Made by a program: the position numbers and the translations under genes. From Candidatus Micrarchaeota archaeon (lineage in GTDB: Archaea > Micrarchaeota > Micrarchaeia > Anstonellales > Bilamarchaeaceae), in assembly GCA_040753215.1 (NCBI GenBank), contig JBFMEZ010000013.1, positions 18,911 through 82,910 of the forward strand: a stretch of 64,000 nt of DNA. The letters are read 5' to 3'. Positions 1-64,000 of the stretch are shown here, piece by piece (positions within the stretch are counted from its first letter, which is position 1; the number at the start of each line of letters is the position of its first letter). The notes beneath the pieces were generated by a model that searched no databases, was not told the origin of the DNA, and saw nothing but the letters and a program-made list of their open reading frames with translations.

Positions 1-570
1 CTTCGCGTTCGGGGGTATTTCAAGAAGGAGCGAGGGCACGAACCCGAGCGTGCGCAGCCCTGCAAGCGAAAGAAAAGCTGCCCTCAGGTCCCCGGCCTGC
101 TTCGTGAGCTGGAAGAGCTGGGTTTCCGTGAATCTCTTGATTATCCCGTTTATCCACGCCCTGAAGTTCTGCTGCCCCTTTGCGAAAATGGCGCGCTCCG
201 CGGCGGGCTCCTTGTAGTCCCGCAGGACCTTCTCGGCCATCAGCGGGTTCATGAATATGAATTCGTAGAATTTCCTTATCGCGTCCCTCCTTTTCGCATA
301 ATTCTCGTCCTGCTCCAGCCCGTAGACCTCCTTGTTCAGCATTATCCCCTCTATCTGCTTTATTACTGAGGCGTATTCCACAAGGACGAAGGTCTTCTCC
401 TCGTCCAGCTCCACGATTATCTCCTCCTCGTAGCGGAGCGTCTTTATCGGCTCCTCAATCGTGGAGAGGTCCTTCAGGTGGAAGTTCAGGAATTCTGCGG
501 ATGCGAACTCAAAAGGGCACTTGGACATGTCCACTACGCCGCGGGTACCTTCGAGGACGATGTTGCACAT
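1..570 (-). CDS. N-terminal part of a protein running off the window; possibly the N-terminal extension of a DPANN type II/IV secretion ATPase
   Basis: Open frame from ATG at 570 to position 1 (MCNIVLEGTRGVVDMSKCPFEF...), not in the ORF track because it has no stop. The product is a recollection-level resemblance; no Walker motifs are visible in the window. Confidence 0.45.
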   Translation of the reverse strand, partial: MCNIVLEGTRGVVDMSKCPFEFASAEFLNFHLKDLSTIEEPIKTLRYEEEIIVELDEEKTFVLVEYASVIKQIEGIMLNKEVYGLEQDENYAKRRDAIRKFYEFIFMNPLMAEKVLRDYKEPAAERAIFAKGQQNFRAWINGIIKRFTETQLFQLTKQAGDLRAAFLSLAGLRTLGFVPSLLLEIPPNAK

Positions 571-622
571 GGCTCCACACTCGGAGATGCAGAATTAAAA
601 CCTTGCTGCTGATATTTTTACG

Positions 623-1708
623 ATGGGCGTAGAGGAGAAGATAAAGGCGATTGAGGAGGAGCTCCACAAAACGAAAAGGCACAAGGGCACGGAGCACCAC
701 ATAGGGCTTCTGCTGGCAAAGCTCGCGAGGCTGAAAAGGGAAAGGGTGGAGCGCGCGATAAAGAAATCCTCCCTGGGAGGGGGCGGCTTCGACATAAGGA
801 AGGAAGGGGACGCGACGGTTGTCATGGTGGGGTTCCCGAGCGTGGGCAAATCCACCCTCATCACGAAAATCACGAATGCGAAATCCAAGATCGCCGCCTA
901 CGAGTTCACCACGCTCGAATGCATACCCGGGATACTGGAATACGGGGGGGCGGGCATACAGATACTCGACCTTCCCGGGATAATCTCCGGGGCGCAGGCA
1001 GGGAAAGGCAAGGGCAGGGAAATACTTTCCGTGGCGCGCAAGGCGGACCTCATACTCATCCTCTTGGAGGCGAACAGCCCCCAGCACTACGGTGTGATTA
1101 GGAATGAGCTGCAGGAAGTGGGCATAAGGCTGGACGGCCACCCGCCGCGCATAAGCGTGAAGAAAGGCATAAAGGGAGGGATAAGGATACACTCCGCGGT
1201 CAAGCTCACGCATCTTACCCCGCAGGCGATAGTCTCCATCCTGAATGAGTACGGTTACCATAACGGGGACATAACATTCGGGGACGATTACACCGCTGGC
1301 GACCTGATTGACGTGCTGGAGGGGAACCGCGTCTATTGCAAGTCCCTGGTTGCCGTGAACAAGGTTGACCTTACGGGAGGAATACCGCCCGGCTTCCCGG
1401 TCGGGGCTGTCGGCATCTCCGCGGAGAAGGGCGAGGGAATAGAAGAAGTGAAGAAGGCGATTTACGATAAGCTCGGGTTCATGAGGATATATACCAAGCC
1501 CCGCACAGGGGAGGTGAAATGGGACGAGCCGATGATACTGCGGAATGGCGCCACGGTGGAGGACATGTGCAGGAAGCTGCCAAAGGGCTTCCTCAGGGAT
1601 TTCCGCTATGCGCTTGTATGGGGCAAGAGCGCGAAGTTCCAGGGGCAGAGGGTGGGGCAGGAGCATGCGCTCCAGGACGGGGATGTCGTGTTCATAGTAA
1701 AAAGGTAA
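623..1708 (+). CDS. drg: DRG/Rbg-family OBG GTPase with C-terminal TGS domain
   Basis: GFPSVGKST P-loop, YEFTT switch, DLPG, NKVD, and a TGS domain ending L.DGDVV. Confidence 0.95.
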   Translation: MGVEEKIKAIEEELHKTKRHKGTEHHIGLLLAKLARLKRERVERAIKKSSLGGGGFDIRKEGDATVVMVGFPSVGKSTLITKITNAKSKIAAYEFTTLECIPGILEYGGAGIQILDLPGIISGAQAGKGKGREILSVARKADLILILLEANSPQHYGVIRNELQEVGIRLDGHPPRISVKKGIKGGIRIHSAVKLTHLTPQAIVSILNEYGYHNGDITFGDDYTAGDLIDVLEGNRVYCKSLVAVNKVDLTGGIPPGFPVGAVGISAEKGEGIEEVKKAIYDKLGFMRIYTKPRTGEVKWDEPMILRNGATVEDMCRKLPKGFLRDFRYALVWGKSAKFQGQRVGQEHALQDGDVVFIVKR

Positions 1709-1712
1709 TGCA

Positions 1713-1979
1713 ATGCCTACGGAAAAGGAGATACAGCAGGTAATCGAATGGTGCGAGAAAAAGAAGAAGGAGCGCGGGCTGGTCGCATTCGTTGAGAGGA
1801 ACGAGCTGAGGGAAAAAATCGCATGGACCTACCGCTTCCCGCTCGTTGAAATAGACCGGCCCACGGATGCGGCGAACAAGAGCAGCCTGGTGTACGATTC
1901 CACGACCCGGACCCTCTTCCAGTATTACATGGGCGAATGGAGGAAGGTGGAGCCGGAAGTGCAGATCAAAATCAAATGA
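1713..1979 (+). CDS. hypothetical protein (88 aa)
   Basis: ORF 4 nt after the drg stop, same strand, protein-like composition. Confidence 0.7.
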   Translation: MPTEKEIQQVIEWCEKKKKERGLVAFVERNELREKIAWTYRFPLVEIDRPTDAANKSSLVYDSTTRTLFQYYMGEWRKVEPEVQIKIK

Positions 1980-2025
1980 ATGATATAAATAAAAACCCGA
2001 AGAAGGAAAACAAACCGGTGTTTGG

Positions 2026-2250
2026 ATGGTGCGGGAGCCCACTGAAAAGCTTGTGCGGGAAAGGTCTTATTCCGAGGTTTTCAGGGACATAGAGAGAAGG
2101 GTGGAGGAGAGGCACGGGGAGCTCACGGGCGTACCCCAGAGGAGGATAGCGGAAAAGCCCGAGGTGCAGGTGGACAGGAAGGCGCAGCAGCTCGCCGAGA
2201 AGCTAGCGGACGCCCTGGACAGGGGGGTGAAGGCGCTTGACAGGTGGTAG
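2026..2250 (+). CDS. hypothetical protein (74 aa)
   Basis: GTG-start charged helical ORF immediately upstream of the next ORF. Confidence 0.55.
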   Translation: MVREPTEKLVRERSYSEVFRDIERRVEERHGELTGVPQRRIAEKPEVQVDRKAQQLAEKLADALDRGVKALDRW

Positions 2251-2252
2251 GG

Positions 2253-2594
2253 ATGGGGGTATTCGAAGACGTTGATGAGGGTACGAAAAAGAGGATAGTG
2301 AAGGTCTGGGAGAAGATGGGCGAGAAGGACAGGGACTTCTTCGTGGACCAGGTCGCACTCGGGCTCAGCATCTGGGGGAGCGACGAGACCGGGAAATCCT
2401 TCATCGCGAAAATACTTGCGAAGATGATGGAGGACGGCTCGGAGAACCTCTCCGATTTCGGCCTATATGTGGAAAGCATCCTTGGGGAAGCGAACAAGCG
2501 GGAGGACAAGGTGAGGAAGGCCGGCCTGATAATAGACGATTACCGGCTCAGGAACGCCCTCTCTTCTGTCCCGCACAAGGAGATAGGGCTCTAG
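2253..2594 (+). CDS. hypothetical protein (113 aa)
   Basis: ATG 2 nt after the previous stop; typical codon usage. Confidence 0.7.
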   Translation: MGVFEDVDEGTKKRIVKVWEKMGEKDRDFFVDQVALGLSIWGSDETGKSFIAKILAKMMEDGSENLSDFGLYVESILGEANKREDKVRKAGLIIDDYRLRNALSSVPHKEIGL

Positions 2595-4195
2595 CCCTCC
2601 TTCTTTCTCTTCAAAGCCGCCTTGAGCAGCCCCACGAACAGCGGGGCGGGGGCTTCCAGCCTGCTCTTCAGCTCGGGATGCGCCTGCGTCCCCATCCCGA
2701 ACCCGTCCTTCCATTCGCACATCTCCACTATGTTGTTTCTGGGCGAAACGCCGGAAATCATGAGCCCCCCTTCCTCCAGCTTCCCCGCGTAATTCGGGTT
2801 AACCTCATACCTGTGCCTGTGCCTCTCGCTTATCTCCTTCTTCCCATACAGCTCGAATGCTTTCGTCCCCTCCTTCAGGATGCAGGGGTAAGCCCCCAGC
2901 CGCATGGTCGCCCCCTTCTCTATTATGCTCACCTGCTCCGGCAGTATGTCAATGACCGGGTGCGGCGTCTCCTTCTCTATCTCTGTTGAATTCGCCCCTT
3001 TCAGCCCGCACACGTTCCTCGCATACTCCACTACCATGAGCTGCATCCCCAGGCACAGCCCGAGGTAAGGAACTCCGTTCTCCCTGCAATATTGAATCGC
3101 CCTTATCTTGCCCTCCGTGCCCCTCTTCCCGAACCCCCCGGGCACGATTATCGCATCATGCTTTTCCAGCTCCTTTGTGCCCTTTTCCTCAATATCCGTG
3201 GATTCCACGAAATCCATTCTCACGTGCGCGTTCACCACCGCGCCGGAGTGCACCAGCGCCTCCCTGATGCTCACATACGCATCGCTCACCGAGGTGTACT
3301 TTCCCACCACCCCGACGCGCAGCTCCACGGTCGGCTTAAGTATCCTCCCAACCAGCCTGTCCCAGTCGCTCTCCTCCAGCGCTTCCTTGCGCAGCTCCAG
3401 CCTGTCCGCAAGCACTTCATACAGGTTCTGCTTCTCCAGCATCTCGGGCAGCTGGTAGACGGTCTGCACGAACGGGTCGTCAAGCACGTTTTCCATCGGC
3501 ACGTTGCAGTAGAGGCTTATCTTCTCCTTCGCATCCTTGCTGAGCGGCTCGTCGCCCCTGCATATGACTATCTCCGGCCTCACCCCCATGCTTTGTATCA
3601 GGCGGTTCGCGTGCTGGGTGGGCTTGGTCTTGAGCTCACCCCTCCCCAGCGTGGGGACGAAGGTGAGCTGCATGAAAAGCAGGTCCCTGCCCACTTCGTA
3701 TGCGAGCTGCCTCATCGCCTCTATGAAATACCCGTTTTCCAGGTCCCCTACTGTCCCGCCCACTTCAATAAGCACTATGTCCGCCTTCTCCTCCTCCCCG
3801 ATGCCCTTTACCCAGCCCTTTATCTCGTCCGTGAGGTGCGGGACGAACTGCACATCCCTACCGAGATAGTCCCCGCGCCTCTCTTTCTCTATAATCCTTT
3901 TGAACAGCTTGCCTCCGGTTATGCTGGATCTCCCCGTGAGGGACTGATTAAGGAACCTCTCGTAGGTCCCGAAGTCCATGTCCACTTCCGAGCCGTCATC
4001 AAGCACGAAAACCTCGCCGTGCCTGAACGGGTTCATCGTCCCGCAGTCCACGTTCAGGTATCCGTCAAATTTTATGGGCAGCACTTTATACCCGCGCTTC
4101 TTGAGCAGCCTTGCGATAGAAGAAGAGAGGATGCCTTTCCCGAGGCCGGACATTATCGAACCTAGGACAACAATATACTTCGACTTGTGTGCCAT
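2591..4195 (-). CDS. pyrG: CTP synthase
   Basis: SGLGKG, DGYLNVDCGTMNPFRHGEVFV, GLCLG glutaminase Cys, RHRHRYEVN, QAHPE. Confidence 0.98.
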   Translation of the reverse strand: MAHKSKYIVVLGSIMSGLGKGILSSSIARLLKKRGYKVLPIKFDGYLNVDCGTMNPFRHGEVFVLDDGSEVDMDFGTYERFLNQSLTGRSSITGGKLFKRIIEKERRGDYLGRDVQFVPHLTDEIKGWVKGIGEEEKADIVLIEVGGTVGDLENGYFIEAMRQLAYEVGRDLLFMQLTFVPTLGRGELKTKPTQHANRLIQSMGVRPEIVICRGDEPLSKDAKEKISLYCNVPMENVLDDPFVQTVYQLPEMLEKQNLYEVLADRLELRKEALEESDWDRLVGRILKPTVELRVGVVGKYTSVSDAYVSIREALVHSGAVVNAHVRMDFVESTDIEEKGTKELEKHDAIIVPGGFGKRGTEGKIRAIQYCRENGVPYLGLCLGMQLMVVEYARNVCGLKGANSTEIEKETPHPVIDILPEQVSIIEKGATMRLGAYPCILKEGTKAFELYGKKEISERHRHRYEVNPNYAGKLEEGGLMISGVSPRNNIVEMCEWKDGFGMGTQAHPELKSRLEAPAPLFVGLLKAALKRKKEG

Positions 4196-4243
4196 AGGTA
4201 TATGTATTATATTTTACCTTTTTAAATCATTTTCGGTTTTGCA

Positions 4244-4792
4244 ATGCTTCCTTCACTGAACGAAATAAAAAAGAGGCGCGTTTCGCTGGGGCTCACTCAG
4301 GGAAGGCTCGCGAAGCTCGCGGGAATCTCCCAGTCCCTGGTCGCGAAGATAGAGAGCGGCAAGGCGGACCCGTCCTACTCAAATGCGGGAAAGATTTTTG
4401 AGGCGCTGGATTCCCTGCATGCAAAAGAAGAGAAAAAGGCGGAGCAGATAATGGCCTCTCCGGTACTCTGCGCGAAGCCGTCTGAACAGGTCGGAAGGGC
4501 GCTTTCGCTCATGCGGGAGAAGGGGATTTCCCAGCTGCCCGTAGTTGATGGGGGCGTGGTCGTAGGAACGATTTCTGAGAATGCAATCCTCTCATTGCTG
4601 GAAAAGGGCTACAGGATGGAGGATGTGAGGAAGACGGCGGTAAGTTCGGTTATTGAGCCGTCGCTCCCGCAGGTCGGGAGGGGCACCCGCTATTCCGCCG
4701 TCATCTCCCTGCTGAAAGAAAACCCCGCAATCCTGGTAGTAGAAAAAGGGAAAATTTTAGGAATAATAACGAAGGCGGACCTCGTCCGCTAG
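4244..4792 (+). CDS. XRE-HTH plus CBS-pair transcriptional regulator
   Basis: LTQGRLAKLAGISQSLVAKIESG HTH followed by two CBS motifs (ISQLPVV, LGIITKAD). Confidence 0.9.
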   Translation: MLPSLNEIKKRRVSLGLTQGRLAKLAGISQSLVAKIESGKADPSYSNAGKIFEALDSLHAKEEKKAEQIMASPVLCAKPSEQVGRALSLMREKGISQLPVVDGGVVVGTISENAILSLLEKGYRMEDVRKTAVSSVIEPSLPQVGRGTRYSAVISLLKENPAILVVEKGKILGIITKADLVR

Positions 4793-5643
4793 AATGTCAC
4801 GAAGAGCTGGTTCCCGAAAACCAGCGCAAGGATTAATCCGATGAAAAGGAAAGGGAGGAAGGGAGGCAAATTCGCATAAATCCACACGGACTTCGTGCCG
4901 CTCTTCTTCAATGCCTCTATGTCTTTCGGGCCCAGCACGTTCCCTATGCCCATCTTCTTCATGTGCGCGTCCATCCTTTCTTTTACCAGCACGTCCTCCG
5001 GCTCCAAATCCTTCACGACCACCTGCTCCATCGCCGCCTCCATTATCGCATCCCTGTACACGAGGAATATTATTGAGGAGAGCAGGAGCACCGAGGCGAT
5101 TGCGAAATACGCCATGGAGAAGAAAGGGGCGTTGAAGAACATGTATGCGAAGAGCCCGTAGAGCAGGAAGAGGGAAAGGTAGATGTAATTCGGCTTCGCC
5201 TTGGTTTTCCTTTTTGAGAGTATTCCCGCAAAATAGAATATTGCGTACACCGCAAAAGCCGCGCCCCCGAAAATCAGCACCGAGAATATGAGCGGATAAT
5301 TGAACGGCACCATCAGGTAGGATGGGTGTATCGGCAGAAGCAGCACCAGCGCCGCGATTATGAAGACGTCCGCGCCCCCTATCTGCCCCAGCCGGTACAT
5401 CGCGAATCCCAGTGCAAAGAGAATAAATGCGAGCACCACCGCGTATATGAAAACATCATAGTCGAAGAACACCCCGTTGAAGAGGAATGCGACCGCCAAA
5501 AATGCATAGAGGAATTTCTCAGGCACGTTCCTGTTGTTGAACAAATCATAATAGGTCCCAATAGCCATCCCGAGGAGCGCAAGGAAAATCCTCGCGGTCT
5601 CCATGGGCATCACAATGGGAGAGAACAACAGTCTTTCGAGCAT
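4789..5643 (-). CDS. A24-family prepilin/preflagellin peptidase
   Basis: Multi-TM protein with YYD and GGAD aspartate motifs and C-terminal PPFLPFLFIGL. Confidence 0.85.
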   Translation of the reverse strand: MLERLLFSPIVMPMETARIFLALLGMAIGTYYDLFNNRNVPEKFLYAFLAVAFLFNGVFFDYDVFIYAVVLAFILFALGFAMYRLGQIGGADVFIIAALVLLLPIHPSYLMVPFNYPLIFSVLIFGGAAFAVYAIFYFAGILSKRKTKAKPNYIYLSLFLLYGLFAYMFFNAPFFSMAYFAIASVLLLSSIIFLVYRDAIMEAAMEQVVVKDLEPEDVLVKERMDAHMKKMGIGNVLGPKDIEALKKSGTKSVWIYANLPPFLPFLFIGLILALVFGNQLFVTF

Positions 5644-5674
5644 ACTCCCACTTCTTTGTCCCCCTTAAAATACT

Positions 5675-6766
5675 TTATCCCAGAACCAAATCCAGGAAAT
5701 CGTCCTCTATTTTCACTACTGCAAGCTTTTTGCAGAAGCACCCCTTTCCCAACAATGAAGAGAAAGACGGCTCCGTCCTCCCCTCGTCCCCGCTTATTAG
5801 CTCCTTTATGTACGTCCCCGCATCCGCGCGGATGTCTGCAACTATAAATTCCCCTTCCATCTCCGCCCGCACCGCTTCCGCGTGCCTCTCCCTGATTTTG
5901 TCCGCCCTCCTGTGCATCACCCGCACCGGAGTCTTCTGCTTCAAAATCCCGGAGAAGCCCCTTATTTTCTCCAAGTCCTTATCCGCAGCGCCTCCATTCA
6001 CCTCAATCCATGCCCTATACGTCTTCGGGAAATGGGAATCCGCAACAAGCTCCACATCCCCCCGCCCCACCCTGCGCAAACCCGAAACCTCCACTTCCCC
6101 GCCCGCCGCAATCTCCTTCCTTATACCCTCCAAATCCAGCTTCCTAATCTCAGGATTTGACAGTTCCAGCACAAATGGCCTCCCCGCCGTATTCACTACA
6201 TCCACATCCTCGCGCCCGGATGCGTGCATGCAGAAAGAACCCCTCGTCCGTTTCACAAAAGGTTCCCCGATAATCTCCTCCACCGAGCGGTACATCCTTC
6301 CCTCGCCATTGCATCTTTCGCACCCTCTTCCGAAGCATTTCTTGCAATCCCATTTAGTCTGGGAAAGCCCTTCCTTCAGTTTTTTATAACGGCCAAAGAA
6401 GAAGAGGGGCTCAGGTTCCCTCCTCGCCGTAAAGGAGCGGAAATCAAACATTATCCTTCCATCCCCGCCCGAAGGGTCATACTTCCTTCCAGAAATAGCC
6501 GCAACCCTTTCAGAAAAGAACCTGTTCGCATAAGTTTTGATGCTCTCTCCCGGAGAATAATCAAACGCCTTCTCTTCCGCAGCAAGCACTGCCCGCGGAA
6601 TAGTAGTGGATACGGAAAAGGAATCCCAGTCCCCTCCAACAAGGAGCCCCCCTTTCTCCGCAAGCTCGCCGAGCTTCGCTACCTTTCCACCGCAGATTGC
6701 GCATTCACCAATAGGAAAATCCTCCTTCTCAAACCTGGATGCGCACTCCTTGCAGAGTGAAATCAT
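5675..6766 (-). CDS. pus10: tRNA pseudouridine(54/55) synthase Pus10
   Basis: GRYKKL, HASGREDVDV catalytic Asp, GRPFVLE, QKTP.RV.HRRAD, AGTYIKELISGD.GRT.PS. Confidence 0.96.
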   Translation of the reverse strand: MISLCKECASRFEKEDFPIGECAICGGKVAKLGELAEKGGLLVGGDWDSFSVSTTIPRAVLAAEEKAFDYSPGESIKTYANRFFSERVAAISGRKYDPSGGDGRIMFDFRSFTARREPEPLFFFGRYKKLKEGLSQTKWDCKKCFGRGCERCNGEGRMYRSVEEIIGEPFVKRTRGSFCMHASGREDVDVVNTAGRPFVLELSNPEIRKLDLEGIRKEIAAGGEVEVSGLRRVGRGDVELVADSHFPKTYRAWIEVNGGAADKDLEKIRGFSGILKQKTPVRVMHRRADKIRERHAEAVRAEMEGEFIVADIRADAGTYIKELISGDEGRTEPSFSSLLGKGCFCKKLAVVKIEDDFLDLVLG

Positions 6767-7167
6767 TTCCGTACCTTCTTGAACTTGAACCCGTAGTGGA
6801 TGAGCCCCTCCGGGTCGTCGCTCTGTATCCTCCTGAAGGCCATCTCCACCTCGTCGCCTATCGCAACATCTTTTCCGAGCACATCCACGATTTCCGCGGT
6901 GCAGCGCGCCCCCTCAGCCAATTCCACAATCGCCATCACGTAGGGTATCTGGTCCTCAAAGCCGGCGGGAGGCGCATGGATTTCGGTGAACGAGAACACC
7001 CTTCCCCTTCCGGAGAACTGGTATGCCTCAACCTTGCCCTTCCTCCTGCATTTGGGGCACACGTGCCTTGCAGGGAAATAGTACCCGTTGCAGTTCTTGC
7101 ATGCAGTCCCTAGCAGCCTGTACCTGTCCGGGATTTTTCTCCACGTAAGCGGAATGGATTCCTTCAT
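6763..7167 (-). CDS. DUF35 Zn-ribbon/OB-fold protein (thiolase-HMGS scaffold)
   Basis: CxxC...CxxC followed by an OB-fold, YGFKF C-terminus, adjacent to the thiolase. Confidence 0.92.
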   Translation of the reverse strand: MKESIPLTWRKIPDRYRLLGTACKNCNGYYFPARHVCPKCRRKGKVEAYQFSGRGRVFSFTEIHAPPAGFEDQIPYVMAIVELAEGARCTAEIVDVLGKDVAIGDEVEMAFRRIQSDDPEGLIHYGFKFKKVRK

Positions 7168-8340
7168 CTAATTCACCCTCCGGTATACGTGCACAACAGC
7201 GGTGGCCCCGCTGCCCCCGACATTGTGGGACAATCCGATGTCCGCCCCGGAAACCTGCCTCTTTCCCGCCTCTCCCTGCAGCTGCCAGGCGATTTCCACC
7301 GCCTGCTTCACCCCGGTGGCGCCCACTGGGTGCCCCGCGGCCTTAAGCCCGCCGCTCGTATTCACCGCAACCTTGCCCCCAATCCGCGTCTCTCCATTAA
7401 GGGAGGCCTCCCCTCCCTTCCCCTTCGGGAAGAAGCCCAAATCCTCAACCGCCATCAGCTCCGCAATCGTGAAGCAGTCGTGCACCTCAGCAACCTTCAC
7501 CTGGGAGGGGGAAATGCCTGCCTGCCTGTACGCGGATTGCGCCGCAATCTGCGCCGCCTTAATCCCAGTTATGGAGCTCCTGTTGTGCAGGGTAATGGTG
7601 TCGCTCGCCTGCGCGCTCGCCGCAACCTCAATCGGGGTATCCGTATATTTCTTCGCATTCTCGAGTGGAGCGAGCACCACCGCCGCCGCCCCGTCCGTGA
7701 GCGGGGAGCAGTCCAGTATCTTAAGCGGGTCCGCAACCATCTTGGAATCCAGTACTTCCTGGATGGTAATCTCATTCTGGAACTGCGCGAGCGGGTTCAT
7801 GCTCCCGTGCTTGTGGTTTTTCACAGCAACCGAGGCGAGCATCTCCTCCGTGGCCCTGTAATCGTGCATGTACTTCCTCGCCATCATCGCATACAATCCG
7901 GGGAAAGTAGCCCCAAGGAAAAGCTCCCATTCCTGGTCCCCCGCGCCCCCGAGAATTTCGCTCACTTCCGCGGTGTCCAGGTCGGTCATCTTCTCCACCC
8001 CCCCCACGACCACCACGTCGTGCATCCCGGAAGCGACAGCCATTATCCCCTGGCGAAGTGCAAGGCTTCCGGATGCGCAAGCCCCCTCAACCCTTGTAAT
8101 CGGAATAGGATTCAGCCCCATGTAATCCGCAATCAGGGCCCCTGTGTGCTCCTGCCCGATAAGGCTCCCCGCAGCCATAGTCCCCACATAACCTGCGGAA
8201 ATCTCTGCACCGGACATGCCTGCGTCCTCCAGTGCCTTCACCCCTGCTTCCGTAACAAGGTCCCTGAAGCCGCGCTCCCAGTGCTCACCGAACTTCGTCA
8301 TTCCCACTCCTACAATCGCAACCTTCCTCATGAAAACCAC
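7168..8340 (-). CDS. acetyl-CoA acetyltransferase (archaeal thiolase)
   Basis: [34 protein letters not shown]. Confidence 0.96.
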
Positions 8341-9381
8341 TCACATGCCTTTGAATTTCCTCCTGTACTTCGCGTAGGCCGCGTAATCCAGGTATTCCTT
8401 CTGCTGTATGAAATGGGATGCGGGCTTCCCCCTCTCCCTGTTCCTTATGTTCTCCGTAACCCGGATGGAAAAAGCATCGCTTCCCGCCCCGCTCCCGAAC
8501 GAGGTCACGAAAATCCTGTCCCCCGCCTTCGCAACGTCAAGAACGTTCGCAAGCCCCAGCGGAGATGCCCCGGAATATGTATTCCCGATATAGGGGGTGA
8601 GCAATCCCTCCTCTATCTTCCCATTCGGGACCCCGAGCATCTTCGCAACCGCCCTCGGAAACTTCCCGTTCGGCTGGTGGAACACGAAATAGTCGTAATC
8701 CTCTACTTTAGCATTCATCTTCTTCATCAGCCCGAGCGATGCGCTCTTCACATGCCTGAAATAAGCCGGGGGGCCGGTGAACCTCCCCCCGTGCGATGGG
8801 TAGTCCGCCTTGTTCCTCCTCCAGAAATCCGGAGTGTCCGTGGTGAAGGAATAAGTATCCTCAATTATCGCGAGGGATTCCGCATCCTTGCCTATAATGT
8901 AGGCCGCGGCCCCGCACCCGGTGGAATATTCCAGCGCATCCCCGGGCCTTCCCTGGGAAGTATCCGAGCCGATTGCCATCCCATACTCAATCATCCCGGC
9001 TCCCACGAGCCCCATGCACATCTGCATCCCTGCAGTCCCTGCCTTGCACGCGAATTCCAGGTCCGCCGCAGTAAGTTCGGGGACAGCGCCGATGGCCTCC
9101 GCAACAATGGTTGCAGTGGGCTTCACCGCATAGGGGTGGGATTCGCTGCCCACATACAAAGCCCCCAGTTTCCTAGGGGAGATTCCCGCGCGCTGTACCG
9201 CAATCTTCGCCGCCTCGACCGCGAGGGTCGCCGCATCCTCATCATTGGAGGCGACCGCCTTCTCGTGTATCCCAAGCCCGTTCTTTATGCGGTCCGGGTC
9301 CTCGCCCCAGACCTTCGCAATCACTTCGCTCTTGATCCTGTATTTCGGCACATAAGCGCCATATCCGACAATTCCGACCAT
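8341..9381 (-). CDS. hydroxymethylglutaryl-CoA synthase
   Basis: [35 protein letters not shown]. Start moved to MVGIVGYG; the longer ORF start lies in a heptamer-repeat tract. Confidence 0.96.
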
Positions 9382-9388
9382 AGAATCA

Positions 9389-9435
9389 TTCCGTTTTCCG
9401 TTTTCGGTTTCCAGTTTCGCGTTTTGTTTCCGTTT
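9389..9435. repeat. degenerate heptamer tract GTTTCC(A/G), representative of at least 13 dispersed tracts
   Basis: TTCCGTTTTCCGTTTTCGGTTTCCAGTTTCG; others at 10342, 28298, 29680, 30554, 30777, 42539, 46974, 48632, 49528, 51977, 54921, 56823, 57340, 62597. Confidence 0.85.
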
Positions 9436-9631
9436 TTTGCTCTTCAGCCGGCTCATTCTTCACCGGAATCATCTGCAATTTTGAGAAAAAGAGCGGTTTC
9501 CCGTAAGCCTTCTGAGCTTCTGCCATAAGGACACATCTTATATCTTATTCAATCTCTCCAGAGAAAACGCGGAGGGGAGCACCCCTCCCCATTTTCTTCT
9601 ATCTTTCAGCCCCTCCCCCATCATCATTACC

Positions 9632-10321
9632 TCATATCTTGTTCAGTCGCTCTTTTATTTGGCTCACTTCCAGATTTGTAGCCACTAAGGGGATCTGCTC
9701 CCTCTCCGCAATCTTCACGGCCAGCTTGTCAACCTTTTTCTTGTCCAGCCCGTGCAAAATTACTGAAGAGGGCTTGGATGGGCTGAGCCGAATCACGACC
9801 ATCGGGCTCCTGCCCGTGGAAACACCGGTGAATATCATCGCCCTCTCATTCATGTTTCCGTATATTCCCGTAAAGAAGTTTGATGGCATCTCCAGTATTA
9901 CCTTAATAGAATCTATAAGGGTATACCCATAGAGCTTCTTCCCCTCAAGATGCTCCGCACCGCTGAGCACCTCCCCGTCAATCAGCTTCACGAAATCCCC
10001 AAGGTCCACGCTCCGGGCGAATTCGTGCACCTCAAAATACTCTTCAGTGGAGGATTTCCCCTCCGTAAGCTTCTGCGCAATGCCACCGCCCCGGGCCGCA
10101 TCCAGCTCAAGGAGCGCGTTCACAAACCTCTTTATGATTCCGGCTCCGGGAGATTTCCTCCTGTTGCTTTCGTAATCGCTAATGGTTGAAACGCTGATTT
10201 TCAGGTGCTTGGAAAGCTCTGCCTGCGTTATGCCGAATATCTCCCTCCACTTCTTCATCGTGGAGCCCGGGTCCTCGGACAGGCTTATCTCCCCGGCTAT
10301 CTTCAGCTTTAGTTTGTCCAT
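9632..10321 (-). CDS. XRE-family transcriptional regulator with DRTGG-like C-terminal domain (COG1709-like)
   Basis: AGEI.LS..PG.TMKKWREIFGITQ.EL...ISDYE; IFTGVSTGRSPMV. Confidence 0.88.
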   Translation of the reverse strand: MDKLKLKIAGEISLSEDPGSTMKKWREIFGITQAELSKHLKISVSTISDYESNRRKSPGAGIIKRFVNALLELDAARGGGIAQKLTEGKSSTEEYFEVHEFARSVDLGDFVKLIDGEVLSGAEHLEGKKLYGYTLIDSIKVILEMPSNFFTGIYGNMNERAMIFTGVSTGRSPMVVIRLSPSKPSSVILHGLDKKKVDKLAVKIAEREQIPLVATNLEVSQIKERLNKI

Positions 10322-10442
10322 CTAATCACGGTTTTCTGCCTGGGTTTCCAGTTTCCGGTTAACAGTTTCCAGAAGCTGAACAGCAGAATCCACAGTTAAT
10401 TCGTCCCAAACCCTATTAAAAGCTTCCTATCTGCCATATAGA

Positions 10443-10463
10443 TATACGTTAAAAGACGAAAAT
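10443..10463. repeat. 21-bp direct repeat, left copy (partner 11843-11863)
   Basis: TATACGTTAAAAGACGAAAAT vs TATACGTTGAAAGACGGAAAT, 19/21 identical. Confidence 0.8.
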
Positions 10464-11785
10464 TACAGATATGCGCCACGTTGTTTCCCAACCACTTCAG
10501 GATCCAGTCTTGCAAGCCACTCTTTATACTCCGCTTCCAGCCCTAGGCTGCGGACGGCCTCCATCTCGGCTTCAATCGCTTTCTCGTGGGATCTCGTCCG
10601 CCCCTCCACAAATTCGTGATAGGCGACTATTTGGCGTAAATTCTCAGGCACATCTTCAGAAATAGCAATTGCACGCTCATTCACCCTCCCATGGTTATCT
10701 AACACCTTCGCGGGGAGCAGGAAATATTTGAACCGATTTCCCATGACCTCCGTTTCAATCAGGCGCCCCTCGCAGGCGGCCATGAAATACCTGTATGTCA
10801 AAAGATGATTGAATATGACCATGTCATACATGCCTGGCTTGATACGTTCCTCAAGCAGCCTGCGCGATTCAGGAGTGAGAATCCCCACCAGCTTTTCCAT
10901 ATCCACCGCTGGTGCGATGTTAACAAAAGTGGATGCGAACCGCGGGTTTTTTCCGATGTGGCGGTTTATTGCCCGCGCTATGTGCCCGGTCGCATCCCAC
11001 AATTCATTCCCGTTTAATCTGCCGATCTGGTCCAGCACGGCTTTGGCTGCGCGCCCATCCCTCTCCCTCGCCAGCATCCCCAGCACCAGCGTGCCCGACT
11101 TTTCGGTAAAGCCGATGAAAAAGAGTGCCGTTTGCCACCTGATGCTGCTGTCAGCGTCGGAGAGGAGGGGTTTCAGCGTTTCCACAACCCTTTCTTTTTC
11201 CTGCGGGCATTTTCCGCAAAGGCCGCTTATCCCCGCAAGCACGTCATAAATGTACTCCCCGCCCTCTTCCAGTGCCCGCCCAAGCAGGAATCCAAGCAGT
11301 TCCGGCTTCCCTATATGGCCTAACTCCTGGTACGCCATGGACTTTGTTTTGCCGCTGGAGCCGCATGCTATGGCTGCAAACAGGTCTGTGATAGCCTCCC
11401 TTTCCCTTCCAACGTAACCCTCGAACTCAAGCATGCTGCGGAGTGTTGCGTCATCCGTTTTTTCCACAAAATCTGCCGCCACCACAATGTCGTCTTTCGT
11501 CATCCTGGGAGAATTCCCAAATACCGCTTCAATACTCTCAAGACTCCAGGTTGCGGCTTGTTTGGCCAATTCCTTGCAATTGTTTCTTTCGTCGTCCAGA
11601 ATGTGCACCTGCCTGAGGCAGGCCTCGCGGTCCATTCTAACGAGCTTCGGCATCTCCCTCTTCCCGCCGCCTTCCAATTCAGCTATGGGATTCTCCCCGC
11701 TGAATTTCTTTCGCCGGGGTTTTCCTGCGGGCTTGCCGCTATGTGCATGTGCAATTTCTTTAGGGCATCCGCTGGCATCTTTCAC
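10463..11785 (-). CDS. hypothetical protein with HEAT-like repeats and a C-terminal HE..E...H metal-binding-like motif
   Basis: LKPLLSDADSSIRWQTA HEAT-like unit; IVAYHEFVEGRTRSHEKAIEAE. Confidence 0.6.
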   Translation of the reverse strand: MKDASGCPKEIAHAHSGKPAGKPRRKKFSGENPIAELEGGGKREMPKLVRMDREACLRQVHILDDERNNCKELAKQAATWSLESIEAVFGNSPRMTKDDIVVAADFVEKTDDATLRSMLEFEGYVGREREAITDLFAAIACGSSGKTKSMAYQELGHIGKPELLGFLLGRALEEGGEYIYDVLAGISGLCGKCPQEKERVVETLKPLLSDADSSIRWQTALFFIGFTEKSGTLVLGMLARERDGRAAKAVLDQIGRLNGNELWDATGHIARAINRHIGKNPRFASTFVNIAPAVDMEKLVGILTPESRRLLEERIKPGMYDMVIFNHLLTYRYFMAACEGRLIETEVMGNRFKYFLLPAKVLDNHGRVNERAIAISEDVPENLRQIVAYHEFVEGRTRSHEKAIEAEMEAVRSLGLEAEYKEWLARLDPEVVGKQRGAYL

Positions 11786-11842
11786 ATTAGTATTATGGCG
11801 AGAGGGCTTTAAAAACCTTTATTTTACTCTGTTTATAACATT

Positions 11843-11863
11843 TATACGTTGAAAGACGGAAAT
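11843..11863. repeat. 21-bp direct repeat, right copy (partner 10443-10463)
   Basis: TATACGTTGAAAGACGGAAAT. Confidence 0.8.
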
Positions 11864-11957
11864 CAAAGCTACTCCGCCCCCTCATCTCAGACAATGCAAG
11901 CTCCGCCGCCGTTTCGTAATCAATGGGGTTGGGCGTGAGCGCGGCCATTTCGCCACG

Positions 11958-11981
11958 TTTGTTATCAAATATGATAACAAA
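11958..11981. promoter_or_regulatory. perfect 10-bp inverted repeat, probable AbiE operator
   Basis: TTTGTTATCA-AATA-TGATAACAAA about 65 bp upstream of the abiEii start; AbiEi antitoxins are known to bind promoter inverted repeats. Confidence 0.6.
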
Positions 11982-12045
11982 GCCCTCTTCGTCTTACAAT
12001 CAACCAAAATGATACTTTTTTATAACTTTGGTTAATCATATATTT

Positions 12046-12693
12046 ATGCAGATCCCACTAAGGAACCGCCTCAGGAAGAGGCTGCACACGGAAACAGCCA
12101 TGCTCCAGGACGAGGTGGCGGACATGGTCTATTCGATAGAGCCAAAAGCAGTCCTGCACGGAGGCACCGCAATCTGGCGCTGCTACGGCGGGAACAGGTT
12201 TTCAGAGGATTTGGACTTCTACTTCCCGCCGGAAAAGGATTTTGAAAAAAACCTTAGGGAAAAGGCTTCGGAGAGGGGCCTTTCCATCCCCAAGTACAAG
12301 ATGACGGAGAATGTAATCTTCGCAAAAATCTCGGGCGGAGAAACTGAAGTGAGGCTGGAGATAAACCTTTCCGCAAGAAAGAAGGGAATCCCGAAGCCCT
12401 ACGAGAGGCTGGACGGCTCATTTATGGATGTATTTACGCTTTCTCCGGAAGAGCTGATTCTTGAGAAGATAAGCGCGTATTCCGGAAGGAGGCTCATCCG
12501 CGACATATATGACATCTACCATCTGAGCAGGCTCATAACGGATGATTCGCTGGTGAAGAAAGAAATGCAGAAGTTCCTTAAGGAAATCCCGGCTCCGCTG
12601 GACGAGAAAACCCTCGCGGCTCTTCTCTACTCCGGGGCGGTGCCATCCTTCGCCCAGATGGGGGAGGCGCTCAATGCGAGGTTTTCAAAATGA
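12046..12693 (+). CDS. abiEii: AbiEii-family nucleotidyltransferase toxin (type IV TA)
   Basis: LHGGTAI..CYG.NRFSEDLDF; EK..A...R...RDIYDIY. Confidence 0.92.
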   Translation: MQIPLRNRLRKRLHTETAMLQDEVADMVYSIEPKAVLHGGTAIWRCYGGNRFSEDLDFYFPPEKDFEKNLREKASERGLSIPKYKMTENVIFAKISGGETEVRLEINLSARKKGIPKPYERLDGSFMDVFTLSPEELILEKISAYSGRRLIRDIYDIYHLSRLITDDSLVKKEMQKFLKEIPAPLDEKTLAALLYSGAVPSFAQMGEALNARFSK

Positions 12694-13343
12694 AGTATAT
12701 GGAGGATTTCCGGAGGCATTTCCGGGAGGCGCCCGCCTTCACCGCGAGGGATGCCCGCGTTTTCCTTTCCGGGAAAGGGATAAGCGGGGATTATCTCCGC
12801 ACCCTGCTCCGCAACCTCGTGAAAAAAGGCGAATTGAAGAGGATTTCCAAAGGGGCCTATACCTTTAGGGAGGAGGCGGCGGTTGCCGGCTTCGCGTTCC
12901 AGCCCTTCTATTACGGATTGGAGGAGGCCCTCACTTTGCGCAAGCTCTGGGAGCAGGAAACGAATCCGGTCATAATAACCCCCAGAAGGGTAAGAAGCGG
13001 GGTTAGGAGTTTCCTCGGCACCAACATAGTGGTGAGGAGGATAAGCAGGGGGATGTTCTTCGGCTTTTCCATGGTCAGGCATTACGGCATGTGGCTGCCG
13101 GTCTCGGACGTAGAGAAAACCCTGATAGATTTCTTCCATTTCAGGCAGCATCTTCCGAAGGAGGCGCTTGCGGAGATGAAAAAGCAGATAAGGAAGGATG
13201 TGCTGGAGGAGTATCTCAAAAGATGCCCGAAGCGCCTTGCCCTCAAGGTTAGGAATGCACTCAGCAAATCCCAGTGCGTATCTATTTATGGCTCTTTCCC
13301 CCCACCAGCTCGCTTTTCATCATCAGCGAGAAGGCGCCAGTGA
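12690..13343 (+). CDS. abiEi: AbiEi-like antitoxin / winged-helix regulator
   Basis: ATGA overlap with the toxin; wHTH ending LKRISKGAY; Y.GLE.AL; VSDVEKTLID. Confidence 0.85.
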   Translation: MKYMEDFRRHFREAPAFTARDARVFLSGKGISGDYLRTLLRNLVKKGELKRISKGAYTFREEAAVAGFAFQPFYYGLEEALTLRKLWEQETNPVIITPRRVRSGVRSFLGTNIVVRRISRGMFFGFSMVRHYGMWLPVSDVEKTLIDFFHFRQHLPKEALAEMKKQIRKDVLEEYLKRCPKRLALKVRNALSKSQCVSIYGSFPPPARFSSSARRRQ

Positions 13344-13866
13344 AATCCAACGGCTCCAGCATGAGCGCGGCCATTCCAAGCTGCCCCGCCGCCCTCTCAG
13401 CTCTGCCCCCTTCTTTGTTCTTCTTCGCCTCCCCAACGCAGAAATCCACGAGCCTCCTTACGATTCTTTCCTCCTCCGCCTGGTTGCACACCGCAGCCCA
13501 GTGGCAGGCATCCACAGCTTCAAAGGCCCTTCCCGCAAGCACGAAGTTCCTCGCCGCCCTCTCATAAAGTTCGGAGGCGAGTTCCCGGTCTGCGCCCCTC
13601 TGCTCATCCGCCGCGGAGGAGAACTCCCTTCCGGCTTCCAAATACTTCCCGGCCTCCTCGAGGCACACTCCCGCCCTATCTGGAGGGATGCCCGCATCCT
13701 TCGCATTTGAAAATCTCGCGAGATTGGCCAGCAGGCGGGTTCTTTCCGCGGGGCCGATTCCATCCACCAGGTCCCCGTCCCTGCGCGGAGCCCTTCCGAT
13801 TCGGAATATGCGCAGAACCCTTGCGCTCCCGCCGGCCCCTTCCATCACCCATGCCCCCTTCCGCAC
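13282..13866 (-). CDS. SNAP/TPR-like alpha-helical repeat protein
   Basis: CLEEAGKYLEAG...ASELYERAARNFVLAG...AVDACHWAAVC; last gene of a four-gene array. Confidence 0.6.
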   Translation of the reverse strand: MRKGAWVMEGAGGSARVLRIFRIGRAPRRDGDLVDGIGPAERTRLLANLARFSNAKDAGIPPDRAGVCLEEAGKYLEAGREFSSAADEQRGADRELASELYERAARNFVLAGRAFEAVDACHWAAVCNQAEEERIVRRLVDFCVGEAKKNKEGGRAERAAGQLGMAALMLEPLDFTGAFSLMMKSELVGGKSHK

Positions 13867-14330
13867 ATCGCAATCTTCCTCTCCACAATGCGCGGAACCC
13901 CGCCCATCCCCAGGGCAAGCTCGTACTGCTGCCTGGCAAGCTCCCGCACCTCAGCCTCGGGCACAGTCCCTCCCCGCGCCCCCTTGAATAGATGGTCCCC
14001 CGCGTCCTCGTGCATCCTTCCGGCCCTGCGCGCATCAATCCCTTCGCAGACAGAAGCGGCGAGGGAAAGAGCCTTTCCCGCGCCCACGAGGCAGTCAGCC
14101 CTCTCCCTCCCGGAGGATGCCTTTTGGGAGGCGGCGAGGTAAAACCCGAACGCCCTCTCCGCGGTGCGCGCGGCCGCCTGCGCATCGGTTCCCCTGAGCC
14201 TCATTGCGGAAACCATGAGTTCCCCGGCCAGCCCGGCAAGGCTTTTGGCTGGATAATCCTCCAGAGGCGCCCTCCTGCGCCTGGCCCTCCTGGAATGTCT
14301 TTCCCTTTCCAGAGCCCGCGCCTCAGCCAT
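13845..14330 (-). CDS. SNAP/TPR-like alpha-helical repeat protein
   Basis: AERAFGFYLAA, ADCLVGAGKAL, AGRMHEDAGDHL, ARQQYELAL. Confidence 0.6.
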   Translation of the reverse strand: MAEARALERERHSRRARRRRAPLEDYPAKSLAGLAGELMVSAMRLRGTDAQAAARTAERAFGFYLAASQKASSGRERADCLVGAGKALSLAASVCEGIDARRAGRMHEDAGDHLFKGARGGTVPEAEVRELARQQYELALGMGGVPRIVERKIAMCGRGHG

Positions 14331-14341
14331 TCAAAATCCTC

Positions 14342-15559
14342 TCATTCAAGCGTATGCCCCGCCCTCTCCGCCTCGGCTATCAGGCACCCCTTCTTGGCCC
14401 CCAATTCCAGCAGCCTGCCCGGCGCATGCTGCTGTGCAAGCCGGGTTGCTGCGGCGTATTCCGCCTTCGCCTCCTTGAAGTACCTTTCCACCTCGTCCTC
14501 GCGCTGGTTCTCTGCAGTGGTGTAAATGTCCCCTGCCCGTATGTGCAGATCAAGCGAGGCGGCGGGGTCCACCAGCTCCAGCAATTTCGCCGCGGCTGCG
14601 AACTCATTTGCCGCATGATGGTCAACGCCCCTATGCACGGCAAGCAGCTCACCAGCCTTGACCTTGAGCCTCGCTGCCTCAGCCGGCTCCCTTTCCGCAA
14701 TCGAATCCGCGGCCTTTGAGCACATGTCCGCTGCCCCATGCCCGTCCCCCGCCGCCTCATAGAGCGCCCTCGCCTTCAGATACAATGGATGCGCCAGCTC
14801 GGGGCGTATCTTACCCCTCAGTTCAGCAGCAAGGCGAGACACGTATGCCGCTTCTTTCGTTTCATTGCCGCCCTCAAGCACCCGGATCATTGACATGAAG
14901 CTCGCTACGGCCCCCTCAATCAGTTTCTCTGCCCTCGCAGGGTCGCATTCCGCCGCTCTGGCGAAGCAACCCATTGCGGAAGAAGCTTGTGACGACGCGG
15001 TCAGATACACACAACCGCTTTGTTCGTAAAGCCGGGAAGCCCTTTTCGCATCAATCCCCTTCAGCAGGTCCGCGGCAAGCTTGAGGGCCAGCGCCTTGCC
15101 GAGATGCTTGTTTTCTCCGTGGGCTTCTTTCGCAAATGTGATGAAGCGCTCAGCCGCGCTCCGTGCCATCCTCTCCTTCCCTTCCGGGCTGTTACGTATT
15201 GCGGACCCGAACGCGTGGAATGCCTCGTTCAGCATCCCGGCGCGGAGATAGTTGAGCGCTCCCCTCCATGCGAGCTTTCCTGCGATGGGTTTGTTATCCA
15301 TGCGGCCGCACAACAGCGTAGCGAACATCCCGCCCGCGCTGGCGTATTCGCCCTCCCTCTCATATCTCTCCGCAAGCCTGAACGCCGCCGCGAACTCGGC
15401 CGGCTCCGTTTTCTCGCGGAGTGGGGCGTCCCCGAAGAGCCTCGTGAAGGCCCTCTTAGCCATCTCATCCGCCCTCTGCCGCATCCTGTCCGCGGCGTCC
15501 AGAGTCCTCCTCGCGTTCCTTCCCTCGTCCGGCTTCCGTACCTTTCCAAGTCCAGTCAT
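14342..15559 (-). CDS. SNAP/TPR-like alpha-helical repeat protein (405 aa)
   Basis: Repeated ASRLYEQSGCVY, AMGCFARAAEC, LYLKARALYEAAG, AADMCSKAADS, AANEFAAAAKL. Confidence 0.7.
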   Translation of the reverse strand: MTGLGKVRKPDEGRNARRTLDAADRMRQRADEMAKRAFTRLFGDAPLREKTEPAEFAAAFRLAERYEREGEYASAGGMFATLLCGRMDNKPIAGKLAWRGALNYLRAGMLNEAFHAFGSAIRNSPEGKERMARSAAERFITFAKEAHGENKHLGKALALKLAADLLKGIDAKRASRLYEQSGCVYLTASSQASSAMGCFARAAECDPARAEKLIEGAVASFMSMIRVLEGGNETKEAAYVSRLAAELRGKIRPELAHPLYLKARALYEAAGDGHGAADMCSKAADSIAEREPAEAARLKVKAGELLAVHRGVDHHAANEFAAAAKLLELVDPAASLDLHIRAGDIYTTAENQREDEVERYFKEAKAEYAAATRLAQQHAPGRLLELGAKKGCLIAEAERAGHTLE

Positions 15560-15569
15560 TCAAATCCCC

Positions 15570-16343
15570 CTATCCATTCTCCGGAACCAGCCCACACATG
15601 CTCTCCGTGCTCCGCTCGCTCCACATAACCAGCCAGCCCACCCCGAACCTTTCAAGGCATCCTGGATTGGAGGATTCCAGGTTCTTAAGAACCTCGGGCT
15701 CAGGAAGGACTGGGAGCGGCATGAATCCCTCCATCCCCTGCCCCACAAGGTTCCCGTGTATCCTTCCGATGAATCCGATTATGGCGGCATCCCCAACCTG
15801 CCTCGGGCCGAGCCGGCAGTCCTTTATCACCCTGTCCGCCTGCTCAAAATCCTCACGCCTTATCAGCTCCGCAAGCGCGATGAAGCCGGCGCGCACGAAT
15901 TCCTTGGCGCTGATGCCGGCGGATGCGCGGTCTACGGCGGAATGCAGCTTCTCCCTTGCCGCTTCCGGAATATCCCTCAGGTCCTCCTCGCGGTGGGACA
16001 CCATCATGTTTGCGAGGAGCTCCACCCTCAGGCCGCTGGTTTCCGCCCCCTCCCTCTCCGCCTTCTCAAACCTTTCCGCGAGGGACGGCAGGTTGTATGG
16101 CGCGTCCATTTTCGGGATGTGCCTCCCCACCTCAAGCGCGCGGCGCACCCTCGCGTCCGCATGCAGCCACTCAAGGGCCGCGGTTGCCTTCCCCGCGTTA
16201 TCCCCGCGCCTCAGCGAAGCGAGCGCGTTGTCGCACAGCAGCTCCGCCCTGCTCAACGCATTTTCCGGCTGCCTGCGAATCGCGTCCGCCTGGCCCTCCT
16301 TCCACCTCACCACCGCACTCACAGTCCTATTTGCAGTTGCCAT
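15570..16343 (-). CDS. alpha-helical hypothetical protein
   Basis: Same strand as the array with 10-nt spacing; Ala/Leu/Glu/Arg-rich helical composition. Confidence 0.6.
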   Translation of the reverse strand: MATANRTVSAVVRWKEGQADAIRRQPENALSRAELLCDNALASLRRGDNAGKATAALEWLHADARVRRALEVGRHIPKMDAPYNLPSLAERFEKAEREGAETSGLRVELLANMMVSHREEDLRDIPEAAREKLHSAVDRASAGISAKEFVRAGFIALAELIRREDFEQADRVIKDCRLGPRQVGDAAIIGFIGRIHGNLVGQGMEGFMPLPVLPEPEVLKNLESSNPGCLERFGVGWLVMWSERSTESMCGLVPENG

Positions 16344-16552
16344 GTCAAATCCCCAGTTAATCATAATCCATAGGCACGATTCCATCTTCCTCGTCCCGCA
16401 TTTCGCGGTCTATGCCGTCTATTTTTCTCCCCAGCATCTCCGCCCTCGCCGGGTCGGTTTTCCTCACCAAATCCGCGGCAGCCCTGTGAAATCCCCGCAT
16501 TCTATTTGTGCAAAAAGTTTTATTAAACAGATTATGCGCGCTTGCACAACAA

Positions 16553-17110
16553 CTAGAAATCAGAAAAGAGGTCTATCTGGGGATATCCGAGGGAAGCCGG
16601 AATGCCCCGCACGCTCCCGTTGCCGAGGCCGTCTCTGAATTTAAGTATGGAATCCACAAGAAGCCCGTGCGCAAGTGCATAGCGGCTGGTGAGGAATTCC
16701 ATCTCCTCCGGCGAAACCTCCTCGGAAGTGAGCGCGGAATTGCACCTGCCCACGAACTCCTCCGCGACCTCCTGTGCGGTGCGGGCAATCTGTATGGCGC
16801 CCAGCGCACCCTCAAACGCCTGCCTGTCATAAAGGCGGGACACATCTACAGAGTGGCCGACCATCTTTTCCAGTATCTGGCTGAGCGCGTAGATGTAGTT
16901 CCTCATGTTTGCAATTGAGGAATCGGTCTGGTTGCGGTCAAGGATTATCAAGGGCACGGAAACCCCGCCCTGTGCAACGACTGTGGCGCGGCTGTCCATG
17001 GCCCCTCCGCACCCTATGGCACCTAGCGCAAGAAGCGTGGCTGCGCGCAGGAACTCCCTTCTGGAGGGCCTGCCCTCCGGGCCGCCTGCAGGCCTGGTTT
17101 CAGTTTTCAT
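16553..17110 (-). CDS. putative Tat-exported lipoprotein
   Basis: SRREFL twin-arginine motif, hydrophobic stretch, lipobox-like GAIG-C. Confidence 0.7.
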   Translation of the reverse strand: MKTETRPAGGPEGRPSRREFLRAATLLALGAIGCGGAMDSRATVVAQGGVSVPLIILDRNQTDSSIANMRNYIYALSQILEKMVGHSVDVSRLYDRQAFEGALGAIQIARTAQEVAEEFVGRCNSALTSEEVSPEEMEFLTSRYALAHGLLVDSILKFRDGLGNGSVRGIPASLGYPQIDLFSDF

Positions 17111-17415
17111 ACGCCCGCTTCCGGCCGTGGGAGCGCCTCAATTTTAAAGGGATTAAGGAGCGCATCAGCTTCCTGCGCGGTAACCCCGTACCTCGCAGCG
17201 TTCCTCACCGCGAAGGCGGTGCACCCGTCCTTCTTCGCCGCAATCAGCATCATGATGCCCGCCCTCCTCACGCATCCCCTCCGGCACCCCCTCTCCCCCG
17301 CGTAGTGCGCGCTCACTCTCGCATCCCTTCCCTTGAGCATGTTCGGGAACTTCCCGTTGCCTATCTCGCCAAGAGCTCTCATATTCATATAAATACCCTT
17401 ATTATAACATGCCAC
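17107..17415 (-). CDS. hypothetical protein
   Basis: ATGA-type 4-nt overlap with the downstream Tat lipoprotein gene. Confidence 0.4.
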   Translation of the reverse strand: MACYNKGIYMNMRALGEIGNGKFPNMLKGRDARVSAHYAGERGCRRGCVRRAGIMMLIAAKKDGCTAFAVRNAARYGVTAQEADALLNPFKIEALPRPEAGV

Positions 17416-17562
17416 AGACGGTTTTTAAACCTTCCTTTTGGCCGCATGCCGCTTCCAGGCCACATCCTCTGCACATGCCTATTCATGTGCGTTTATGCTT
17501 TAAATCCGCCCATCCCCCGCCTTTAATACGTTTTCGAAAGTAACACGCGCAGGTGGCATGGA

Positions 17563-17892
17563 ATGGCAAGAAGCCCGCTGCTGGCGCTGGTGATGGCGTT
17601 CATACCGCTGGTGAACCTGTACCTCATTTACAAATGGTGGGAGGAGCTCAAGGTTGCGACAAAGGCGGATTACGACCCGCTGATAAGGCTTATCCTGATC
17701 CTCATCCCCTTTGTGAACATCTACTACCTGTGGAAGCTGTTCGCGGACGTGGAGAAGGCATCCATGGCGAAAGGGAAGGGAGGGTTCGCGCTCGGGGCGA
17801 CCTGGATGTACGTGCTGTCGTTCATCCTGCTCGGCATACCTTTCCTCTACATGTTCTACAAGAACCAGGCGCTCCTGAATGCAATAGAGTGA
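17563..17892 (+). CDS. DUF4234-like small membrane protein
   Basis: IP.VN.Y..YKW repeated twice, three TM helices, .Q..LNA end. Confidence 0.7.
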   Translation: MARSPLLALVMAFIPLVNLYLIYKWWEELKVATKADYDPLIRLILILIPFVNIYYLWKLFADVEKASMAKGKGGFALGATWMYVLSFILLGIPFLYMFYKNQALLNAIE

Positions 17893-17943
17893 ATTTTTCT
17901 TTTTTCCATCATCTTTTTATATTCCCGAACCCCAATCCAACCC

Positions 17944-18849
17944 ATGGATGAAATAAAGGATTTCAATTTCCGGAAGGCGCCTAAGCTTTCCGAGCTCATA
18001 AATGCATACGGGAATGCGGGCTTCCAGGCAACCGAACTGCGCAAGGCAGTGGAACTCATGAAGAAGATGAGGAAGGAGAAGTGCACCGTATTCCTTGCAT
18101 TCACCGCGAATATGGCGGCCTCCGGGCTTAGGGGAATCTTCGCGCAGATGGTTAAAGAGGGATGGGCGGACGCAATCATCACTACGGGAGGTTCTCTCGA
18201 CCATGACATGATTAAGGCTTATGATTCGTATTTCCTCGGCTCTTTTTCCGCGGATGATGCGAAGCTGCACCAGGAGGGAGTGAACAGGATAGGGAACATT
18301 CTGGTTCCGAATGAGAGATACGAACTGCTGGAAGAGAAGCTGAAACCCGTATTTGAAGAAATGGCGAGGCGGTCGCCGGTTTCCCCCTCTGAATTCGCGA
18401 TGGAAATGGGAAGGCTGATAGAAGATGAGGGCTCATTCCTTATGCAGGCGTACAAGAGGAAAGTCCCGGTATTTTCTCCGGGCATAACCGATTCCGCAAT
18501 AGGATTGCAGGCCTATTTCGCAAAGCAGAAGCACAGGGAGTTTGCAATAGATGTGACGAAGGATACGAAGGGATTAGCGGACCTTGTTTTGAATGCGGAG
18601 AGGACCGCGGCGATAGTTCTTGGAGGAGGGATTTCAAAGCATCATACCATCGGCGTCAATTTGCTGCGGGGCGGATTGGACTATGCCCTCTACGTATCCA
18701 CTTCCGAATCTTATGATGGAAGCTTAAGCGGAGCACCCGCGTCCGAAGCGGTGAGCTGGGGAAAGATTTCCGAAGGAGGGAAGCACGTAACGGTGAGGGC
18801 GGACGCGACCCTGGCGTTCCCGCTCATCTGGTATGCGGCGAGGGAATAA
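17944..18849 (+). CDS. dys: deoxyhypusine synthase
   Basis: GFQAT.L, TANM.ASGLRG, NRIGN, GGGISKHH, DGSLSGA...EAVSWGK. Confidence 0.97.
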   Translation: MDEIKDFNFRKAPKLSELINAYGNAGFQATELRKAVELMKKMRKEKCTVFLAFTANMAASGLRGIFAQMVKEGWADAIITTGGSLDHDMIKAYDSYFLGSFSADDAKLHQEGVNRIGNILVPNERYELLEEKLKPVFEEMARRSPVSPSEFAMEMGRLIEDEGSFLMQAYKRKVPVFSPGITDSAIGLQAYFAKQKHREFAIDVTKDTKGLADLVLNAERTAAIVLGGGISKHHTIGVNLLRGGLDYALYVSTSESYDGSLSGAPASEAVSWGKISEGGKHVTVRADATLAFPLIWYAARE

Positions 18850-18890
18850 CAATATAACTTTTCCGAAAGATACTTCCGCGGGGGTTAGAG

Positions 18891-19400
18891 ATGTACGATG
18901 TGCTCGCAGCCGTGATTTCCGGTGGCGCAATAAAAGTCGTGGATTTCATAGAAGATGAGCGCGGCGGAAAGGGATTCATAAAGTGGATAATGGCGCTCAT
19001 CGCCGGGCTCGCGTACGCATACCTCCTTTCCTTCTCCGCGGCCTCTGGGCTTTTCCTCGCAATCATAGCCGCGCAGGTGTTCATGGCGAAGGTGGACAAG
19101 GTCTCCCACGGGCTCGCGGTCATGGTCGCGGTGGTGGCCTCGCTTTTCTTCGGCATAGGGATGATTGATCTCTGGTACCTGCTCGCATTCTTCATACTCG
19201 CATGCATAGACGAGATTCCGCTCACGGGGGATTTGGCCCAGCTTGGGGAATACCGCCTGTGGCTAAAGGGAGGCACGCTCTCCGTGGGTCTCATAACCGG
19301 CGCATGGACCTACTTCATTCTCCTGGTGGCATTCGACATGGCCTACCTGGCGGCTGCGCATTACATGGGAGAGAAAATACGCCCGATGCGCAGGAGATAA
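18891..19400 (+). CDS. multi-pass membrane protein
   Basis: About five TM helices; K..D...DE, KVD...H and D motifs. Confidence 0.75.
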   Translation: MYDVLAAVISGGAIKVVDFIEDERGGKGFIKWIMALIAGLAYAYLLSFSAASGLFLAIIAAQVFMAKVDKVSHGLAVMVAVVASLFFGIGMIDLWYLLAFFILACIDEIPLTGDLAQLGEYRLWLKGGTLSVGLITGAWTYFILLVAFDMAYLAAAHYMGEKIRPMRRR

Positions 19401-19466
19401 GCCGGCGCGCCGGTGTGCAAATAAGTTTATATTCCTTTTCTTCTACTATTCCGCACAGTGCGTCAG

Positions 19467-19841
19467 ATGGAATCGGCAGGTGCGACCGTAATCGTCAGGG
19501 AAGTGCGGAAAGCCCCCAGCGTGAGGCCTCCTGCACCTGTTTCCGCAGGCCGCGGGGACATGAGGACTCCCCCGAATCTCATCCGGGAGGTATTGGCGGA
19601 AGGGCAGAGGGCGCCACCGATACCAAAATCACGAAGGGAATTCGAGCTTAGGAAAATAAGGGAGATTGTCGCGAGGCTGAGCCCCACCCTGTCTGATGAT
19701 GAGAGGCAGGAGCTGGAAATCGCTGCGGGGAAGGCCGAACAGGCCGGAATCAGCCCCAAAACGGAGTTCATCGCGCACCTGCGTGGCCTTTTTCCTATGG
19801 TGCTGGAGGCCTACGCAAAGATTGAGACGCATGCAGCGTAG
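19467..19841 (+). CDS. hypothetical protein
   Basis: Pro/Arg-rich N-terminus with helical C-terminus. Confidence 0.55.
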   Translation: MESAGATVIVREVRKAPSVRPPAPVSAGRGDMRTPPNLIREVLAEGQRAPPIPKSRREFELRKIREIVARLSPTLSDDERQELEIAAGKAEQAGISPKTEFIAHLRGLFPMVLEAYAKIETHAA

Positions 19842-19883
19842 CCTGGTGCATTAATCTTACTTATTAGTAGCCGCGGAATATAT

Positions 19884-20249
19884 ATGCAAGGCGATTCAAT
19901 GGAATCAGCGTTATCGTTCACGGTCAGCGAGCGCCTTCGAGCACCCGCTAATCCTCCGGAAAGGAGAGGAATCCAGACCAGGCCCGAACTGGCGATGCCC
20001 CGGAAATCCCCCTCAACGAAAGAAGAGGCCAGGGCATGCCAGATTGCGCTGGTGAGGATGGTCGCCTCGGAACTGAAGAAGGATTCCCCCAGGCATATAG
20101 AAAGGGAGATAGAGATCGCGGAAGAGGCGGCCGTGTTCGTCAGGGGCGTATGGCCCAAGGCAGAGTTCCTTGCGCTCCTGAATGCGGAATTATTTTATAA
20201 GGCGCTCCTGCAGTTCGAAGTGCTGGAATCGATGAAGGCAGTGGCCTGA
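19884..20249 (+). CDS. hypothetical protein
   Basis: Same layout as the preceding ORF. Confidence 0.55.
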   Translation: MQGDSMESALSFTVSERLRAPANPPERRGIQTRPELAMPRKSPSTKEEARACQIALVRMVASELKKDSPRHIEREIEIAEEAAVFVRGVWPKAEFLALLNAELFYKALLQFEVLESMKAVA

Positions 20250-20298
20250 TTAGTGGAAGGGAACCCCACATAATATTATATTCCCTCCAGCGCAAAAT

Positions 20299-21246
20299 AT
20301 GCGCATGGAGTTCTCCTTTTCCTCCAGATACCCCTTCACTTCCGAAGCAAAGCAGAAGGTGGAGCAGTCCTCCCTCGAGCTGAACGACGGGATTATGGAG
20401 AGGGCGGTGCAGAGGGTGGTCTCAGCGCTGAGGGGGGAGAAAGGGAGTGCATACAGGCTCCACCCATCAGATGAATTGCTCGAGCTGGGCTCCTATGCGG
20501 CCGCCAGGATGATGCTCGCCTATCTGCGCAACCGCTTTTTGACCGGGAGGTTCGCGGTCGCGGAGGCGAAGCGCGCCTCCTCCTTCATGCGCTCGGATTC
20601 GGAGGAGAATCTGGGAAAACTGGGAGAAGAGCTGGGGATAAGGCCCACTGAATACGAGGGAAGGATGGTGCTCCCGGTCTCCCAGTATGTTTCCTTCTCC
20701 CCGAAATCCATAGACTACCGCCTCATTTTCCGCAATGTGAAAGGCGGGTTCGTTGAGGTGAAGAGGCCCGAGGTAATCCGGCTGATGGAGGAGGCGGTGA
20801 GGATGAGGATGGAAGTGCTGAAGCCCGCCCAGAACCCTCCGAAAATAATCCAGGAATATTCCAAAAAGCTCATGGCCCTCGTCCCGAAGGAGGCGGTGAT
20901 GAAGATGAGCTTCAGGGAAGGGGACAACCCGCCCTGCATAGAAAAATTGCTGGAGCAGGTTAAGGCGCACCAGAACCTCAACCACCAGGCGAGGTGGGCG
21001 CTCGCGGTCTATCTCCTCTCGAAGAACGTTTCCATGGAGAAGGTGCATTCCATCTTCTCAAACCTTCCCGATTATGACGAGAAGAAAACGAAATACCAGC
21101 TTGAGCACATAGTGAAGAGGGGGTATTCCATGCCCGCCTGCGCGACCCTCCTGAGCTACGGGATTTGCGTGGCGGACTGCAGGATAGGGACGCCATTGAA
21201 CTGGAAGGTGAAAGATTGGAAGAGAGGGAAAGGCGGTTCATCCTGA
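20299..21246 (+). CDS. priL: DNA primase large subunit
   Basis: RYPF, RFAVAEAKR, PPCI..LL, NLNH.AR, FS..PDYDE.KT.YQL.HI, PAC.TL...G.C...C Fe-S cysteines. Confidence 0.95.
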   Translation: MRMEFSFSSRYPFTSEAKQKVEQSSLELNDGIMERAVQRVVSALRGEKGSAYRLHPSDELLELGSYAAARMMLAYLRNRFLTGRFAVAEAKRASSFMRSDSEENLGKLGEELGIRPTEYEGRMVLPVSQYVSFSPKSIDYRLIFRNVKGGFVEVKRPEVIRLMEEAVRMRMEVLKPAQNPPKIIQEYSKKLMALVPKEAVMKMSFREGDNPPCIEKLLEQVKAHQNLNHQARWALAVYLLSKNVSMEKVHSIFSNLPDYDEKKTKYQLEHIVKRGYSMPACATLLSYGICVADCRIGTPLNWKVKDWKRGKGGSS

Positions 21247-22304
21247 GGCGCTTCTCGGAATACTACCGGAAGGCGGACATAGAAGTGCCCAGCGTGGAGC
21301 AGAGGGAGTTCGGCATAGGCGGCTTTGAGAAGAAGATAGAGTCCAGGCACATGGGCTTCGAGAGCAACGCGGCCCTGCAGAACTACCTCATAAAGGACAC
21401 CCCGCTCTACATCTCCCACTCAATCGCATACTACAGGTTCCCCAAAGCAACCCCGATGGAGAACAAGGGATGGAGCGGAGGGGACCTCGTATTCGACCTG
21501 GATGTGCACGGCGGTCTTTTCCTTTCCGGGGAAGAGATTGAAAAAGTGAAAGCCGACGCCGCGCGGCTCGTGGAGGACTTCCTGCTCGCGGATTTCGGGG
21601 TGGGCAGGGGGGGCATAAGGCTGGTTTTCTCGGGCAACCGCGGCTTCCACATACACGTGCGGGACGGGCCGTACAGGATGCTTGAGGGCGATGCGAGGAG
21701 GGAGATAAGCGATTACATAGCCGGCAAGGGGCTGGATTACAGGAGCTTCTTCTCATCTCCGGAAGAGGACAGGTGGAAGATTTACGGTCCGAAGGAAGGG
21801 GACTGGGGATACAGGGGGAGGTTTTACAGGATGGCGGTGAAGGCCCTGGAGGAAAATCCGGGGGCAATCCACAGGAGGCTGCTGAAGCCGGAGGAGGCCG
21901 CGCTGCTCAGGGAGGGGATGCGCACAGGCCTCTGGAGCAAGACTAGCATAAAGGACATTGTGGAGCGGATGGAGGCCGTGGCGAAGATGCTTCCTGTCCA
22001 GTGCATAGAGGTGGATACGGGCGTGACCATAGACACGAAGCGCCTCATCCGCGTCCCCAATACGCTGCACGGCTCAACCGGGCTGGTGGCGAAGGAACTG
22101 AAATCCCCGGATGGTTTCGAACCTTACAGGGATGCAACCGCATTCGGGCAAGAGCCAATCGGAGTAGAAGCGCTTCAGCCAATTCCGGCCCAGGAGTTCC
22201 TCAATTCTACGATGGAAAAGATGGGAAAAGGGGAAAAAAGGGAAGTCCCGCTTTCCTACGGGATGTACCTGCTCCTGAAAGGGGCGGTCACTCTCTCTTC
22301 GTGA
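21216..22304 (+). CDS. priS: DNA primase small subunit
   Basis: REFG, DLVFDLD, FSGNRGFH.H, D.GVT.D.KRLIRVP.TLHG.TG. TTG start at 21216 chosen because GAAGGTGA lies just upstream. Confidence 0.95.
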   Translation: MEERERRFILRRFSEYYRKADIEVPSVEQREFGIGGFEKKIESRHMGFESNAALQNYLIKDTPLYISHSIAYYRFPKATPMENKGWSGGDLVFDLDVHGGLFLSGEEIEKVKADAARLVEDFLLADFGVGRGGIRLVFSGNRGFHIHVRDGPYRMLEGDARREISDYIAGKGLDYRSFFSSPEEDRWKIYGPKEGDWGYRGRFYRMAVKALEENPGAIHRRLLKPEEAALLREGMRTGLWSKTSIKDIVERMEAVAKMLPVQCIEVDTGVTIDTKRLIRVPNTLHGSTGLVAKELKSPDGFEPYRDATAFGQEPIGVEALQPIPAQEFLNSTMEKMGKGEKREVPLSYGMYLLLKGAVTLSS

Positions 22305-22668
22305 TGCGGGGCGGCGCTATCGGAGGCGCAAGCCGCACTATTTTCGATGCCAGCACCCCCTCCACGCTCGCCACATAATTTATGGAATTGAGTAGCCCGA
22401 GCTTGTAGTCCTGCGGGAGGTCCTTCTTCTCCTTCCACATCTTCCTCGCCTCGTCCGCGGCCTTCTTCTCCGCGCGGTCGGTCACCTCGCCGTTTATCGT
22501 TATCTTCCCTATCTCGTCCAGGTAGTCCGCGGAGAACGCATACGAAACAACGACGTCCTCGCCCTTGCCCCCGACGTCCTTTATGTCGATCTGCACCCTC
22601 AGCCCCTTCCCGGGCCCGTCCTTCTCCCTCACGGCTTCAACCTTTGTTACCCTGGAGTTCACTATCAT
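22288..22668 (-). CDS. conserved archaeal protein of unknown function (SecB-like fold suspected)
   Basis: Beta-rich N-terminus, G.I.I.G.V, C-terminal L.PPI.PPRI typical of a widespread euryarchaeal/DPANN family. Confidence 0.65.
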   Translation of the reverse strand: MIVNSRVTKVEAVREKDGPGKGLRVQIDIKDVGGKGEDVVVSYAFSADYLDEIGKITINGEVTDRAEKKAADEARKMWKEKKDLPQDYKLGLLNSINYVASVEGVLASKIVRLAPPIAPPRITKRE

Positions 22669-22672
22669 ATCC

Positions 22673-24013
22673 TCACCCGCTCTGGTTTAACTGGTTAAGG
22701 CAATTGATGTATTCCGGAGTCTCCCTCCACGAGCAGCTTCCCTGCACGCACCCGCACGTGGTCTGCGCGTAGCATGCGTATTCGGGCCGGTATTCGCACG
22801 TGGTCACAATCCCCGGCGCTTCGGAGGCAGCCACGCAGAGCTGGGAGGAGCATCCGGCCCTCGCGCAGTCCGAATCCACGGTGCAGCCCGCGCTTATGTT
22901 CAGGGCGTCGCACTGCTGCCTCAGTGCCGCATCCAGTATGCGGCCGCAGAAGCTGCTGTCCTGCAGCGAATTCGCAAACTCCAGGTAGCACGCATCCTTC
23001 ATCTCCGCGCCCACATCATTGCAGACCGATGGGTCCCCCGCGCCCAGCCCCGCATTTATCAGGCAGAAATCCTTCTCGCTTCCCGCCTCGCTGCACAGCG
23101 CCGGGTTTTCCCATATTATCGCGGCTTCGGCAATGCACCTTTCCGTCTCGTTGCCCGCCAGGCAGGCGATGTAGCTCTCCGCAACCCTGCTTATCCCGGT
23201 GTAGAAATCCACGAGCTCGCTTTCATCCACGAATGCGGACGGCTTCTGCACGTCAAGCCCGCTTCCCCAGCTCCAGTCCAGCGTCCGTGTCTCCAGCCAC
23301 ACAGGCTCGCCCATGTCTGTGAATTCCACCCTCTTTTCAAGCATATCGTAGGTAACGGGGTCTATGCACATTGAATAGTTGTATTGCCTTGAGCGCAGGA
23401 GGAGCGGGTCGTTCACATCCATCCCTATCTCATTGAGCTGCGCGACCGTGAGCCGGGAGTAATCGATGCGGTATCCCACCTCCGTGCAGGCATGCCCGCC
23501 CACCGTCTTCTCTTCAGTTCCCGCATCAAATTCCATGCCGCCGTATTGCATGAGCTTCCTGTAGCGCTCGTCCTGCGCCCTCACGGCATCATCATCGAAA
23601 AGGAGGGCCCTCAGGGAGCTCGCGTACCCGACGAACCGGGAGGTGCCGTTAACCGGCGCGCACTTCTCCTCATCCATGTATTTTATGCACACTATTGTCC
23701 CGTTCCCCTCAAAATAGCCGGACCTTTCAGATATGAGGTCCTTCTTGTACACGTAGGAGAGGTCTCCCTTCCTGGAAGCGGTCACCTCCGCCCAGTAGCC
23801 GGAGCTCTGCGCCTCCCTGTAGGAGTATGTGTAGTCGCCTGCCCCCAGCGGCTTTTCCACGGCCTCCAGGAAAAGCTCCGCGGCTTCCGCGCCTTCCCCG
23901 CCTCCTTCAGGCGGCGCGGTGCCGCCAAGCGCGCCCGCGGCGATGTAAATCCCTGCGGCCACCAGCAGGACTACGATTATGGATATTGCCGGATAGAGGA
24001 TATTCTTGTCCAG
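22673..24013 (-). CDS. secreted Cys-rich surface protein with C-terminal eight-cysteine-cluster domain
   Basis: C-terminal CTVDSDCARAGCSSQLC...TTCEYRPEYACY...CGCVQGSCSW; P..C......DFC repeats; signal peptide is complete only if initiation is at CTG 24013. Confidence 0.8.
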   Translation of the reverse strand: MDKNILYPAISIIVVLLVAAGIYIAAGALGGTAPPEGGGEGAEAAELFLEAVEKPLGAGDYTYSYREAQSSGYWAEVTASRKGDLSYVYKKDLISERSGYFEGNGTIVCIKYMDEEKCAPVNGTSRFVGYASSLRALLFDDDAVRAQDERYRKLMQYGGMEFDAGTEEKTVGGHACTEVGYRIDYSRLTVAQLNEIGMDVNDPLLLRSRQYNYSMCIDPVTYDMLEKRVEFTDMGEPVWLETRTLDWSWGSGLDVQKPSAFVDESELVDFYTGISRVAESYIACLAGNETERCIAEAAIIWENPALCSEAGSEKDFCLINAGLGAGDPSVCNDVGAEMKDACYLEFANSLQDSSFCGRILDAALRQQCDALNISAGCTVDSDCARAGCSSQLCVAASEAPGIVTTCEYRPEYACYAQTTCGCVQGSCSWRETPEYINCLNQLNQSG

Positions 24014-24017
24014 AAAA

Positions 24018-25172
24018 TCACCGTCCAGAAAGTATCTTGATTATATCAGAGTCTTTTAATACGTATTCTTTTCCCACGCGCCTTCCCGTGCGGGCGTCTA
24101 TCGCGCCTATGAATTTCTTCGCAAGGTCTGTGTGCACCCTCTCTGCAAGGCCCAGGGCGGTGCTTCCCTCTTCCATAAGGTGCACGTTCGGGAGGAGGTT
24201 CCCCTTCCTGTCCTCCCATTTGCTTTCGTCCTCCACCGGGTAGGCGGCAATCTGGCGCAGCCCCCAGAACACCAGCTCCTCCAGCGCATGCTGCACCCCC
24301 GTCCCCCCGTTGGAAGAAATGTAATCCTTAATCTTGCGCAGCGCCTCCTCCTGCTCCCTGCTCGCCTTCAGAATCCTGAAGTCCGAATCCCCGGGCCAGT
24401 ACTCTATGCTTCCCGCCTTCGCAGCTTTGCGTAGCACAAGCTCATAAAGCGCAGAGCACGGAACCACCTTCTTACCATGCAGTTCCTTCTGCAGCGCCTT
24501 CAGGTCCGCTCCGGAATCCATCTTGTTCGCGGCAACCACCATCGGCTTCTTTTCCAGCATTTTTTTCGCGAAGGAGAGCCGCTCCGCCTCGCCCCACTCA
24601 ATCCTCTCAATGGGCAAGCCCAGCTCCTTTGCAATCCTCTCCGCCTGCGGAAGCGTGACCTTCAAACCAGTGAGCACCTCCGCAAGCTCCGCAATCCCCC
24701 TTCCCTTCACTTTTTTCCAGTTCTTTTCAATTATCCCGAATATCCACTGCTCCAGCTCCAGTTGCAAAAACCGGACTTCGTCCGCGGGGTCCGCGCCCTG
24801 CGTGGGATTGCCCTCCAAATCGCTCCTGCCGCTCCCGTCCACCACCTGTATGAATCCGTCCGCGGTCCGAAGGTCGTCCAGGAATTGCAATCCCAGCCCG
24901 CGGCCCTTGTGCGCCTCAGGCACAAGCCCGGCAACGTCCAATAATTTTACGGGCACATACCGCGTCCCATTTTCACATACAGAATCCTGCGGGTTGCATT
25001 TCCTGCCCTTCTCGGAATGCGGGCATTTCTTCCGCACGTGCCCAACGCCCGTGTTCGGCTCAAGAGTGGTGAAAGGATATGGTGCTATTTTCGCATCAAC
25101 AAGGGTAAGGGAAGAGAAGAAGGTGCTCTTTCCGGAATTGGGCTTGCCCACTATGCCTATGAGAAGGGACAT
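24018..25172 (-). CDS. ychF: YchF/Obg-family ATPase (archaeal YGR210-like)
   Basis: GKPNSGKSTFF, YPFTTLEPN.G, DVAGLVP.AH.GRGLG.QFLDDLR, NKMD, TGS domain. Confidence 0.94.
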   Translation of the reverse strand: MSLLIGIVGKPNSGKSTFFSSLTLVDAKIAPYPFTTLEPNTGVGHVRKKCPHSEKGRKCNPQDSVCENGTRYVPVKLLDVAGLVPEAHKGRGLGLQFLDDLRTADGFIQVVDGSGRSDLEGNPTQGADPADEVRFLQLELEQWIFGIIEKNWKKVKGRGIAELAEVLTGLKVTLPQAERIAKELGLPIERIEWGEAERLSFAKKMLEKKPMVVAANKMDSGADLKALQKELHGKKVVPCSALYELVLRKAAKAGSIEYWPGDSDFRILKASREQEEALRKIKDYISSNGGTGVQHALEELVFWGLRQIAAYPVEDESKWEDRKGNLLPNVHLMEEGSTALGLAERVHTDLAKKFIGAIDARTGRRVGKEYVLKDSDIIKILSGR

Positions 25173-25196
25173 GAGCAGGATTTGGATGGAAAAGCT

Positions 25197-26096
25197 TTAA
25201 TTAGGCGAATCCGCACTTTCACAGCCTTTCTTCTCTTCAAGCCCGACTATCCCGGCGATCGCTTCCAGCAACCTGTCCGAATCGCTCCCCGCACTGCGCA
25301 GCCTGGCAAGCGAATCAGCCTCCGTAAATCTCCTTATGAGCGCGGAGGCGATCTGCCCATCGCTCTCATCCCTCACAGCCAGCCCAAGGTAGTGGTCAAG
25401 GGAAACAACCGCCTGCGGGCAGCATCCGGCGAGCACCCTGCACGCATCCACATACTCGCTTAGCAGCGCAAGCCTCTCACAGTGCTCTGCGAAGCTTGTC
25501 CCGCCAATCCTGAAAACCCCATGGAAGAATGAATTCGGTCCCCACCCGTCATTCGCCGCCCTTGCAAGCACCCTTGCGGTATGCGCCACATCCCTGCGCC
25601 TGCCCAGCTCCGCGCCCATTATCACATCCGCGAACCCGAACTCCTCCATGGCGCACACCCTCATGAACTCGAATCCGGAAAGCATGCTGCCGTCCCTGAA
25701 TCCCTGCACATGCCAGGGATTTCTTGCGATCCTGCGGGCCGTTTCGCTAGCGTGGAAGAATGCATCCTCGCTGCGGGTGTTTACCAGGATGCAGACCACG
25801 AATGATGCGACCCTGTGCGGCTCCATCCCGGCAAAGCCGCCGAGAAGCCGGCGCACCTCCCTCTCCGCCCTCGCCTCCGCATCCATCGCCTGGAAGAGTA
25901 GCTTACCCATCCCCTCGCCGAGCCTTCCCCTTTCCGCGAATATCTCCACGGGAAGGGCCGGATGGAATTCGGCGCGCATCGCCTTTTCCACAAGCGGGTC
26001 CCTGCTGCCGAACATCTCCCTTGCGATTGCCACGAGCGCCTGCTTCAGGTGGCCGGGGCCCAGGTGTTCGTGGAATGCGGGGTTTCTTGTGGTCAT
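25197..26096 (-). CDS. hypothetical protein (299 aa)
   Basis: Long ORF filling the space between ychF and the 5S rRNA; no recognisable motif. Confidence 0.65.
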   Translation of the reverse strand: MTTRNPAFHEHLGPGHLKQALVAIAREMFGSRDPLVEKAMRAEFHPALPVEIFAERGRLGEGMGKLLFQAMDAEARAEREVRRLLGGFAGMEPHRVASFVVCILVNTRSEDAFFHASETARRIARNPWHVQGFRDGSMLSGFEFMRVCAMEEFGFADVIMGAELGRRRDVAHTARVLARAANDGWGPNSFFHGVFRIGGTSFAEHCERLALLSEYVDACRVLAGCCPQAVVSLDHYLGLAVRDESDGQIASALIRRFTEADSLARLRSAGSDSDRLLEAIAGIVGLEEKKGCESADSPN

Positions 26097-26122
26097 AGTA
26101 GATTACTAATGTATGAGTATAT

Positions 26123-26130
26123 TTTATAAA
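26123..26130 (+). promoter_or_regulatory. archaeal TATA box of the 5S rRNA gene
   Basis: TTTATAAA about 24-31 nt upstream of the 5S 5' end. Confidence 0.7.
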
Positions 26131-26153
26131 CCCTTTTCAGCTATCAATAATTT

Positions 26154-26267
<114 letters not shown>

Positions 26268-26507
26268 TCCTTTTTACACCGTAAAGCTCGCCATAGCTCG
26301 CTTTACTCTGCCGTTGGGTTGCCCTCGCTCACTCCTCGTTCGCTCGGGCGCAAAAAGGAGACCAAAAACCTCCAACCATGTGATTTCACTACTTAGTCAG
26401 TTGTGGCTTACATGGATGGGACTATAGACCGATGTTTGCGAACCGGTGAACAAAAACCTCAAACCGTCCGCCGACACATTTATAATTTTCTCTCTATAAA
26501 TCTGCGC

Positions 26508-27302
26508 ATGGCACTTGAAGAATTGTTCGGGGTGTGCATAATCCCGGTTCTGGTTTTGGCGGGCATTGTTCTTTTGATTTCGGTGAGGATAATATTTGAA
26601 TACCAGAGGGGAATCCTCTTCAGGCTGGGGAAGTTCAGCGGGGTTGTGGAGCCCGGCCTTCGAATTATATTCCCAATCATAGACACCCTCCGCGTGGTGG
26701 ACGTCCGCATAAAGACCGTGGACATCCCGAAGCAGGAAGTGATGACCAGGGACAACGTGCCGGTGAGCGTCAATGCGGTGGTTTATTTCCGCATAGAGAG
26801 CCCGGAGAAGGCTGTGCTGCAGATAGAGGACTTCACCTATGCGGTTGCGCAGTACGGGCAGACCGCGCTCAGGGACGTAATAGGCAACAAAGAGCTGGAC
26901 TTCGTGCTCACGGAAAGGGACAGGATTGCAGATGAGATAAAGGCAATAGTGGACAAGGAAACCGGGAACTGGGGAGTGGACATAACAGCAATCAAGATAC
27001 AGGATATCGAGCTTCCGGCGGACATGAAGAGGGCAATGGCCAGGCAGGCGGAGGCCGAGAGGGAGCGGAGGGCGACGATAATCATGAGCGAGGGGGAGAA
27101 GGTCGCGGCAGATAACCTCTCCGAGGCGGCCAGGAAGCTTGGCGCGGCGCCCGGCGCGCTCCACCTGCGCACCCTCCAGACTGTTTCCGATGTATCTGCG
27201 GACCAGAGCAATACCATTGTGGTGGCGCTTCCCATAGAAGTTCTGGAAGCGATAAAGGGCTTCGCCCTGAAGAAGGCCCCTAAAGAGGAGAAGAAGGCAT
27301 AA
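26508..27302 (+). CDS. SPFH/band-7 (stomatin-like) membrane protein
   Basis: EYQRG..FRLG, PGL....P.ID, T.DNV.V.V.AV, QTALR..IG, M.RAMA.QAEAERERRA, LRTLQT. Confidence 0.96.
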   Translation: MALEELFGVCIIPVLVLAGIVLLISVRIIFEYQRGILFRLGKFSGVVEPGLRIIFPIIDTLRVVDVRIKTVDIPKQEVMTRDNVPVSVNAVVYFRIESPEKAVLQIEDFTYAVAQYGQTALRDVIGNKELDFVLTERDRIADEIKAIVDKETGNWGVDITAIKIQDIELPADMKRAMARQAEAERERRATIIMSEGEKVAADNLSEAARKLGAAPGALHLRTLQTVSDVSADQSNTIVVALPIEVLEAIKGFALKKAPKEEKKA

Positions 27303-27303
27303 G

Positions 27304-28167
27304 CTACCTAATTTCTCTTGCCATCTTCCAGTAATGGTAGTTTATCGGAAGCGTGATAGTGAGCTTTATGCTTATGTATGCAACCAGGACTGCAAACAGA
27401 TAAACGGTTCCGGCTGCAATCAGCACGATATTCAGTGCCGCATTGCCTGCCGCAAGCGCAATCCATATGCCTGCAAGGAGCGGCACAAGGATTAGTATCG
27501 CTGCGGGAATGAGCAGAACCAACTGCACTATTGTTGAGAATATCCCCCCGATTATGTGGAAGAGGAATGTCTCCAGCAGGGTTCTTTTCACTATCCCGGC
27601 GGAGTTTTCTATGCTCCGTACCACTGCTGCCCTTGCAACCACAAGCTCGAAAAGCGCAAACTGCAGGACAAATCCGATAACGAACAAAGCCGCGTAATAG
27701 TAGAACTGGGAAGCGAGGCTGAGCGCTATGGAGGCCAAGACATTTCCGCTTGTCTCCCCAAGGACCCTTGCAACCAACGAAGGGAGAAAGACAAAAATCC
27801 CGATTATAAGCCAGAGGATTGTTGTATATGCTGCAACCGGAAGGAGGTTTTTTCCGAAATCGCCCAGCACTTCGTGCCTTGCCCCGGAAATCTCTTCATC
27901 GATAATATTGTAGGACACGCTTGATGCGGCGGCTGAAACCAGCACGAACACCAGCATCGCAAAGGCTCCGGCAGCAACGGCTGCGATGGGTTCCCCTGCC
28001 CCGGCTCCCGCGGTTATGACAAGGAATCCTGCGATTACGGAAACCGCAACAAAAGCGAATGCAAGCGCATTCACCTTCAGGAATTCCCTTAAGATTCCTT
28101 TCCAGTGCGCTCCGGTGAGAGAGAATCCCCTCCTGAATGCTTCTGTTATCATGTTCAGGTTCGCCAT
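27304..28167 (-). CDS. multi-pass membrane protein
   Basis: Five to six TM helices; SI..S..IVK motif typical of DUF7544/glycerophosphodiesterase-membrane-like proteins. Confidence 0.75.
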   Translation of the reverse strand: MANLNMITEAFRRGFSLTGAHWKGILREFLKVNALAFAFVAVSVIAGFLVITAGAGAGEPIAAVAAGAFAMLVFVLVSAAASSVSYNIIDEEISGARHEVLGDFGKNLLPVAAYTTILWLIIGIFVFLPSLVARVLGETSGNVLASIALSLASQFYYYAALFVIGFVLQFALFELVVARAAVVRSIENSAGIVKRTLLETFLFHIIGGIFSTIVQLVLLIPAAILILVPLLAGIWIALAAGNAALNIVLIAAGTVYLFAVLVAYISIKLTITLPINYHYWKMAREIR

Positions 28168-28218
28168 AGGCCCGTTTCCGAATTTCCAATTAAAAATCTA
28201 TACGCACAATCTTTTCCC

Positions 28219-29088
28219 ATGCACATCCTTTTCTCCTCCAAAAACCCTGCAAGCAACAATATTGCGCAGAGGCTCATGGAGATGGGCTTCAGCGAAGTTT
28301 CCGGTTCTCCGTATCCAGCTTCCAGAACGGGAAACTCAAACCGTGAAGCCCTGGGAAACCAGGGAAACGAAAGGGCGGCTTCACGGTTTGACAGGGAACA
28401 GGAAACCGGATACTGGGCTTGGAAAGGCCACAGGATGCTGGACACAAAGGTCGGGCTTATCCTTGATGTGCCCACGGATTGGGATGCGGATTGGCTTTTG
28501 GTGCTCTCCACGCACAGAAGCGAGAAGAAATTCCCCGCATTTACTGTGCACATTCCGGGCAACTGGGACAAGGCGGAGATGGGAGGCGAGCCCCGCACCC
28601 TCAACATTGCGTATGCGAGCAGGATGAAGGATTTGCTTCTTGCGCTTAGGGAGAAGAATACTCTGGGGTGGAATGTGAACCAAGAGGTCGACCATCATGG
28701 CCCCACCTGTAAACTTCCGATAATATTCATAGAAATAGGGAGTTCGGAGGAGGAATGGGTGAACCCTAAGGCGGCGGAAATAGTTGCGGAAGCGGTGATA
28801 GATTCCATAAATGAGAAGAAGCTCTATCCATCCTATGTTGGAGCGGGAGGGGGGCATTATGCGCCCTTCTTCACGAAATTGATGCTGGAATCCGAGGATG
28901 CGTTCGGGCACATAATTCCAAAATACCAGGCGGCGAACATCGGTGCGGATACGCTGAAGCAAGCGAAGGAGAAGAATGTGGAGAGGGTGGATACGCTGGT
29001 TTATGAAAACAAATCCTTCAGGGCAGGCGAGCGGGACAGGTTGTTTTCGATAGCGAAAGAGATTGGGCTGGAAGTTGAGATTCGCTAG
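28219..29088 (+). CDS. dtdA: archaeal D-aminoacyl-tRNA deacylase carrying an in-frame repeat insertion
   Basis: S..NPAS.NI, LSTHRS...P.FTVH.PGN, EVDHHGPT, F.EIGS.EEEW, GGGHYAP.F, GHI.PKY. Confidence 0.93.
   Translation: MHILFSSKNPASNNIAQRLMEMGFSEVSGSPYPASRTGNSNREALGNQGNERAASRFDREQETGYWAWKGHRMLDTKVGLILDVPTDWDADWLLVLSTHRSEKKFPAFTVHIPGNWDKAEMGGEPRTLNIAYASRMKDLLLALREKNTLGWNVNQEVDHHGPTCKLPIIFIEIGSSEEEWVNPKAAEIVAEAVIDSINEKKLYPSYVGAGGGHYAPFFTKLMLESEDAFGHIIPKYQAANIGADTLKQAKEKNVERVDTLVYENKSFRAGERDRLFSIAKEIGLEVEIR
28336..28391. repeat. palindromic element, subfamily A copy 1 (intragenic, in frame)
   Basis: TCAAACCGTGAAGCC-26 nt-GGCTTCACGGTTTGA, perfect 15-bp inverted repeat. Confidence 0.9.
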
Positions 29089-29642
29089 CCGAGTCCTGCC
29101 TTTATCTTTTCCAGAAGCATTTCGAATTTCGTATAGCCTGCCTTTTCGTTGAAATGCCCCGCGCTCTTTACAAGAATGATTTCCGTGCCCAGGTTCTTCG
29201 CCAGCTCTTCCGCCTTTTCCAGGGGAACGTATGGGTCGTTATCAGAGTGGAAAACATAGAACTTTTTGCAGTTGTCCCTTATCGCCTTCCAATCGAACTT
29301 TTTTTCAACGAATGTGGTCATTATCTCAGCAAACTCATTTTCGGGAAGAGAACAAAATCCAGCAACAAAGAATGCGGCTTTTGCAGGCTTTCTCTCCAGC
29401 ACGCTGAGCAGGAACGGAACCCCCAGACTATGCCCCACAACTATGGAATTCCCATCGATGTATTTCTCATAGTCCTGAAAAACCTTCAGCCATCTTTCCA
29501 GCGTCTGGTTTTCCGGCGTGGGAAATTTCGGAACAAATACTCTGCAGCCCAGCTTTTCAAGTTCGGATTTCAGCCACGGAAACCAGTTCTCACCCGGGTA
29601 GCCGTAAGCCCCGTGGATTATGAATATGTTGCTCTTTGCCAT
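29085..29642 (-). CDS. YdeN/RBBP9-family alpha/beta hydrolase
   Basis: IHGAYG....NWFPWL, GHSLG, HSDNDPYVP, AGHFN. Confidence 0.93.
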   Translation of the reverse strand: MAKSNIFIIHGAYGYPGENWFPWLKSELEKLGCRVFVPKFPTPENQTLERWLKVFQDYEKYIDGNSIVVGHSLGVPFLLSVLERKPAKAAFFVAGFCSLPENEFAEIMTTFVEKKFDWKAIRDNCKKFYVFHSDNDPYVPLEKAEELAKNLGTEIILVKSAGHFNEKAGYTKFEMLLEKIKAGLG

Positions 29643-29695
29643 CGGCTGGTGTTTGCACCCAACCTATAAAAACCAGCATCCCGGGAACCGGAAAC

Positions 29696-29752
29696 TCAAA
29701 CCGTGAAGCCCTGAGAAAAAGAGGGAAACGAATGGGCGGCTTCACGGTTTAA
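29696..29752. repeat. palindromic element, subfamily A copy 2 (intergenic)
   Basis: TCAAACCGTGAAGCC...GGCTTCACGGTTTAA flanked by GGGAACCGGAAAC and CCGAAAACTGAAA. Confidence 0.9.
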
Positions 29753-29766
29753 CCGAAAACTGAAAA

Positions 29767-29872
29767 TAGCCCCGACCGGATTCGAACCGGTGTCCGAAGG
29801 TCCAGAGCCTTCTTTCAGGACCGGGGTGGCTCGCGCCGCCCGGGTTATCCTTGACCACTAGACGACGGGGCT
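29767..29872 (-). tRNA. tRNA-Gln(CTG) with a 33-nt intron at about position 25/26
   Basis: AGCCCCG/CGGGGCT acceptor stem, GAAGG-CTCTGGA-CCTTC anticodon arm, ACCGG-TTCGAAT-CCGGT T-arm; 106 nt = 73 + 33. Confidence 0.92.
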
Positions 29873-29880
29873 AGCGTTAC

Positions 29881-30450
29881 TTAAAGCGTTAAAACCTTTC
29901 TTAAATCTAACTCTCCGGGCTTCACAATCACAGTCTTCACTTCCGCGCTCTCCCCCGCACCTCTGTCCCAAAAACTGTCCCCTATGAATACCACATCCTC
30001 CCTCCCAAACCCAAGCTCATCCATCAGGCTGAAAATCATATCCGGGTGCGGCTTCGCTTTTTGCACGACGTTCCTTCCTCTTATCGCATCCACCTCAAAC
30101 CCGGCCTTCTCCGCAATCCCCTGTATCAAAGGCACATTATTGTTAGAAGCAATCCCAACCTTGTGCCCGCGCTTCTTAAGCTCCTTCAGGATCTCCCTCG
30201 CCTGTGCGTAGATGAGATATTCGGAATTATCCAGGCATTCCTTTTCATATTTCCAGAAAATCCCGTCCACAACCTTCTTCCTTCCCAGTGTATCGGAAAC
30301 CTGGTTTGCGAGAAGGGCGATGTGGGTTTTGGGGTCCAGCTCTAGCCCTTCCTTCAGCCCGTATTCCAGCACTTCCTGCTTCACCACGTCCCAGTCTATC
30401 CACAGGTGGGCAAGCGTATCATCCAGGTCGAAAATGAATAGCTTTGGCAT
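29881..30450 (-). CDS. HAD-superfamily hydrolase
   Basis: FDLDDTL, ASNN, KPHPD, IGDS..D. Start moved to MPKLF because the ORF-track extension overlaps tRNA-Cys. Confidence 0.92.
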   Translation of the reverse strand: MPKLFIFDLDDTLAHLWIDWDVVKQEVLEYGLKEGLELDPKTHIALLANQVSDTLGRKKVVDGIFWKYEKECLDNSEYLIYAQAREILKELKKRGHKVGIASNNNVPLIQGIAEKAGFEVDAIRGRNVVQKAKPHPDMIFSLMDELGFGREDVVFIGDSFWDRGAGESAEVKTVIVKPGELDLRKVLTL

Positions 30451-30451
30451 T

Positions 30452-30550
30452 AGCCAGGGGAGGGAATCGAACCCCCCTATGCCGGTTTCTTCTGTGGGAT
30501 TTCTCCCCCTGGAGCTGCAGCCGGCCACATAGCCTATCTGTCACCCTGGC
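30452..30550 (-). tRNA. tRNA-Cys(GCA) with a 28-nt intron at 37/38
   Basis: GCCAGGG/CCCTGGC acceptor, U discriminator, GCCGG-CTGCAG[intron]A-CCGGC, TTCGATT T-loop. Confidence 0.92.
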
Positions 30551-30652
30551 AGGCCAGTTTCCGGTTTCCAGTTCCCGGTTTCCAGAATCTGGCCTGGCAA
30601 TACTCTGGTGGGATTAAGGTATTAAAAAGCTACGCCGCTATTTTACCCTGCT

Positions 30653-30758
30653 GGGCCCATAGCTCAGGCTGGTTAGAGCGACGGTCTTATATGGCCTGCT
30701 CTAATACAACAGGTTCTAAGACAGCCGTAGGTCTGGAGTTCAAATCTCCATGGGCCCA
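30653..30758 (+). tRNA. tRNA-Ile(TAT) with a 31-nt intron at 37/38
   Basis: GGGCCCA/TGGGCCC acceptor, ACGGT-CTTATA[intron]A-GCCGT, BHB central helix CTTA/TAAG, TATTAAAA box about 25-33 nt upstream. Confidence 0.93.
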
Positions 30759-31172
30759 ATCTCATTAATTTTGTTGCCGGTTTCCGGTTTCCCGTTTCCG
30801 GAAACTACGTCTGCAAAATTAGGTTTTTCTATTTCCTTTTTTGGCTTGTTTTTGGGGGGTTTCAAATATCTTGGGTTTTGGGCCCTACGGTTTTTGAAAT
30901 CCATATGTTTTTCACCTCATTTCTTGATATTTTTTCTTGATGTTTTTATACTTTTAGGGAGCATGTTTCCGATTAACACGCTCCGCTAGGCACGCCTGTT
31001 GCACGAGACGCGTCAGGCAACGGCCGAAAAAGCCTAGCGCGGAGCCGGTTTCACCTTATAACGTTCTGTATCGCTTCGCGATAACTGGCAGAAACCAGCG
31101 GGTTTCCGCCATCCGGTTCCTTGCTTTGGGGCTTATTTCAGCCTCAATCCATTCCAATTTCAAATTTCCTAG

Positions 31173-31610
31173 CTAATCATCGTCATCACCCCCACTTATC
31201 GCGTGTTTGAGCTTGCAAAGCATCGAACGGACACGCACTAGGCAAGACATGAAATTGAGATGCTCCCTCTGCGGGATGATTTTCAGGGAATTGCACAAGT
31301 CGAGCCAATATTCGGTTTCGTTGGCTTCGCCTATGCAGGTAACCAGCTTCTGGTTCTGTGCCTTCTTGGAATCAATCGCTCCCATCTCCGCCAGGTTCGC
31401 GCAGATGGAAGACGCGGAGGCAAGGAGCTGCTCCTTCGCCCTCCTGCTCATCTGCTTGTCTTCCATAAACTCAAAAATATCTTTTGACAGGCGGAAAGCC
31501 TCCTCATAAACCTTCAAATTCTTGAAGTTCTGCATAACCTCACCATTTTCCGACTTCGCGGCTCTGCTCGTAGAGCGCCCATTTCCTTTCATCAACCTCA
31601 ATTTTCCCAT
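31173..31610 (-). CDS. four-helix-bundle protein (TIGR02436 / IVS-protein-like family)
   Basis: FKNLKVYEEAF.LS, EQL...ASSICANLAE, ..GEANET.YWLDLC. Confidence 0.9.
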   Translation of the reverse strand: MGKLRLMKGNGRSTSRAAKSENGEVMQNFKNLKVYEEAFRLSKDIFEFMEDKQMSRRAKEQLLASASSICANLAEMGAIDSKKAQNQKLVTCIGEANETEYWLDLCNSLKIIPQREHLNFMSCLVRVRSMLCKLKHAISGGDDDD

Positions 31611-31662
31611 TTTCTTCCATGTTTTTCACCACTTCCCTTCCCCGGCTTCTCCTTTCGGGGAA

Positions 31663-31943
31663 GTTTTAGAGCGAGCTTCACTCCGAAGCCCGCGGTTTGA
31701 CGTTTTACGGGCTGAAAGGAGTGAAGCGAGCAAAACTTTCCCACGTCGCAGAAGCAGAGGTCGCTCGTTCGGTGTGAGCGATTATTCGTTTAGGCGAAGC
31801 CGACCTCGGAGCGAAGGCGAAAATGCACATTAATGGTTTCGGTCATTAGACCGAACCCGAAGGGCTCGACCATTAAGTGCTTTTCGCCGAAGCGGAGAGG
31901 GAAACGATTAATGCGAGCACGCCGGAAGGCGAGAACGAGCGAC
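31663..31943. other. highly structured non-coding region (nested inverted repeats; possible ncRNA or MITE/REP-like element)
   Basis: GCTTCACTCC/GGAGTGAAGC (31675-31727); GTCGCTCGTTC/GAACGAGCGAC (31760-31943) enclosing GGCGAAAA..GCAC..TTAATGGT/ACCATTAAGTGCTTTTCGCC and TTCGGTC/GACCGAA. Confidence 0.75.
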
Positions 31944-33124
31944 TATATCACTGAAAGACCGCCAACAATTCTCTTGGTTAAGTCCGATATCCGAGAAAAT
32001 TCCTTATCAACTATCTGCCCGATGGCTTCCCTAATCGAATTAAAGCATTTTCTGCCCGTGCTTAATGAAATTGTTGCATTTGCAGGCATGTCAATAGGAT
32101 GCCCAATTCTTGAAAGCAAATAAACATCTACATTTTCTACAAATGGGAATTCTCTTACAACCCTTTCAGCGATTTCAAATGCAAGAACCGAGTAGATTTT
32201 TCCAGTATGGCTTACCGGATTTTTGCCAGCAGTCGCTTCTAATGTCATCGGCCTGAAAGGAGTAATCAATCCGTTTGCACGGTTCCCTCTCCCGACCGAG
32301 CCATCGTCACCCATCTCCGCACTCGTACCGCTCAAAGTCAGGTATATTGAACCGGCTTCTTCATTATCCGCATTGTTTACCTTTACTCTTACATTTCCGA
32401 TTTCTCTGGTTTCGGCAAAATCTATCACCTCGCGCTCTATGGTCTTTTTGGCTTCTATGTATTCATCCATATTCGTTATATGCCTGGAAACAATCGCAAT
32501 TGCAATAGTAAGCTCTATCCCATCACCGTTTCGCAATCCCATTACCTTTACATCCTCGCCCGCCCAAGGGTATCTCGCCTTAAACTGTTCCGCGTTCAGA
32601 TATTTCTCAACTTCCAATACCAGTTTTTCGAGCCTGCTTAGTGGTGCATAGCCAACCCCAAAACTCGTATCATTGGCTAGTGGAATGCCCGGTCTTCCTG
32701 ACATCTCATCCCACTTCGGCCAGATCTCAGTGATGGTGGATTGTATCGCTACGCCCTTGGAAAGGTCCAGATGCCTTACGCTCCTTCTGATGTGCTCTTC
32801 GGTTGCTTCTCTTGCGATTTCTTCCACAGGAACGCCCCCAAATGCCCTCCCGCTTAATACTATCCGAATTGGTTTCGTAAACCGCCCGCCCCCGAATTCC
32901 ACTTCCGTTGCACCGCCACATACCAGCCCCTTATCCACATTATGATGCCTTACCCTGCTGAATTTGTTGATGTATGCTTCACTTAGGCGACGGCTTACGT
33001 TTTCCATTATGCCGTCTATCAGCGTATCTGGATGGCCGATGCCCTTCCGCTCGACCATTTCAACAGGTCGCTTATGTATCGTTGTCCCGCTGTTCCTTTC
33101 AACAATTATACTTCTCACGTGCAT
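31943..33124 (-). CDS. mat: archaeal-type S-adenosylmethionine synthetase
   Basis: EMVERKGIGHPDT, HHNVDK, P.ANDTSFGVG, GEDVKVMG.R, YLT..GTSAE.GDDG.VGRGNR, AGKNPV.H.GKIY. Confidence 0.96.
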   Translation of the reverse strand: MHVRSIIVERNSGTTIHKRPVEMVERKGIGHPDTLIDGIMENVSRRLSEAYINKFSRVRHHNVDKGLVCGGATEVEFGGGRFTKPIRIVLSGRAFGGVPVEEIAREATEEHIRRSVRHLDLSKGVAIQSTITEIWPKWDEMSGRPGIPLANDTSFGVGYAPLSRLEKLVLEVEKYLNAEQFKARYPWAGEDVKVMGLRNGDGIELTIAIAIVSRHITNMDEYIEAKKTIEREVIDFAETREIGNVRVKVNNADNEEAGSIYLTLSGTSAEMGDDGSVGRGNRANGLITPFRPMTLEATAGKNPVSHTGKIYSVLAFEIAERVVREFPFVENVDVYLLSRIGHPIDMPANATISLSTGRKCFNSIREAIGQIVDKEFSRISDLTKRIVGGLSVI

Positions 33125-34134
33125 CCCTCTTCCCGGAAAGGCTCATGGATGACCATGAAGCCTCGGTTAGTGCCAAAGTAAACATTGCAGCGCATTGTGG
33201 CGTCGCCCAATTCCATCGTACGATGAAGCATCCCCCTTTCTATGCGCTCAAAATGCACATACGAACCGGTATGAAATCCTTCATTTTCTATATAGAAATT
33301 CACAACGACATTGCAGCCCTTATCAAGCAGCTGTTGCACAGCATCCGAAGCTTTCCCTGGGCATGGCCTTCCCATGCAGAAATCGCAGTAGCAGAGTTCG
33401 GCATCATCCGGTTTTCGTGTGGCGCAAGCCAAATCGCTTTGCAGATATACTGCCGTTTCAGGAGCCGCCCCATAGATTCTCTCAATTAGTTTTAGCCATG
33501 CAGCCAGTCTTTTTGTGTATTCCAATACAAGGCCAGCGTTTGGTTTGCTAATGTCCGTAGAATCGACCGAAGCTTCATTATCTGGGCAAATCGAGACTAC
33601 TGATTGGATGCCTCTCCTCTCGGCTACGCCCGCCAAAGTAAGCCCGATGCTTGCCATGGCATTCAGGATTCGCTGATGGTAGAGTGCAAGGTCAAGCCTG
33701 CGAATGCCCGACTCCCTAGTTCCTTCGAAGCCGAGGGCAATGCGTCCTTCATGCTCGCTCAACTGTTGCCCATTTTTCCTTTTTTCTATCACGTCCTTAT
33801 ATTTTGAAGCATACTTCCTGAGGCCTGTGGCTATTGCTACCGAAGGATTCCCAATCTGTACCCCAAGTTTTGAGCCGGCGGGAACACGCCTTAGGAGCGG
33901 CTCGAAATCCGTTTCGACCTTCACCTGCAATGGACTCTTGAATTCTACCCCAACTGGATTGCCATGCTGCACAAATGCGGCAGTAAACAGGCAGGCAAGC
34001 ATCCTTTCTGGGTTTTTTTCTTCTACCGGCTCCTGTTTGCTGAAATAAAAGGCTTTGATCCTGCCTCTCTCGCACAATTCCCTTGCCTTATGCATCGCTT
34101 GCATCATTAACACCCCGAAGCACTCCATTCTCAT
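33115..34134 (-). CDS. hypothetical protein (possible degenerate PRTase-like alpha/beta fold)
   Basis: Operon position between the PLP enzyme and mat; VSICPDNE and AVQQLLDKGCNVV only weakly PRTase-like. Confidence 0.6.
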   Translation of the reverse strand: MRMECFGVLMMQAMHKARELCERGRIKAFYFSKQEPVEEKNPERMLACLFTAAFVQHGNPVGVEFKSPLQVKVETDFEPLLRRVPAGSKLGVQIGNPSVAIATGLRKYASKYKDVIEKRKNGQQLSEHEGRIALGFEGTRESGIRRLDLALYHQRILNAMASIGLTLAGVAERRGIQSVVSICPDNEASVDSTDISKPNAGLVLEYTKRLAAWLKLIERIYGAAPETAVYLQSDLACATRKPDDAELCYCDFCMGRPCPGKASDAVQQLLDKGCNVVVNFYIENEGFHTGSYVHFERIERGMLHRTMELGDATMRCNVYFGTNRGFMVIHEPFREEGCT

Positions 34135-35086
34135 CGAAATAGATTCCAGAGCCGCTGTTTACCACCAGCACAGATTTATCCGATGGAATGGCGGTCTTCC
34201 TTGCAGCGGCGAATGCCACAGCAGCACTTGGCTCCGCCTTTATGCCCACTTTCTTCAGCGCAAGATATGCTGGCATGATTTCGTCTTCTTCAACTACAAC
34301 CACTTCGCCGAATTCAGGGAGAGTCCTCACTATTCTCTCAAACAATTCGGACCAAGGCGTGACCAGCTTTTCTGCAATTGAGCAGGCACCTGGAGCCGTA
34401 TCACCAGCGAATATGTTGGCCCCCACGGTCGCTGCGAACAGCCGCGGCAGATTTTCTCCGGCTCTGTGCAGTTCATCAAGAAGATATAGCAGAGAATTTA
34501 CCGCCTCTCCCCCGCCCAGAGGCATGAAAATGGCATCTGGTTTTTCAGCAACAACCTCTTCTGCAAGGTGCATATAGCTAAATGCATAATTCTCGGCATC
34601 TATGCAATCCCTTTTGTCGTCCTTTATCCCGGTTTTTGCTGCTTCTAAAATTTCCTGCCGTGTGAAAATCTTTTTTTGCAATGGCAATCTTACAAGAACA
34701 GAATGCCTTTCAAGCACTTTCTGTATCCTAAGGTCCAGCTCTTCGTCTATTATGCTTACCGCAAGGACGCCATCTTCCCTGGCAACTTCGTTGATTTGGT
34801 TGTACTCATCCGCCACATTCCCAAGGCTGTGGCCTGCGGTAGTGTAGACTATAGAGTATAGAGCAGGGTTTCTCGCCCCAAAATCATTCACCAGCCTTGC
34901 ACTGCGGTAGTCCTTGAATGTGCCCGAAGAAAAACCGCCCGAGGTCCGAACCGCACTGCAATCTTTTATCAGCAGGTTATTTTTTCCGCAGAATTCTTCC
35001 ACACTAGGGTTTCTAAGAACTGGCGCAGGAACTATAACGACTCCTTTTCTCTCCATACGTTTGCTCATCATATCATCAATTATCAC
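34088..35086 (-). CDS. PLP-dependent fold-type II enzyme (threonine synthase/cysteine synthase-like)
   Basis: SGTFKDY Schiff-base Lys motif, TTAGHSL, PLGGGE phosphate loop, EPSAAVAFAA, VNSGSG. Confidence 0.85.
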   Translation of the reverse strand: MIIDDMMSKRMERKGVVIVPAPVLRNPSVEEFCGKNNLLIKDCSAVRTSGGFSSGTFKDYRSARLVNDFGARNPALYSIVYTTAGHSLGNVADEYNQINEVAREDGVLAVSIIDEELDLRIQKVLERHSVLVRLPLQKKIFTRQEILEAAKTGIKDDKRDCIDAENYAFSYMHLAEEVVAEKPDAIFMPLGGGEAVNSLLYLLDELHRAGENLPRLFAATVGANIFAGDTAPGACSIAEKLVTPWSELFERIVRTLPEFGEVVVVEEDEIMPAYLALKKVGIKAEPSAAVAFAAARKTAIPSDKSVLVVNSGSGIYFDENGVLRGVNDASDA

Positions 35087-35167
35087 AAACGATTAATATA
35101 AAATCTACCATCAATTTTTCTGACAAAAATGGTTAATAATTTAAATTATTACATCTATGTCCTAATA

Positions 35168-36157
35168 ATGCCTTACAAGATTGATAACATAGACCGACGA
35201 ATCCTCTTTGAGCTCGACAAGAATTGCCGGATAAGCGACAACCAGATTGCTAAGCTTGTTGGCAGGAGCAGGGAGTCTGTCGGCTATAGAATCAAACAGC
35301 TTCAAAAGAAAGGCATACTGCAAGGTTTTCTTACGTCCATAAACCCCAGCAAATATGGCTACATGTTCTTCAAGCTGTATTTTCAGCTTGCAAACATCCC
35401 GAAGGAACGTGAGCGGTTTTTCGAGTATATGAAGAAATTGCCTGGCCTATACTGGATAGGGATTAATGATGGTGTCTGGGACACCCATGCAACCCTGTAT
35501 GCCAAGAATGTAAAGGAATTTTATAAGATAAAAAATCAGATTTATTCGGAGTTCAAGGATTTGATAATCAAGCGGGATACCGGAGTTTTGGTTAATGTAA
35601 GGCAGTACAAGAAAAAATACCTCATAGAAGATGGGAGCAAAATACCGGATTATGATTCTTGTGTCATGTTTTCAGATGATATTGTTCCTAACGAAATTGA
35701 CGAGCTTGACAGAAAAATCCTCAATATACTGCTGAACAATGCCAGGATTCCACTTGTGGATCTGGCCAAACAAACCAAATCTACGGTTGATGTAGTCCGA
35801 AACAGGATGAAGAAGTTGCAGGAAAAGGGAATAATCCTGCAATACAGAATTGCAGTGGACCATTCAAAACTCGGTTATGAATTTTTCAAGGCTTTTCTGT
35901 ACTTTAACAACCTTAGCGAAGAAGACGAGCAAAGATTGTTCGAATATGCAAAGGGGCATCCGAGCATCATATATCTCATAAGGCAGGTTTCAAGCTGGGA
36001 TGTTGAGCTGGAGATGGTTTGTAAGAGCTACGAAGATTTCACTTCCATCATGAACGATATTCGAAAAAGATTCGCAACCTCTTTGAGAAACTATGAATCT
36101 GTCTTTATGAAGGAGGATATCTGGGTGTTTGGCGAGAAGGATATTTTTGAAAAATAA
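35168..36157 (+). CDS. tandem-duplicated Lrp/AsnC-family regulator
   Basis: Two units, IDNIDRRIL.EL..NCR and IDELDRKIL..L..NAR, each with HTH and RAM domain. Confidence 0.92.
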   Translation: MPYKIDNIDRRILFELDKNCRISDNQIAKLVGRSRESVGYRIKQLQKKGILQGFLTSINPSKYGYMFFKLYFQLANIPKERERFFEYMKKLPGLYWIGINDGVWDTHATLYAKNVKEFYKIKNQIYSEFKDLIIKRDTGVLVNVRQYKKKYLIEDGSKIPDYDSCVMFSDDIVPNEIDELDRKILNILLNNARIPLVDLAKQTKSTVDVVRNRMKKLQEKGIILQYRIAVDHSKLGYEFFKAFLYFNNLSEEDEQRLFEYAKGHPSIIYLIRQVSSWDVELEMVCKSYEDFTSIMNDIRKRFATSLRNYESVFMKEDIWVFGEKDIFEK

Positions 36158-36160
36158 AAT

Positions 36161-36189
36161 GAGCGCCGGAAGGCGAGAACGAGCGACTA
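36161..36189. repeat. partial copy of the 3' end of the 31760-31943 structured element
   Basis: GAGCGCCGGAAGGCGAGAACGAGCGACTA matches about 31915-31945 except for a 2-nt gap. Confidence 0.85.
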
Positions 36190-36221
36190 CAATCGGTTTG
36201 ACAGAACAATCAGAAAAGTAG

Positions 36222-36878
36222 CTATGGAACAGCTGGGTCAATCAAATTCTTCTGTTCAGGTGTGCCGAGATACTCCTGTTTTGCCTCGTTATCAAATTCC
36301 GGCCTTATCATTTTTGCACGGAGCTGAGCAGAAAGGGAGAGTTCCCTTTCGGGCTTTATCACTAAGCCCTCCATGGCGGAGTTTCTTCCTGTGATTGGAT
36401 CCACTGCGTATGCTGATGTAATAGACATCAGAGGAGAAAGCTCGGACGCGTCACGGAAATTTCCTGATGCAACTATTGGCACCGGGAAGAAATCTGCCGG
36501 AACCGTGTCCGGTACGCACAACAGCCCTTTGCGTATATCGGATGATAGATGCATTCTGCCTTCCGAATCAAGGAAAACCTCTTTTTCCATGTCAAAAATG
36601 TCAAAAACCGCATATCTGCCCGGGATTCTATAAAAAACTGAACGCATCACGAGCAAATCTTCTGCAAAGACAAGGTATCTGCACCCTGCAAGGAATGCGC
36701 GCGGCTCTCCGTCCATCTTTTCTTCCACAACTACTTTCCTTGCGAAAAGTGCGCGAAGCTGTTCCGGAGTCAGGTGGTTTTTTGTCAGCGGCATCCCATC
36801 TGCAGCGATTCTCCTTGGCTTGAAATACCGCACCTGCGGGAACCTATGGTCGCATAAAATGCCGTTGTCGTTATACAT
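36222..36878 (-). CDS. RNA ligase family (Rnl2-like adenylation domain)
   Basis: Motif I EEKMDG, FAE, FDIFD, motif IV EGLVIK, motif V RAKMIRPEF. Confidence 0.88.
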   Translation of the reverse strand: MYNDNGILCDHRFPQVRYFKPRRIAADGMPLTKNHLTPEQLRALFARKVVVEEKMDGEPRAFLAGCRYLVFAEDLLVMRSVFYRIPGRYAVFDIFDMEKEVFLDSEGRMHLSSDIRKGLLCVPDTVPADFFPVPIVASGNFRDASELSPLMSITSAYAVDPITGRNSAMEGLVIKPERELSLSAQLRAKMIRPEFDNEAKQEYLGTPEQKNLIDPAVP

Positions 36879-36888
36879 CGCAATCCCT

Positions 36889-37830
36889 TCATAGTTCTGG
36901 CAGCGAAAGAGTGGGCTCTTCCTTGCTTACACGCTTGGCTGCAGGATAGTAGCGTCTTATGGCCTCCAGAACCATCTTTGTCTGGACAATGCGCTCCCTT
37001 AACTCTTCTTCAGTAGGCAGATGGTTCTGGTCCTGTTGGGAAACCGGACCGCATTTCAGATAGACTGGAGAAGCAATCCTGATAAACTCCGGAACCTCGT
37101 ATGTTCTTATGAAACCTCCTGCCACAAGCGCAGTATCTGTGAATATATCTATCGGACAATCAATTGCAGCCCTTATCGCGCCAAGCATTGGCAGTTCCAG
37201 GTCAGGGACTGGGTTTATTGTATCTGCCCCATTTTGTGCGTATACCGCACAAGAAGCTGGATTGGAGCAGCCACAATGAACCGAGAGCTTGAAGATTGTG
37301 CTAGGAGGGAGTTCTCCATCTTTTCTCATGCGGTTCAGGACATGCAGCAGTCCTTCATCATAAACAAGGATGCCCCTTACTCCCAGCCCGATGACCCTTT
37401 TCACGTCTTCTACGGCCCTTACGAGATTTTCCATTCCCCTAAGCCTATACCCTATTCTTGAGCCGTTGGGCGTTTTTGCGAAGGCGCTGGTGTCATAAAG
37501 AGCCCTCGGGCCAACGGACATCACGAGGCCGATCCTGTTTTCCCTGCACAGCTTTGCCATTTCTAAGATTTCCTTGTCCGTAAGCCGGAATATTCCTCTG
37601 CACTCATCAAACCTGTCCGCAGAAATGCCCTGCTCACCGAGCAATCGGAATGCCCTCTTCATAATCCTGAGATTGTTCATGCTGGAAAGTTCTATCCCAT
37701 ACTGCCCGCCCCTGGAAAATGCCTTCCTGGAAGGGGGCAGCCCGTAAAGGTCGGAAGGCGGCAGGCCCAATTTCCGCAGGTATCGCCGGGTATCCCTGCC
37801 CACCAGAAGTGCAACAGAACTCTTCGTCAT
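36889..37830 (-). CDS. U32-peptidase-like TIM-barrel protein of unknown function
   Basis: LP.S.K.F..G.QY.IE, L.D.EI.EM, VGPRA.YD, RG...L..AVEDVKR...LGVRGILV.DEGLL, NPAS, PVYLK.G. Confidence 0.8.
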   Translation of the reverse strand: MTKSSVALLVGRDTRRYLRKLGLPPSDLYGLPPSRKAFSRGGQYGIELSSMNNLRIMKRAFRLLGEQGISADRFDECRGIFRLTDKEILEMAKLCRENRIGLVMSVGPRALYDTSAFAKTPNGSRIGYRLRGMENLVRAVEDVKRVIGLGVRGILVYDEGLLHVLNRMRKDGELPPSTIFKLSVHCGCSNPASCAVYAQNGADTINPVPDLELPMLGAIRAAIDCPIDIFTDTALVAGGFIRTYEVPEFIRIASPVYLKCGPVSQQDQNHLPTEEELRERIVQTKMVLEAIRRYYPAAKRVSKEEPTLSLPEL

Positions 37831-39329
37831 CTCGCCACCATCCCGATTCTTTCCCTGTTAAATTTTCCCTTCAGGAAATATTTCGCAAAGATGCGGAAAT
37901 AGAACGCGTCCTCCTTCGTCCGTATTGAGAATTCAGGATACGCAGACCTTATATCTGAAAACTCTCCATCCGAAAGCCTGCTGACCAATTTCGCATATTC
38001 ATCCTGCTCAAATTCCCTTCTCCTGCCTGCACCGACCGGAAAGGGGCACTTCTCCCTGCCTATAACGAACTCCGGGACTTCACTCCTGAATGCTTCCCTC
38101 AAAATCCATTTCGTAGTGTTGTTGTGCACTTTCAGAGAAGGGGGCAAGCCCATGGCATACTCAACCAGCTCTTTATCCAAAAATGGAACCCTCACCTCGA
38201 CCCCGTGCGCCATGGACATCCTGTCCACCCTCTGCAGCTGCGTCCTATGGAGAAGGCGCAGATATTCCATCAGCCTGGCCTGCAACTCAGCTTCGCTCCG
38301 GATTTGCCTGAACTCAGAATAGCCTCCAAATATCTCATCCGCACCTTCTCCAGAGAGGGCGACCTTTATCCCGCAATCGTGGACCATCTTTGCAAGATAA
38401 TAAGATAATCCAAGCGTATTGACCTGGTTTGGCTCAAAGGTTTCACCAAAATAGATGAACATTTCAAGCTCTTTTTCAACATCAATCATCTTCGGATCAA
38501 ATACCTTCAACTCAACCCCGAAATATTCCGCAACTCTCCTTGCATATGACAAATCTTCTGAGCCATTCCCGCCAACGCAGAAAGCCGTAACATCCTGATG
38601 GCATTCCAGTGCGTATTTCAATACAAGCGTGCTGTCAACCCCTCCGCTAACCAAAACCGCAACAGGCAGGTCGATCTGAACCCTTTTTCTGACCGCTTCG
38701 CGGAAAAGGGTCCTGAGCCGCTTTTTGATTTCCCCAGGCTCTTCCGGAGGCTTGCTGCCTTGCATCCGGAAATACCTGTGTATTTTCCCATCGAGAAAGC
38801 AGGCGCCTGGCTCCAGAACCTTTATCTCTTCTGCATTGAGATGCGCCAGCGCCTTCATCTCAGAGGCAAAAGCCATGCAGCCATCCATTTCAGCGTAGTG
38901 GAACGGCTTTATCCCGAACGGGTCCCTTGCCGCAAGGATTACATCTTTCCTGGAGTCGTAGATGATGAAGGCAAACTGCCCATCCAGCTTCTGAAGCAGA
39001 TCCGGCCCCCATTCTTCATATCCATGCACCAGCACTTCAGTATCCGAGTCGGTCCTGAATCCATGGTTCCCCAGCAAGCTTCTAAGCTCTCCATGATTGT
39101 AGATTTCCCCGTTGAAAACAACGAAAATAGAATTGTCTTCATTCGGCATTGGCTGCCTCGCGTTTTCCCTATCCACTATCGCAAGCCTATGGGCGCCCAG
39201 AAGGCAATTCTTCAGCATCCTGCACTCATTCTTCTTATCGCCCCTGTGCTCCATCGCGCCCAGCATGCTGGCTAGCAGCTCTCTCTTTTGCATTGCTTTA
39301 TGGCCACATACTGCAGCTATCCCGCACAT
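37827..39329 (-). CDS. asnB: asparagine synthetase B-like glutamine amidotransferase
   Basis: MCGI Ntn Cys, HRG.D, RLAIVD, FNGEIYN, SDTEV, RD.FGIKP, SGGVDS, GEGADE.FGGY, E.RVPFLD. Confidence 0.95.
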   Translation of the reverse strand: MCGIAAVCGHKAMQKRELLASMLGAMEHRGDKKNECRMLKNCLLGAHRLAIVDRENARQPMPNEDNSIFVVFNGEIYNHGELRSLLGNHGFRTDSDTEVLVHGYEEWGPDLLQKLDGQFAFIIYDSRKDVILAARDPFGIKPFHYAEMDGCMAFASEMKALAHLNAEEIKVLEPGACFLDGKIHRYFRMQGSKPPEEPGEIKKRLRTLFREAVRKRVQIDLPVAVLVSGGVDSTLVLKYALECHQDVTAFCVGGNGSEDLSYARRVAEYFGVELKVFDPKMIDVEKELEMFIYFGETFEPNQVNTLGLSYYLAKMVHDCGIKVALSGEGADEIFGGYSEFRQIRSEAELQARLMEYLRLLHRTQLQRVDRMSMAHGVEVRVPFLDKELVEYAMGLPPSLKVHNNTTKWILREAFRSEVPEFVIGREKCPFPVGAGRRREFEQDEYAKLVSRLSDGEFSDIRSAYPEFSIRTKEDAFYFRIFAKYFLKGKFNRERIGMVAR

Positions 39330-39430
39330 TTTACCACTATTAATAAACATCCAGAGCTTATTTTATGCTTTATCCTCCCAAAAGAGACTATTAAGCAAAC
39401 AATTAAATACCCGGAAAGGGAAAACAAACC

Positions 39431-40159
39431 ATGGACATTTCGATAATGGAAGACCTCGGGCTTACGCAGGCGGAAATCAAGGTGTATATGGCACTACTGG
39501 AGCTTGGAAGCACGACCGCAGGAAAGGTGGTGGAGCGCTCAGGGCTCCAGAACTCGGTCGTGCACAGGGCACTGAACTCCCTTATAGAAAGGGGGCTGAT
39601 AAATTACATACTCGAAGGAAGAAGGAGGACCTACCAGGCCACTGACCCAAAGAACTTCTTCAATTTCATAGAAGACAAGAAGAAGAGGTTTGAGCAGGTA
39701 CTGCCCGAATTGAAAAAGAAACAGCAGCTGGCAGGGAAAAAGGAAGTTGCGACCGTATATAAGGGGCCGAGGGGGCTAAAGGAGGTCTACAATACGATAA
39801 TCGGCAGCAAGGCGAAAGAATACCTCACTTTTGGGGGAGGGAAGCCATGCGAGGATTTGCTTGGGACTGCGTGGTGGCTGAACATGCATAAGAGAAGGGT
39901 TGCGAACGGGCTTCCCGCCCGGCAGATTTACGATGAGACGGTGAGGGAAATAGGAAAGGAGGTAAATAAGATGCCGTTGTCCGAAGTGCGCTTTGTTTCC
40001 AAGGAATTCGCGCAGCTGCAGGAAACGGTAATCGCAGGGGATTACGTGGCGATTAATGTGTTCACCGAGAGCCCCTATGGCTTCCTTATAAGGGACAGGA
40101 TAGTGGCAGATGGGTACAGGAAGCATTTTGAGCTTCTTTGGAAGCTGGCAAAGAAATAA
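39431..40159 (+). CDS. TrmB-family transcriptional regulator
   Basis: LGLT.AEIKVY.ALLELG, VHRAL..L.E.GL, YQA.DP, G..GLKEV, F..LW. Confidence 0.9.
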   Translation: MDISIMEDLGLTQAEIKVYMALLELGSTTAGKVVERSGLQNSVVHRALNSLIERGLINYILEGRRRTYQATDPKNFFNFIEDKKKRFEQVLPELKKKQQLAGKKEVATVYKGPRGLKEVYNTIIGSKAKEYLTFGGGKPCEDLLGTAWWLNMHKRRVANGLPARQIYDETVREIGKEVNKMPLSEVRFVSKEFAQLQETVIAGDYVAINVFTESPYGFLIRDRIVADGYRKHFELLWKLAKK

Positions 40160-40162
40160 AAC

Positions 40163-40181
40163 GAGCACGCCGGAAGGCGAG
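40163..40181. repeat. third partial copy of the structured-element 3' end
   Basis: GAGCACGCCGGAAGGCGAG, identical to the 3' part of the 31760-31943 element, 3 nt after the TrmB stop. Confidence 0.8.
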
Positions 40182-40258
40182 GAAAAAGTTTGGAAACTTT
40201 GTCCGCTACTGGAAATCCCGGATTCCCGATTCAAGAATGAGAGACTATATCCTATCCT

Positions 40259-40284
40259 CATTAGTGAGAGAGTTCTCACTAATG
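40259..40284. terminator. perfect hairpin between convergent units
   Basis: CATTAGTGAGA-GAGT-TCTCACTAATG. Confidence 0.45.
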
Positions 40285-40492
40285 TTAGTCCCGGACTTCA
40301 TATGCAATTAGATTATCAAATTCCCGGTTTCTGCAGTAAGGCAGGGATGCGGCCAGATCTATTGCTTCTTCCTTCGAACCCGCTTCCACCCTACCGATAA
40401 CGACCGCATCTTCGGTTTCCCCGAACGCCATTCTTCATCAGAAATTCGGTTCTGACCGATTTTCCAACTTCCAATACTATGTAGTTTGCCAT
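40285..40492 (-). pseudogene. possible small ORF broken by a single-base frameshift
   Basis: MANYIVLEVGKSVRTEF in one frame continues as ..AFGETEDAVVIGRVEAGSKEEAIDLAASLPY... in the +1 frame; 208 nt = 69 codons + 1. Confidence 0.3.
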
Positions 40493-40501
40493 GCGAACAC
40501 C

Positions 40502-40630
40502 TCAACCCGCCCGCTTCGGTCCGCGCCTTTCCAATTTTTCCATCCAGGCATTTATGTACAAGAGCGAGGCTTCTTCCCAGTCCGCGAACTCAGCTTTCAT
40601 TTCTCGGATTTCTTTTTTTGAAGGTTTCAT
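40502..40630 (-). CDS. 42-aa small protein coupled to the AlbA_2 ATPase gene
   Basis: ATGA overlap with the upstream stop; MKPSKKEIREMKAEFADWEEASLLYINAWMEKLERRGPKRAG. Confidence 0.45.
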   Translation of the reverse strand: MKPSKKEIREMKAEFADWEEASLLYINAWMEKLERRGPKRAG

Positions 40631-41973
40631 TTCCCGACCACCTTCCAATACCCTCCCTTATCCGGCCCGAAGTGCCTTATTTTGCCCGCCTTCTTAAGCC
40701 TTTCAAGGTGGTATTTCACTCCATCTTCGGTGATTCCAATTATCCCGGCAAGCTCTTTGCGCGAAACCATCGGATTATTACTAATCGCCTCAAGGATTTT
40801 CTGGGTAGTTTTCTGGGTAGTTTTCTGGGTAGTTTCTGGGTGGCGCATCGAAGGCTTATGGGCCTTTGGCCTGAAGAATACAACCCTGAAACCAGTCTTC
40901 ATTTTCTTGAATTCCACTTTTACTCCATTTGCCTTGCACTCGTCATAAATCCTCTTCAGGCCGGAACCCCATCTCTCAATATCCTTGCTGCGGAAAAGCG
41001 CTTCTGCAATGAGAGGATTGCGTGGAATGGATGGCTCATTCCTGAATATGTAGTCCTCGGGCTCAAGATTTTCAGGAAACGTGCCCGGGTTGTCTATTTC
41101 TATGCGGTCTTTGTATATCGCGATATAATTGCTCTGCGGAGAGCTATAATCCCTATGGCATAGGGAATTCACTATGGCTTCACGAAGCGCATCCAGGGGT
41201 ATCTCCGGTATCTCTTCGCGCTCAAGCTTTCCGAATTTTACCCTCCAGGTGATATTCTTTTTGACGTACTCCGCCGAATCCTTCAGCAATCCAAACAAAC
41301 TCTGCCCCTCAAACTGCTGGATATCCAAGAAAGTGAGCTTCTCAACACCTGCAAAAACCGCCGCCTGCACTTTAACGGGGTTCTTGGAGGAAAAAAGGAC
41401 CTGCGCAGCCCGCAATACCCTTCCGTTTCTCATCAGCCCCAGCTTTCCAAGCGTGGCTTCCACGCTTTGGAAGCCAAAATCAATCCTTCCCGCTTCGTTT
41501 GCCTTTTTTACGAACTCCCTGGCGAGCCGGGAATCAATATCCTTAATGCTGCAATCCGACAATTGATTATCCCACTGCATCTTGTCCTTGTTCTTGTAAA
41601 GGATAAGTTTCTCCAGCTCTGAAGCGCTTACCTGGCGGTCCTCGTCGCCAACGCGCATATACGCCCTGCCAAATGCGAAATAAGGGCGAGCATCCCCGGA
41701 AAACGAAACGTAGATGCACTCAGAACCATCTATTTTCACCTTTTTTATTTCTGGGTATATCTTGGGTTCAATATTGTCTGAAATAAACTGCGAAACATCG
41801 CGGAGCGTCTTCTCATTAACCAGTTGCCCAACAACCTCCCCATCATTCTTTATTCCGAAATAAAGCTCACCGGCGCCATGCTTGTTCAGGATGGAAACTA
41901 TGGATATGGCTGCCTCCTTCAGTTCCGATGTGGACCTCTTCAACTCAAGAACCTCGTTCTCCCTAAACTTCAT
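40627..41973 (-). CDS. AlbA_2 (Schlafen-like) + HATPase_c_4 + C-terminal HTH protein
   Basis: E.E..ELKRS, N..GG.LYFG..NDG..VG, ALREA.VN...HRDY, I..NPG, RNP.IA, IERWGSG..RI; TTQK x3 linker. Confidence 0.92.
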   Translation of the reverse strand: MKFRENEVLELKRSTSELKEAAISIVSILNKHGAGELYFGIKNDGEVVGQLVNEKTLRDVSQFISDNIEPKIYPEIKKVKIDGSECIYVSFSGDARPYFAFGRAYMRVGDEDRQVSASELEKLILYKNKDKMQWDNQLSDCSIKDIDSRLAREFVKKANEAGRIDFGFQSVEATLGKLGLMRNGRVLRAAQVLFSSKNPVKVQAAVFAGVEKLTFLDIQQFEGQSLFGLLKDSAEYVKKNITWRVKFGKLEREEIPEIPLDALREAIVNSLCHRDYSSPQSNYIAIYKDRIEIDNPGTFPENLEPEDYIFRNEPSIPRNPLIAEALFRSKDIERWGSGLKRIYDECKANGVKVEFKKMKTGFRVVFFRPKAHKPSMRHPETTQKTTQKTTQKILEAISNNPMVSRKELAGIIGITEDGVKYHLERLKKAGKIRHFGPDKGGYWKVVGK

Positions 41974-42090
41974 ATTCCGGCCCTCCAGAAACTGCCGTGC
42001 AGCTTCTTTTATTCCATCGTTTAAAAAGGTTCTTGGGGTTCTTTTCCGTTATCAATTAAACCCCAGACTTCAGTTTGCCTTAATAGCAAA

Positions 42091-42112
42091 TGATAACATT
42101 TTTTTGTTATCA
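42091..42112. promoter_or_regulatory. 8-bp inverted repeat upstream of the AlbA_2 gene
   Basis: TGATAACA-TTTTTT-TGTTATCA. Confidence 0.45.
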
Positions 42113-42127
42113 ATTGTTATATATCGG

Positions 42128-42540
42128 TCAAATCCCCTCCTGCATCTTCCTCACCTTCTCCAGCAGTTCATCATTATTCGCCCTCTCAATGCTCTCATAA
42201 AGCTCGTTCTTTGCAGTATGCACGTAAATCATCGTAGTCTGCAAGTTCGTATGCCGTGCAAACTTTGAGGCCAGAGCCACATTCCCCCCATTCTTCCTGC
42301 AGAAATTAGTAATCGCATAATGCCGAAGGCTATGGGTGCTCAACCTATACAGCGTCTTAGGACTTTCCCCAACGCTGTACCCGTAAACCTCATCCAGCTT
42401 GGCCTTCTTCACGTATTTCATGAAAAATTTCCTTGCGGTCTGGGAGGTGATGTATGGCTTTGTCTTGTCTGTCTTCGTCCCCTCCTCAAGGGAGAAGAAG
42501 AGGCTGCCTTGCCGAAAGGGATTGCGCTCTGCTGCAATCC
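42128..42540 (-). pseudogene. tyrosine recombinase/integrase C-terminal fragment
   Basis: HSLRHYAIT box II, ARHTNLQTTMIY catalytic His/Tyr; box I Arg region missing; 5' side ends in a heptamer tract. Confidence 0.85.
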
Positions 42541-42584
42541 GGAAACTCGAAACCAGGCACGGGAAACCCGTTCTTTCCGGCATT

Positions 42585-43205
42585 CTATTCTTTTTCCGGC
42601 GCAACAATCCTTTTTGCTAGGAAGAGAATTCTCAGCACGACCTCCAGCCCCATGAGCATGAGGAAAAACGGAAGCGCATCCCCTATGAGCTCCGCCATCT
42701 CCGCCAGCCGCTGCTCTATTATAAGCGGGGAGAATGTGGTCGGGGATGCGAGGAAAACCGCAAAAAGCGCTATGGGCACGGTTTTCGCCACATCAACCGC
42801 GATGTCCTCGTCCAAGTACGAGCAGATTCTTGTGGCTGCGACAAGCGATATCGAGATGAACATCATATCCGCAATGGAGGCGGTCTTGGATATGAAATAG
42901 AGGAATATGGTAAGCACGACGAACCAGACGAAAACCGCGAGAGGAAAGACAATCACGTACTCCAGCCCGAACTTCACCCTCTCCAGGACCTGCGGCACGA
43001 AGCCCTTGCCGACCTTCTTCCAGTCTATCTCGAATATGTTTCTCCTTGAGAAGGTTTTCCAGAATGTCCCGATGACGAGCGCATAGATGGTTATGGTGAG
43101 CACCATCATGGCCACGTTCGCCGTGCCCGCACCCAGCTGCGCCTGCAGCTGCGAGTAGAAGTTCCCGGCCGCTTCCGCCGCAACAAGAGTAAGGCTCTCT
43201 GCCAT
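42585..43205 (-). CDS. membrane protein of unknown function
   Basis: Four to five TM helices; ..RI.SY..ED.A.D.AK..P motif. Confidence 0.75.
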   Translation of the reverse strand: MAESLTLVAAEAAGNFYSQLQAQLGAGTANVAMMVLTITIYALVIGTFWKTFSRRNIFEIDWKKVGKGFVPQVLERVKFGLEYVIVFPLAVFVWFVVLTIFLYFISKTASIADMMFISISLVAATRICSYLDEDIAVDVAKTVPIALFAVFLASPTTFSPLIIEQRLAEMAELIGDALPFFLMLMGLEVVLRILFLAKRIVAPEKE

Positions 43206-43271
43206 GCGCCTGATAATCAGAAAAAGGTTAAATCGTTTGCCATTGTAACCATGGTTACATTACAATTCATT

Positions 43272-44580
43272 GTGAACTACCACCGGTCAAAGACCGGTGG
43301 CTTCCTGCTTCATAGAAGATACTTGCCCATTATGTTTATAATGGGTAGAGGTCTCCTCTCTGCAGGCGTTACTTCCCACAGTTCCTGCGGTAGCCATTTT
43401 TGCCAAACGGCCAGCTTGCTCGGTCGACCGTTTGGCAAACCTGAGTATGTTTATTGCTGCATTGAGGTCGCGGTGCATGGATGCGCCGCATGCGCATTTA
43501 TGCCATCTCTCTGCAAGCGATTTCTTCTGCACCAAACCGCAGCTGCTGCACGTCTGTGTTGTATGGGCAGGCTCAACCAGCACAACTTCGCAACCAGCAC
43601 TCTCAGCCTTGTATGCGAGCATGCTGCTAAATTCCGCCCAGCTGCAGTCCAGTACGGATTTTGCAAGGAATCCTTTTGCCAATCCTTTTGTATTCAGGTT
43701 TTCCATTGCAATGAAAGAATATTTTTCCACCAGCTTCCTGCTTGTTTTATGAAGGAAGTCCCTTCTTCGGTTCGCCAACTTTTCATAAGCCGATGCAACC
43801 TTCAGCCTTGCCTTTCTTCTGTTTTTGCTTCCCTTCTTTTTCCCGGAAAGGAAACGCTGCGCACTCTCCAGTTTTTCTTCGGCATTTTTCAGGTGCCGCG
43901 GGTTTTCCAGCATCGTTCCATCGCTGAGGCATGCGAAGTTCTCAATTCCAAGGTCGATTCCAACAGGCGGGCCGTCTTTCTTGGGAACCCGCTTCTCTTC
44001 TATTTCTGAAGTGAAAATGGCAAACCATTTCCCTGAAGGCATCCTCTTTATCGTGAGGGTCTTTATTTTTCCTGCAATTTCCCTGTGCTTTTCGATTTGG
44101 ATTTTGCCTATTCCCGAAAGTTCAAGCTTTTCATCCAGTACGAAGCCAAACTGTGGATATGTAAATGATTTCATCCTTTCCATGGTTTTGAACCTCGGGA
44201 AGCCTGCCTTCATGCCTGCTTTCCTTTTGAGCATCATGCCCCTCAGGCATTTTACGAGCCTGTCTGCAACGTTCTGCGCAACCTGGGAGAATAATGGTGT
44301 TCCTTTTGTCTGCAAATAGAGCTGCTGGCGCGTTGGAAATTTTCCTGTTTCCTTATAATATTTTTTTGTGTATTCTAGAAGGGAATTCCACAGCTCTTTG
44401 CACTCATGGAGGCATTCGCCCATTTGCTTTTCCTGGGACCTGGATGTGTAGAGCCGGAATTTCCATGCCCTTGTTCGCATATGCGACTCTGGCGCACGGC
44501 GGTTTATAAGGATTTCCCGGGTGTGATTCCAGTAATCGTTTATGGAGATTTTTGCATCCACCGGTCGCAGACCGGTGGAA
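43272..44580 (-). mobile_element. non-autonomous IS200/IS605-family (IS1341-like) element
   Basis: Related subterminal hairpins CCACCGGTC-N3-GACCGGTGG at 43280-43300 and 44558-44578; right end ...GGTAGTTCAC; tnpB only. Confidence 0.9.
43287..44480 (-). CDS. tnpB: TnpB RNA-guided endonuclease
   Basis: KFRLY, LWN..L, GFPRFK, RuvC-I VGIDLG, RuvC-II IAMENL, TTQTCS.CG...HKC.CG, RuvC-III HRDLNAAINIL. Confidence 0.96.
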   Translation of the reverse strand: MRTRAWKFRLYTSRSQEKQMGECLHECKELWNSLLEYTKKYYKETGKFPTRQQLYLQTKGTPLFSQVAQNVADRLVKCLRGMMLKRKAGMKAGFPRFKTMERMKSFTYPQFGFVLDEKLELSGIGKIQIEKHREIAGKIKTLTIKRMPSGKWFAIFTSEIEEKRVPKKDGPPVGIDLGIENFACLSDGTMLENPRHLKNAEEKLESAQRFLSGKKKGSKNRRKARLKVASAYEKLANRRRDFLHKTSRKLVEKYSFIAMENLNTKGLAKGFLAKSVLDCSWAEFSSMLAYKAESAGCEVVLVEPAHTTQTCSSCGLVQKKSLAERWHKCACGASMHRDLNAAINILRFAKRSTEQAGRLAKMATAGTVGSNACREETSTHYKHNGQVSSMKQEATGL

Positions 44581-44615
44581 TTAAGGCTTTAAACCTTCCT
44601 TCAGAAACAGGAGCC

Positions 44616-45335
44616 ATGGACGAATTAGGCGTAAACCGCAACCTCCCTGTCCTGCGCCTGAACCGCGTGAGCACCGGAATCTCGCAGTTCGACATAATGC
44701 TGGACGGGGGCTACAAGAACCCCGCCACGGTAGCCATCCTGGGCCCGACAGGCCCGGAGAGGAGGGTGTTCGCCTTCCATTTCGTATCCGCGGGCATACA
44801 GGCAGGCGACAAAATCCTTTACATAACCACCGACCGGACCCCGGATGAGCTGGAAAAGCTCGCAGGCGAATTCGGGATCAGCATAAAATCCGACCTTGTG
44901 AAATACCTGGACTGCTATTCGCTGACCGTATCAACGCAGGCCCCTGCCGTGCCGAGGCCCAACATTGTCCAGATAAGCAGCCCCTCCGCCCTCAACGAAC
45001 TCTCCCTCGCAATAAACGAGGCGCTCGAGCAGATGCAGGCGAAAAGGCTGCGCGTGGTCTTCCACTCCTTCTCCACGCTCGGTGTGCACTCCCAGCAGGA
45101 TTCCCTGTTCAAGTTCCTCTCCCTGGTCGACGGCCGCCTGAAGAACGCTAATGCCACCACCCTCCTGCTTGTTGATGAGGGCATGCATGATGAGAAATTC
45201 CTCACAATACTCAGGCATGCGGTTGATGAGGAGTTCAGGATAAGGGTTTCCGAAGGCGCGAAGGTGGTCTCCAGCCCCGAGCTGCCCCTGGAGGTGCCCA
45301 TAAGGGTGGGGCCCCTCGGCGTGGAGGTGGACTGA
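44616..45335 (+). CDS. RAD55/KaiC-family ATPase domain protein with degenerate Walker A
   Basis: STGISQFD.ML.GG, GPTGPERR in place of GxxGxGKT, LYITT. Confidence 0.85.
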   Translation: MDELGVNRNLPVLRLNRVSTGISQFDIMLDGGYKNPATVAILGPTGPERRVFAFHFVSAGIQAGDKILYITTDRTPDELEKLAGEFGISIKSDLVKYLDCYSLTVSTQAPAVPRPNIVQISSPSALNELSLAINEALEQMQAKRLRVVFHSFSTLGVHSQQDSLFKFLSLVDGRLKNANATTLLLVDEGMHDEKFLTILRHAVDEEFRIRVSEGAKVVSSPELPLEVPIRVGPLGVEVD

Positions 45336-45643
45336 TGTTCGAAGTCCTTGAGAAGCTCAAGAACCAGGGCATAATGGCGGCGATAATAAGGCGGGACGGG
45401 GTGGTGCAGGCATCCAACTTCAACCTCCCCGACGGAGTGGAGAGCATGGCCTCCTTCGGCTTCAACATAGGGGATGCGCTCCTCCGCGAAGTGAAGGATG
45501 AAGCATCAGAGCTCATAATCACCGCAGGCGCGAAGAACATCATCCTGCACGGCATGGAGGGCGACAACATCCTTTTTGCAGTGATTACAAGCAAGGAGCA
45601 GTACGAATTCTACAAGTCCGCAGTCGAGCCGCAGAGAGGGTGA
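45335..45643 (+). CDS. roadblock/LC7-domain protein
   Basis: GI.AAIIRRDG.V..SN.P; ELII.AG..NII; 1-nt overlap with the KaiC-like gene. Confidence 0.75.
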   Translation: MFEVLEKLKNQGIMAAIIRRDGVVQASNFNLPDGVESMASFGFNIGDALLREVKDEASELIITAGAKNIILHGMEGDNILFAVITSKEQYEFYKSAVEPQRG

Positions 45644-45647
45644 GCCG

Positions 45648-46973
45648 GTGGACATAGACCCAGTGCGCAATTCCCTCTCAACGAAATCCTTCTTCTGCGA
45701 TTTCCGCCACCTCCGCATCTCTAGCCACACCGTGGGAATAAAGGACGGGGAGGCGGAGTGCAGGGAAGGCGTTGAGGAGGGAATTGCCGTGCGCGCATTC
45801 ATAAACGGCTCCTGGGGCTTCGCCTCCGGCCCTCTATCCGATTTCCACTCCCTCCTCTCCAGGGCCGAAAGGCTCGCTTCCTCCGGAAAGGGCAATTCCA
45901 TTTACCCTCCGCGCGAATCCGAGCTTTCCCATCCCGGAAAGGCCCCCCGTTTCCATCCTTCGGGCGCAGAGGACCTCATCTCCACAGGCAATGCTCTCTA
46001 CTCCGAGATGGAAAATGAAAAAATCCGCAACAGGCAGGTGCGCCTCTCCGAGCTCCTCACCCGCCGTATATACGCAAATTCCGCAGGCGCGCTAATGGAG
46101 GACGAATCCCTCCTCCTCTACTCCCGCTTCTCCTGCATAGGGAAGGAAGGGACCGTAACGCAGGAAGGCCGCCACACATGGGGCTCGCGCGAAAAATGGG
46201 ACGAAGAATCCCTCTTCTCCTCCGCAAGGGAATCCAAAAGAAAATGCCTCGATTCCCTCTCGGCTCTCCCACCCCCTTCCGGCACCTTCACAGCAATCCT
46301 GGACAACGAGATGGCGGGCGTGTTCGCGCACGAGGCGGTGGGCCACGCATGCGAAGGGGATGCAATAATGGAGCACTCATCAATTCTCGAAGGGAAGAAA
46401 GGGATGAAGATAGGCTCCGAACTCATAAGCATATGGGACTCTCCTGAAACAGAAGGCGCATTCGGCTCCTACTCTTTCGATGATGAGGGAATGCCCGGAA
46501 AGGCAGTGAACCTCATCCACCAAGGCACCCTCTCCGCCTTCCTCCATTCCGCGGAGAGCGCCCACTCGCTCGGCGAGCAGCCGAACGGCCACGCGCGCGC
46601 AGAGGATTTCAGCGTCCCCCCCATCGTCCGCATGAGCAACACCTATATAGAGCGCGGAGACCATAAGGTGGAGGAGCTCCTTGATGTGGATGAAGGGATT
46701 TATGTAAAGGGGATGAACGGGGGAAGCGTGGACACGATCACCGGCCAGTTCATGTTCCGCGCGGAGGAGGCATTCCTCATCCACAGGGGCGTCCTCGGGG
46801 ACCGCATCCGCGACCTCTCGGTCACAGGTACAATAACCGGCACCCTGAAGGAGGTGGATGCGGTCGGCAGCGACTTCCGGCTGAAGCCCGGCTTCTGCGG
46901 GAAGAACGGCCAGACAATGAACGTGAGCGACGGCGGCCCCCACATCCGCGTGCGCTCTATGAAGGTTGGCTGA
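45648..46973 (+). CDS. tldD: TldD/PmbA-family metalloprotease
   Basis: G.AVRA...G.WGFA, GVFAHEAVGHACEGD, GSY.FDDEG, RM.NTY, C.KNGQ...VSDGGPH. Confidence 0.93.
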   Translation: MDIDPVRNSLSTKSFFCDFRHLRISSHTVGIKDGEAECREGVEEGIAVRAFINGSWGFASGPLSDFHSLLSRAERLASSGKGNSIYPPRESELSHPGKAPRFHPSGAEDLISTGNALYSEMENEKIRNRQVRLSELLTRRIYANSAGALMEDESLLLYSRFSCIGKEGTVTQEGRHTWGSREKWDEESLFSSARESKRKCLDSLSALPPPSGTFTAILDNEMAGVFAHEAVGHACEGDAIMEHSSILEGKKGMKIGSELISIWDSPETEGAFGSYSFDDEGMPGKAVNLIHQGTLSAFLHSAESAHSLGEQPNGHARAEDFSVPPIVRMSNTYIERGDHKVEELLDVDEGIYVKGMNGGSVDTITGQFMFRAEEAFLIHRGVLGDRIRDLSVTGTITGTLKEVDAVGSDFRLKPGFCGKNGQTMNVSDGGPHIRVRSMKVG

Positions 46974-47023
46974 CCTTCCAGTTCCCAGTTGCCCGTTCCC
47001 GGTTTCCCGTTTTCAGCATCTGG

Positions 47024-47761
47024 CTAGCGCCATTTTATTGCTTCGGGCAATTTTTCCGCCAAATCCGATGCGCAATAAGCATACCCCTTCTCCCTGAAAA
47101 GCAGCTCCCCCGCCCTCTTGTTCGCACGCGATGCCGCAACCGCGGCCTCCATCGCATCGTTCTTTGCATACAGCGCGCAGAGGAGCCCCGCAAGAACGTC
47201 CCCGGTCCCGCCCTTGGTCATGCCGGCATTCCCGCCCTTCACCAGCACAGTCTCCTTCCCGTCCGAAACCATGTCCACCCTTCCTTTCTTCAATATTGTG
47301 CAGCCCCACTTCCCGGCCATCGCGCGCACGTGCTCCGGGCTCCCGCCCACTCCAAACAGTTTCCTGAACTCCCCCTCATGCGGCGTAATGAGGCAGCCTT
47401 TCAGTTCCTTCGGCTCTGCTTTCCTGAGCGCATCCCCATCCAGAATTGTTTTCGCATACTTCCTTCCCAGCTTCCCCAAATCCAGGTGCGCATCCCCCAG
47501 CCCCGGCCCGGCAAGGGCGCAGTCCGCCTCCGGGTACTCCTCAACCACAATCACTTCCGGAATCCCGGATACAGCAAACATCAGCTTCTCATCTTTCTCC
47601 CCGGGCATGAAATACACAAGGTCCGCGAACCTCCTCGCGCCGAGGATGCAGAAAACGGCGGCCCCGTGGTATCTCCTGCTTCCCGCAACAACCAGAACCT
47701 TCCCGTTCTCCCCCTTGTGCGAACCCTCCGGCGGCTTATGCAAAGAGAGAATCCCCTTCAT
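47024..47761 (-). CDS. nnrD: ADP-dependent NAD(P)H-hydrate dehydratase (YjeF C-terminal domain)
   Basis: SHKG.NG.V.V..GS..Y.GA, GPGLG, LDGDAL, ITPH.GEF, GGTGDVLAG. Confidence 0.93.
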   Translation of the reverse strand: MKGILSLHKPPEGSHKGENGKVLVVAGSRRYHGAAVFCILGARRFADLVYFMPGEKDEKLMFAVSGIPEVIVVEEYPEADCALAGPGLGDAHLDLGKLGRKYAKTILDGDALRKAEPKELKGCLITPHEGEFRKLFGVGGSPEHVRAMAGKWGCTILKKGRVDMVSDGKETVLVKGGNAGMTKGGTGDVLAGLLCALYAKNDAMEAAVAASRANKRAGELLFREKGYAYCASDLAEKLPEAIKWR

Positions 47762-47798
47762 GCGAACAATTAAAATCCGCACCAATAAAACCCTTTCC

Positions 47799-48584
47799 AT
47801 GTTCGACTGGAAGGGCTTCTTTCTCAAGTCGGCGGGGGCGGCCCTCTTCGGCGTCTCCTTACTCGCCCTCTTCCTCTCCATCCTCGGCTTCCTGCTCCCG
47901 GGCATCCAGGATTCCGTCCTCCAGAGGGCCAACGATGAATACGCCCCCCGCATGGTCCCCATCCTCCTCGCGCACGAGCCGCAGCTCAGCACCCTGACCT
48001 ACGACAACACCGCCTCCTACTGCGCGGCGAAGCCCCCGGGCGTGACGATGGAATTCGGGGGCATAACGGACGAATACGTGTGCTCCCTCATCTCCAACAA
48101 TTATGTGGGCAACACGGAAGAGCTCCGGCTCCGCCTCGCCCGGACCCTCATCTCCAACAAGGTCGATGAGATGCTCGCTTCTTACGGCCTCCAGCTCGCC
48201 GGCCTTTACTCCCGCCTTCCCATCCTTCTCGCGCTATTCCTGCTGCCCCTCTTCCTCTCCTTCGCCCTCCTGTATTTCGGCTCCAGGAACCTGATCGAGC
48301 TCGCTTTCGTGCTCTCCTTCCTCGCCGCCCTCTTCTCATTCCTTCTCCTCCTGCTCTCCGCGCTCTCCTTCTTCCTTCTCCCATCCCTCATGGTGGGCAC
48401 GGCAAAGGAGAGGGCTGCCACCCAGCTGGAGATAGACCTCATCACAATAAGCCAGGACCTCGTCTCGGAAACGGTGGGCGAGCTCTTCCTCCCGCCGATA
48501 GTTGTTTTCGGTTTCCTGTCTTCGGTTTCCAGCCTCTTCGCCGTGGTCTTTTACTACTATCTCGCCAAACTGAAGGGTTCCTAG
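47799..48584 (+). CDS. membrane protein of unknown function
   Basis: N-terminal TM, soluble loop with two Cys, three C-terminal TMs; true start MFDWKG inside the long track ORF. Confidence 0.75.
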   Translation: MFDWKGFFLKSAGAALFGVSLLALFLSILGFLLPGIQDSVLQRANDEYAPRMVPILLAHEPQLSTLTYDNTASYCAAKPPGVTMEFGGITDEYVCSLISNNYVGNTEELRLRLARTLISNKVDEMLASYGLQLAGLYSRLPILLALFLLPLFLSFALLYFGSRNLIELAFVLSFLAALFSFLLLLLSALSFFLLPSLMVGTAKERAATQLEIDLITISQDLVSETVGELFLPPIVVFGFLSSVSSLFAVVFYYYLAKLKGS

Positions 48585-48752
48585 AAAACTCTCTTCCCTA
48601 GAGAAAACGCGGGGAGGGCGCTCCCCCTATTCAGTTTACTGTTTCCGGTTTCCAGTTTCCGGAACCCTAAACGGGAAACCGGGAACTCTCTGACCCCCTC
48701 CCACTTCGCTCAGCAATGCTTTGCACGCACTCCTTACGCTATGTCTTCAAAA

Positions 48753-49526
48753 CTAGAAAACCCGTTTTCCTATTTCTTTGGATAGAAATTCCGCCTCTTT
48801 TATTGCAGCGCTCTCCGGGCTTCCCCCTCTTTTCTCATGCGCAAAAGCAATTGAAGATGAAGAATTCACCCTGTGAATGAGCGGATTCCCCTTCAGCGCC
48901 TTCAGCACGTCGAAACCCCCGCCCTGCGCACCAATCCCGGGCACAAGGATGGGCACATCCTTCCCCACAAGCTTCACAATCCCCGGAAGCGCATCGCTCG
49001 TCGCCCCCACCACAAGCCCCGCGCCCATCTTCGCCGCCTTGGCACAAACCCTCTCATACACCCTCTCCTTCCCGCATTTCAGCTCCTCAAAATCCTTTGC
49101 CCCCGGATTGCTGGTCCTCCCAAGTACATACGCGACCTTCCCCCCCCTTATGAACGGGGCGATGGAATCCTCCCCCATATATGGCGCAACCGTCACCGCG
49201 TCCGCGCCCCAGAAATCGTACGCCTCCCTCGCATACGCCTCGCTGCTCTTCCCTATGTCCCCCCGTTTTGCATCCAGAATAACAAATGTTTTCTCCCGGT
49301 ACCTGTCCATAATCTGCTTGAGCGCATGCAGCCCCTCAAACCCGAGCGCCCCAAAATACGCATAGTTCGGCTTTATGGCAGAAATCAGATTCTCCTCCAG
49401 AAGCATGTCCGTTATACCGGAATAATACCCGACAATATCCTCCATCGGCTTAGGGTCTATGCCGAAGCACAAAATCGAGCCTGCCTCCACTGCCGCCTTC
49501 TCAAGCTTTCTTAGCGCCATACTCAT
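48753..49526 (-). CDS. pyrF: orotidine-5'-phosphate decarboxylase
   Basis: LCFGIDP, KPNYA.F, ILDAKRGDIG, TSNPGA, LVPGIGAQGG, NSSSSI. Confidence 0.95.
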   Translation of the reverse strand: MSMALRKLEKAAVEAGSILCFGIDPKPMEDIVGYYSGITDMLLEENLISAIKPNYAYFGALGFEGLHALKQIMDRYREKTFVILDAKRGDIGKSSEAYAREAYDFWGADAVTVAPYMGEDSIAPFIRGGKVAYVLGRTSNPGAKDFEELKCGKERVYERVCAKAAKMGAGLVVGATSDALPGIVKLVGKDVPILVPGIGAQGGGFDVLKALKGNPLIHRVNSSSSIAFAHEKRGGSPESAAIKEAEFLSKEIGKRVF

Positions 49527-49559
49527 CCCGTTTTCAGTCCCCAGTTTCCCGTTTCCTGC

Positions 49560-50201
49560 CTACTTTTCCGCCCCATACTCCCTTCTGTATTCCAAAAACC
49601 TCCTATAAATCCCCTCGCTGACTTGCTTCCCGCGCAATTCCTCAAATATTTCCGAGGTGCTCGCAACCGCCTTCACCGGCACGCCCGCCCTCTCCTCAAA
49701 TTCCTTTGCAGCAGGGCCGCCGCCCTCGCCCTTCTCCTCCCTGTCCACAGCCACAACAACGGCTTTCAATCTAACCCCTATGCCCTTCAATAAATCCACA
49801 TTCTCATACTTCGTCCCGCCAGTAGTGAAAACATCATCCACCAGCACAACGCTCTCTCCGGGCGCTGGCAAATGCCCCACGAATACCCCCCTGTCCCCGT
49901 GCGCCTTCTCCTCCTTCCTGTTGAACAGCCAATACACCCTCTTCCCTTTTTTTGAGAGCGCAATCGCAACGCCCACCGCGAGCGGAATCCCCTTGTACGC
50001 GGGCCCGTACACTACGTCGCACCCGCCAATCCCTTCTATCTTTTCCGCAAGGAACCCGCACAACTCCAAAAATTCCTTCCCTTCGCAGATGATTCCCGTG
50101 TTCACGAAATAAGGGCTCTTCCTCCCGCTTTTCAGGGTGAAGTCCCCAAACTTCAGCGCCCCGGTTTTCACCAGGAACTTCCCGATGCTTTTCTCCGCCA
50201 T
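49560..50201 (-). CDS. pyrE: orotate phosphoribosyltransferase
   Basis: FGDFTLKSGRKSPYF, GPAYKGIP, RKEEK.HG, LVDDVFTTG. Confidence 0.96.
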   Translation of the reverse strand: MAEKSIGKFLVKTGALKFGDFTLKSGRKSPYFVNTGIICEGKEFLELCGFLAEKIEGIGGCDVVYGPAYKGIPLAVGVAIALSKKGKRVYWLFNRKEEKAHGDRGVFVGHLPAPGESVVLVDDVFTTGGTKYENVDLLKGIGVRLKAVVVAVDREEKGEGGGPAAKEFEERAGVPVKAVASTSEIFEELRGKQVSEGIYRRFLEYRREYGAEK

Positions 50202-50205
50202 CCTT

Positions 50206-50964
50206 TTACCTCTTGCTCCCCTCACGCACCGCCCTCACAAATTCCTTTACCGCCTCCACCCCTCCCTTCTTCTCAAACGCGGTCCCGACCTGTATGATGT
50301 CCGCTCCTGCCTTCACGACATCCCTCGCTTCCTGCGGAGTCCTAACCCCCCCGCCAACTATGTACGGAACCTCAATCACCGAAGAGACCGCCTTCACCAT
50401 CTCCAGGGGAATATGCCCCTCCGCAGGAGCGCTACCCGCATCCGTAAGCACGAACCTGAAGCCCATGTACTGCGCAGCAAGCGCATAGGCGGCCGCAATC
50501 TTTGGCTTCGCCCTGGGCACAAGCTGCACATCCCCCACATAACCCACCGTTCCTCCCGGCTCCACCACCACGTACCCAACGGGCAGCGGCTCCACCTTAT
50601 ACTTCTTTACCATCTCCGCGGCGAGCATCTGCGCCCTAGTAATCCAGTACGGATTATTTGAGTTCAATAAACTCATGAAATAGACCGCGTCCGCATATTT
50701 CGTCACTGTTCCGATATTTCCCGGGAACAATACCACCGGCACATCCACGCTCTCCTTCACCCTCCTGGTTACGTTGTCCAGCATCTCCCCCTGCACGCCG
50801 GTGCTGCCGCCTATGAGCACCACGTCCGCCCCTCCCTCATCCATGCTCTTTGCGGTCTTCACCGCATCATCAATGGAAGGGTAGTCCAGCGGGTCCACCA
50901 GTGAAAAGAGCAGTGCGCCCCTGCGCTCCAGCCCATCGAGTATGTATTTCTCAGTCTTTCCCAT
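50206..50964 (-). CDS. geranylgeranylglyceryl phosphate synthase
   Basis: L.DP, D.V.IGGS.G, PVVLFPG, ADAV.FMSLLNS.NPYWI, Y.V...G.TVG.V, DAGS, VGGG.R. Confidence 0.94.
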   Translation of the reverse strand: MGKTEKYILDGLERRGALLFSLVDPLDYPSIDDAVKTAKSMDEGGADVVLIGGSTGVQGEMLDNVTRRVKESVDVPVVLFPGNIGTVTKYADAVYFMSLLNSNNPYWITRAQMLAAEMVKKYKVEPLPVGYVVVEPGGTVGYVGDVQLVPRAKPKIAAAYALAAQYMGFRFVLTDAGSAPAEGHIPLEMVKAVSSVIEVPYIVGGGVRTPQEARDVVKAGADIIQVGTAFEKKGGVEAVKEFVRAVREGSKR

Positions 50965-51025
50965 GCGAATTCCCCCTAATTAGTCCGGATTTCTCTTTTT
51001 TAAACCCTACTTTCCAAACTTCACC

Positions 51026-51541
51026 ATGGAGGAGGCAACCCACATCATAATGACCGGCGGAACGATCGATTCTTATTACGACGCCCGAACCGACACCGCA
51101 GTTCCCCGCAGTGAATCCGTAATCCCGGGCTACTTCCGGAACATGAGACTATATGGCAAAATAGATTTTACACAGGTGTGCATGAAGGACAGCCGCCAGC
51201 TCACTTCAAAGGACAGGTCAAAGATTCTCAGGGCCATCGAGAAAAGCAAGAGCAGGAAAATAATCGTCACCCATGGCACATACACAATGCCCGATACTGC
51301 TCGCTTTCTCGAAAAGAAGCTGAAGAGGCGCGACCAGGCAATCATACTCACCGGCTCGATGATTCCGATGGACGGATTCGTTTTCTCTGACGGCCCCTTC
51401 AACCTCGGCTTCGCGCTTTCGCAAGTCCGTATGCTGAAACCCGGAGTCTATGTATGCATGAACGGCCGCATCTTCGCGCCGGAGGATGTAATAAAAAGCC
51501 TTTACGAGGGCCGCTTCTCCTCAATACTTGGGGAGAAATAG
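51026..51541 (+). CDS. short asparaginase-domain protein
   Basis: TGGTIDS, KDS, HGT.TM, LTGSMIP, D..FNLG; C-terminal domain absent. Confidence 0.9.
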   Translation: MEEATHIIMTGGTIDSYYDARTDTAVPRSESVIPGYFRNMRLYGKIDFTQVCMKDSRQLTSKDRSKILRAIEKSKSRKIIVTHGTYTMPDTARFLEKKLKRRDQAIILTGSMIPMDGFVFSDGPFNLGFALSQVRMLKPGVYVCMNGRIFAPEDVIKSLYEGRFSSILGEK

Positions 51542-51567
51542 TTGATTAACAAAAGGAAGACAACCAG

Positions 51568-51651
51568 ATGACCAAAGACGATATCGGAGACCTCAAGGAT
51601 GCGATAAAAGAGTACAAGAAAGGCAGGGCTGTTTCCCTGAAGGGGATCTGA
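51568..51651 (+). CDS. 27-aa micro-ORF resembling an antitoxin C-terminal fragment
   Basis: MTKDDIGDLKDAIKEYKKGRAVSLKGI fills the intergenic gap. Confidence 0.3.
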   Translation: MTKDDIGDLKDAIKEYKKGRAVSLKGI

Positions 51652-51656
51652 CCAAC

Positions 51657-52589
51657 CTAACCTTTCCTTATCTTATACTCCTTCGTGATCTCCTTTATTC
51701 CCTCTTCCAATCTCCTTGGCTTAAACCCCAATTCCCTCCTCGCCCTCTCCCATCCGAACGCCCTGTCCCCGCCCAGTATCGCAACATGTTCTCTCGTAAG
51801 TTTCGGCTTCTTCCCGAAAAGCGCCCCCAGCTCCCGCACCCTTCCAATAAGGTTCGCCATCCAGAAAGACATGTGTTTTTTCGGGGGTGCAACCCCAAGC
51901 TCCCTGCACGCAATTCCATAAATCTCCTCCTGCGTTTTGCTCTCCCCGCAAACCACATAAGTCCCCTGCCCCGCGTCAGTTTCCAGTTTCCGGCTTCCAG
52001 TCTCCCCTCCCCCCGCGGCTGCCGCGATAGCCCGCGCCGCATCCTCCACATGCACGAAGGGAACCCTGTTCTTCCCGTCCCCTATAATGAACATCTTCCC
52101 TTTTTCCAGCATCCCCAGAATATAGAAATAATCCCCAAACTCCGGCCCATAGATGGTCCCAATCCTCAAAATCACGTGCCTCCCCTTCTTCCGCACAATC
52201 TCCTCCGCCTCCAGCTTGCTCCGCGAATAGGCCGAATCCGGGTGCGTGGGCGTCGCCTCATCAGCCGGAATCTCCTTCAATTTCTTCCCATATACAGAAA
52301 TGGAGCTCGCCAGCACGATCTTGCATCTCTCCGGAGAATTCTCAACAATCCTTCTCGTGAGCTCCACATTAGTTTTCCTCATCTCCCCCTCGTCCCAAAA
52401 TCGCATGGAGCCGGCAATATGAATAATACAGTCCGCATCCTTCAAAATCCTGCGCAAGCTCTCCGCCGAGAAGTCCGTAACAACCTCTCCCTTAAGCCCT
52501 TTTGCATTCCGGACCAGGGGCACCGCATCCACGAACCTGAGCACGTGCCTGCCCAATCTTCCAGAGGCGCCTGTAATGTAGATTTTCAC
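51657..52589 (-). CDS. NAD-dependent epimerase/dehydratase with a short repeat-derived insertion
   Basis: ITGASGRLG, H.AG, ASSISVYG, YSRSK, R...IYGP, FVHVED.A. Confidence 0.92.
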   Translation of the reverse strand: MKIYITGASGRLGRHVLRFVDAVPLVRNAKGLKGEVVTDFSAESLRRILKDADCIIHIAGSMRFWDEGEMRKTNVELTRRIVENSPERCKIVLASSISVYGKKLKEIPADEATPTHPDSAYSRSKLEAEEIVRKKGRHVILRIGTIYGPEFGDYFYILGMLEKGKMFIIGDGKNRVPFVHVEDAARAIAAAAGGGETGSRKLETDAGQGTYVVCGESKTQEEIYGIACRELGVAPPKKHMSFWMANLIGRVRELGALFGKKPKLTREHVAILGGDRAFGWERARRELGFKPRRLEEGIKEITKEYKIRKG

Positions 52590-52644
52590 GGAAAATACTC
52601 CCCCTCCGATATTTATATAAATACTCATAACACATAATATTACT

Positions 52645-54303
52645 ATGGGCGACACGTGCGGCCCCCAGCCGAATGGCTTCTCCCCGGTGTGCACCAGGGC
52701 CCGCCAGCTTGCGGAGCGCACCCTTAGCGGGCTCAGGGCAAGCGAGAGGAGGAAGCGCCACGGCCTTCTGGTCGCAGAAGGCGTGGACGGTTATTTCCAG
52801 AAATTATCCCCGAGGGTAGAGCACGGCCCGCTCATGAACCGCCTGGTTGCATCCACAACACTATTAGCCCAAATCCACCAGCTCACCCTCTACGGAAGGG
52901 ACCGGGGCGAGCTGAGCGAGTTCATGGGCGCGCTGGAGCGCGGAATTCCCACAATCCCGGGTTTTGGGGCGGACATGGGGCTGCCTCCGGCCATTTTTTG
53001 CGGAGACCTCCAGAGATACATAGAGCAGTACAGGACTGTTTTTTCACACAGCTACATCCTAAGCGAAGACTCAAAGATGCTTGATTTCGTACGCCTCATA
53101 AAGGCAGGGGGCCTGGAGCTCCCGCCCCTCCTCGTGGTGATGGCGGATTTCGCGCTTCCCCTCGAAAAGGCGGTTGAAGGGCTTCCAAAAGGCGAAACCG
53201 TTTCCGAGGGCAGGAGGAAGCTCTGGTCCGACAAGATAAGGGAAGTCGTCTTCCCACTCGCCGACCTGATAGGGTGGCAGGACGCCGCAAACAGCATGAG
53301 GCACAACGCGGTCCTCTGGAACCCGGACCTCAGCTACAAGCTGGAGGCAAAGGAAAGATGGCTGAGGGAGAACGCGGCTGCGCTGAGCGCAGCCGGAGCG
53401 CTGCTCCAGGAGATTTCAGACAGGGCAACCAGAAAAATCCTCGGTGAAGTGGATGGTAAACCGCCCCGGGTGCAATACGAAAAAGACGGCCCCATGACCA
53501 AGACCGGCGCCGCCATAGTCATAAAGGAGGACGAGAAGCCCGGCAAGCCCGTGATGGACCTCGTACGCACGCGCTACATCTTCCAGTGCGACGGGATGGC
53601 GGCAGAGGGCCGGGAAGGGACAAATGTACAGGACCTGGGTTACGAAGTGCTTGGCTCCTTCAGGTCTTCCGGCGCATTCAGCGGCCTTAAGATACAGGAC
53701 AACTACCGGAAGCCCAAGAGGAGCGGCTACAGGGCAATCCACATCACCGGCTTCCTCCTGAACGGCTTCGGCATACCAGTGGAGGTAATACTGATAGACG
53801 AGGATAGCTACAAAAACGCCGCCTGCGGAAGGTGCAACCGCGCGCTGTACAAAGGTTACAATGGAAGGGCCAACCCCGAAGATGTGGAGAAGTTCGAGGC
53901 GGTTGACAGGCTTCTGGAGCCAATCCTCGATGCGGCGCTCGCATTGTCCAAAATGCCAGCCCGCGCGCAGCAGGCTTCGCCAGCAACGCGCGAAGATACG
54001 GTCGCATACACAGTATATAATTCCGGGGAAAGCCAGCCGTGCGACGTTAAGCCGGGCAGCACTGTCCTTGATGTGATGGTCAGATATTACTTGCGCACAG
54101 GGCAGCCTATCCGCAACGCCGAGGTTTACGAGGGCCCTAGCGAGGATGGCAGGAGGCTCGGCATTTATGAGAAGTGCCCGCCAGAAATAACAATAAAGCC
54201 ACTGGGTGAGTTCAGCTACGGGACGATACTGCAGGTGTACAGGAATCCCCGCGTGAACGGCGACACCAAGAGAGCGCTCCGCGAATTCTGCAACGGAAAA
54301 TAA
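52645..54303 (+). CDS. divergent long RelA/SpoT-like protein (degenerate HD region, synthetase-like nucleotidyltransferase, TGS-like tail)
   Basis: REVVFPLADLIGW, DLVRTRYI, DNYRKPKRSGYRAIH, IPVEV, KPGSTVLDV. Confidence 0.75.
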   Translation: MGDTCGPQPNGFSPVCTRARQLAERTLSGLRASERRKRHGLLVAEGVDGYFQKLSPRVEHGPLMNRLVASTTLLAQIHQLTLYGRDRGELSEFMGALERGIPTIPGFGADMGLPPAIFCGDLQRYIEQYRTVFSHSYILSEDSKMLDFVRLIKAGGLELPPLLVVMADFALPLEKAVEGLPKGETVSEGRRKLWSDKIREVVFPLADLIGWQDAANSMRHNAVLWNPDLSYKLEAKERWLRENAAALSAAGALLQEISDRATRKILGEVDGKPPRVQYEKDGPMTKTGAAIVIKEDEKPGKPVMDLVRTRYIFQCDGMAAEGREGTNVQDLGYEVLGSFRSSGAFSGLKIQDNYRKPKRSGYRAIHITGFLLNGFGIPVEVILIDEDSYKNAACGRCNRALYKGYNGRANPEDVEKFEAVDRLLEPILDAALALSKMPARAQQASPATREDTVAYTVYNSGESQPCDVKPGSTVLDVMVRYYLRTGQPIRNAEVYEGPSEDGRRLGIYEKCPPEITIKPLGEFSYGTILQVYRNPRVNGDTKRALREFCNGK

Positions 54304-54416
54304 TCAGCCGAAAATTATCGCGCTCTCTCTAGTCCTTATTTTCTGCGGCCGCACATAAGCTATTCTTTCCTTCACTCCAAGAGGAAGGGGGCGTCCCCCC
54401 CTTCTCTCCAGGGTAC

Positions 54417-55556
54417 TCATAACCCCCCATCAAATAGTATAGCACTTTCCCTGGTCCTTATCTTCTGCGACCTCACATCCGCAATCCTTTCCTTCACCGC
54501 GGCAATCCTTCCAGAAAATCCTATTCTCTCCCCAATCCGAATAAGGATCTCATCCACTGGTATATGCCTCCCCCCCAGCACCGAATTCCCCACAACCATG
54601 CATCCGCACGGCGCAATCCTTTTCAAATTCCGCAGCACCCTCTCCATGTCCGCAAAATACGTCCCCGCGATGGGGATATCCAGATAATCATCCGCCTCCG
54701 GAGGCGCATCCCCAAACGATTCCCCGGTTATGAAGCCCCTCACTTCTTTCGCCCGCATTATTTTCGTACTATCTTTTTCCATGGTCAATAGGCTCAGCTC
54801 CAGCCCATAAACTTTGGAATAATCTATATAGTTCAGGTAGGGCGGCGAGGTCACGAACGCATCCGCCTTCCAATCCTCGAACTCCCGCGCATCTTCCAAT
54901 TTTAATTCCGGCTCCACAGTCAGTTTCCTGTTCCCCGTTTCCGGTTTCCTTTCTCTCTCCCGCAAATCCGCAACCATCCTCTTCACTTTCCGTTTAAACG
55001 CATCCTTAACCGGCATGGCGCTTTTCGAGGGCTCCTCCCGCAAGACCCCCCCATCCTTTATGAAAAATCCCACCTGCGGCAAAATAGATAGCAGCGCAAG
55101 CAAAAACAGCCCGCCCACCCCCTCATTCTCAATTTCCTCAATGCTTTCCCTCAAATGTCGTATATCGTTATAGTTCCTCTTCCCGAAAAACCGCGAAGGA
55201 TGGAACAGCTCAAACTGCCATATCCACCCCGGCTCTTTCCGTTCCTTAAACATCCCTTTCAATTCCCTCTCCGCCTCCTCCGCGTCCTTTTCCGAATAGT
55301 CCGCGCATTTCGTTTTCGTCACAAACAGCGCGAGGGGCGAAACATCTATCCCAATCCCCTTCATCCCGTGCTCCTTCGCATAGAGCATAGTAGTCCCGAT
55401 TCCGCAGAAAGGGTCGAACACTGTCCCGCCCTTCACTCCAAGCTCGCCCAATGCCCACTCCACCAATTGCGGAGAGTATGCCTCCTTGTAATAGAACCAG
55501 TTGTGCACGGGAATATCCTTCGCAGGCTCGAAGGTGAAATAGTCCCCTATTTCCAT
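54417..55556 (-). CDS. orphan DNA amino-methyltransferase (N4-C/N6-A)
   Basis: H.W..YKEAYSP.LV, VFDPFCGIGTT motif I, VTSPPY motif IV, VVGNS. Confidence 0.88.
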   Translation of the reverse strand: MEIGDYFTFEPAKDIPVHNWFYYKEAYSPQLVEWALGELGVKGGTVFDPFCGIGTTMLYAKEHGMKGIGIDVSPLALFVTKTKCADYSEKDAEEAERELKGMFKERKEPGWIWQFELFHPSRFFGKRNYNDIRHLRESIEEIENEGVGGLFLLALLSILPQVGFFIKDGGVLREEPSKSAMPVKDAFKRKVKRMVADLRERERKPETGNRKLTVEPELKLEDAREFEDWKADAFVTSPPYLNYIDYSKVYGLELSLLTMEKDSTKIMRAKEVRGFITGESFGDAPPEADDYLDIPIAGTYFADMERVLRNLKRIAPCGCMVVGNSVLGGRHIPVDEILIRIGERIGFSGRIAAVKERIADVRSQKIRTRESAILFDGGL

Positions 55557-55606
55557 GCTTCCCATTCCCCATCATGATTTTAAACGCTTTCCCACGAAAG
55601 AGAATA

Positions 55607-56821
55607 ATGGAAGGCGTGCAAAGAACACTCTTCGCATCCGCGGCACAGGATATAGCAAGAGAAATGGCAGGCAGGAGACTTAGTGCGCAGGGCAGAATGC
55701 ATTCCTCCGCCCGCCCCATGCTTTTCAGGAGGCTCAGGAAGTATTCCCATCCTATTTATGGCCGCACGAGTTCCGGCCATCCTATACTCACCTTCCCATT
55801 GGACGTGCTCAACGTGGATGCGCGCGACCCCGCGAACGTCAGGATGTTCTTCAGGAGGGAGGAGAGGCTCCCGGCTGATTTCAGGGCCGGTCAGCCGGTC
55901 CCCCGCAGGCACGTTATGCACGTTTCAGATATTTTCCATGCGGTCCGCCAGCTCGCGCACGTTGCCGAAACCCACCGGCAGGAGCGGGGAAAAACCAATT
56001 CCGCGCTCGAGCTCGTGGAGCAGATAAACGCGAAGCTCATGGTGTTCGCGCAGAATGCAAGGGGCACGGAGGCGGCGAAGGCGGCCAACCGGGAGATGGA
56101 GGCGATGCCCGAGATGAGGGCCCTTGCCTCGGCATACAAGCACATGGCCCTTGAGCAGCTCCAGAAGGCGCTCCGCCTTCTTGGGGAAGCGGAGAACAGC
56201 CCAAGGGCGAACCTGAAGCTCGGGGCCGCGTGCGCCTGTCTGGTCTCATTCCGCGCGCGCATGGGCGAATGGCGCGTGAGGCAGACCTTCAACATAGACG
56301 CTTACGACGAGCTGCGCGAGGCCTCCCTGCGCCTGCGCAGGGATAAGTACGTGCAGGGCCTCCTTGAATATTATGTTGAGATGCTCTCGGGCCCGAGGGC
56401 TTTCCAGGCCGCAAAGGCGGCTGTGGAGAACCACATACTTTCAGGCAAGCTCAGGGATTTCCATGGCTCAATACCAAAAGGCAGGGAATGGAGGAATGAA
56501 GCGCGCAGGCTCCTCTGCGCAATCGGCCTGTCCCTCCCGCAGGAATCCGCCACGCGGAAGCTGCTCAGGGGCGCATACAGGCTTGCAGGGGAGGGCACCA
56601 AGGAGGAATTCGAGGAGAGGATGGGAGCTATCACCAGGCCCCTTCTCGTGCGCGACCTTCCTTACGCCGCGGACGAGCTTGAGAGGTCCAGCGAGCCCTA
56701 CCGCATCCCAGTGATAGAAAAAATACGGTCCGGGTTCGCGGCAGTAGAGAAGAACACTCCCGCGGATGCGGTCCCGCTTTTCCAGGAAGCAGCCGAAATC
56801 CTCAGGAGGCCGGACCAGTAG
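55607..56821 (+). CDS. alpha-helical hypothetical protein
   Basis: Long ORF with TTTAAA box about 25-30 nt upstream; no known motif. Confidence 0.65.
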   Translation: MEGVQRTLFASAAQDIAREMAGRRLSAQGRMHSSARPMLFRRLRKYSHPIYGRTSSGHPILTFPLDVLNVDARDPANVRMFFRREERLPADFRAGQPVPRRHVMHVSDIFHAVRQLAHVAETHRQERGKTNSALELVEQINAKLMVFAQNARGTEAAKAANREMEAMPEMRALASAYKHMALEQLQKALRLLGEAENSPRANLKLGAACACLVSFRARMGEWRVRQTFNIDAYDELREASLRLRRDKYVQGLLEYYVEMLSGPRAFQAAKAAVENHILSGKLRDFHGSIPKGREWRNEARRLLCAIGLSLPQESATRKLLRGAYRLAGEGTKEEFEERMGAITRPLLVRDLPYAADELERSSEPYRIPVIEKIRSGFAAVEKNTPADAVPLFQEAAEILRRPDQ

Positions 56822-56871
56822 TCGGTTTCCCGTTTCCCGCTTCCAGTTACCCGTATTCGGTTGCCGTTCCA

Positions 56872-57258
56872 CTATCCTTTCTCCGCGCCTTCCTTGGATA
56901 ATTCGTCCGCCCTCCCGTTCTCCTCCCGCGGAATCCACTCAAAATGAAGCGTCATCCCTTCTCCCGCCTTCCATATCTTTCCCATCAGTTCTCGAAGATG
57001 CGGCGCCTTCACCCTGAACTCGCCTTTCAGCTGGCTCACCAGCAGTTTCGAGTCGCTGCGCACGGAAAGCCCCTTAGCCCCAAGCTTCCCCGCCTCCTCC
57101 ACCGCAATCAGCACCGCCTTGTACTCCGCCTCATTATTCGTCCCAAACCCAAGATGCCTGCTTATCTCCTTCACCACTTTCCCTTCATGCACGAGCACAA
57201 TGCCCGCGCCCATCCTCCCCGGGTTCCCGAGGCAGCATCCGTCCGTATAAGCAATCAT
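56872..57258 (-). CDS. rnhA: ribonuclease HI
   Basis: YTDG...GNPG..GAG, TNNEAEY.A, SDS.L.V.Q..G.F.VK, WIPRE.N..AD.L. Confidence 0.95.
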   Translation of the reverse strand: MIAYTDGCCLGNPGRMGAGIVLVHEGKVVKEISRHLGFGTNNEAEYKAVLIAVEEAGKLGAKGLSVRSDSKLLVSQLKGEFRVKAPHLRELMGKIWKAGEGMTLHFEWIPREENGRADELSKEGAEKG

Positions 57259-57283
57259 AGGATACACCGTTTCCGGTTCCATG

Positions 57284-57339
57284 TCAAACCGTGAAGCCAC
57301 GGGAAACCAAGGGAACGATTGGGCAGCTTCATGGTTTGA
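57284..57339. repeat. palindromic element, subfamily A copy 3 (between divergent genes)
   Basis: TCAAACCGTGAAGCC...AGCTTCATGGTTTGA followed by GTTTCCCGTTTCCAG. Confidence 0.88.
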
Positions 57340-57395
57340 GTTTCCCGTTTCCAGCAAACATAGGGATTTTATCCCTTCTCTTAATAACCCTACCC

Positions 57396-57875
57396 ATGGC
57401 AGTGCTGCAAAAGATACACACATCCGGAAGGATGATGTACGCAAAGGCAGTCCTCATAGCCCTCATCGCGGCATTCGCGTGGGCGCAGATAGAGAAATTC
57501 CTCAGGCTGAATTACGCTGTCGTGTACCCGGCAATCGCCGCCTTCGCAATACTTATAATTATTGTCGCGTTCGTGCGCTCCAGGCTCCAGTCCCTGGAGA
57601 TAACCGACGAGGGGGTGACCTCCCGCCTCGGCATCATAAACGTGAAGACGCAGTTCATCCCGTACAGCAAGATTGATTCGGTCAATGTGTCCCGCACGGT
57701 TTTCGACCGCATATTCATGCTCGGCACCCTCCGCATAGACACGCTCGCCAGCATAGGGACCGAAACCGTGATGAGCGGCATCCCCTCCAGAAACCTGGAG
57801 GAGGCGCTGAAGGCGATACAGTCAAGGATACACCCGGGTGGCCGCAGTGAAGGAGTCCCTCCTTATAGAAGATGA
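57396..57875 (+). CDS. bPH_2 (bacterial PH) domain membrane protein
   Basis: Two TMs then LEITDEGV....GII......IPYSKID.VNVSR..FDRIF.LGTL.I.T. Confidence 0.88.
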   Translation: MAVLQKIHTSGRMMYAKAVLIALIAAFAWAQIEKFLRLNYAVVYPAIAAFAILIIIVAFVRSRLQSLEITDEGVTSRLGIINVKTQFIPYSKIDSVNVSRTVFDRIFMLGTLRIDTLASIGTETVMSGIPSRNLEEALKAIQSRIHPGGRSEGVPPYRR

Positions 57876-58302
57876 AAAAAAAGCGCGCCGCCTCATCCTC
57901 CTCGGAGCGATGGAGGAAGATGGAAAGGTCCGCCTCCCTTATCTGGAGGCCGCATATTTCGCGGAGAAAGGGGAGATAGAGGGAGGTGCAGAGGAATTCA
58001 TCACCCTTGCGCAGAAATCCGACCCGCTCGCCCCGGAAAAATATTTAGTTCTAAAGCAGCTCCGCGATTCCGGCTACATTGTGCGCACAGGCGAATCAGC
58101 GGATTTCCTCCGCGTATATAAAAAAGGGATAAGGGTGGGCGAGGACCGCACTGCCTACCTCCTCCGCGTATTGAGAAAGGGCGAATCCCCGGACCTGCAC
58201 GCGGATTTGAGGCTCGCCGGAAAGATGCGCAAGGAACTAGTTTATGCTTTTGTGGGAGAAAAAATAGAGTTCATAAAAGTCATGCGTGTGAATTTCGAGT
58301 AA
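57838..58302 (+). CDS. single-unit tRNA-splicing-endonuclease-like protein lacking the catalytic motifs (beta/structural-type)
   Basis: L.YLEAAYF.EKG, YLV.K.LRD.GY.VR, DF.RVY, YAFV; lacks G.KFG and the His/Lys motifs. Confidence 0.75.
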   Translation: MAAVKESLLIEDEKKARRLILLGAMEEDGKVRLPYLEAAYFAEKGEIEGGAEEFITLAQKSDPLAPEKYLVLKQLRDSGYIVRTGESADFLRVYKKGIRVGEDRTAYLLRVLRKGESPDLHADLRLAGKMRKELVYAFVGEKIEFIKVMRVNFE

Positions 58303-58343
58303 TTCCCAATGCTTTCTATATAAAAACATTTCTGGACAAAATA

Positions 58344-59801
58344 TTGCATATGCGGAAGCTCCAGAGGAACGATATTCCTGCCGGACAAGCGGATGCTAGA
58401 CCTGTCTCACCAGGGCCCGGAAGGGAATGGCCGAGATGGAAGAAGATTGCCGTGGTTGCTGTTTCTGTTGTGCCGCTTATGGCCAGTTCCTGCAAAAAAA
58501 TTATGGAAGCACTTGAAAATCGACAAAATGCCGAACCCACACCAATATCCGGGTCTATAGGAAATTGTTTTAACTATCCTACAGCAGCCCCAGAATCAAG
58601 ATACCGCATAATTACGAAGCTGGACGACTTCTTGATTGGTACAGACCGCGCAGCCCGCTTTCAGGCTGCGAACTGCCTCGTAGATATTTCTGAGGGAGGC
58701 CGGTTAAGAGACAACGTTGTTGAGGCGTTGCAGGAATTCTATGCGGCCATGGAGCCTGCATCAAGAAGCGGACTGGTCGATGCGCTTGAGAAATCCGGCG
58801 ATCTCCTTCGCCTGGCCATCATAGCTGGCAGCAATGGAACAGAACCCCAACTGAGGGACCGGATAGTTGGCATATTTGAAACCAAGCTGCACGAAGGTGT
58901 GAAGCTAGCCCCGACTATACTAGAACTACTCAGCCGAATTGCGATGAGCGGACAGGCAGAGCCGCAATTAAGGGGAAGGATAGTAAACATGTTGAGGAAT
59001 ATCTTGGAAAACAGCGACCCTCCCGCCCAAAGAGAGCTTGTCACCATGCTTACTGAAATTGCCAAGTACGATTATACCGAATCCCAGGTAAAAGATGGCA
59101 TAATTGATACATTAAAAAAGGCAAATGCATTCTCAGAGCTTGCGGTCATCGCAATCGATGAGGGAGCACTGCGGCTGCGGGAAATAGCCGGCTGGCTTGC
59201 GGGCAGGGCAGGCGAATCCTGTGCCGAAGGCGTGACTTTTTGTGAGCGGGCTATTTCAGCGCTTGTTTTTATTGCTACACACGAGGAGACGCCGCCGCAA
59301 TTGAAAGAAAGCATTCTTACCACTCTTAGGAGAAACAGGGCGTTCTCCAGCCTTGCCGATGTTGCCACAGATAAGAATACCGAACCCTATCTGAGAAGGG
59401 AAATACTGAAAATGTTTGGCGAAGCTTTGGACGATAAGAATGAAGGCGTGCCCCAGGCTGCCATAGATGCTGCGGCAGGCCTGCCTGTGTCCCAGAGGCT
59501 GGTTGATGTTCTGGAGGCGGCTTCTGCCCATCGGTTGAAGGATGTTCGCCTGAAAGCGATGAAAATCCTTTATCTTTTTGCGTGCGACGATGAAATAAGC
59601 CTGCAGATGAGAACAAGGATAGTTGGCATCGCAACAAGGGCTTTGAGGGATGCAGACAGGGACATCCGGGAAAAGGCCCTGGAAGTGCTCGAAGGAAGTC
59701 TATCCGCTGATGACCTGGATACCTCATTAAGAGAAAGGATACTGGGAATTCTGGAGAGCGAGAGCCAGGTTTCCCGCCGGGTTATTGGCAGAAACTGGTG
59801 A
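58344..59801 (+). CDS. HEAT-repeat putative lipoprotein
   Basis: KKIAVVAVSVVPLMASS-C signal and lipobox; repeated EPQLR.RIV, LKDVRLKA, DRDIREKAL. Confidence 0.75.
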   Translation: MHMRKLQRNDIPAGQADARPVSPGPGREWPRWKKIAVVAVSVVPLMASSCKKIMEALENRQNAEPTPISGSIGNCFNYPTAAPESRYRIITKLDDFLIGTDRAARFQAANCLVDISEGGRLRDNVVEALQEFYAAMEPASRSGLVDALEKSGDLLRLAIIAGSNGTEPQLRDRIVGIFETKLHEGVKLAPTILELLSRIAMSGQAEPQLRGRIVNMLRNILENSDPPAQRELVTMLTEIAKYDYTESQVKDGIIDTLKKANAFSELAVIAIDEGALRLREIAGWLAGRAGESCAEGVTFCERAISALVFIATHEETPPQLKESILTTLRRNRAFSSLADVATDKNTEPYLRREILKMFGEALDDKNEGVPQAAIDAAAGLPVSQRLVDVLEAASAHRLKDVRLKAMKILYLFACDDEISLQMRTRIVGIATRALRDADRDIREKALEVLEGSLSADDLDTSLRERILGILESESQVSRRVIGRNW

Positions 59802-59808
59802 TTCCGGG

Positions 59809-60189
59809 TTATAGCCTGTTTTCAGTATATTCATTGTATATCTTCTCCACCGCCCTCGCGTCTATTTTCTTCCCGGAGCACACATGCGGCACCAGCCCCC
59901 CGGAAAATCTTTTCGGAATGTGCAGCAACTCATGAATAAGCACCTTCTTCTTCCTCTCTTCCGGAAGCGGGTCGAAGTTCTCGCTCAGCACTTCTATCAC
60001 ATAAAAAGGGTTTATCTCCAGCGCCTCCCTCCATATCGCGGGCAGGCTCCAAATCCTCGCATAAGCATTCGCCCTCGCCCCGAAGCTCCTCATGCATATT
60101 ATGCGCGGGGAAATAACGTGCCTCAAACTTGTGCGCGCCAGTATCTCATCCAGCATCACCTGCACATCCGGCGCCTTCTCGCTTTTCAT
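59809..60189 (-). CDS. putative metallopeptidase (phage-metallopeptidase-like)
   Basis: RIIC.RS.G..A.AYARIW.LP, YVIEVLSE.F, LIHELLHIP HExxH. Confidence 0.85.
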   Translation of the reverse strand: MKSEKAPDVQVMLDEILARTSLRHVISPRIICMRSFGARANAYARIWSLPAIWREALEINPFYVIEVLSENFDPLPEERKKKVLIHELLHIPKRFSGGLVPHVCSGKKIDARAVEKIYNEYTENRL

Positions 60190-60287
60190 GCCTGCCCTTC
60201 GCAAAAAGAATTTATAATGCATGCAAGCAGGCCCGGCGCCCGAAGCATTTAAAAGTTATGCATACAAAGCATACTTGTGTGATAAGT

Positions 60288-60536
60288 ATGACAAGTGAGA
60301 TAAATGTGACTTTTCGTAATGTCGATAGGGATGTTCTGCAGGATTTCAGGGCAGAGGCGGTAAGGGAAAACAGAACATTCGGGCAGGCGCTGGCCGAAGC
60401 CCTTCTTCTATGGCTGCAGCACAGAAGGATGGCCCGCAAAAAGAAAATGAAGCTCTCTGCTTCGAAACCTCTCGACTTCGGCCCCGGCACGGAGCGGCTG
60501 AGCGAAAGGGCAGACGAGATTCTTTACGGCCGGTGA
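60288..60536 (+). CDS. vapB: VapB-like antitoxin (RHH-type)
   Basis: VTFRNVD......FRA.A......GQAL.EAL; DFG.GTE.LSE..DEILYG; overlaps the PIN gene. Confidence 0.8.
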   Translation: MTSEINVTFRNVDRDVLQDFRAEAVRENRTFGQALAEALLLWLQHRRMARKKKMKLSASKPLDFGPGTERLSERADEILYGR

Positions 60537-60934
60537 TTGGCATCTCCGTGCTCCTGGACACCTCTTTTCTGGTTGCCTATTATGACAAAAGGGACCAGAA
60601 CCATCCAGCTGCAGTCCGGCTGGTCGGAGAGCTCGAAACAGGGAAGTTTGGCAGGCTCATAATTTCAGAGTATGTTTTTGACGAACTGATGACAATCCTG
60701 AAAAAATTTGTGGGAAAAGCAAAGGCTGCTGAAAAGGGCAGGGACATCCTGAACTCGCTTGATTTCCTCCAGGCGGATTCCAAAGTGTTCCAGCTTGGCT
60801 GGGAGCTTTTCAAAAAATCCGAGGGATTGAGTTTCACCGACTGCTATCTGGTCGCTGCGATGAAACACTACAACATTGAGTATCTGGCTACCTTTGATTC
60901 CGGATTTCATGGCATTGTGAAGGTTTTGCGGTAG
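60533..60934 (+). CDS. vapC: VapC PIN-domain toxin
   Basis: LLDTSFLVA, D.NH, V.DE..T, LSFTDC, ATFD.GF. Confidence 0.92.
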   Translation: MIGISVLLDTSFLVAYYDKRDQNHPAAVRLVGELETGKFGRLIISEYVFDELMTILKKFVGKAKAAEKGRDILNSLDFLQADSKVFQLGWELFKKSEGLSFTDCYLVAAMKHYNIEYLATFDSGFHGIVKVLR

Positions 60935-61013
60935 AATCGCACCACAATTCCGGATCCGCTTTTTATGCATCTCTTGCGAAAAGCCTTTATAATATCTCCG
61001 AAGAAATGCCTCC

Positions 61014-62159
61014 GTGAAACTCGTCTTTGATGGAAAAGAAATATATGCAGAAGACGCGGAGAACGTAAGCTCCCTGGCAAAAGGGTTCTTCGGGAAGATA
61101 AAAGGAGGAAAGGTTTTCCTCTCCCCGGGGGAGGCCCTTTACCTTATGGACAACCGCAACGCGGAGTGCGCAAGCCCGGGCGGAAGACCCATCCGATTCA
61201 ATTCCCTTGCCTCCTCCTTTTCCAAATCGCCCAAGCTCCTCGCCCGCTACCTGGTTTTGAAGGACTGGAGGGAGCGCGGCCTCATCGCCCGCGATGCAAA
61301 GGAAATACTGGGAAAATTCAGCCGCTCCGCAGCGGTAAGCTATCCGAGCTCGCCCTTCCCTCTTCCCCCCGTCTCACTCAGCGGCGTCTTCTTCCCTGAG
61401 GATATGCTCACAACAATAGATTCCCCCGAAGGGAAAAAACTCTATGAGGAAGGATGGTTCGGCCAGTTCGGCACATACAAGGCGGCTCACAAGGGAAAAA
61501 TCACAAAGCTGGACGCATTCGAAACCCTTTATCTCCTAAAGAAAGGCATCCTCGCAGTCCCGGATTCCAGTTTCAAGAAAATACTCTCCCATGCTGAAAG
61601 GCGAATCCATTTCTTCCAGGAGATGTATGAAGTATATGAAGACTGGAGGGAGAAGGGCTTCGTGGTAAAGACCGGGTTCAAGTTCGGCTCCCATTTCCGC
61701 ATATATTTCCCAGGCGCCTCGCCGGTGAAGGGCGGGGAATGGGCCCACTCAAAGCACGTCCTCCATGTATTTCCGAGGAAGAGCAAGCTCCTCATCTCCG
61801 AGTGGTCCCGCGCAATACGCCTCGCCCATTCCGTGAAGAAGACGTTCATACTCGCGGTTCCCGGAAAGAAAGCAAAGCCCATCCGGATCTGCGACTTCGC
61901 CCTCTACCACAGGAAGGGCGCGGAATGCGAAACCCCCAAATCCGGAGAGCCGTCCTTCCTCGCCCTCGCCCTCACCGAGGACGAATACCTGGGGGGGATA
62001 GAGTTCGCCCAGGCCCTGGAGGAGTGCGCGGAGCGCGGCCTCGAGCTGGTAATCGCAATCGCGGACCGCGAAACCTCCGTAACGTATTACTTAATAAAGA
62101 AAGTAAATCTTCCCGGAAGCAGATTCGACTATTTCGAAATCCGGTGGCTCAACCCCTAG
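61014..62159 (+). CDS. endA: tRNA-intron endonuclease, three-unit epsilon-like architecture
   Basis: 381 aa; non-catalytic unit (LSPGEALYL, YLV.KDWRERG), catalytic unit (VKTGFKFGSHFRIY, HSKH, AHSVKK), terminal beta-like unit (IAIADRETSVTYY). Confidence 0.92.
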   Translation: MKLVFDGKEIYAEDAENVSSLAKGFFGKIKGGKVFLSPGEALYLMDNRNAECASPGGRPIRFNSLASSFSKSPKLLARYLVLKDWRERGLIARDAKEILGKFSRSAAVSYPSSPFPLPPVSLSGVFFPEDMLTTIDSPEGKKLYEEGWFGQFGTYKAAHKGKITKLDAFETLYLLKKGILAVPDSSFKKILSHAERRIHFFQEMYEVYEDWREKGFVVKTGFKFGSHFRIYFPGASPVKGGEWAHSKHVLHVFPRKSKLLISEWSRAIRLAHSVKKTFILAVPGKKAKPIRICDFALYHRKGAECETPKSGEPSFLALALTEDEYLGGIEFAQALEECAERGLELVIAIADRETSVTYYLIKKVNLPGSRFDYFEIRWLNP

Positions 62160-62202
62160 CTTTTTAAATCTTTTAACCATATAGAAGCACGCAGGTGTTC
62201 AA

Positions 62203-62466
62203 ATGGCAAAGTACAGCTTGGCGAGGCAGCTTACTGGAAAGAAAGTAATCACGAATGAAGGCGAGGAATTCGGCAAGCTCGTTGATGTAAACATAAACGA
62301 GATTACCGGGAAGATCGAGGAGCTCGTCGTGGACCCGAGCCCGGACAAGGCGAACCTCGAGGGCCTCAAGGATGAGGAGGGCTTCATACTCTGCCCCTAC
62401 GATTCCGTCCTCGCGGTGGGCGACTTCATCATCGTCGAGAAGAGGTCTCTCGGCGGCCAATCCTGA
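62203..62466 (+). CDS. PRC-barrel domain protein
   Basis: L.GKKVIT.EG...GKL.D..INE.TG.I..L.V, PY..V.AVGD.IIV. Confidence 0.92.
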   Translation: MAKYSLARQLTGKKVITNEGEEFGKLVDVNINEITGKIEELVVDPSPDKANLEGLKDEEGFILCPYDSVLAVGDFIIVEKRSLGGQS

Positions 62467-62542
62467 GTTTTTTATTCATCTCCGCTTCTCCCCGCTGATT
62501 TTCCATTCCCGGCGCAAGCAGCAGTCAGTTTTCAGTATCCGG

Positions 62543-62596
62543 TCAAACCAAACCCCCGCTTTCGCGCCTCATTTTGGCTCTGGAGGTTTGGTTTGA
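62543..62596. repeat. palindromic element, subfamily B copy 1 (supplies the stop codon of the HD gene)
   Basis: TCAAACCAAACC...GGTTTGGTTTGA perfect 12-bp IR, then GTTCCCGGTTTCCGGAAAC. Confidence 0.85.
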
Positions 62597-63120
62597 GTTC
62601 CCGGTTTCCGGAAACTTGGCCTGCGCACCCGGCATCTATCTAAAAATTCCCTGGAAATTTTTATTCTTGGATTTCCAACCCGTTTCCCTTCTTTTGTGTA
62701 GAATTTGGCTTTGTTTATGTTTCGGAGCATTATCCTGAGTGTCTCTTCAGTCGTCTGTTTTCTTTCCTTCCCTGCCTGCAATGCCTTCCGGATTCCGAAT
62801 TTCCCGACCGCCTCAAGGAGATTCGCATCGCTCACCAGTTTTTCTTCTACCGATTCCGGCTTTGTGGTATGGCGATACAATGCCCGTAGATAGGATTTGG
62901 GGAATCCCATGCGCAGGATTTGCTGTTTATGTTTCTGCACGTAACCCTTCAGCCCATGGAAATAAATCAGAAACCATAGCTTGCCATCATCGATTCTGGA
63001 GTAGCCTTTCCTCAGCCTTGCGACCTTTGCCCTTATCCGTAGGATATGGCTGAAATTATGCATGCTGTCCTTTTTCCTGTAAAGCGGCTCTACGAACCTT
63101 ATGATTTCCTTTGTCCGCAT
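62569..63120 (-). CDS. HD-domain-like protein
   Basis: HNFSHILR, YFHGL, DANLLEAVG.FGI.K. Confidence 0.75.
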   Translation of the reverse strand: MRTKEIIRFVEPLYRKKDSMHNFSHILRIRAKVARLRKGYSRIDDGKLWFLIYFHGLKGYVQKHKQQILRMGFPKSYLRALYRHTTKPESVEEKLVSDANLLEAVGKFGIRKALQAGKERKQTTEETLRIMLRNINKAKFYTKEGKRVGNPRIKISREFLDRCRVRRPSFRKPGTQTKPPEPK

Positions 63121-63121
63121 G

Positions 63122-63478
63122 CTATTTGCCTTCCGCCTTTTCAAGCTCAGAAAGCATTTTGCTTATCTGTGGCTTTACCCTGAGTATTTCTTCGGTGGCA
63201 ACCTTCCAGACAATCTGCTCGTCAATCCCGAAATACTCGTGGATGAGCTTATCGCGCATCCCCGCCATCTTCTTCCATGGAACATCCGGGTATTGCTTCT
63301 GCAAGGATGCGGGAACTTTCTTTGACGCTTCGCCTATTATCTCAAGGCTGCGCACGACAGCATTTATTGTTTTCCTGTCGTCCATGAAACCAGCCAGGGA
63401 TAAGCGAGAAGTGAAGTTTTCTATGTCCTTTATCGACTCAAGAATGTCCTGCAGGTAATCCAGGTATTCCCTCTTCAT
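63122..63478 (-). CDS. hepT: HEPN (DUF86) RNase toxin
   Basis: AVVRSLEIIGEA, PW..M.GMRDKLIHEYFG Rx4-6H motif. Confidence 0.93.
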   Translation of the reverse strand: MKREYLDYLQDILESIKDIENFTSRLSLAGFMDDRKTINAVVRSLEIIGEASKKVPASLQKQYPDVPWKKMAGMRDKLIHEYFGIDEQIVWKVATEEILRVKPQISKMLSELEKAEGK

Positions 63479-63768
63479 ATGTAAACCGCCTCCTGCAGTA
63501 TGTGGCGGCCTATGCGGGGCTTCAGCGCCCTCTTTGAAACGAGGTCCACTTCAACTCCGACCAGCTTCTCGAGGTATTCCTCAAGGTCCATGAAATGAAA
63601 AAGCCCAACCGGCTCGCGGAATTCCACCAGCACGTCCAGGTCGCTCTTTTTCTTCTGCTTCCCCCGGACATAGGACCCGAATAGCCCAAGGGACTTGACC
63701 TTGAAGCGGTCCTGCATCTCTTTCTTGTGGCCGGAGAGTATCCGCACAAACTCTTCGAGTTTTTTCAA
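63475..63768 (-). CDS. mntA: minimal nucleotidyltransferase (MNT) antitoxin
   Basis: LFGSYVRG.Q...SDLDVLVEF, VDLV...ALKP; TTG start with GGTGA upstream. Confidence 0.93.
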   Translation of the reverse strand: MKKLEEFVRILSGHKKEMQDRFKVKSLGLFGSYVRGKQKKKSDLDVLVEFREPVGLFHFMDLEEYLEKLVGVEVDLVSKRALKPRIGRHILQEAVYI

Positions 63769-63816
63769 TTCCTTCACCAGTAGGAGTATCCGGCTGCTTA
63801 TGTGAACTACCACCGG

Positions 63817-63999
63817 TCAAAGACCGGTGGCTTCCTGCTTCGTAGAAGATACTTGCCCATTATGTTTATAATAGGTAGAGGCCTCCTCTTGACAGGCATA
63901 ACTAAACCGAACCTCCGCTCTTTCCGTCCCACTTCTGCTCTGGAGGTTCGGTTTACTTCCCGCAGTTCCTGCGGTAGCTCTTCTCAGCATATTTATCGC
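63817..63999 (-). CDS. tnpB: C-terminus of a second TnpB (partial)
   Basis: AINMLRRATAGTAGS[KPNLQSRSGTERAEVRFS]YACQEEASTYYKHNGQVSSTKQEATGL*. Confidence 0.88.
   Translation of the reverse strand, partial: AINMLRRATAGTAGSKPNLQSRSGTERAEVRFSYACQEEASTYYKHNGQVSSTKQEATGL
63903..63955. repeat. palindromic element, subfamily B copy 2 (in-frame insertion in tnpB)
   Basis: TAAACCGAACCTCC...GGAGGTTCGGTTTA perfect 14-bp IR; absent from tnpB copy 1. Confidence 0.9.
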
Positions 64000-64000
64000 C

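Follow-up and report, generated by a model that had tools for sequence, protein, structure and literature searches.

Stand-alone genes for four-helix-bundle proteins of the PF05635 family are very common and, to our knowledge, have no known role. One such gene lies in a 64,000-nt stretch of DNA (the window) from Candidatus Micrarchaeota archaeon (GCA_040753215.1, JBFMEZ010000013.1, positions 18,911-82,910, forward strand), a member of the DPANN archaea, and stands next to a structured element. A preliminary description of this DNA proposed that gene and element form a module, which raises the question of what such a module would be. The proposal was borne out: gene and element belong to a conserved cassette of ~1 kb with matches in ~45 other Micrarchaeota loci, in which the element immediately precedes the orthologous gene. 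On balance, we lean towards the view that the locus is a conserved Avd cassette of a Micrarchaeota-specific lineage of diversity-generating retroelements (DGRs), which carries a structured cis-acting leader and is unlinked from the RT. On the minus strand the order is elem2, hp1, uORF, avd and a structured 3′ region. The features are as follows:

31943-33124, minus strand: mat ORF, stop codon at 31943-31945
31920-31945, minus strand: 5′ end of elem2, a small hairpin plus one closing arm; a terminator-like short motif
31760-31943, minus strand: elem2, a branched structured element of ~185 nt with a closing inverted repeat of 11 bp
31778-31793, minus strand: invariant A/T-rich box (CUAAACGAAUAAUCGC) within the 3′ part of elem2
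31657-31742, minus strand: hp1, a hairpin of 86 nt, the most conserved part of the cassette
31637-31663, minus strand: alternative hairpin B (CUUCCCCG ... CGGGGAAG), read from the sequence
31540-31620, minus strand: upstream small ORF (uORF), 26 codons (MEENGKIEVDERKWALYEQSREVGKW), with no earlier annotation
31173-31535, minus strand: avd-type four-helix-bundle gene, 120 aa (PF05635 and TIGR02436)
30960-31172, minus strand: conserved structured region 3′ of avd, with several hairpins
30653-30758, plus strand: intron-bearing tRNA gene (Rfam tRNA, 55.8 bits; ARAGORN)

The avd gene and the small ORF before it

The gene product matched PF05635 (E 1.3e-18; 67.6 bits, cut-off 33.8) and TIGR02436 (E 1e-17; 64.3 bits, cut-off 24). 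The true start of avd is almost certainly at 31535 (MQNFKNLK...), because the PF05635 profile matches the long ORF from residue 30 onwards, homologues have lengths of 117-124 aa, and GGTGAGG precedes this ATG; the extension of the long ORF (31536-31610) overlaps uORF in a different frame. An AlphaFold (AF2) monomer model showed four helices (pLDDT 91.7), and Foldseek aligned it to 2RLD with TM 0.83-0.88, to the Avd chains of 8UB7 with TM 0.76-0.82 and to those of 4DWL with TM 0.74-0.83. The best solved matches of the protein were 2RLD (E 8.5e-08) and 2GSC, followed by the Avd chains of 8UB7/4DWL. The relation to Avd put forward in the preliminary description is upheld by this fold and by the DGR RT context of the orthologues (below), which place the protein among the Avd-type accessory proteins of DGRs. 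With dN/dS of 0.04-0.09, it is under strong purifying selection. While DGR Avd proteins have a mean pI of 9.5 (PMC5758913), the product has a pI of 6.13 (17 K+R versus 18 D+E) and an acidic C-terminal tail. It thus lacks the basic character that is typical, if not strictly defining, of DGR Avds, and the inference that it binds nucleic acid is the weaker for it.

The avd gene is probably translationally coupled to uORF, which has its own GGTGA Shine-Dalgarno sequence, ends 4 nt before the avd ATG and is predicted to encode an acidic, tryptophan-rich product of 26 codons. Most loci have an ORF of 25-28 codons at this position, whose stop falls between 5 nt before the avd ATG and a 1-nt overlap with it. 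There are three sequence types, which end, just before the stop codon, in DERKWALYEQSREVGKW, WDERKRADEDWARDIGRW or FDGIWNGDCYRDWFDSEVEE. GUGAUGA close to the start of uORF was considered as part of a C/D-box sRNA, a reading that was dropped because the window sequence does not conserve the boxes.

Structure and conservation of the upstream elements

The preliminary description had reported a 184-bp structure closed by an 11-bp perfect inverted repeat, its end overlapping the mat stop codon, and a 74-bp hairpin (31663-31736). These are all present. The closing arms (31760-31770 and 31933-31943, 11 nt) are 100% complementary, and the last base of the closing arm is shared with the mat stop codon, as follows from the extent of the mat ORF. 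The inner arms of the hairpin (31675-31684 and 31718-31727) pair at 10/10 positions. We find that elem2 is built of a long central helix and two small capped hairpins, and that hp1 extends to an outer stem (31657-31667/31732-31742), with a 10-bp central stem, a 2x2 internal loop with GCUCGC on both sides, and an inner part made of a GCCC/GGGC stem and a loop of 13-15 nt. The region 31611-31950 folds with -147.5 kcal/mol on the plus strand (z -7.2) and -137.7 kcal/mol on the minus strand (z -6.4), and none of 100 shuffles folded as well on either strand.

Covariation had been named in the preliminary description as a check on the structure, and clear compensatory substitutions indeed back it. 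In an alignment of 22 elem2 sequences, 84.1% of the cells were paired (76.5% in shuffles) and double changes affected 30 of 68 pairs (18.9 in shuffles); 0 of 500 shuffles reached either value, and slid controls of the same alignment gave pairing of only 35-46%. The internal helices 4, 6 and 7 were paired in 92%, 92% and 84.5%, respectively. For hp1, RNAalifold with 24 sequences gave 20 pairs, 12 of them with compensatory changes. A covariance model of hp1 (R1) had a single match in the window, at 31633-31748 of the minus strand (114 bits).

The noncoding parts of the cassette are as conserved as its coding DNA, while synonymous sites are near saturation. For instance, elem2 is 81% and hp1 94.7% identical to their counterparts in locus L005, although avd dS there is 0.87 (dN/dS 0.036). 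In L102, hp1 is 82% identical in nucleotides, Avd 81% and the mat protein 64%. The structured parts occur once, at a constant place relative to avd; compensatory changes have preserved their pairings, and purifying selection on them is stronger than that on synonymous sites. The linkage also holds in the reverse direction: of 31 metagenome contigs with a 21-nt piece of hp1, 28 have the element, and avd is present in every such contig with enough downstream sequence save one, which has a LAGLIDADG-like ORF in its place; another has a group II intron between the hairpin and avd. Three loci (L014, L016 and L018) have another hairpin in place of hp1, hp1 was not found in L019 and L022-L026, and a search of viral contigs with the hp1 pattern gave no match.

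A structured upstream region is not general to PF05635 genes. The 200 nt upstream of 56 bacterial PF05635 loci had a median fold z of -1.1, with z < -3 in 3 of them, and the hp1 model had 0 matches in 57 such loci. The element also belongs to no RNA family described in Rfam 15: at gathering scores the whole window yielded 5S rRNA and tRNA only (the single 5S, at 26154-26268, is the only rRNA of the window), and at E up to 10 the region 30500-32100 gave no credible family. An RNase P-like reading of GGAGAAGCCGGGG was ruled out by its wrong position and the lack of an Rfam match.

The region downstream of avd (30940-31175) is structured as well, with fold z of -4.3 to -5.0. It is conserved, with alternative hairpin versions among relatives, and in the window and L110 has an insertion of ~49 nt relative to other relatives.

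Relation to diversity-generating retroelements

No Pfam family is commoner than PF05635 in the neighbourhoods of DGRs (PMC10053308). Orthologues of the window protein that are 86-91% identical directly adjoin RTs with TR/VR repeats differing only at A. The RT adjoins the cassette in L001, L004, L087 and L117, and the orthologous cassettes directly beside RT genes with A-mutated repeats are of four distinct types. The gap from the RT stop to the element is 6-11 nt; the cassette-adjacent RTs are 63% identical to one another and occur in two orientations relative to the cassette. TR/VR mismatches are confined to A in L001, L002, L004, L087, L116, L117, L119 and L121, and the VR differs between L001 and L002, which are the same contig from two samples.

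The window itself has no RT, as the preliminary description had stated: neither tblastn with two RTs of the clade nor an HMM built from 28 full-length clade RTs gave a match in the 64 kb. Nor was a TR found in the flanks of avd or a TR/VR pair in the whole window, so that the 64 kb hold neither the RT nor the A-differing repeats of a complete DGR. A 103-nt repeat (43271-43373/63801-63903) was discarded as a TR/VR pair, since its copies differ at positions other than A and correspond to the 3′ end of a TnpB/IS605 OrfB gene. No RT was found in L005-L027 either, and most cassettes have none within 7-8 kb. The reverse is also seen, with avd missing beside the RT in some DGR cassettes of this clade; in L116, L119 and L121, neither avd nor hp1 was found at up to 7 kb from the RT. 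In DGR studies, avd genes away from the RT were sought and not found (PMC5758913).

Avd binds a specific stem-loop, a putative form of which occurs in 207 of 278 DGRs; in the Bordetella phage DGR it is a defined stem-loop with flipped-out bases (bioRxiv 10.1101/2023.10.23.563531). In the Micrarchaeota DGRs the sequence after the TR is conserved, and a search just downstream of the TR for an hp1-like stem-loop found no similarity to hp1. In L001 the element lies on the strand opposite TR and RT, and therefore cannot be part of the template RNA.

A possible leader, its alternatives and known systems

The 5′ arm of hairpin B is the 3′ arm of the basal stem of hp1, so the two pairings are mutually exclusive. 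Hairpin B lies just upstream of the uORF Shine-Dalgarno sequence; L013, L011 and L104 have a hairpin at the same position built from other sequences, L088 and L089 carry U.G variants (CUUCCUC/GGGGAAG), and in L107 and L114 a group II intron is inserted in sense orientation right after it. The position of the element and this alternative pairing next to the Shine-Dalgarno sequence fit a cis-regulatory mRNA leader, and hp1 and hairpin B may act as a switch. The columns of the A/T-rich box CUAAACGAAUAAUCGC are invariant in the alignment, and, judged by sequence, the box is a candidate archaeal TATA/BRE for an hp1-uORF-avd transcript. We suggest that the structured element is a cis-acting leader of a uORF-avd operon, with a terminator-like insulator at its 5′ end and an operator-like hairpin. 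By analogy, an Avd pentamer probably recognises hp1. Its binding would shift the equilibrium between hp1 and hairpin B and set the translation of uORF and avd, which would amount to feedback control, and Avd from this locus would then serve an RT-TR-target cassette elsewhere, if the genome has one. Several observations count against this reading: the balance of G.U and A.C cells and the slightly better fold of the plus strand, conflicting loop types, the low pI, the lack of metatranscriptome contigs over the element, its orientation in L001, and the loci in which hp1 is replaced or was not found.

A broader proposal, which we offer only tentatively, is that Avd in Micrarchaeota is a conserved hub housed separately, in an operon for a 26-aa peptide and Avd, with a structured RNA of its own (~300 nt) as regulator or as scaffold for assembly. 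Such a hub would serve unlinked RT-TR-target cassettes, themselves switched by homopolymer tracts, or would have an RT-independent function that DGRs co-opted.

We think it unlikely that the element is instead a separate small ncRNA gene, on either strand, forming an RNP with the four-helix-bundle protein for an RT-independent function, with DGRs merely settling beside it or borrowing it in a few genomes. The scarcity of RTs near the cassettes and their absence from the window would suit such a gene, as would the atypical pI of 6.1, a cassette more conserved than its housekeeping neighbour, and adjacent RTs that are just 63% identical and lie in two orientations. The plus strand also folds slightly better, with tandem G.A pairs added to hp1. 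Against an ncRNA gene, neither a promoter nor a terminator could be assigned, the site directly 5′ of a Shine-Dalgarno sequence and a small ORF, with its alternative pairing, is leader-like, and RT adjacency in four independent cassette types at gaps of 6-11 nt is hard to obtain by chance. In the only true metatranscriptome located, a few contigs of low identity covered avd and none covered the element.

Less probable again is that the element acts mainly as DNA, either as an insulator (terminator of the upstream gene plus avd promoter) or as a recombination or insertion site at a rearrangement hot spot, its pairings being cruciforms or hairpins of single-stranded DNA. In pairs that are mostly Watson-Crick, G.U cells (18) and A.C cells (27) are balanced, as expected if neither RNA strand were favoured. 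The element abuts upstream stop codons, with at most 8 nt between its start and the stop of an upstream gene in the same orientation in ~16 of 40 loci, and synteny breaks exactly at its 5′ edge. The 5′ motif (31920-31945), with a CGCC-UUCC-GGCG hairpin on the minus strand and a GNRA-type GGAA loop on the plus strand, also recurs by itself after other genes (an exact 26-nt copy at 36164-36189 and a partial one at 40153-40184), and the 4.2-kb mat-asnC block is enclosed by the exact 26-nt copies as a direct repeat. The group II intron and LAGLIDADG-like ORF inserted right after hp1 or hairpin B would also suit a DNA site, as would integrase genes, which lie within a few kb in L001, L116, L117 and L123 and, as a split gene, 10 kb away in the window. 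Against an action as DNA, a 185-nt three-way structure with compensated internal helices 4, 6 and 7 is far more than a terminator and a promoter need, and no att-like copy of the tRNA 3′ end that would delimit an integrated island was found. By eye from the alignment, one hairpin has recurrent UNCG-type loops on the avd strand, but the loop types conflict, another hairpin having GNRA loops on the plus strand.

That the element is a mobile, MITE-like repeat spreading with the heptamer tracts, or that its hairpins arose by chance, is very improbable. Chance is excluded by the fold z of -7 together with the covariation. A piece of 26 to ~40 nt does occur three times in the window, and in 14 of 50 loci avd is followed by a heptamer tract at a distance of 58-620 nt. 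The full element, however, is present once in the window and once in each other locus, at a fixed position relative to avd, and a dS of 0.6 to >1.5 among copies in different genomes argues against recent spread. The link to a spreading of the repeats suggested in the preliminary description therefore did not hold. The heptamer tracts, whose co-occurrence with the gene the preliminary description had named as a check, are a lineage-wide intergenic feature (nine all over the window, ~0.5 per 10 kb in related loci). They follow the ends of plus-strand genes and of the tRNA gene, and it is through the tRNA gene that they come close to the cassette. This gene is convergent with the cassette and is followed by a tract at 30773-30800; many other loci also have a convergent tRNA gene downstream of avd (Ile-GAU, Arg-UCU, Val-CAC or an intron-bearing Ile).

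One archaeal lineage here combines an Avd-type gene far more conserved than usual, a fixed, covarying partner element with a conserved micro-ORF, and a cassette that is frequently separate from the RT; true DGR cassettes of the same clade, for their part, often lack an avd beside them. The cassette offers a concrete, testable protein-RNA pair and a way to ask whether Avd acts in trans. The element is a candidate new RNA motif in DPANN archaea, for which few regulatory RNAs are known to us.

Among known systems, bAvd of the Bordetella phage (4DWL; RNP 8UB7) has the same four-helix-bundle fold as the window protein and shares with it PF05635, the Pfam family used to recognise Avd; the DGR context is alike, in that orthologues of the window gene adjoin DGR RTs with A-mutated TR/VR. 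Avd is characterised as a homopentamer that binds the RT and RNA. Binding of a defined RNA stem-loop is a feature of bAvd itself, and its sequence identity to the window protein is only 10-14%. Besides their higher pI, DGR avd genes differ in being described as very poorly conserved (PMC5758913), whereas the window family is 60-98% identical. The conserved structure lies here upstream of avd, not just downstream of the TR as in known DGRs, and the Micrarchaeota cassette is mostly unlinked from the RT and has an extra conserved small ORF before avd.

The stand-alone PF05635/TIGR02436 proteins ("S23 ribosomal protein family"; 2RLD, 2GSC) are the best matches in sequence and structure. They are encoded by small stand-alone genes, as here, and some members lie within structured RNA, namely 23S rRNA intervening sequences (PMC10053308); the window gene, in contrast, lies between mat and a tRNA gene, with no 23S rRNA in the window. 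Retron msr/msd resembles the cassette in a structured element of ~180 nt, terminal inverted repeats and, in some loci, an adjacent RT. However, where the cassette has an RT, this lies upstream of the element or in divergent orientation to it, not downstream, it belongs to a clade with DGR-typical TR/VR pairs, and the element has no Rfam match.

Autoregulatory mRNA leaders bound by their own product include the leaders of ribosomal-protein genes and the operator hairpins of phage coat proteins. Like the cassette, they have a conserved 5′ structure before a ribosome-binding site, mutually exclusive pairings and a gene of a nucleic-acid-binding family, and by this analogy the cassette may work in a similar way. 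The element of the cassette is larger (~300 nt) than such leaders, and transcription may start downstream of part of it.

Organization of the cassette

The locus is an Avd cassette that comes with a conserved structured element and a micro-ORF of its own and that, in most cases, lies away from the reverse transcriptase (RT). Its parts, with the upstream gene, are as follows.

31943..33124, - strand: mat, archaeal SAM synthetase; the stop codon overlaps the last base of the elem2 closing arm
31943 to 31760, - strand: elem2, comprising a small hairpin, a T/A-rich stretch, a long central helix, a three-way junction and the closing helix
31778-31793, - strand: A/T-rich box within elem2, its columns invariant across relatives
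31742 to 31657, - strand: hairpin hp1, the best-conserved part of the cassette
31663 to 31637, - strand: hairpin B, ending right before a GGTGA Shine-Dalgarno
31620 to 31540, - strand: small ORF of 26 codons, MEENGKIEVDERKWALYEQSREVGKW, with its own GGTGA Shine-Dalgarno; the stop lies 4 nt before the avd ATG
31535 to 31173, - strand: avd, Avd-type four-helix-bundle gene

The inverted repeat, inner hairpin and mat stop overlap of the preliminary description are all present as claimed, and folding compared with shuffles places them well beyond chance. The closing inverted repeat (31760-31770 / 31933-31943) is perfect over 11 nt, and the inner hairpin combines a 10/10 stem (31675-31684 / 31718-31727) with an outer stem (31657-31667 / 31732-31742). 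For the 340 nt of 31611-31950 the folding energy is -147.5 kcal/mol (z -7.2) for the + strand and -137.7 kcal/mol (z -6.4) for the - strand, and no shuffle equals either value; the region 3′ of avd (30940-31175) is structured too, with z about -5. Two short capped hairpins leave the three-way junction in which the central helix of elem2 ends. Hairpin B and hp1 are mutually exclusive, because a CUUCCCC segment is common to hairpin B and the base of hp1.

The long ORF 31173..31610 (-), which matches PF05635 and TIGR02436, had been described as the four-helix-bundle gene. The gene stands but its extent does not, the 26-codon ORF having been absorbed in another frame. The gene avd almost certainly starts at 31535: residue 30 of the long ORF is where the profile match begins, homologous proteins have 117-124 aa, and GGTGAGG precedes the ATG. 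The small ORF itself has counterparts of 25-28 codons at the same position in most loci, whose stop position varies between 5 nt ahead of the avd ATG and a 1-nt overlap with it. Three sequence types occur across about 40 loci; they keep length and frame, and have acidic, Trp-containing sequences in common. We read the small ORF as a real micro-gene, translationally coupled.

Association with avd and selection on the element

The window is Candidatus Micrarchaeota (DPANN) DNA, and its closest protein and DNA relatives are all labelled Micrarchaeota. Against loci encoding close homologues, blastn gave one conserved block, from window position 31943 down to about 30999, which begins exactly at the elem2 closing arm. 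Among the 27 loci found by protein search, both structured parts lie directly upstream of avd in nearly all Micrarchaeota members. A reverse search of metagenome contigs with a 21-nt piece of hp1 returned 31 contigs; the element is present in 28 (the other 3 are chance 24-nt matches), and avd follows wherever downstream sequence suffices, with the sole exception of locus L113. The suggested association of gene and element is confirmed and extended. A covariance model of hp1 matched the window once (31633-31748, -, 114 bits), and had 0 matches in 57 bacterial PF05635 loci and 0 in three loci of diversity-generating retroelements (DGRs) without avd. Of the element, only 26 to about 40 nt from the 5′ end occur again in the window: an exact copy is at 36164-36189, another copy at 40153-40184.

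Mobile elements sit at this place in some loci. In L113 a LAGLIDADG-like ORF (1500-2036) stands in place of avd and starts at the small-ORF position. L107 carries a sense-orientation group II intron (Rfam RF00029, RF02001) between hp1 / hairpin B and avd, and in L114 the same point of insertion, directly behind hp1 / hairpin B, shows before the available sequence ends.

The central helices persisted when RNAalifold was run on 14 and later on 22 elem2 sequences, and double substitutions were numerous (CG 13, UA 6, GC 3 at one pair; CG 12, GC 7, UA 2 at another). When the complete structure of the element in the window was scored on the 22 sequences against 500 shuffles, 84.1% of cells were paired (76.5% shuffled), 30 pairs were changed on both sides (18.9 shuffled) and 112 cells had both-side changes (36.6 shuffled), values that 0 of 500 shuffles reached. 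Sliding the partners by 1-3 columns lowered pairing to 35-46%. Of 20 consensus pairs in hp1, 12 have compensatory changes in divergent members, so that covariation, proposed as a check on the element, is seen in both parts.

Between the window and locus L005, avd has dN 0.031 and dS 0.87 (ratio 0.036), and across other pairs dS runs from 0.6 to more than 1.5, at ratios of 0.04-0.09; identity to L005 is 94.7% for hp1 and 81% for elem2. L102, with the gene order of the window (asnC-PALP-unknown-mat-element-avd), is 64% identical in mat protein, 81% in Avd and 82% in hp1 nucleotides. The noncoding parts therefore change far more slowly than neutral sites do; their copies are old, with no recent spread. 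Together with the one hp1-model match in the window, this age leads us to reject the proposed link to spreading repeats.

An exact 26-nt direct repeat (31920-31945 / 36164-36189) flanks the 4.2-kb block of mat, unknown, PALP enzyme and AsnC-type regulator, and may reflect insertion or recombination at the motif. The block also adjoins the cassette in L102, where its proteins are very unevenly conserved (92%, 68%, 30% and, for mat, 64% identical).

Heptamer tracts and other features of the window

Further features of the window are listed below.

9393-9420, 28393-28413, 30557-30584, 30773-30800, 46981-47015, 48634-48661, 51979-52006, 54923-54950, 56825-56852: heptamer tracts
30653-30758, + strand: tRNA gene, 106 nt; ARAGORN anticodon AAU at position 37, by eye UAU (Ile) possible
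30740-30904, - strand: candidate small ORF, MDFKNRRAQNPRYLK..., with a TATAAAAA box and GAGGTGA in front
42128-42607, - strand: Phage_integrase-family ORF, only the C-terminal part of the profile matched
43287-44561, - strand: TnpB / IS605 OrfB (Cas12f-like) gene, adjoining the integrase ORF
28336-28391, 29697-29752, 57284-57339: three intergenic copies of a 56-nt palindromic repeat, TCAAACCGTGAAGCC...GGCTTCACGGTTTGA
26154-26268, + strand: 5S rRNA gene, standing alone

Heptamer tracts, defined as three or more GTTTCCN units, number nine in the window, as (GTTTCCN)3-5, eight of them on the + strand. Related loci carry about 0.5 tracts per 10 kb against 0.04 per 10 kb in bacterial loci, so that the tracts are about 14 times denser in Micrarchaeota. 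Of 20 tracts in loci with avd, 15 are 58-620 nt downstream of the gene, the zone where a convergent tRNA gene ends, and several window tracts begin 4-50 nt past + strand gene ends (46973 to 46981; 56821 to 56825; the tRNA end 30758 to 30773). We read the tracts as tied to the tRNA gene and other gene ends and not, as suspected, to the cassette; they may be T-rich, terminator-like sequences of those gene ends.

The tRNA gene, from its length, carries an intron; it is 100% identical in L092, L098, L105 and L110, and its 3′ end has an imperfect inverted copy of 26 nt at 30878-30903. The box and Shine-Dalgarno of the candidate ORF at 30740-30904 are kept in close relatives, and its peptide start recurs in L004 and L005, with different N-termini in others; its extent is doubtful because the 3′ part crosses a heptamer tract and the opposite-strand tRNA gene. 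The integrase gene may be split, as an overlapping 206-aa ORF without family match precedes it (42128-43205, -). The last 100 nt of the TnpB gene and a hairpin (43271-43373) are repeated with 92% identity at 63801-63903, probably a second copy near the window end. GC is 0.39-0.51 between about 31 and 45 kb and 0.50-0.63 in most of the remaining window. Heptamer-like GGAAAC units flank the palindromic repeats, and no 16S or 23S rRNA was found in the 64 kb.

Relation to reverse transcriptases and proposed function

The AlphaFold model of the avd product is a confident four-helix bundle (pLDDT 91.7). Among solved structures it most resembles 2RLD and 2GSC, two stand-alone PF05635 proteins, and then the Avd chains in 8UB7, a DGR ribonucleoprotein, and bAvd 4DWL (TM 0.74-0.83 for these Avds). 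PF05635 is the family used to recognise Avd in DGR surveys (PMC10053308). In L004, L087/L112 and L089/L100/L117 elem2 follows the end of an RT gene by 6-11 nt, and in L001/L002 an RT, template repeat (TR) and target gene divergently adjoin the element. In every RT cassette adjoining the element, TR and variable repeat (VR) mismatch only at adenines (L004: 18 A mismatches, 0 others, in 60 nt), and the VR differs between L001 and L002, two samples of the same contig. Genomic context thus settles the family as Avd, and the relation suggested earlier holds in both fold and neighbourhood.

As noted from sequence, the window holds no RT; neither RT nor TR/VR pair was found in its 64 kb, or within 7-8 kb on both sides in ten orthologous loci (L006, L009, L010, L013, L015, L017, L018, L022, L027, L123). 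Conversely, no avd or hp1 lies within 7 kb of the RT in L116, L119 and L121, same-clade RT cassettes with A-mutated repeats on contigs of 50, 199 and 490 kb. RT and avd are often unlinked, and Avd from an orphan cassette would act in trans on an RT cassette elsewhere, if the genome has one. A contig edge lies close to the cassette in many orthologous loci, which is compatible with hypervariable DNA nearby and proves nothing.

RT genes of the clade have a long homopolymer at one fixed position (RT residues about 130-146). The reading frame shifts there in L004 (G8, about 1535-1545), L117 (G9), L119 (G10) and L001 (C9); G10 is in-frame in L116 and the run is interrupted in L121. Of the 120 best RT homologues, 29 have a full-length protein call (330 aa or more), and in 86 the called protein has about 190-260 aa. 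The homopolymer looks like a phase-variable on/off switch of the RT or a systematic assembly error.

Since avd is its constant partner, the best-supported reading of the element is a cis-acting leader for avd and the small ORF. Termination of the upstream gene would fall to the 5′ hairpin and T-rich stretch of elem2 (in about 16 of 40 loci the element lies at most 8 nt from the stop codon of a co-oriented gene, with different genes involved), hp1 would be an operator-like site, and the hp1 / hairpin B alternative beside the ribosome-binding site would set translation of the small ORF and avd. The avd strand is favoured by several pairs that alternate between Watson-Crick and G.U, by a hairpin with UUCG, UCCG or UGCG loops in many sequences and by the group II intron inserted in sense orientation directly after hairpin B; the opposite (+) strand, by a slightly better fold, in which hp1 gains tandem G.A pairs, and by 5′ hairpin loops of GGAA, GAAA or GCAA. 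Within pairs that are mostly Watson-Crick, G.U (18 cells) and A.C (27 cells) are in balance. The element may instead act as DNA or be a separate small RNA. The element is not part of the template RNA, because in L001 it lies on the opposite strand from the TR; in the Micrarchaeota lineage the RT start codon comes within about 40 nt after the TR, and the conserved sequence there has no resemblance to hp1.

With the cis-acting leader as the preferred reading, binding of hp1 by Avd is plausible by analogy with the Bordetella phage DGR, where Avd, as a pentamer, clamps onto a defined stem-loop that has flipped-out bases; 207 of 278 DGRs have a comparable predicted stem-loop (bioRxiv 10.1101/2023.10.23.563531). 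The protein differs from DGR Avds in its pI, 6.1 against a mean of 9.5, and, whereas avd genes have been described as very poorly conserved (PMC5758913 for both), this family is highly conserved.

Follow-up and report, generated by a model that had tools for sequence, protein, structure and literature searches.

A likely recent insertion of a dispersed palindrome into an archaeal tnpB gene and the overlapping guide-RNA-like scaffold

In a 64,000-nucleotide stretch of DNA from a Candidatus Micrarchaeota archaeon (hereafter, the window), the second of two tnpB copies carries 54 extra bases on the minus strand (63903-63956) that are absent from copy 1 at 43372/43373. We consider it likely that this insertion is genuine and relatively recent, that it represents one member of a genome-specific family of palindromes, and that it is tolerated in both the protein and the RNA. 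The insert apparently lengthens the tail of TnpB and the guide-RNA scaffold without breaking either, and copy 2 presumably remains functional.

Under the scenario that we favor, a short, non-coding palindrome with a perfect stem, belonging to the AAACC…GGTTT family, would have entered tnpB copy 2 right after GGGAAGT, that is, in the conserved single-stranded segment that joins stems S1 and S2 of the scaffold; the final ~180 nt of the element appear to encode this scaffold. The tolerance of this insert would stem from three properties, namely, a length that is a multiple of three, the lack of an in-frame stop codon, and the ability to fold on itself. The outcome would be 18 additional residues in the disordered tail, past the last RuvC motif, and an additional helical branch in the RNA, with P1, S1, S2/S3 and S4 left intact. 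We infer that the palindrome moved by transposition, and a hairpin-recognizing enzyme would have mobilized the members of the family in trans.

The host element and the insertion site

The host of the insertion is a tnpB-only element of the IS200/IS605 family (IS1341 type), as defined by its protein domains and by the end hairpins, the latter taken from copy 1. The product of copy 1 contains the Pfam domains HTH_OrfB_IS605 (PF12323), OrfB_IS605 (PF01385) and Cas12f1-like TNB (PF07282), and the same precomputed domains are assigned to the full product of copy 2 (P0002, 400 aa), which is about 80-84% identical to copy 1. The columns that match the RuvC catalytic (D/E/D) and zinc-finger Cys positions are invariant in an alignment of 60 sequences that includes both copies. 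The 1.3-kb element of copy 1 contains no second ORF and is bounded by the hairpins CCACCGGTC-TGC-GACCGGTGG on the left (44560-44580) and CCACCGGTC-TTT-GACCGGTGG on the right (43280-43300). The left end of copy 2 lies beyond the window. When the end hairpins were matched in relatives to define the left-end flank and the TAM, the copy in the window was the sole one retrieved.

A gap-aware (affine-gap) global alignment of the two tnpB right ends places the entire 54-nt difference in one block, present in copy 2 only; MAFFT with default settings opened no 54-nt gap between these ends, and the affine-gap alignment was used instead. On the plus strand, the insert reads TAAACCGAACCTCC-25 nt-GGAGGTTCGGTTTA-C, and the empty site of copy 1 reads GTTAC^TTCCC, where the caret marks the boundary between 43372 and 43373. 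With a repeat finder, the arms of the insert extend to 17 nt at 94% complementarity, with the loop of 25 nt. The translations are ...GS-NAC... for copy 1 and ...GS-KPNLQSRSGTERAEVRFS-YAC... for copy 2, a gain of 18 codons. The initial annotation had read the locus in the same way, as an in-frame 54-bp palindrome in copy 2 that is missing from the copy 1 site, and both the alignment and the translations agree with that reading. Its suggestion of a 2-bp duplication did not hold up. The insert is flanked by a 3-nt direct repeat, ACT, at 63901-63903 and 63955-63957, compared to the single ACT of copy 1; the boundary of the insert is ambiguous because the T and the A of this repeat also extend the palindrome, and the repeat is not reproduced at other pairs of empty and filled sites.

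The phylogenetic distribution of the insert is narrow. The 18-codon block is found neither in copy 1 nor in the 118 other homologous proteins among the matches listed, and the 54-nt block is absent from 48 related DNA loci. Such a distribution supports an insertion in the lineage of copy 2 and not a deletion from copy 1, gain being by far the more parsimonious scenario. In this respect, the alignment of related tnpB ends bears out the earlier proposal that the palindrome was acquired in the copy 2 lineage.

Table 1. Features of the two tnpB loci and of the palindrome family (window coordinates)
Feature	Position	Strand	Description
tnpB copy 2, 3' end	63817..64000	-	stop codon 63817-63819; gene runs off the window
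Insert in copy 2, subfamily-B palindromic repeat	63903..63956	-	arms 63903-63916 and 63942-63955, perfect 14-bp stem; loop 25 nt; minus-strand peptide KPNLQSRSGTERAEVRFS
Omega-RNA-like scaffold, copy 2	63802..63980	-	P1 5' strand GAGCU 63976-63980; S1 63960-63974; inserted hairpin ~63901-63958; S2/S3 ~63836-63896
Putative guide segment, copy 2	63782..63801	-	flank just past the right end; 5' region of an MNT/HepT toxin-antitoxin pair
tnpB copy 1	43287..44561	-	GTG-start ORF of 424 aa; ATG-start product P0001 of 397 aa, runs to 44480
Empty site in copy 1	43371..43373	-	single ACT on the plus strand (AGT in the sense strand, in GGGAAGT^AACGCC); homologous to the insertion point in copy 2
Palindrome of copy 1	43399..43439	-	TTTGCCAAACGG-17 nt-CCGTTTGGCAAA; 42-nt in-frame insertion, peptide FAKRSTEQAGRLAKM, just 5' of stem P1
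Omega-RNA-like scaffold, copy 1	43272..43396	-	right-end hairpin 43280-43300; right end 43272
Closest relative of the insert, subfamily B	62543..62596	-	73% identical; 1.3 kb from the insert, same orientation; adjoining heptamer tract 62597-62616
Subfamily-A palindrome	28336..28391	+	TCAAACCGTGAAGCC-26 nt-GGCTTCACGGTTTGA; in frame in the D-aminoacyl-tRNA deacylase (DtdA) gene 28219-29088
Subfamily-A palindrome	29697..29752	+	~15 nt beyond the 3' end of a tRNA-Gln gene on the minus strand and upstream of a gene for a serine hydrolase
Subfamily-A palindrome	57284..57339	+	spacer of divergent RNase H and bPH_2-domain genes; GTTTCC-type heptamers on both sides

Predicted effects on the scaffold and the protein tail

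The consensus structure of the scaffold, derived from 17 insertion-free relatives, consists of 37 pairs with 96.5% paired cells, and 21 of these pairs show double (compensatory) changes; none of the 500 shuffles reached these values, and slid controls yielded at most 9. By this covariation, a predicted structured RNA overlaps the 3' end of tnpB and ends at the right end of the element, the arrangement that defines omega-RNAs. Comparison of the scaffold with Rfam 15 yielded nothing at the gathering score, the best sub-threshold match being RAGATH-18 (21.3 bits, E = 0.14, cut-off 44.9). In copy 2, the right-end hairpin CCACCGGTC-TTT-GACCGGTGG (63810-63830) corresponds to S4, and the scaffold ends with UAGUUCAC at 63802; by analogy with characterized TnpB systems (PMC10097598), the guide would occupy positions 63782-63801.

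The insertion falls after the invariant T63, in the junction GGGAAGT^NANGCC between S1 and S2, and the conserved bases G58, A60, T63, A65, G67 and C68 are all kept. In the minimum-energy fold of 63802-63985 on the minus strand (-76.1 kcal/mol, z = -6.1), P1, S1, S2/S3 and S4 are retained, and the insert is predicted to form one extra, separate branch. In the protein, the 18 inserted residues (356-373 of P0002) are located within a predicted disordered tail (residues 349-400) that follows the last RuvC helix and for which the AlphaFold2 model shows no secondary structure and pLDDT values of 27-32. In the TnpB of ISDra2, the equivalent C-terminal domain is disordered; cleavage does not require it, and it overlaps the functional omega-RNA (PMC10097598). 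The idea, put forward in the initial annotation, that a single insert alters the TnpB C-terminus and the omega-RNA scaffold together is supported by the covariation-backed structure of the tnpB 3' end.

Scaffolds of this kind have been described for ISDra2 (PMC10097598) and, as RAGATH-18-derived reRNAs, for the TnpBs of IS607 (PMC11061315), and their activity withstands alterations of peripheral stems; deletion of stem 3b in ISDra2 even improves editing (PMC10097598). Similarly to these, the scaffold analyzed here appears to be encoded by the tnpB 3' end together with the right end and to overlap a dispensable disordered tail. Unlike them, it is predicted from covariation only, and it seems to have naturally gained a foreign hairpin in a conserved junction, an event of which no report was found in full-text literature searches.

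The tail of tnpB accommodates other hairpins as well. In-frame insertions of 13-19 aa are present in ~22 of the 120 relatives, at two or three recurring sites; most of those for which DNA is available form hairpins, some with compensatory changes between lineages (L017 compared to L028), and three loci (L002, L009 and L015) carry a different hairpin, of 36-39 nt, in the same S1/S2 junction. Because in-frame hairpin insertions recur across the tnpB family, the tail site is a permissive hot spot and not the scene of a one-off event.

Two observations made in this comparison had been overlooked previously. About one in five relatives possess some in-frame hairpin insertion in the tail, and copy 1 is no clean reference given that it carries an unrelated 42-bp palindrome of its own (Table 1). 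The copy 1 palindrome is absent from copy 2 and from the related loci examined; we rejected its assignment to the dispersed family, there being no second copy in the window or in the 89 loci compared.

The recurrence of hairpins in the tail, the compensatory changes in some of them, the occupation of the exact same junction in three relatives, and the perfect arms of the copy 2 insert might all be taken to indicate that this hairpin is a selected accessory stem of the omega-RNA, such that the S1/S2 junction repeatedly gains useful stems and, in this case, a host palindrome was recruited for stability, protein binding or regulation. We deem such recruitment unlikely. The insert of copy 2 is unique among ~170 relatives, that is, there is no sign of retention over time, and the family also has members within the gene for a host enzyme, at one gene's 3' end and in spacers, a pattern that looks like indiscriminate spread followed by filtering. 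It should be noted that selection of this type touches only the consequence of the event and is compatible with its origin by insertion.

A dispersed palindrome family and alternative origins of the insert

Including the insert, the window contains five AAACC…GGTTT palindromes of 52-56 bp whose stems are 12-15 bp long. Identity among them is 62-89% once they are oriented by their loops, which are purine-rich in one orientation and homologous in every one of the five copies and in the two subfamilies (A and B). A mononucleotide-shuffled window yields 0.28 AAACC…GGTTT hairpins whose stem reaches 8 bp or more, compared to the five real ones, so a perfect 14-bp stem with a 25-nt loop is not expected by chance. 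Tracts of GGRAAC heptamers adjoin four of the five family members, and the GGGAAGT that precedes the tnpB insert resembles them. Elsewhere in the window (48641-48687), heptamers arranged as an inverted array form a hairpin. Two to three of the five palindromes overlap reading frames; in particular, the one at 62543-62596 supplies the last codons and the stop of an HD-like gene (62569-63144, minus strand).

The latter palindrome is the closest relative of the insert. The initial annotation had noted the shared arms, and we found that the similarity includes the loop and extends end to end, with two compensatory arm changes, C-G to T-A and A-T to G-C. Given that even this nearest relative is only 73% identical to the insert, no donor copy is in view. 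The four other family members reside in flanks unrelated to the IS, and one of them shows an independent presence/absence polymorphism in a host gene, in support of the earlier suggestion that the palindrome came from outside the element. We rejected the reverse transfer, in which 62543-62596 would be a decayed IS right end: the right-end sequence occurs in the window in two copies only, and the flanks of this palindrome match heptamer tracts, not the scaffold. A palindrome-associated element derived from IS200/IS605 was rejected as well, the stems of the window palindromes bearing no resemblance to the resident IS end hairpins (CCACCGGTC…GACCGGTGG). Neither the scaffold nor the palindromes match an Rfam family at gathering or permissive thresholds, and the sub-threshold hits, RAGATH-18 and a plastid 3'UTR hairpin, are given no weight here. 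Scans of viral contigs with both subfamilies produced no matches, and nothing points to viruses as the source. Within the 64-kb window, we found neither a transposase nor any other partner enzyme for the palindromes.

The polymorphism in a host gene involves DtdA. In the window, the palindrome is in frame in this gene and is flanked by a heptamer tract, whereas orthologues that are 82-84% identical (P0122 and P0123; DNA loci L089 and L088) contain only the heptamer tract GGGAAAC-TGGAAAC-GCGGAAC-AGGAAAC, and more distant orthologues lack both. This N-terminal insertion was resolved through the close homologues; solved DtdA structures aligned only from residue ~90. The comparison of the orthologous sequences supports an independent gain of the palindrome in DtdA. 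However, the difference at this site amounts to 50 nt plus a further 16 nt upstream, which is more than a clean insertion, so that part of the variation could be due to local repeat dynamics instead of transposition.

Local processes of this kind could, in principle, account for the tnpB insert. Ectopic gene conversion or template switching might have copied the block from a palindrome in the vicinity, for instance the one at 62543-62596, which lies only 1.3 kb away in the same orientation, or the block might have grown from a heptamer-like sequence through snap-back replication errors. There is a resemblance between the outer arms, CAAACC/GGTTTG, and the GGAAAC/GTTTCC heptamers that flank them, the arms in locus L042 are heptamer motifs outright (AAACCGGAAAC…GTTTCGGGTTT), and inverted heptamers do make a hairpin in the window; the complex change at the DtdA site and the lack of a consistent target duplication fit such an origin, too. 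Nevertheless, at 73% identity, the 62543-62596 copy is not a direct donor, and gene conversion normally needs flanking homology, whereas the flanks here are unrelated except for GGGAA. Furthermore, that the loops are homologous in all five copies, across both subfamilies, speaks for the copying of a unit that already existed and against independent local growth. We therefore regard conversion or local growth as improbable and retain insertion of a dispersed palindrome as the preferred explanation.

A third case of presence/absence comes from a tRNA gene. In a related metagenome contig (L011), a 56-nt TAAACC…GGTTTA insertion splits tRNA-Thr, and the gene is intact in a sister contig (L012) with ~98% identical flanks; this difference apparently reflects a recent gain or loss of a similar palindrome. 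The insertion maps to the canonical site, 37/38, to within the 2 nt (AA) over which its position is ambiguous, and the cloverleaf is kept in the fold. Archaeal tRNA introns with bulge-helix-bulge motifs are well known, their transposition has been proposed, and Micrarchaeota possess a splicing endonuclease of broad specificity along with many disrupted tRNA genes (PMC4090602; PMC3239211; PMC3293823). The location of the palindrome in L011 and its absence in L012 parallel these introns.

It is conceivable, then, that the palindromes are intron-like elements of the bulge-helix-bulge type that a three-unit splicing endonuclease removes from the tnpB mRNA and the omega-RNA, so that the mature products are unchanged. 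The tRNA-Thr palindrome, which has the same architecture, can be drawn by hand into a near-canonical motif: it consists of the anticodon stem, a central helix, CUCG/UUAG, in which 3 of the 4 positions pair, and the two bulges, UA^A and AA^A (the caret denoting the junction). The tnpB and tRNA inserts have common junctions, GUA^AACC…GGUUUAGNN^A. Encoded in the window itself (61014-62159) is a 381-aa endonuclease in which the N-terminal domain is matched twice and the catalytic domain once, and such an enzyme in Ca. Micrarchaeum cleaves strict and relaxed motifs (PMC3239211). All this notwithstanding, splicing of the tnpB insert is very unlikely. In contrast to tRNA introns, the window palindromes, the tnpB insert included, form no bulge-helix-bulge motif with their flanks: in hand-drawn structures, the copy 2 flanks form just 2 of the 4 central pairs and lack an outer helix, and the DtdA copy gives none. 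Accordingly, we rejected this reading for the tnpB and DtdA inserts, which conform to neither the 3-4-3 nor the relaxed form. Moreover, the minimum-energy fold of copy 2 is a plain hairpin without bulges, and preservation of the frame in tnpB and DtdA would be needless if the block were spliced out. A broader conjecture, that the palindromes constitute a hitherto undescribed class of mobile, intron-like hairpins of Micrarchaeota that inhabit structured RNAs and coding sequences, among them the anticodon loop of a tRNA at the canonical intron site, a host enzyme gene and the guide RNA of a transposon, and survive either through removal by the endonuclease or by folding away, strikes us as rather doubtful.

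Finally, deletion of the hairpin from copy 1 or an assembly artefact is exceedingly improbable because, although palindromes are deletion-prone and can confuse assemblers, the block is missing from every one of the other listed proteins and related loci compared, and an artefact would not produce homology to four other loci with compensatory arm changes, a length that is an exact multiple of three, and retention of the invariant junction bases.

Relationship to known palindromic elements and implications

The closest parallels to an inserted palindrome that persists within genes come from bacteria. Rickettsia palindromic elements (RPEs) and the QMITEs of Coxiella are dispersed palindromes that are found in frame in genes and translated, and also in or beside RNA genes (PMC10969869; PMC5896051). 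Like RPEs, the window palindromes are in frame in tnpB and DtdA and form the C-terminal extension of the HD-like gene, their translation being predicted from the sequence. Unlike RPEs, which are bacterial and ~100-150 bp long, they are single perfect hairpins of 52-56 bp in a DPANN archaeon, with no sequence relationship to RPEs, no clear target duplication and no known autonomous partner; the comparison is a working analogy, not homology.

REP/BIME elements are short, many-copy hairpins that are mobilized, without regular target duplication, by RAYT, a TnpA-like protein of the IS200/IS605 type (PMC3733652; PMC3184786). The window palindromes are likewise hairpin-forming repeats, for which a hairpin-recognizing, single-strand transposase is a plausible mover, and no RAYT or TnpA gene was seen in the window. 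However, REPs are imperfect palindromes of 20-40 bp that are extragenic and bear a GTAG/CGTC tag, whereas the elements described here are untagged, span 52-56 bp and end in (T/C)AAACC, and so are not REPs. Terminal inverted repeats and dispersed copies, the features of MITEs, are present in the five copies within 64 kb, with arms of 12-15 bp; as for a target-site duplication, none is consistent, given that the 3-nt ACT repeat at the tnpB insert has no comparable counterpart at the DtdA or tRNA-Thr site.

Taken together, these observations amount to a natural experiment on the guide-RNA scaffold of TnpB, in which a 14-bp foreign helix apparently occupies a conserved junction and can be compared with a sister copy and with relatives that carry other hairpins. 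Such comparisons map sites in the RNA and the overlapping protein tail that appear to tolerate cargo, which may be of use for understanding and engineering compact RNA-guided nucleases. The results would also extend the phenomenon of selfish palindromes inside genes, for which Rickettsia is the best-known case, to a DPANN archaeon whose genome is very small, with clean presence/absence pairs. In addition, a palindrome at the canonical tRNA intron position that is polymorphic between near-identical contigs is a testable lead on the gain of tRNA introns in archaea. Should the palindromes turn out to be an intron-like class after all, a single system would connect the gain of archaeal tRNA introns, selfish DNA that resides in frame within genes, and the natural remodelling of a TnpB guide-RNA scaffold.

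The copy 2 insertion and its host element

The initial annotation held that a 54-bp in-frame palindrome, present in tnpB copy 2 and missing from copy 1, had moved into copy 2 after the two genes diverged. In an affine-gap global alignment of the two right ends, the difference is a single block, TAAACCGAACCTCC-25 nt-GGAGGTTCGGTTTA-C, exclusive to copy 2, whereas MAFFT with default settings opened no gap between these ends. The empty site of copy 1 (43372|43373) lies in CAGGCGTTACTTCCC, the string quoted in the annotation, which occurs once, at 43363-43377; translation gave both peptides as previously described. After the C-terminal tails were anchored on the last RuvC motif, HRDLNAA, the KPNLQSRSGTERAEVRFS block was found in 0 of 118 other homologues listed, and the insert in 0 of 48 related DNA loci. 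The annotation had named a hairpin at most related tnpB ends as the outcome that would refute it; these relatives lack the hairpin, and the comparison indicates that the lineage of copy 2 gained the block by insertion rather than that copy 1 lost it. The arms are perfect over 14 bp and, when extended to 17 nt, 94% complementary. The proposed 2-bp flanking duplication requires correction: a direct repeat is present, but it is the 3-nt ACT (63901-63903 and 63955-63957; single in copy 1, 43371-43373) and its boundary is ambiguous. Because the T and A of the ACT repeats also extend the palindrome, the element comprises either 51 bp with a 3-bp duplication or 53-54 bp without duplication.

The full copy 2 protein (P0002, 400 aa) is encoded on the same 133-kb contig as the copy 1 product, P0001, with identity of 80% in the homologue listing and 84% in the alignment of TnpB relatives (A2); at the DNA level, repeat searching matched 43271-43373 to 63801-63903 with 92% identity (family D2). 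The protein relatives originate from genomes of Candidatus Micrarchaeota (DPANN archaea) and from sediment or groundwater metagenomes. HTH, OrfB_IS605 and TNB domains are present in both proteins. In an alignment of 60 relatives that includes both copies, no variation occurs in the columns that correspond to the RuvC catalytic and zinc-finger positions. Matching hairpins lie close to both ends of copy 1 (44560-44580 and 43280-43300), and tnpB is the sole gene found inside this element. Judged from these features, the host is a tnpB-only IS200/IS605 (IS1341-type) element.

A HepT-like RNase and MNT nucleotidyltransferase toxin-antitoxin pair directly adjoins the copy 2 right end, so that the inferred guide segment falls in the 5' region of the pair; a PIN-domain gene is located nearby. 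About 700 bp from copy 1, the C-terminal part of a tyrosine recombinase gene (Phage_integrase, only profile positions 104-171) hints at an older integrated element.

Features of the window and helices of the predicted scaffold RNA
Feature	Position	Strand	Remarks
tnpB copy 1, complete paralogue	43287-44561	-	
tnpB copy 2, last 60 codons	63817-64000	-	gene runs past window end
Copy 2 insert	63903-63956		54 nt
Copy 1 palindrome	43399-43439		42 nt, in frame
Palindromes, first subfamily	28336-28391, 29697-29752, 57284-57339	loops read +	arms CAAACCGTGAAGCC; 80-89% mutual identity
Palindromes, second subfamily	62543-62596 and tnpB insert	loops read - (tnpB sense)	arms (C/T)AAACC(A/G)AACC(C/T)CC; 73% mutual identity
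Heptamer tracts	10344-10371, 30557-30584, 30780-30806, 46981-47008, 48641-48687, 54923-54950, 62597-62616		
Heptamer tracts, weaker	9388-9423, 28292-28327, 49525-49560, 51974-52009, 56820-56855		
DtdA gene	28219-29088		PF04414; insert region 28292-28410
tRNA-Gln(CTG)	~29766-29873	-	
Recombinase fragment	42128-42607	-	
PIN-domain gene	60410-60934	+	
tRNA intron endonuclease	61014-62159	+	381 aa
HD-like hypothetical gene	62569-63144	-	
HepT-like/MNT pair	63122-63813	-	
P1			closing helix, GAGCU with AGUUC; consensus fold
S1			stem, CCGNNG-GAA-CNNCGG; consensus fold
S1/S2 junction			conserved, unpaired, GGGAAGUCAAG; consensus fold
S2/S3			long composite stem; consensus fold
S4			right-end hairpin, then UAGUUCAC; consensus fold

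Scaffold RNA and protein tail

An alignment of 17 relatives that lack insertions, spanning the RuvC-III codons through the right end, was folded; in the resulting consensus, 96.5% of 620 cells are paired and both partners have changed in 21 of the 37 pairs. These values were reached by none of 500 shuffles, and slid controls gave at most 9 double-change pairs with ~40% pairing. The predicted tail RNA matches a TnpB omega-RNA scaffold in position and general character. Rfam returned no family match for the scaffold; the best candidate, below threshold, was RAGATH-18, a TnpB guide-RNA motif (PMC11061315). The copy 2 palindrome is located in the S1/S2 junction, immediately after the invariant T63, and all the invariant junction bases are kept (GGGAAGU[insert]UAUGCC versus the consensus GGGAAGUCAAGCC). 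The minimum-energy fold of 63802-63985 on the minus strand (-76.1 kcal/mol, z = -6.1) retains P1, S1, S2/S3 and S4, with the palindrome as an extra, separate branch.

In P0002, the inserted codons account for residues 356-373. The final helix of the AlphaFold2 model (60-sequence alignment), residues 336-349, bears the RuvC-III motif, and residues 349-400 show pLDDT of 27-32 and no secondary structure; the 18 extra residues would therefore join a tail that is probably disordered. The view that the insertion alters the protein tail and the scaffold at once thus stands as regards the added residues and the hairpin in the junction, the scaffold and its fold being predictions. In ISDra2, the scaffold overlaps a C-terminal domain that is disordered and dispensable (PMC10097598). 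Whereas that homologous domain is dispensable in vitro, the frame of the tail appears constrained here: length differences in the tail region among relatives are nearly all multiples of three, which suggests some constraint on its reading frame.

Copy 1 carries a separate in-frame insertion, TTTGCCAAACGG-17 nt-CCGTTTGGCAAA, encoding FAKRSTEQAGRLAKM, immediately 5' of P1. This palindrome was overlooked in the initial annotation, the interpretation of which is, with this correction and that of the ACT repeat, supported overall. It was not found in copy 2 or the related loci examined, and no further copy was detected in the window or in 89 loci. Approximately 22 of 120 homologues have 13-19 extra aa in the tail, inserted repeatedly at the same two or three places, and most of those with available DNA form one or two hairpins. 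About one-fifth of the relatives (L001-L048, P0003-P0120) have an in-frame tail hairpin, located in the S1/S2 junction, right after it, or between P1 and S1. In three loci (L002, L009 and L015), the very junction that holds the copy 2 insert is occupied by an unrelated hairpin of 36-39 nt, and other relatives contain two-hairpin modules between P1 and S1. From this distribution of hairpins over several positions, we infer that the tnpB tail is a region that repeatedly accepts them.

The palindrome family and its heptamer tracts

The window contains five hairpins of 52-56 bp with ends (T/C)AAACC…GGTTT(G/A), compared to 0.28 in shuffled windows even when a stem of only 8 bp is required. Their orientation was set by the purine-rich loops (…GGGAAACGAAAGGGC and …GGGACGGAAAGAGC). 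The tnpB insert and the 62543 palindrome, already noted to share arms, belong to the same subfamily and differ by two compensatory arm changes. Similar palindromes occur in other Micrarchaeota contigs (L011, two in L042, and L046); a search of viral contigs for both subfamilies found none.

Four of the five palindromes abut GGAAAC/GTTTCC-type heptamer tracts, and the tnpB insertion site, AGGAACUGCGGGAAG|U, resembles such a tract. The tandem tracts (GTTTCCN or NGGAAAC, 3-5 units) are found mostly at gene boundaries and sometimes within ORFs; the core motifs number 144, against ~62 expected. Tracts are present on both sides of a tRNA-Ile gene, and an inverted-array hairpin occupies 48641-48687. 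The tracts at DtdA and at 30550-30596 are absent from the orthologous positions in relatives (for DtdA, in distant orthologues; the close ones have them). Contig L042 has two 56-60-nt palindromes (83-142 and 13397-13452) whose arms are themselves heptamer motifs (AAACCGGAAAC…GTTTCGGGTTT), which links the tracts to the palindromes.

Further, independent presence/absence cases involve coding sequences and tRNA genes. The 28336 palindrome lies in frame within the gene for D-aminoacyl-tRNA deacylase (DtdA). The orthologues P0122 and P0123 (82-84% identical) have RETGNAEQETG, encoded by four heptamers, without the palindrome, and more distant orthologues have neither. The DNA of the related contigs L088 and L089 reads GGGAAAC-TGGAAAC-GCGGAAC-AGGAAAC and that of the window GGGAAAC-TCAAACC…GGTTTGA-CAGGGAAC-AGGAAAC; a further 16-nt difference upstream, combined with this one, restores the frame. 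The history appears stepwise: neither, then heptamers only, then heptamers and palindrome. Between DtdA and tRNA-Gln, the window (29085-29752) has a serine-hydrolase gene and a palindrome, neither of which is in L088 (10807-10891), and the palindrome borders this difference in gene content. Compared with nine homologues, the HD-like hypothetical gene is extended at the C-terminus by 15-17 residues (…RPSFRKPGTQTKPPEPK); a heptamer tract and an arm of the 62543 palindrome encode this extension, and the stop codon falls within the palindrome.

In L011 (11704-11762), tRNA-Thr(CGT) carries a 56-nt TAAACC…GGTTTA insertion after its anticodon, at or beside the canonical 37/38 intron position; the gene is intact in the sister contig L012 (4549-4620), where the flanks are ~98% identical. 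Both this insertion and that in tnpB follow G-T and add AAACC…GGTTT-AG(T/A); a direct repeat accompanies the tnpB insertion and not the tRNA-Thr one. Immediately 3' of this tRNA, L011 also has a mini-palindrome, TAAAACCGA-TTAGG-TTCGGTTTA, that L012 lacks. In the tRNA-Gln(CTG) gene of the window, ~33 additional nucleotides, CCCGGGCGGCGCGAGCCACCCCGGTCCTGAAAGAA, separate the D arm from the anticodon stem; they are missing from the L088 orthologue and are probably a non-canonical intron gained in the window's lineage. This gene was missed by ARAGORN with default settings and by Rfam at gathering score, and the ARAGORN intron mode miscalled it as tRNA-Arg.

Origin of the palindromes

Our observations agree with a small non-autonomous repeat being copied into new sites, often GGRAAC-rich. 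The insertions that persist would be those doing little harm, such as ones with a length divisible by three in surface or disordered parts of a protein, hairpins that fold on themselves within permissive RNA junctions, or one at the spliceable position of a tRNA. As the mover, one may reasonably suspect a single-strand transposase that recognises hairpins, of the IS200/IS605 TnpA/RAYT type; no such transposase was seen in the window, and the palindrome stems are unlike the end hairpins of the resident IS. The complex change at the DtdA site and the resemblance of the L042 arms to heptamers somewhat favour a local origin, for example by conversion from the neighbour 1.3 kb away or by snap-back growth from heptamer tracts; on the whole, such an origin seems to us unlikely.

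The tRNA intron endonuclease gene, ~400 bp from the 62543 palindrome, encodes two N-terminal-domain matches and one catalytic domain, consistent with the three-unit type known from Ca. Micrarchaeum, an enzyme of broad specificity for its substrates (PMC3239211). That the palindromes are themselves intron-like, of the bulge-helix-bulge type, is improbable: this nearby gene, the specificity of its type and the L011 tRNA-Thr case, where a near-canonical motif can be drawn by hand, speak for it, but neither the tnpB copy nor the DtdA copy yields such a motif with its flanks when drawn, and the predicted fold of the copy 2 insert is a plain hairpin.

As putative mobile repeats, the palindromes behave most like Rickettsia palindromic elements and other intragenic MITEs, whose in-frame insertions are likewise translated (PMC10969869), and in form they come nearest to REP-like hairpins. 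However, they fail the REP-defining size, tag and extragenic location, and we liken them to MITEs without class assignment, MITEs being defined by a fixed target duplication and an autonomous partner. Full-text literature searching found no report of a foreign palindrome inside a TnpB omega-RNA scaffold. The target of the insertion, a TnpB scaffold and protein tail, would be an unusual one for such an element.
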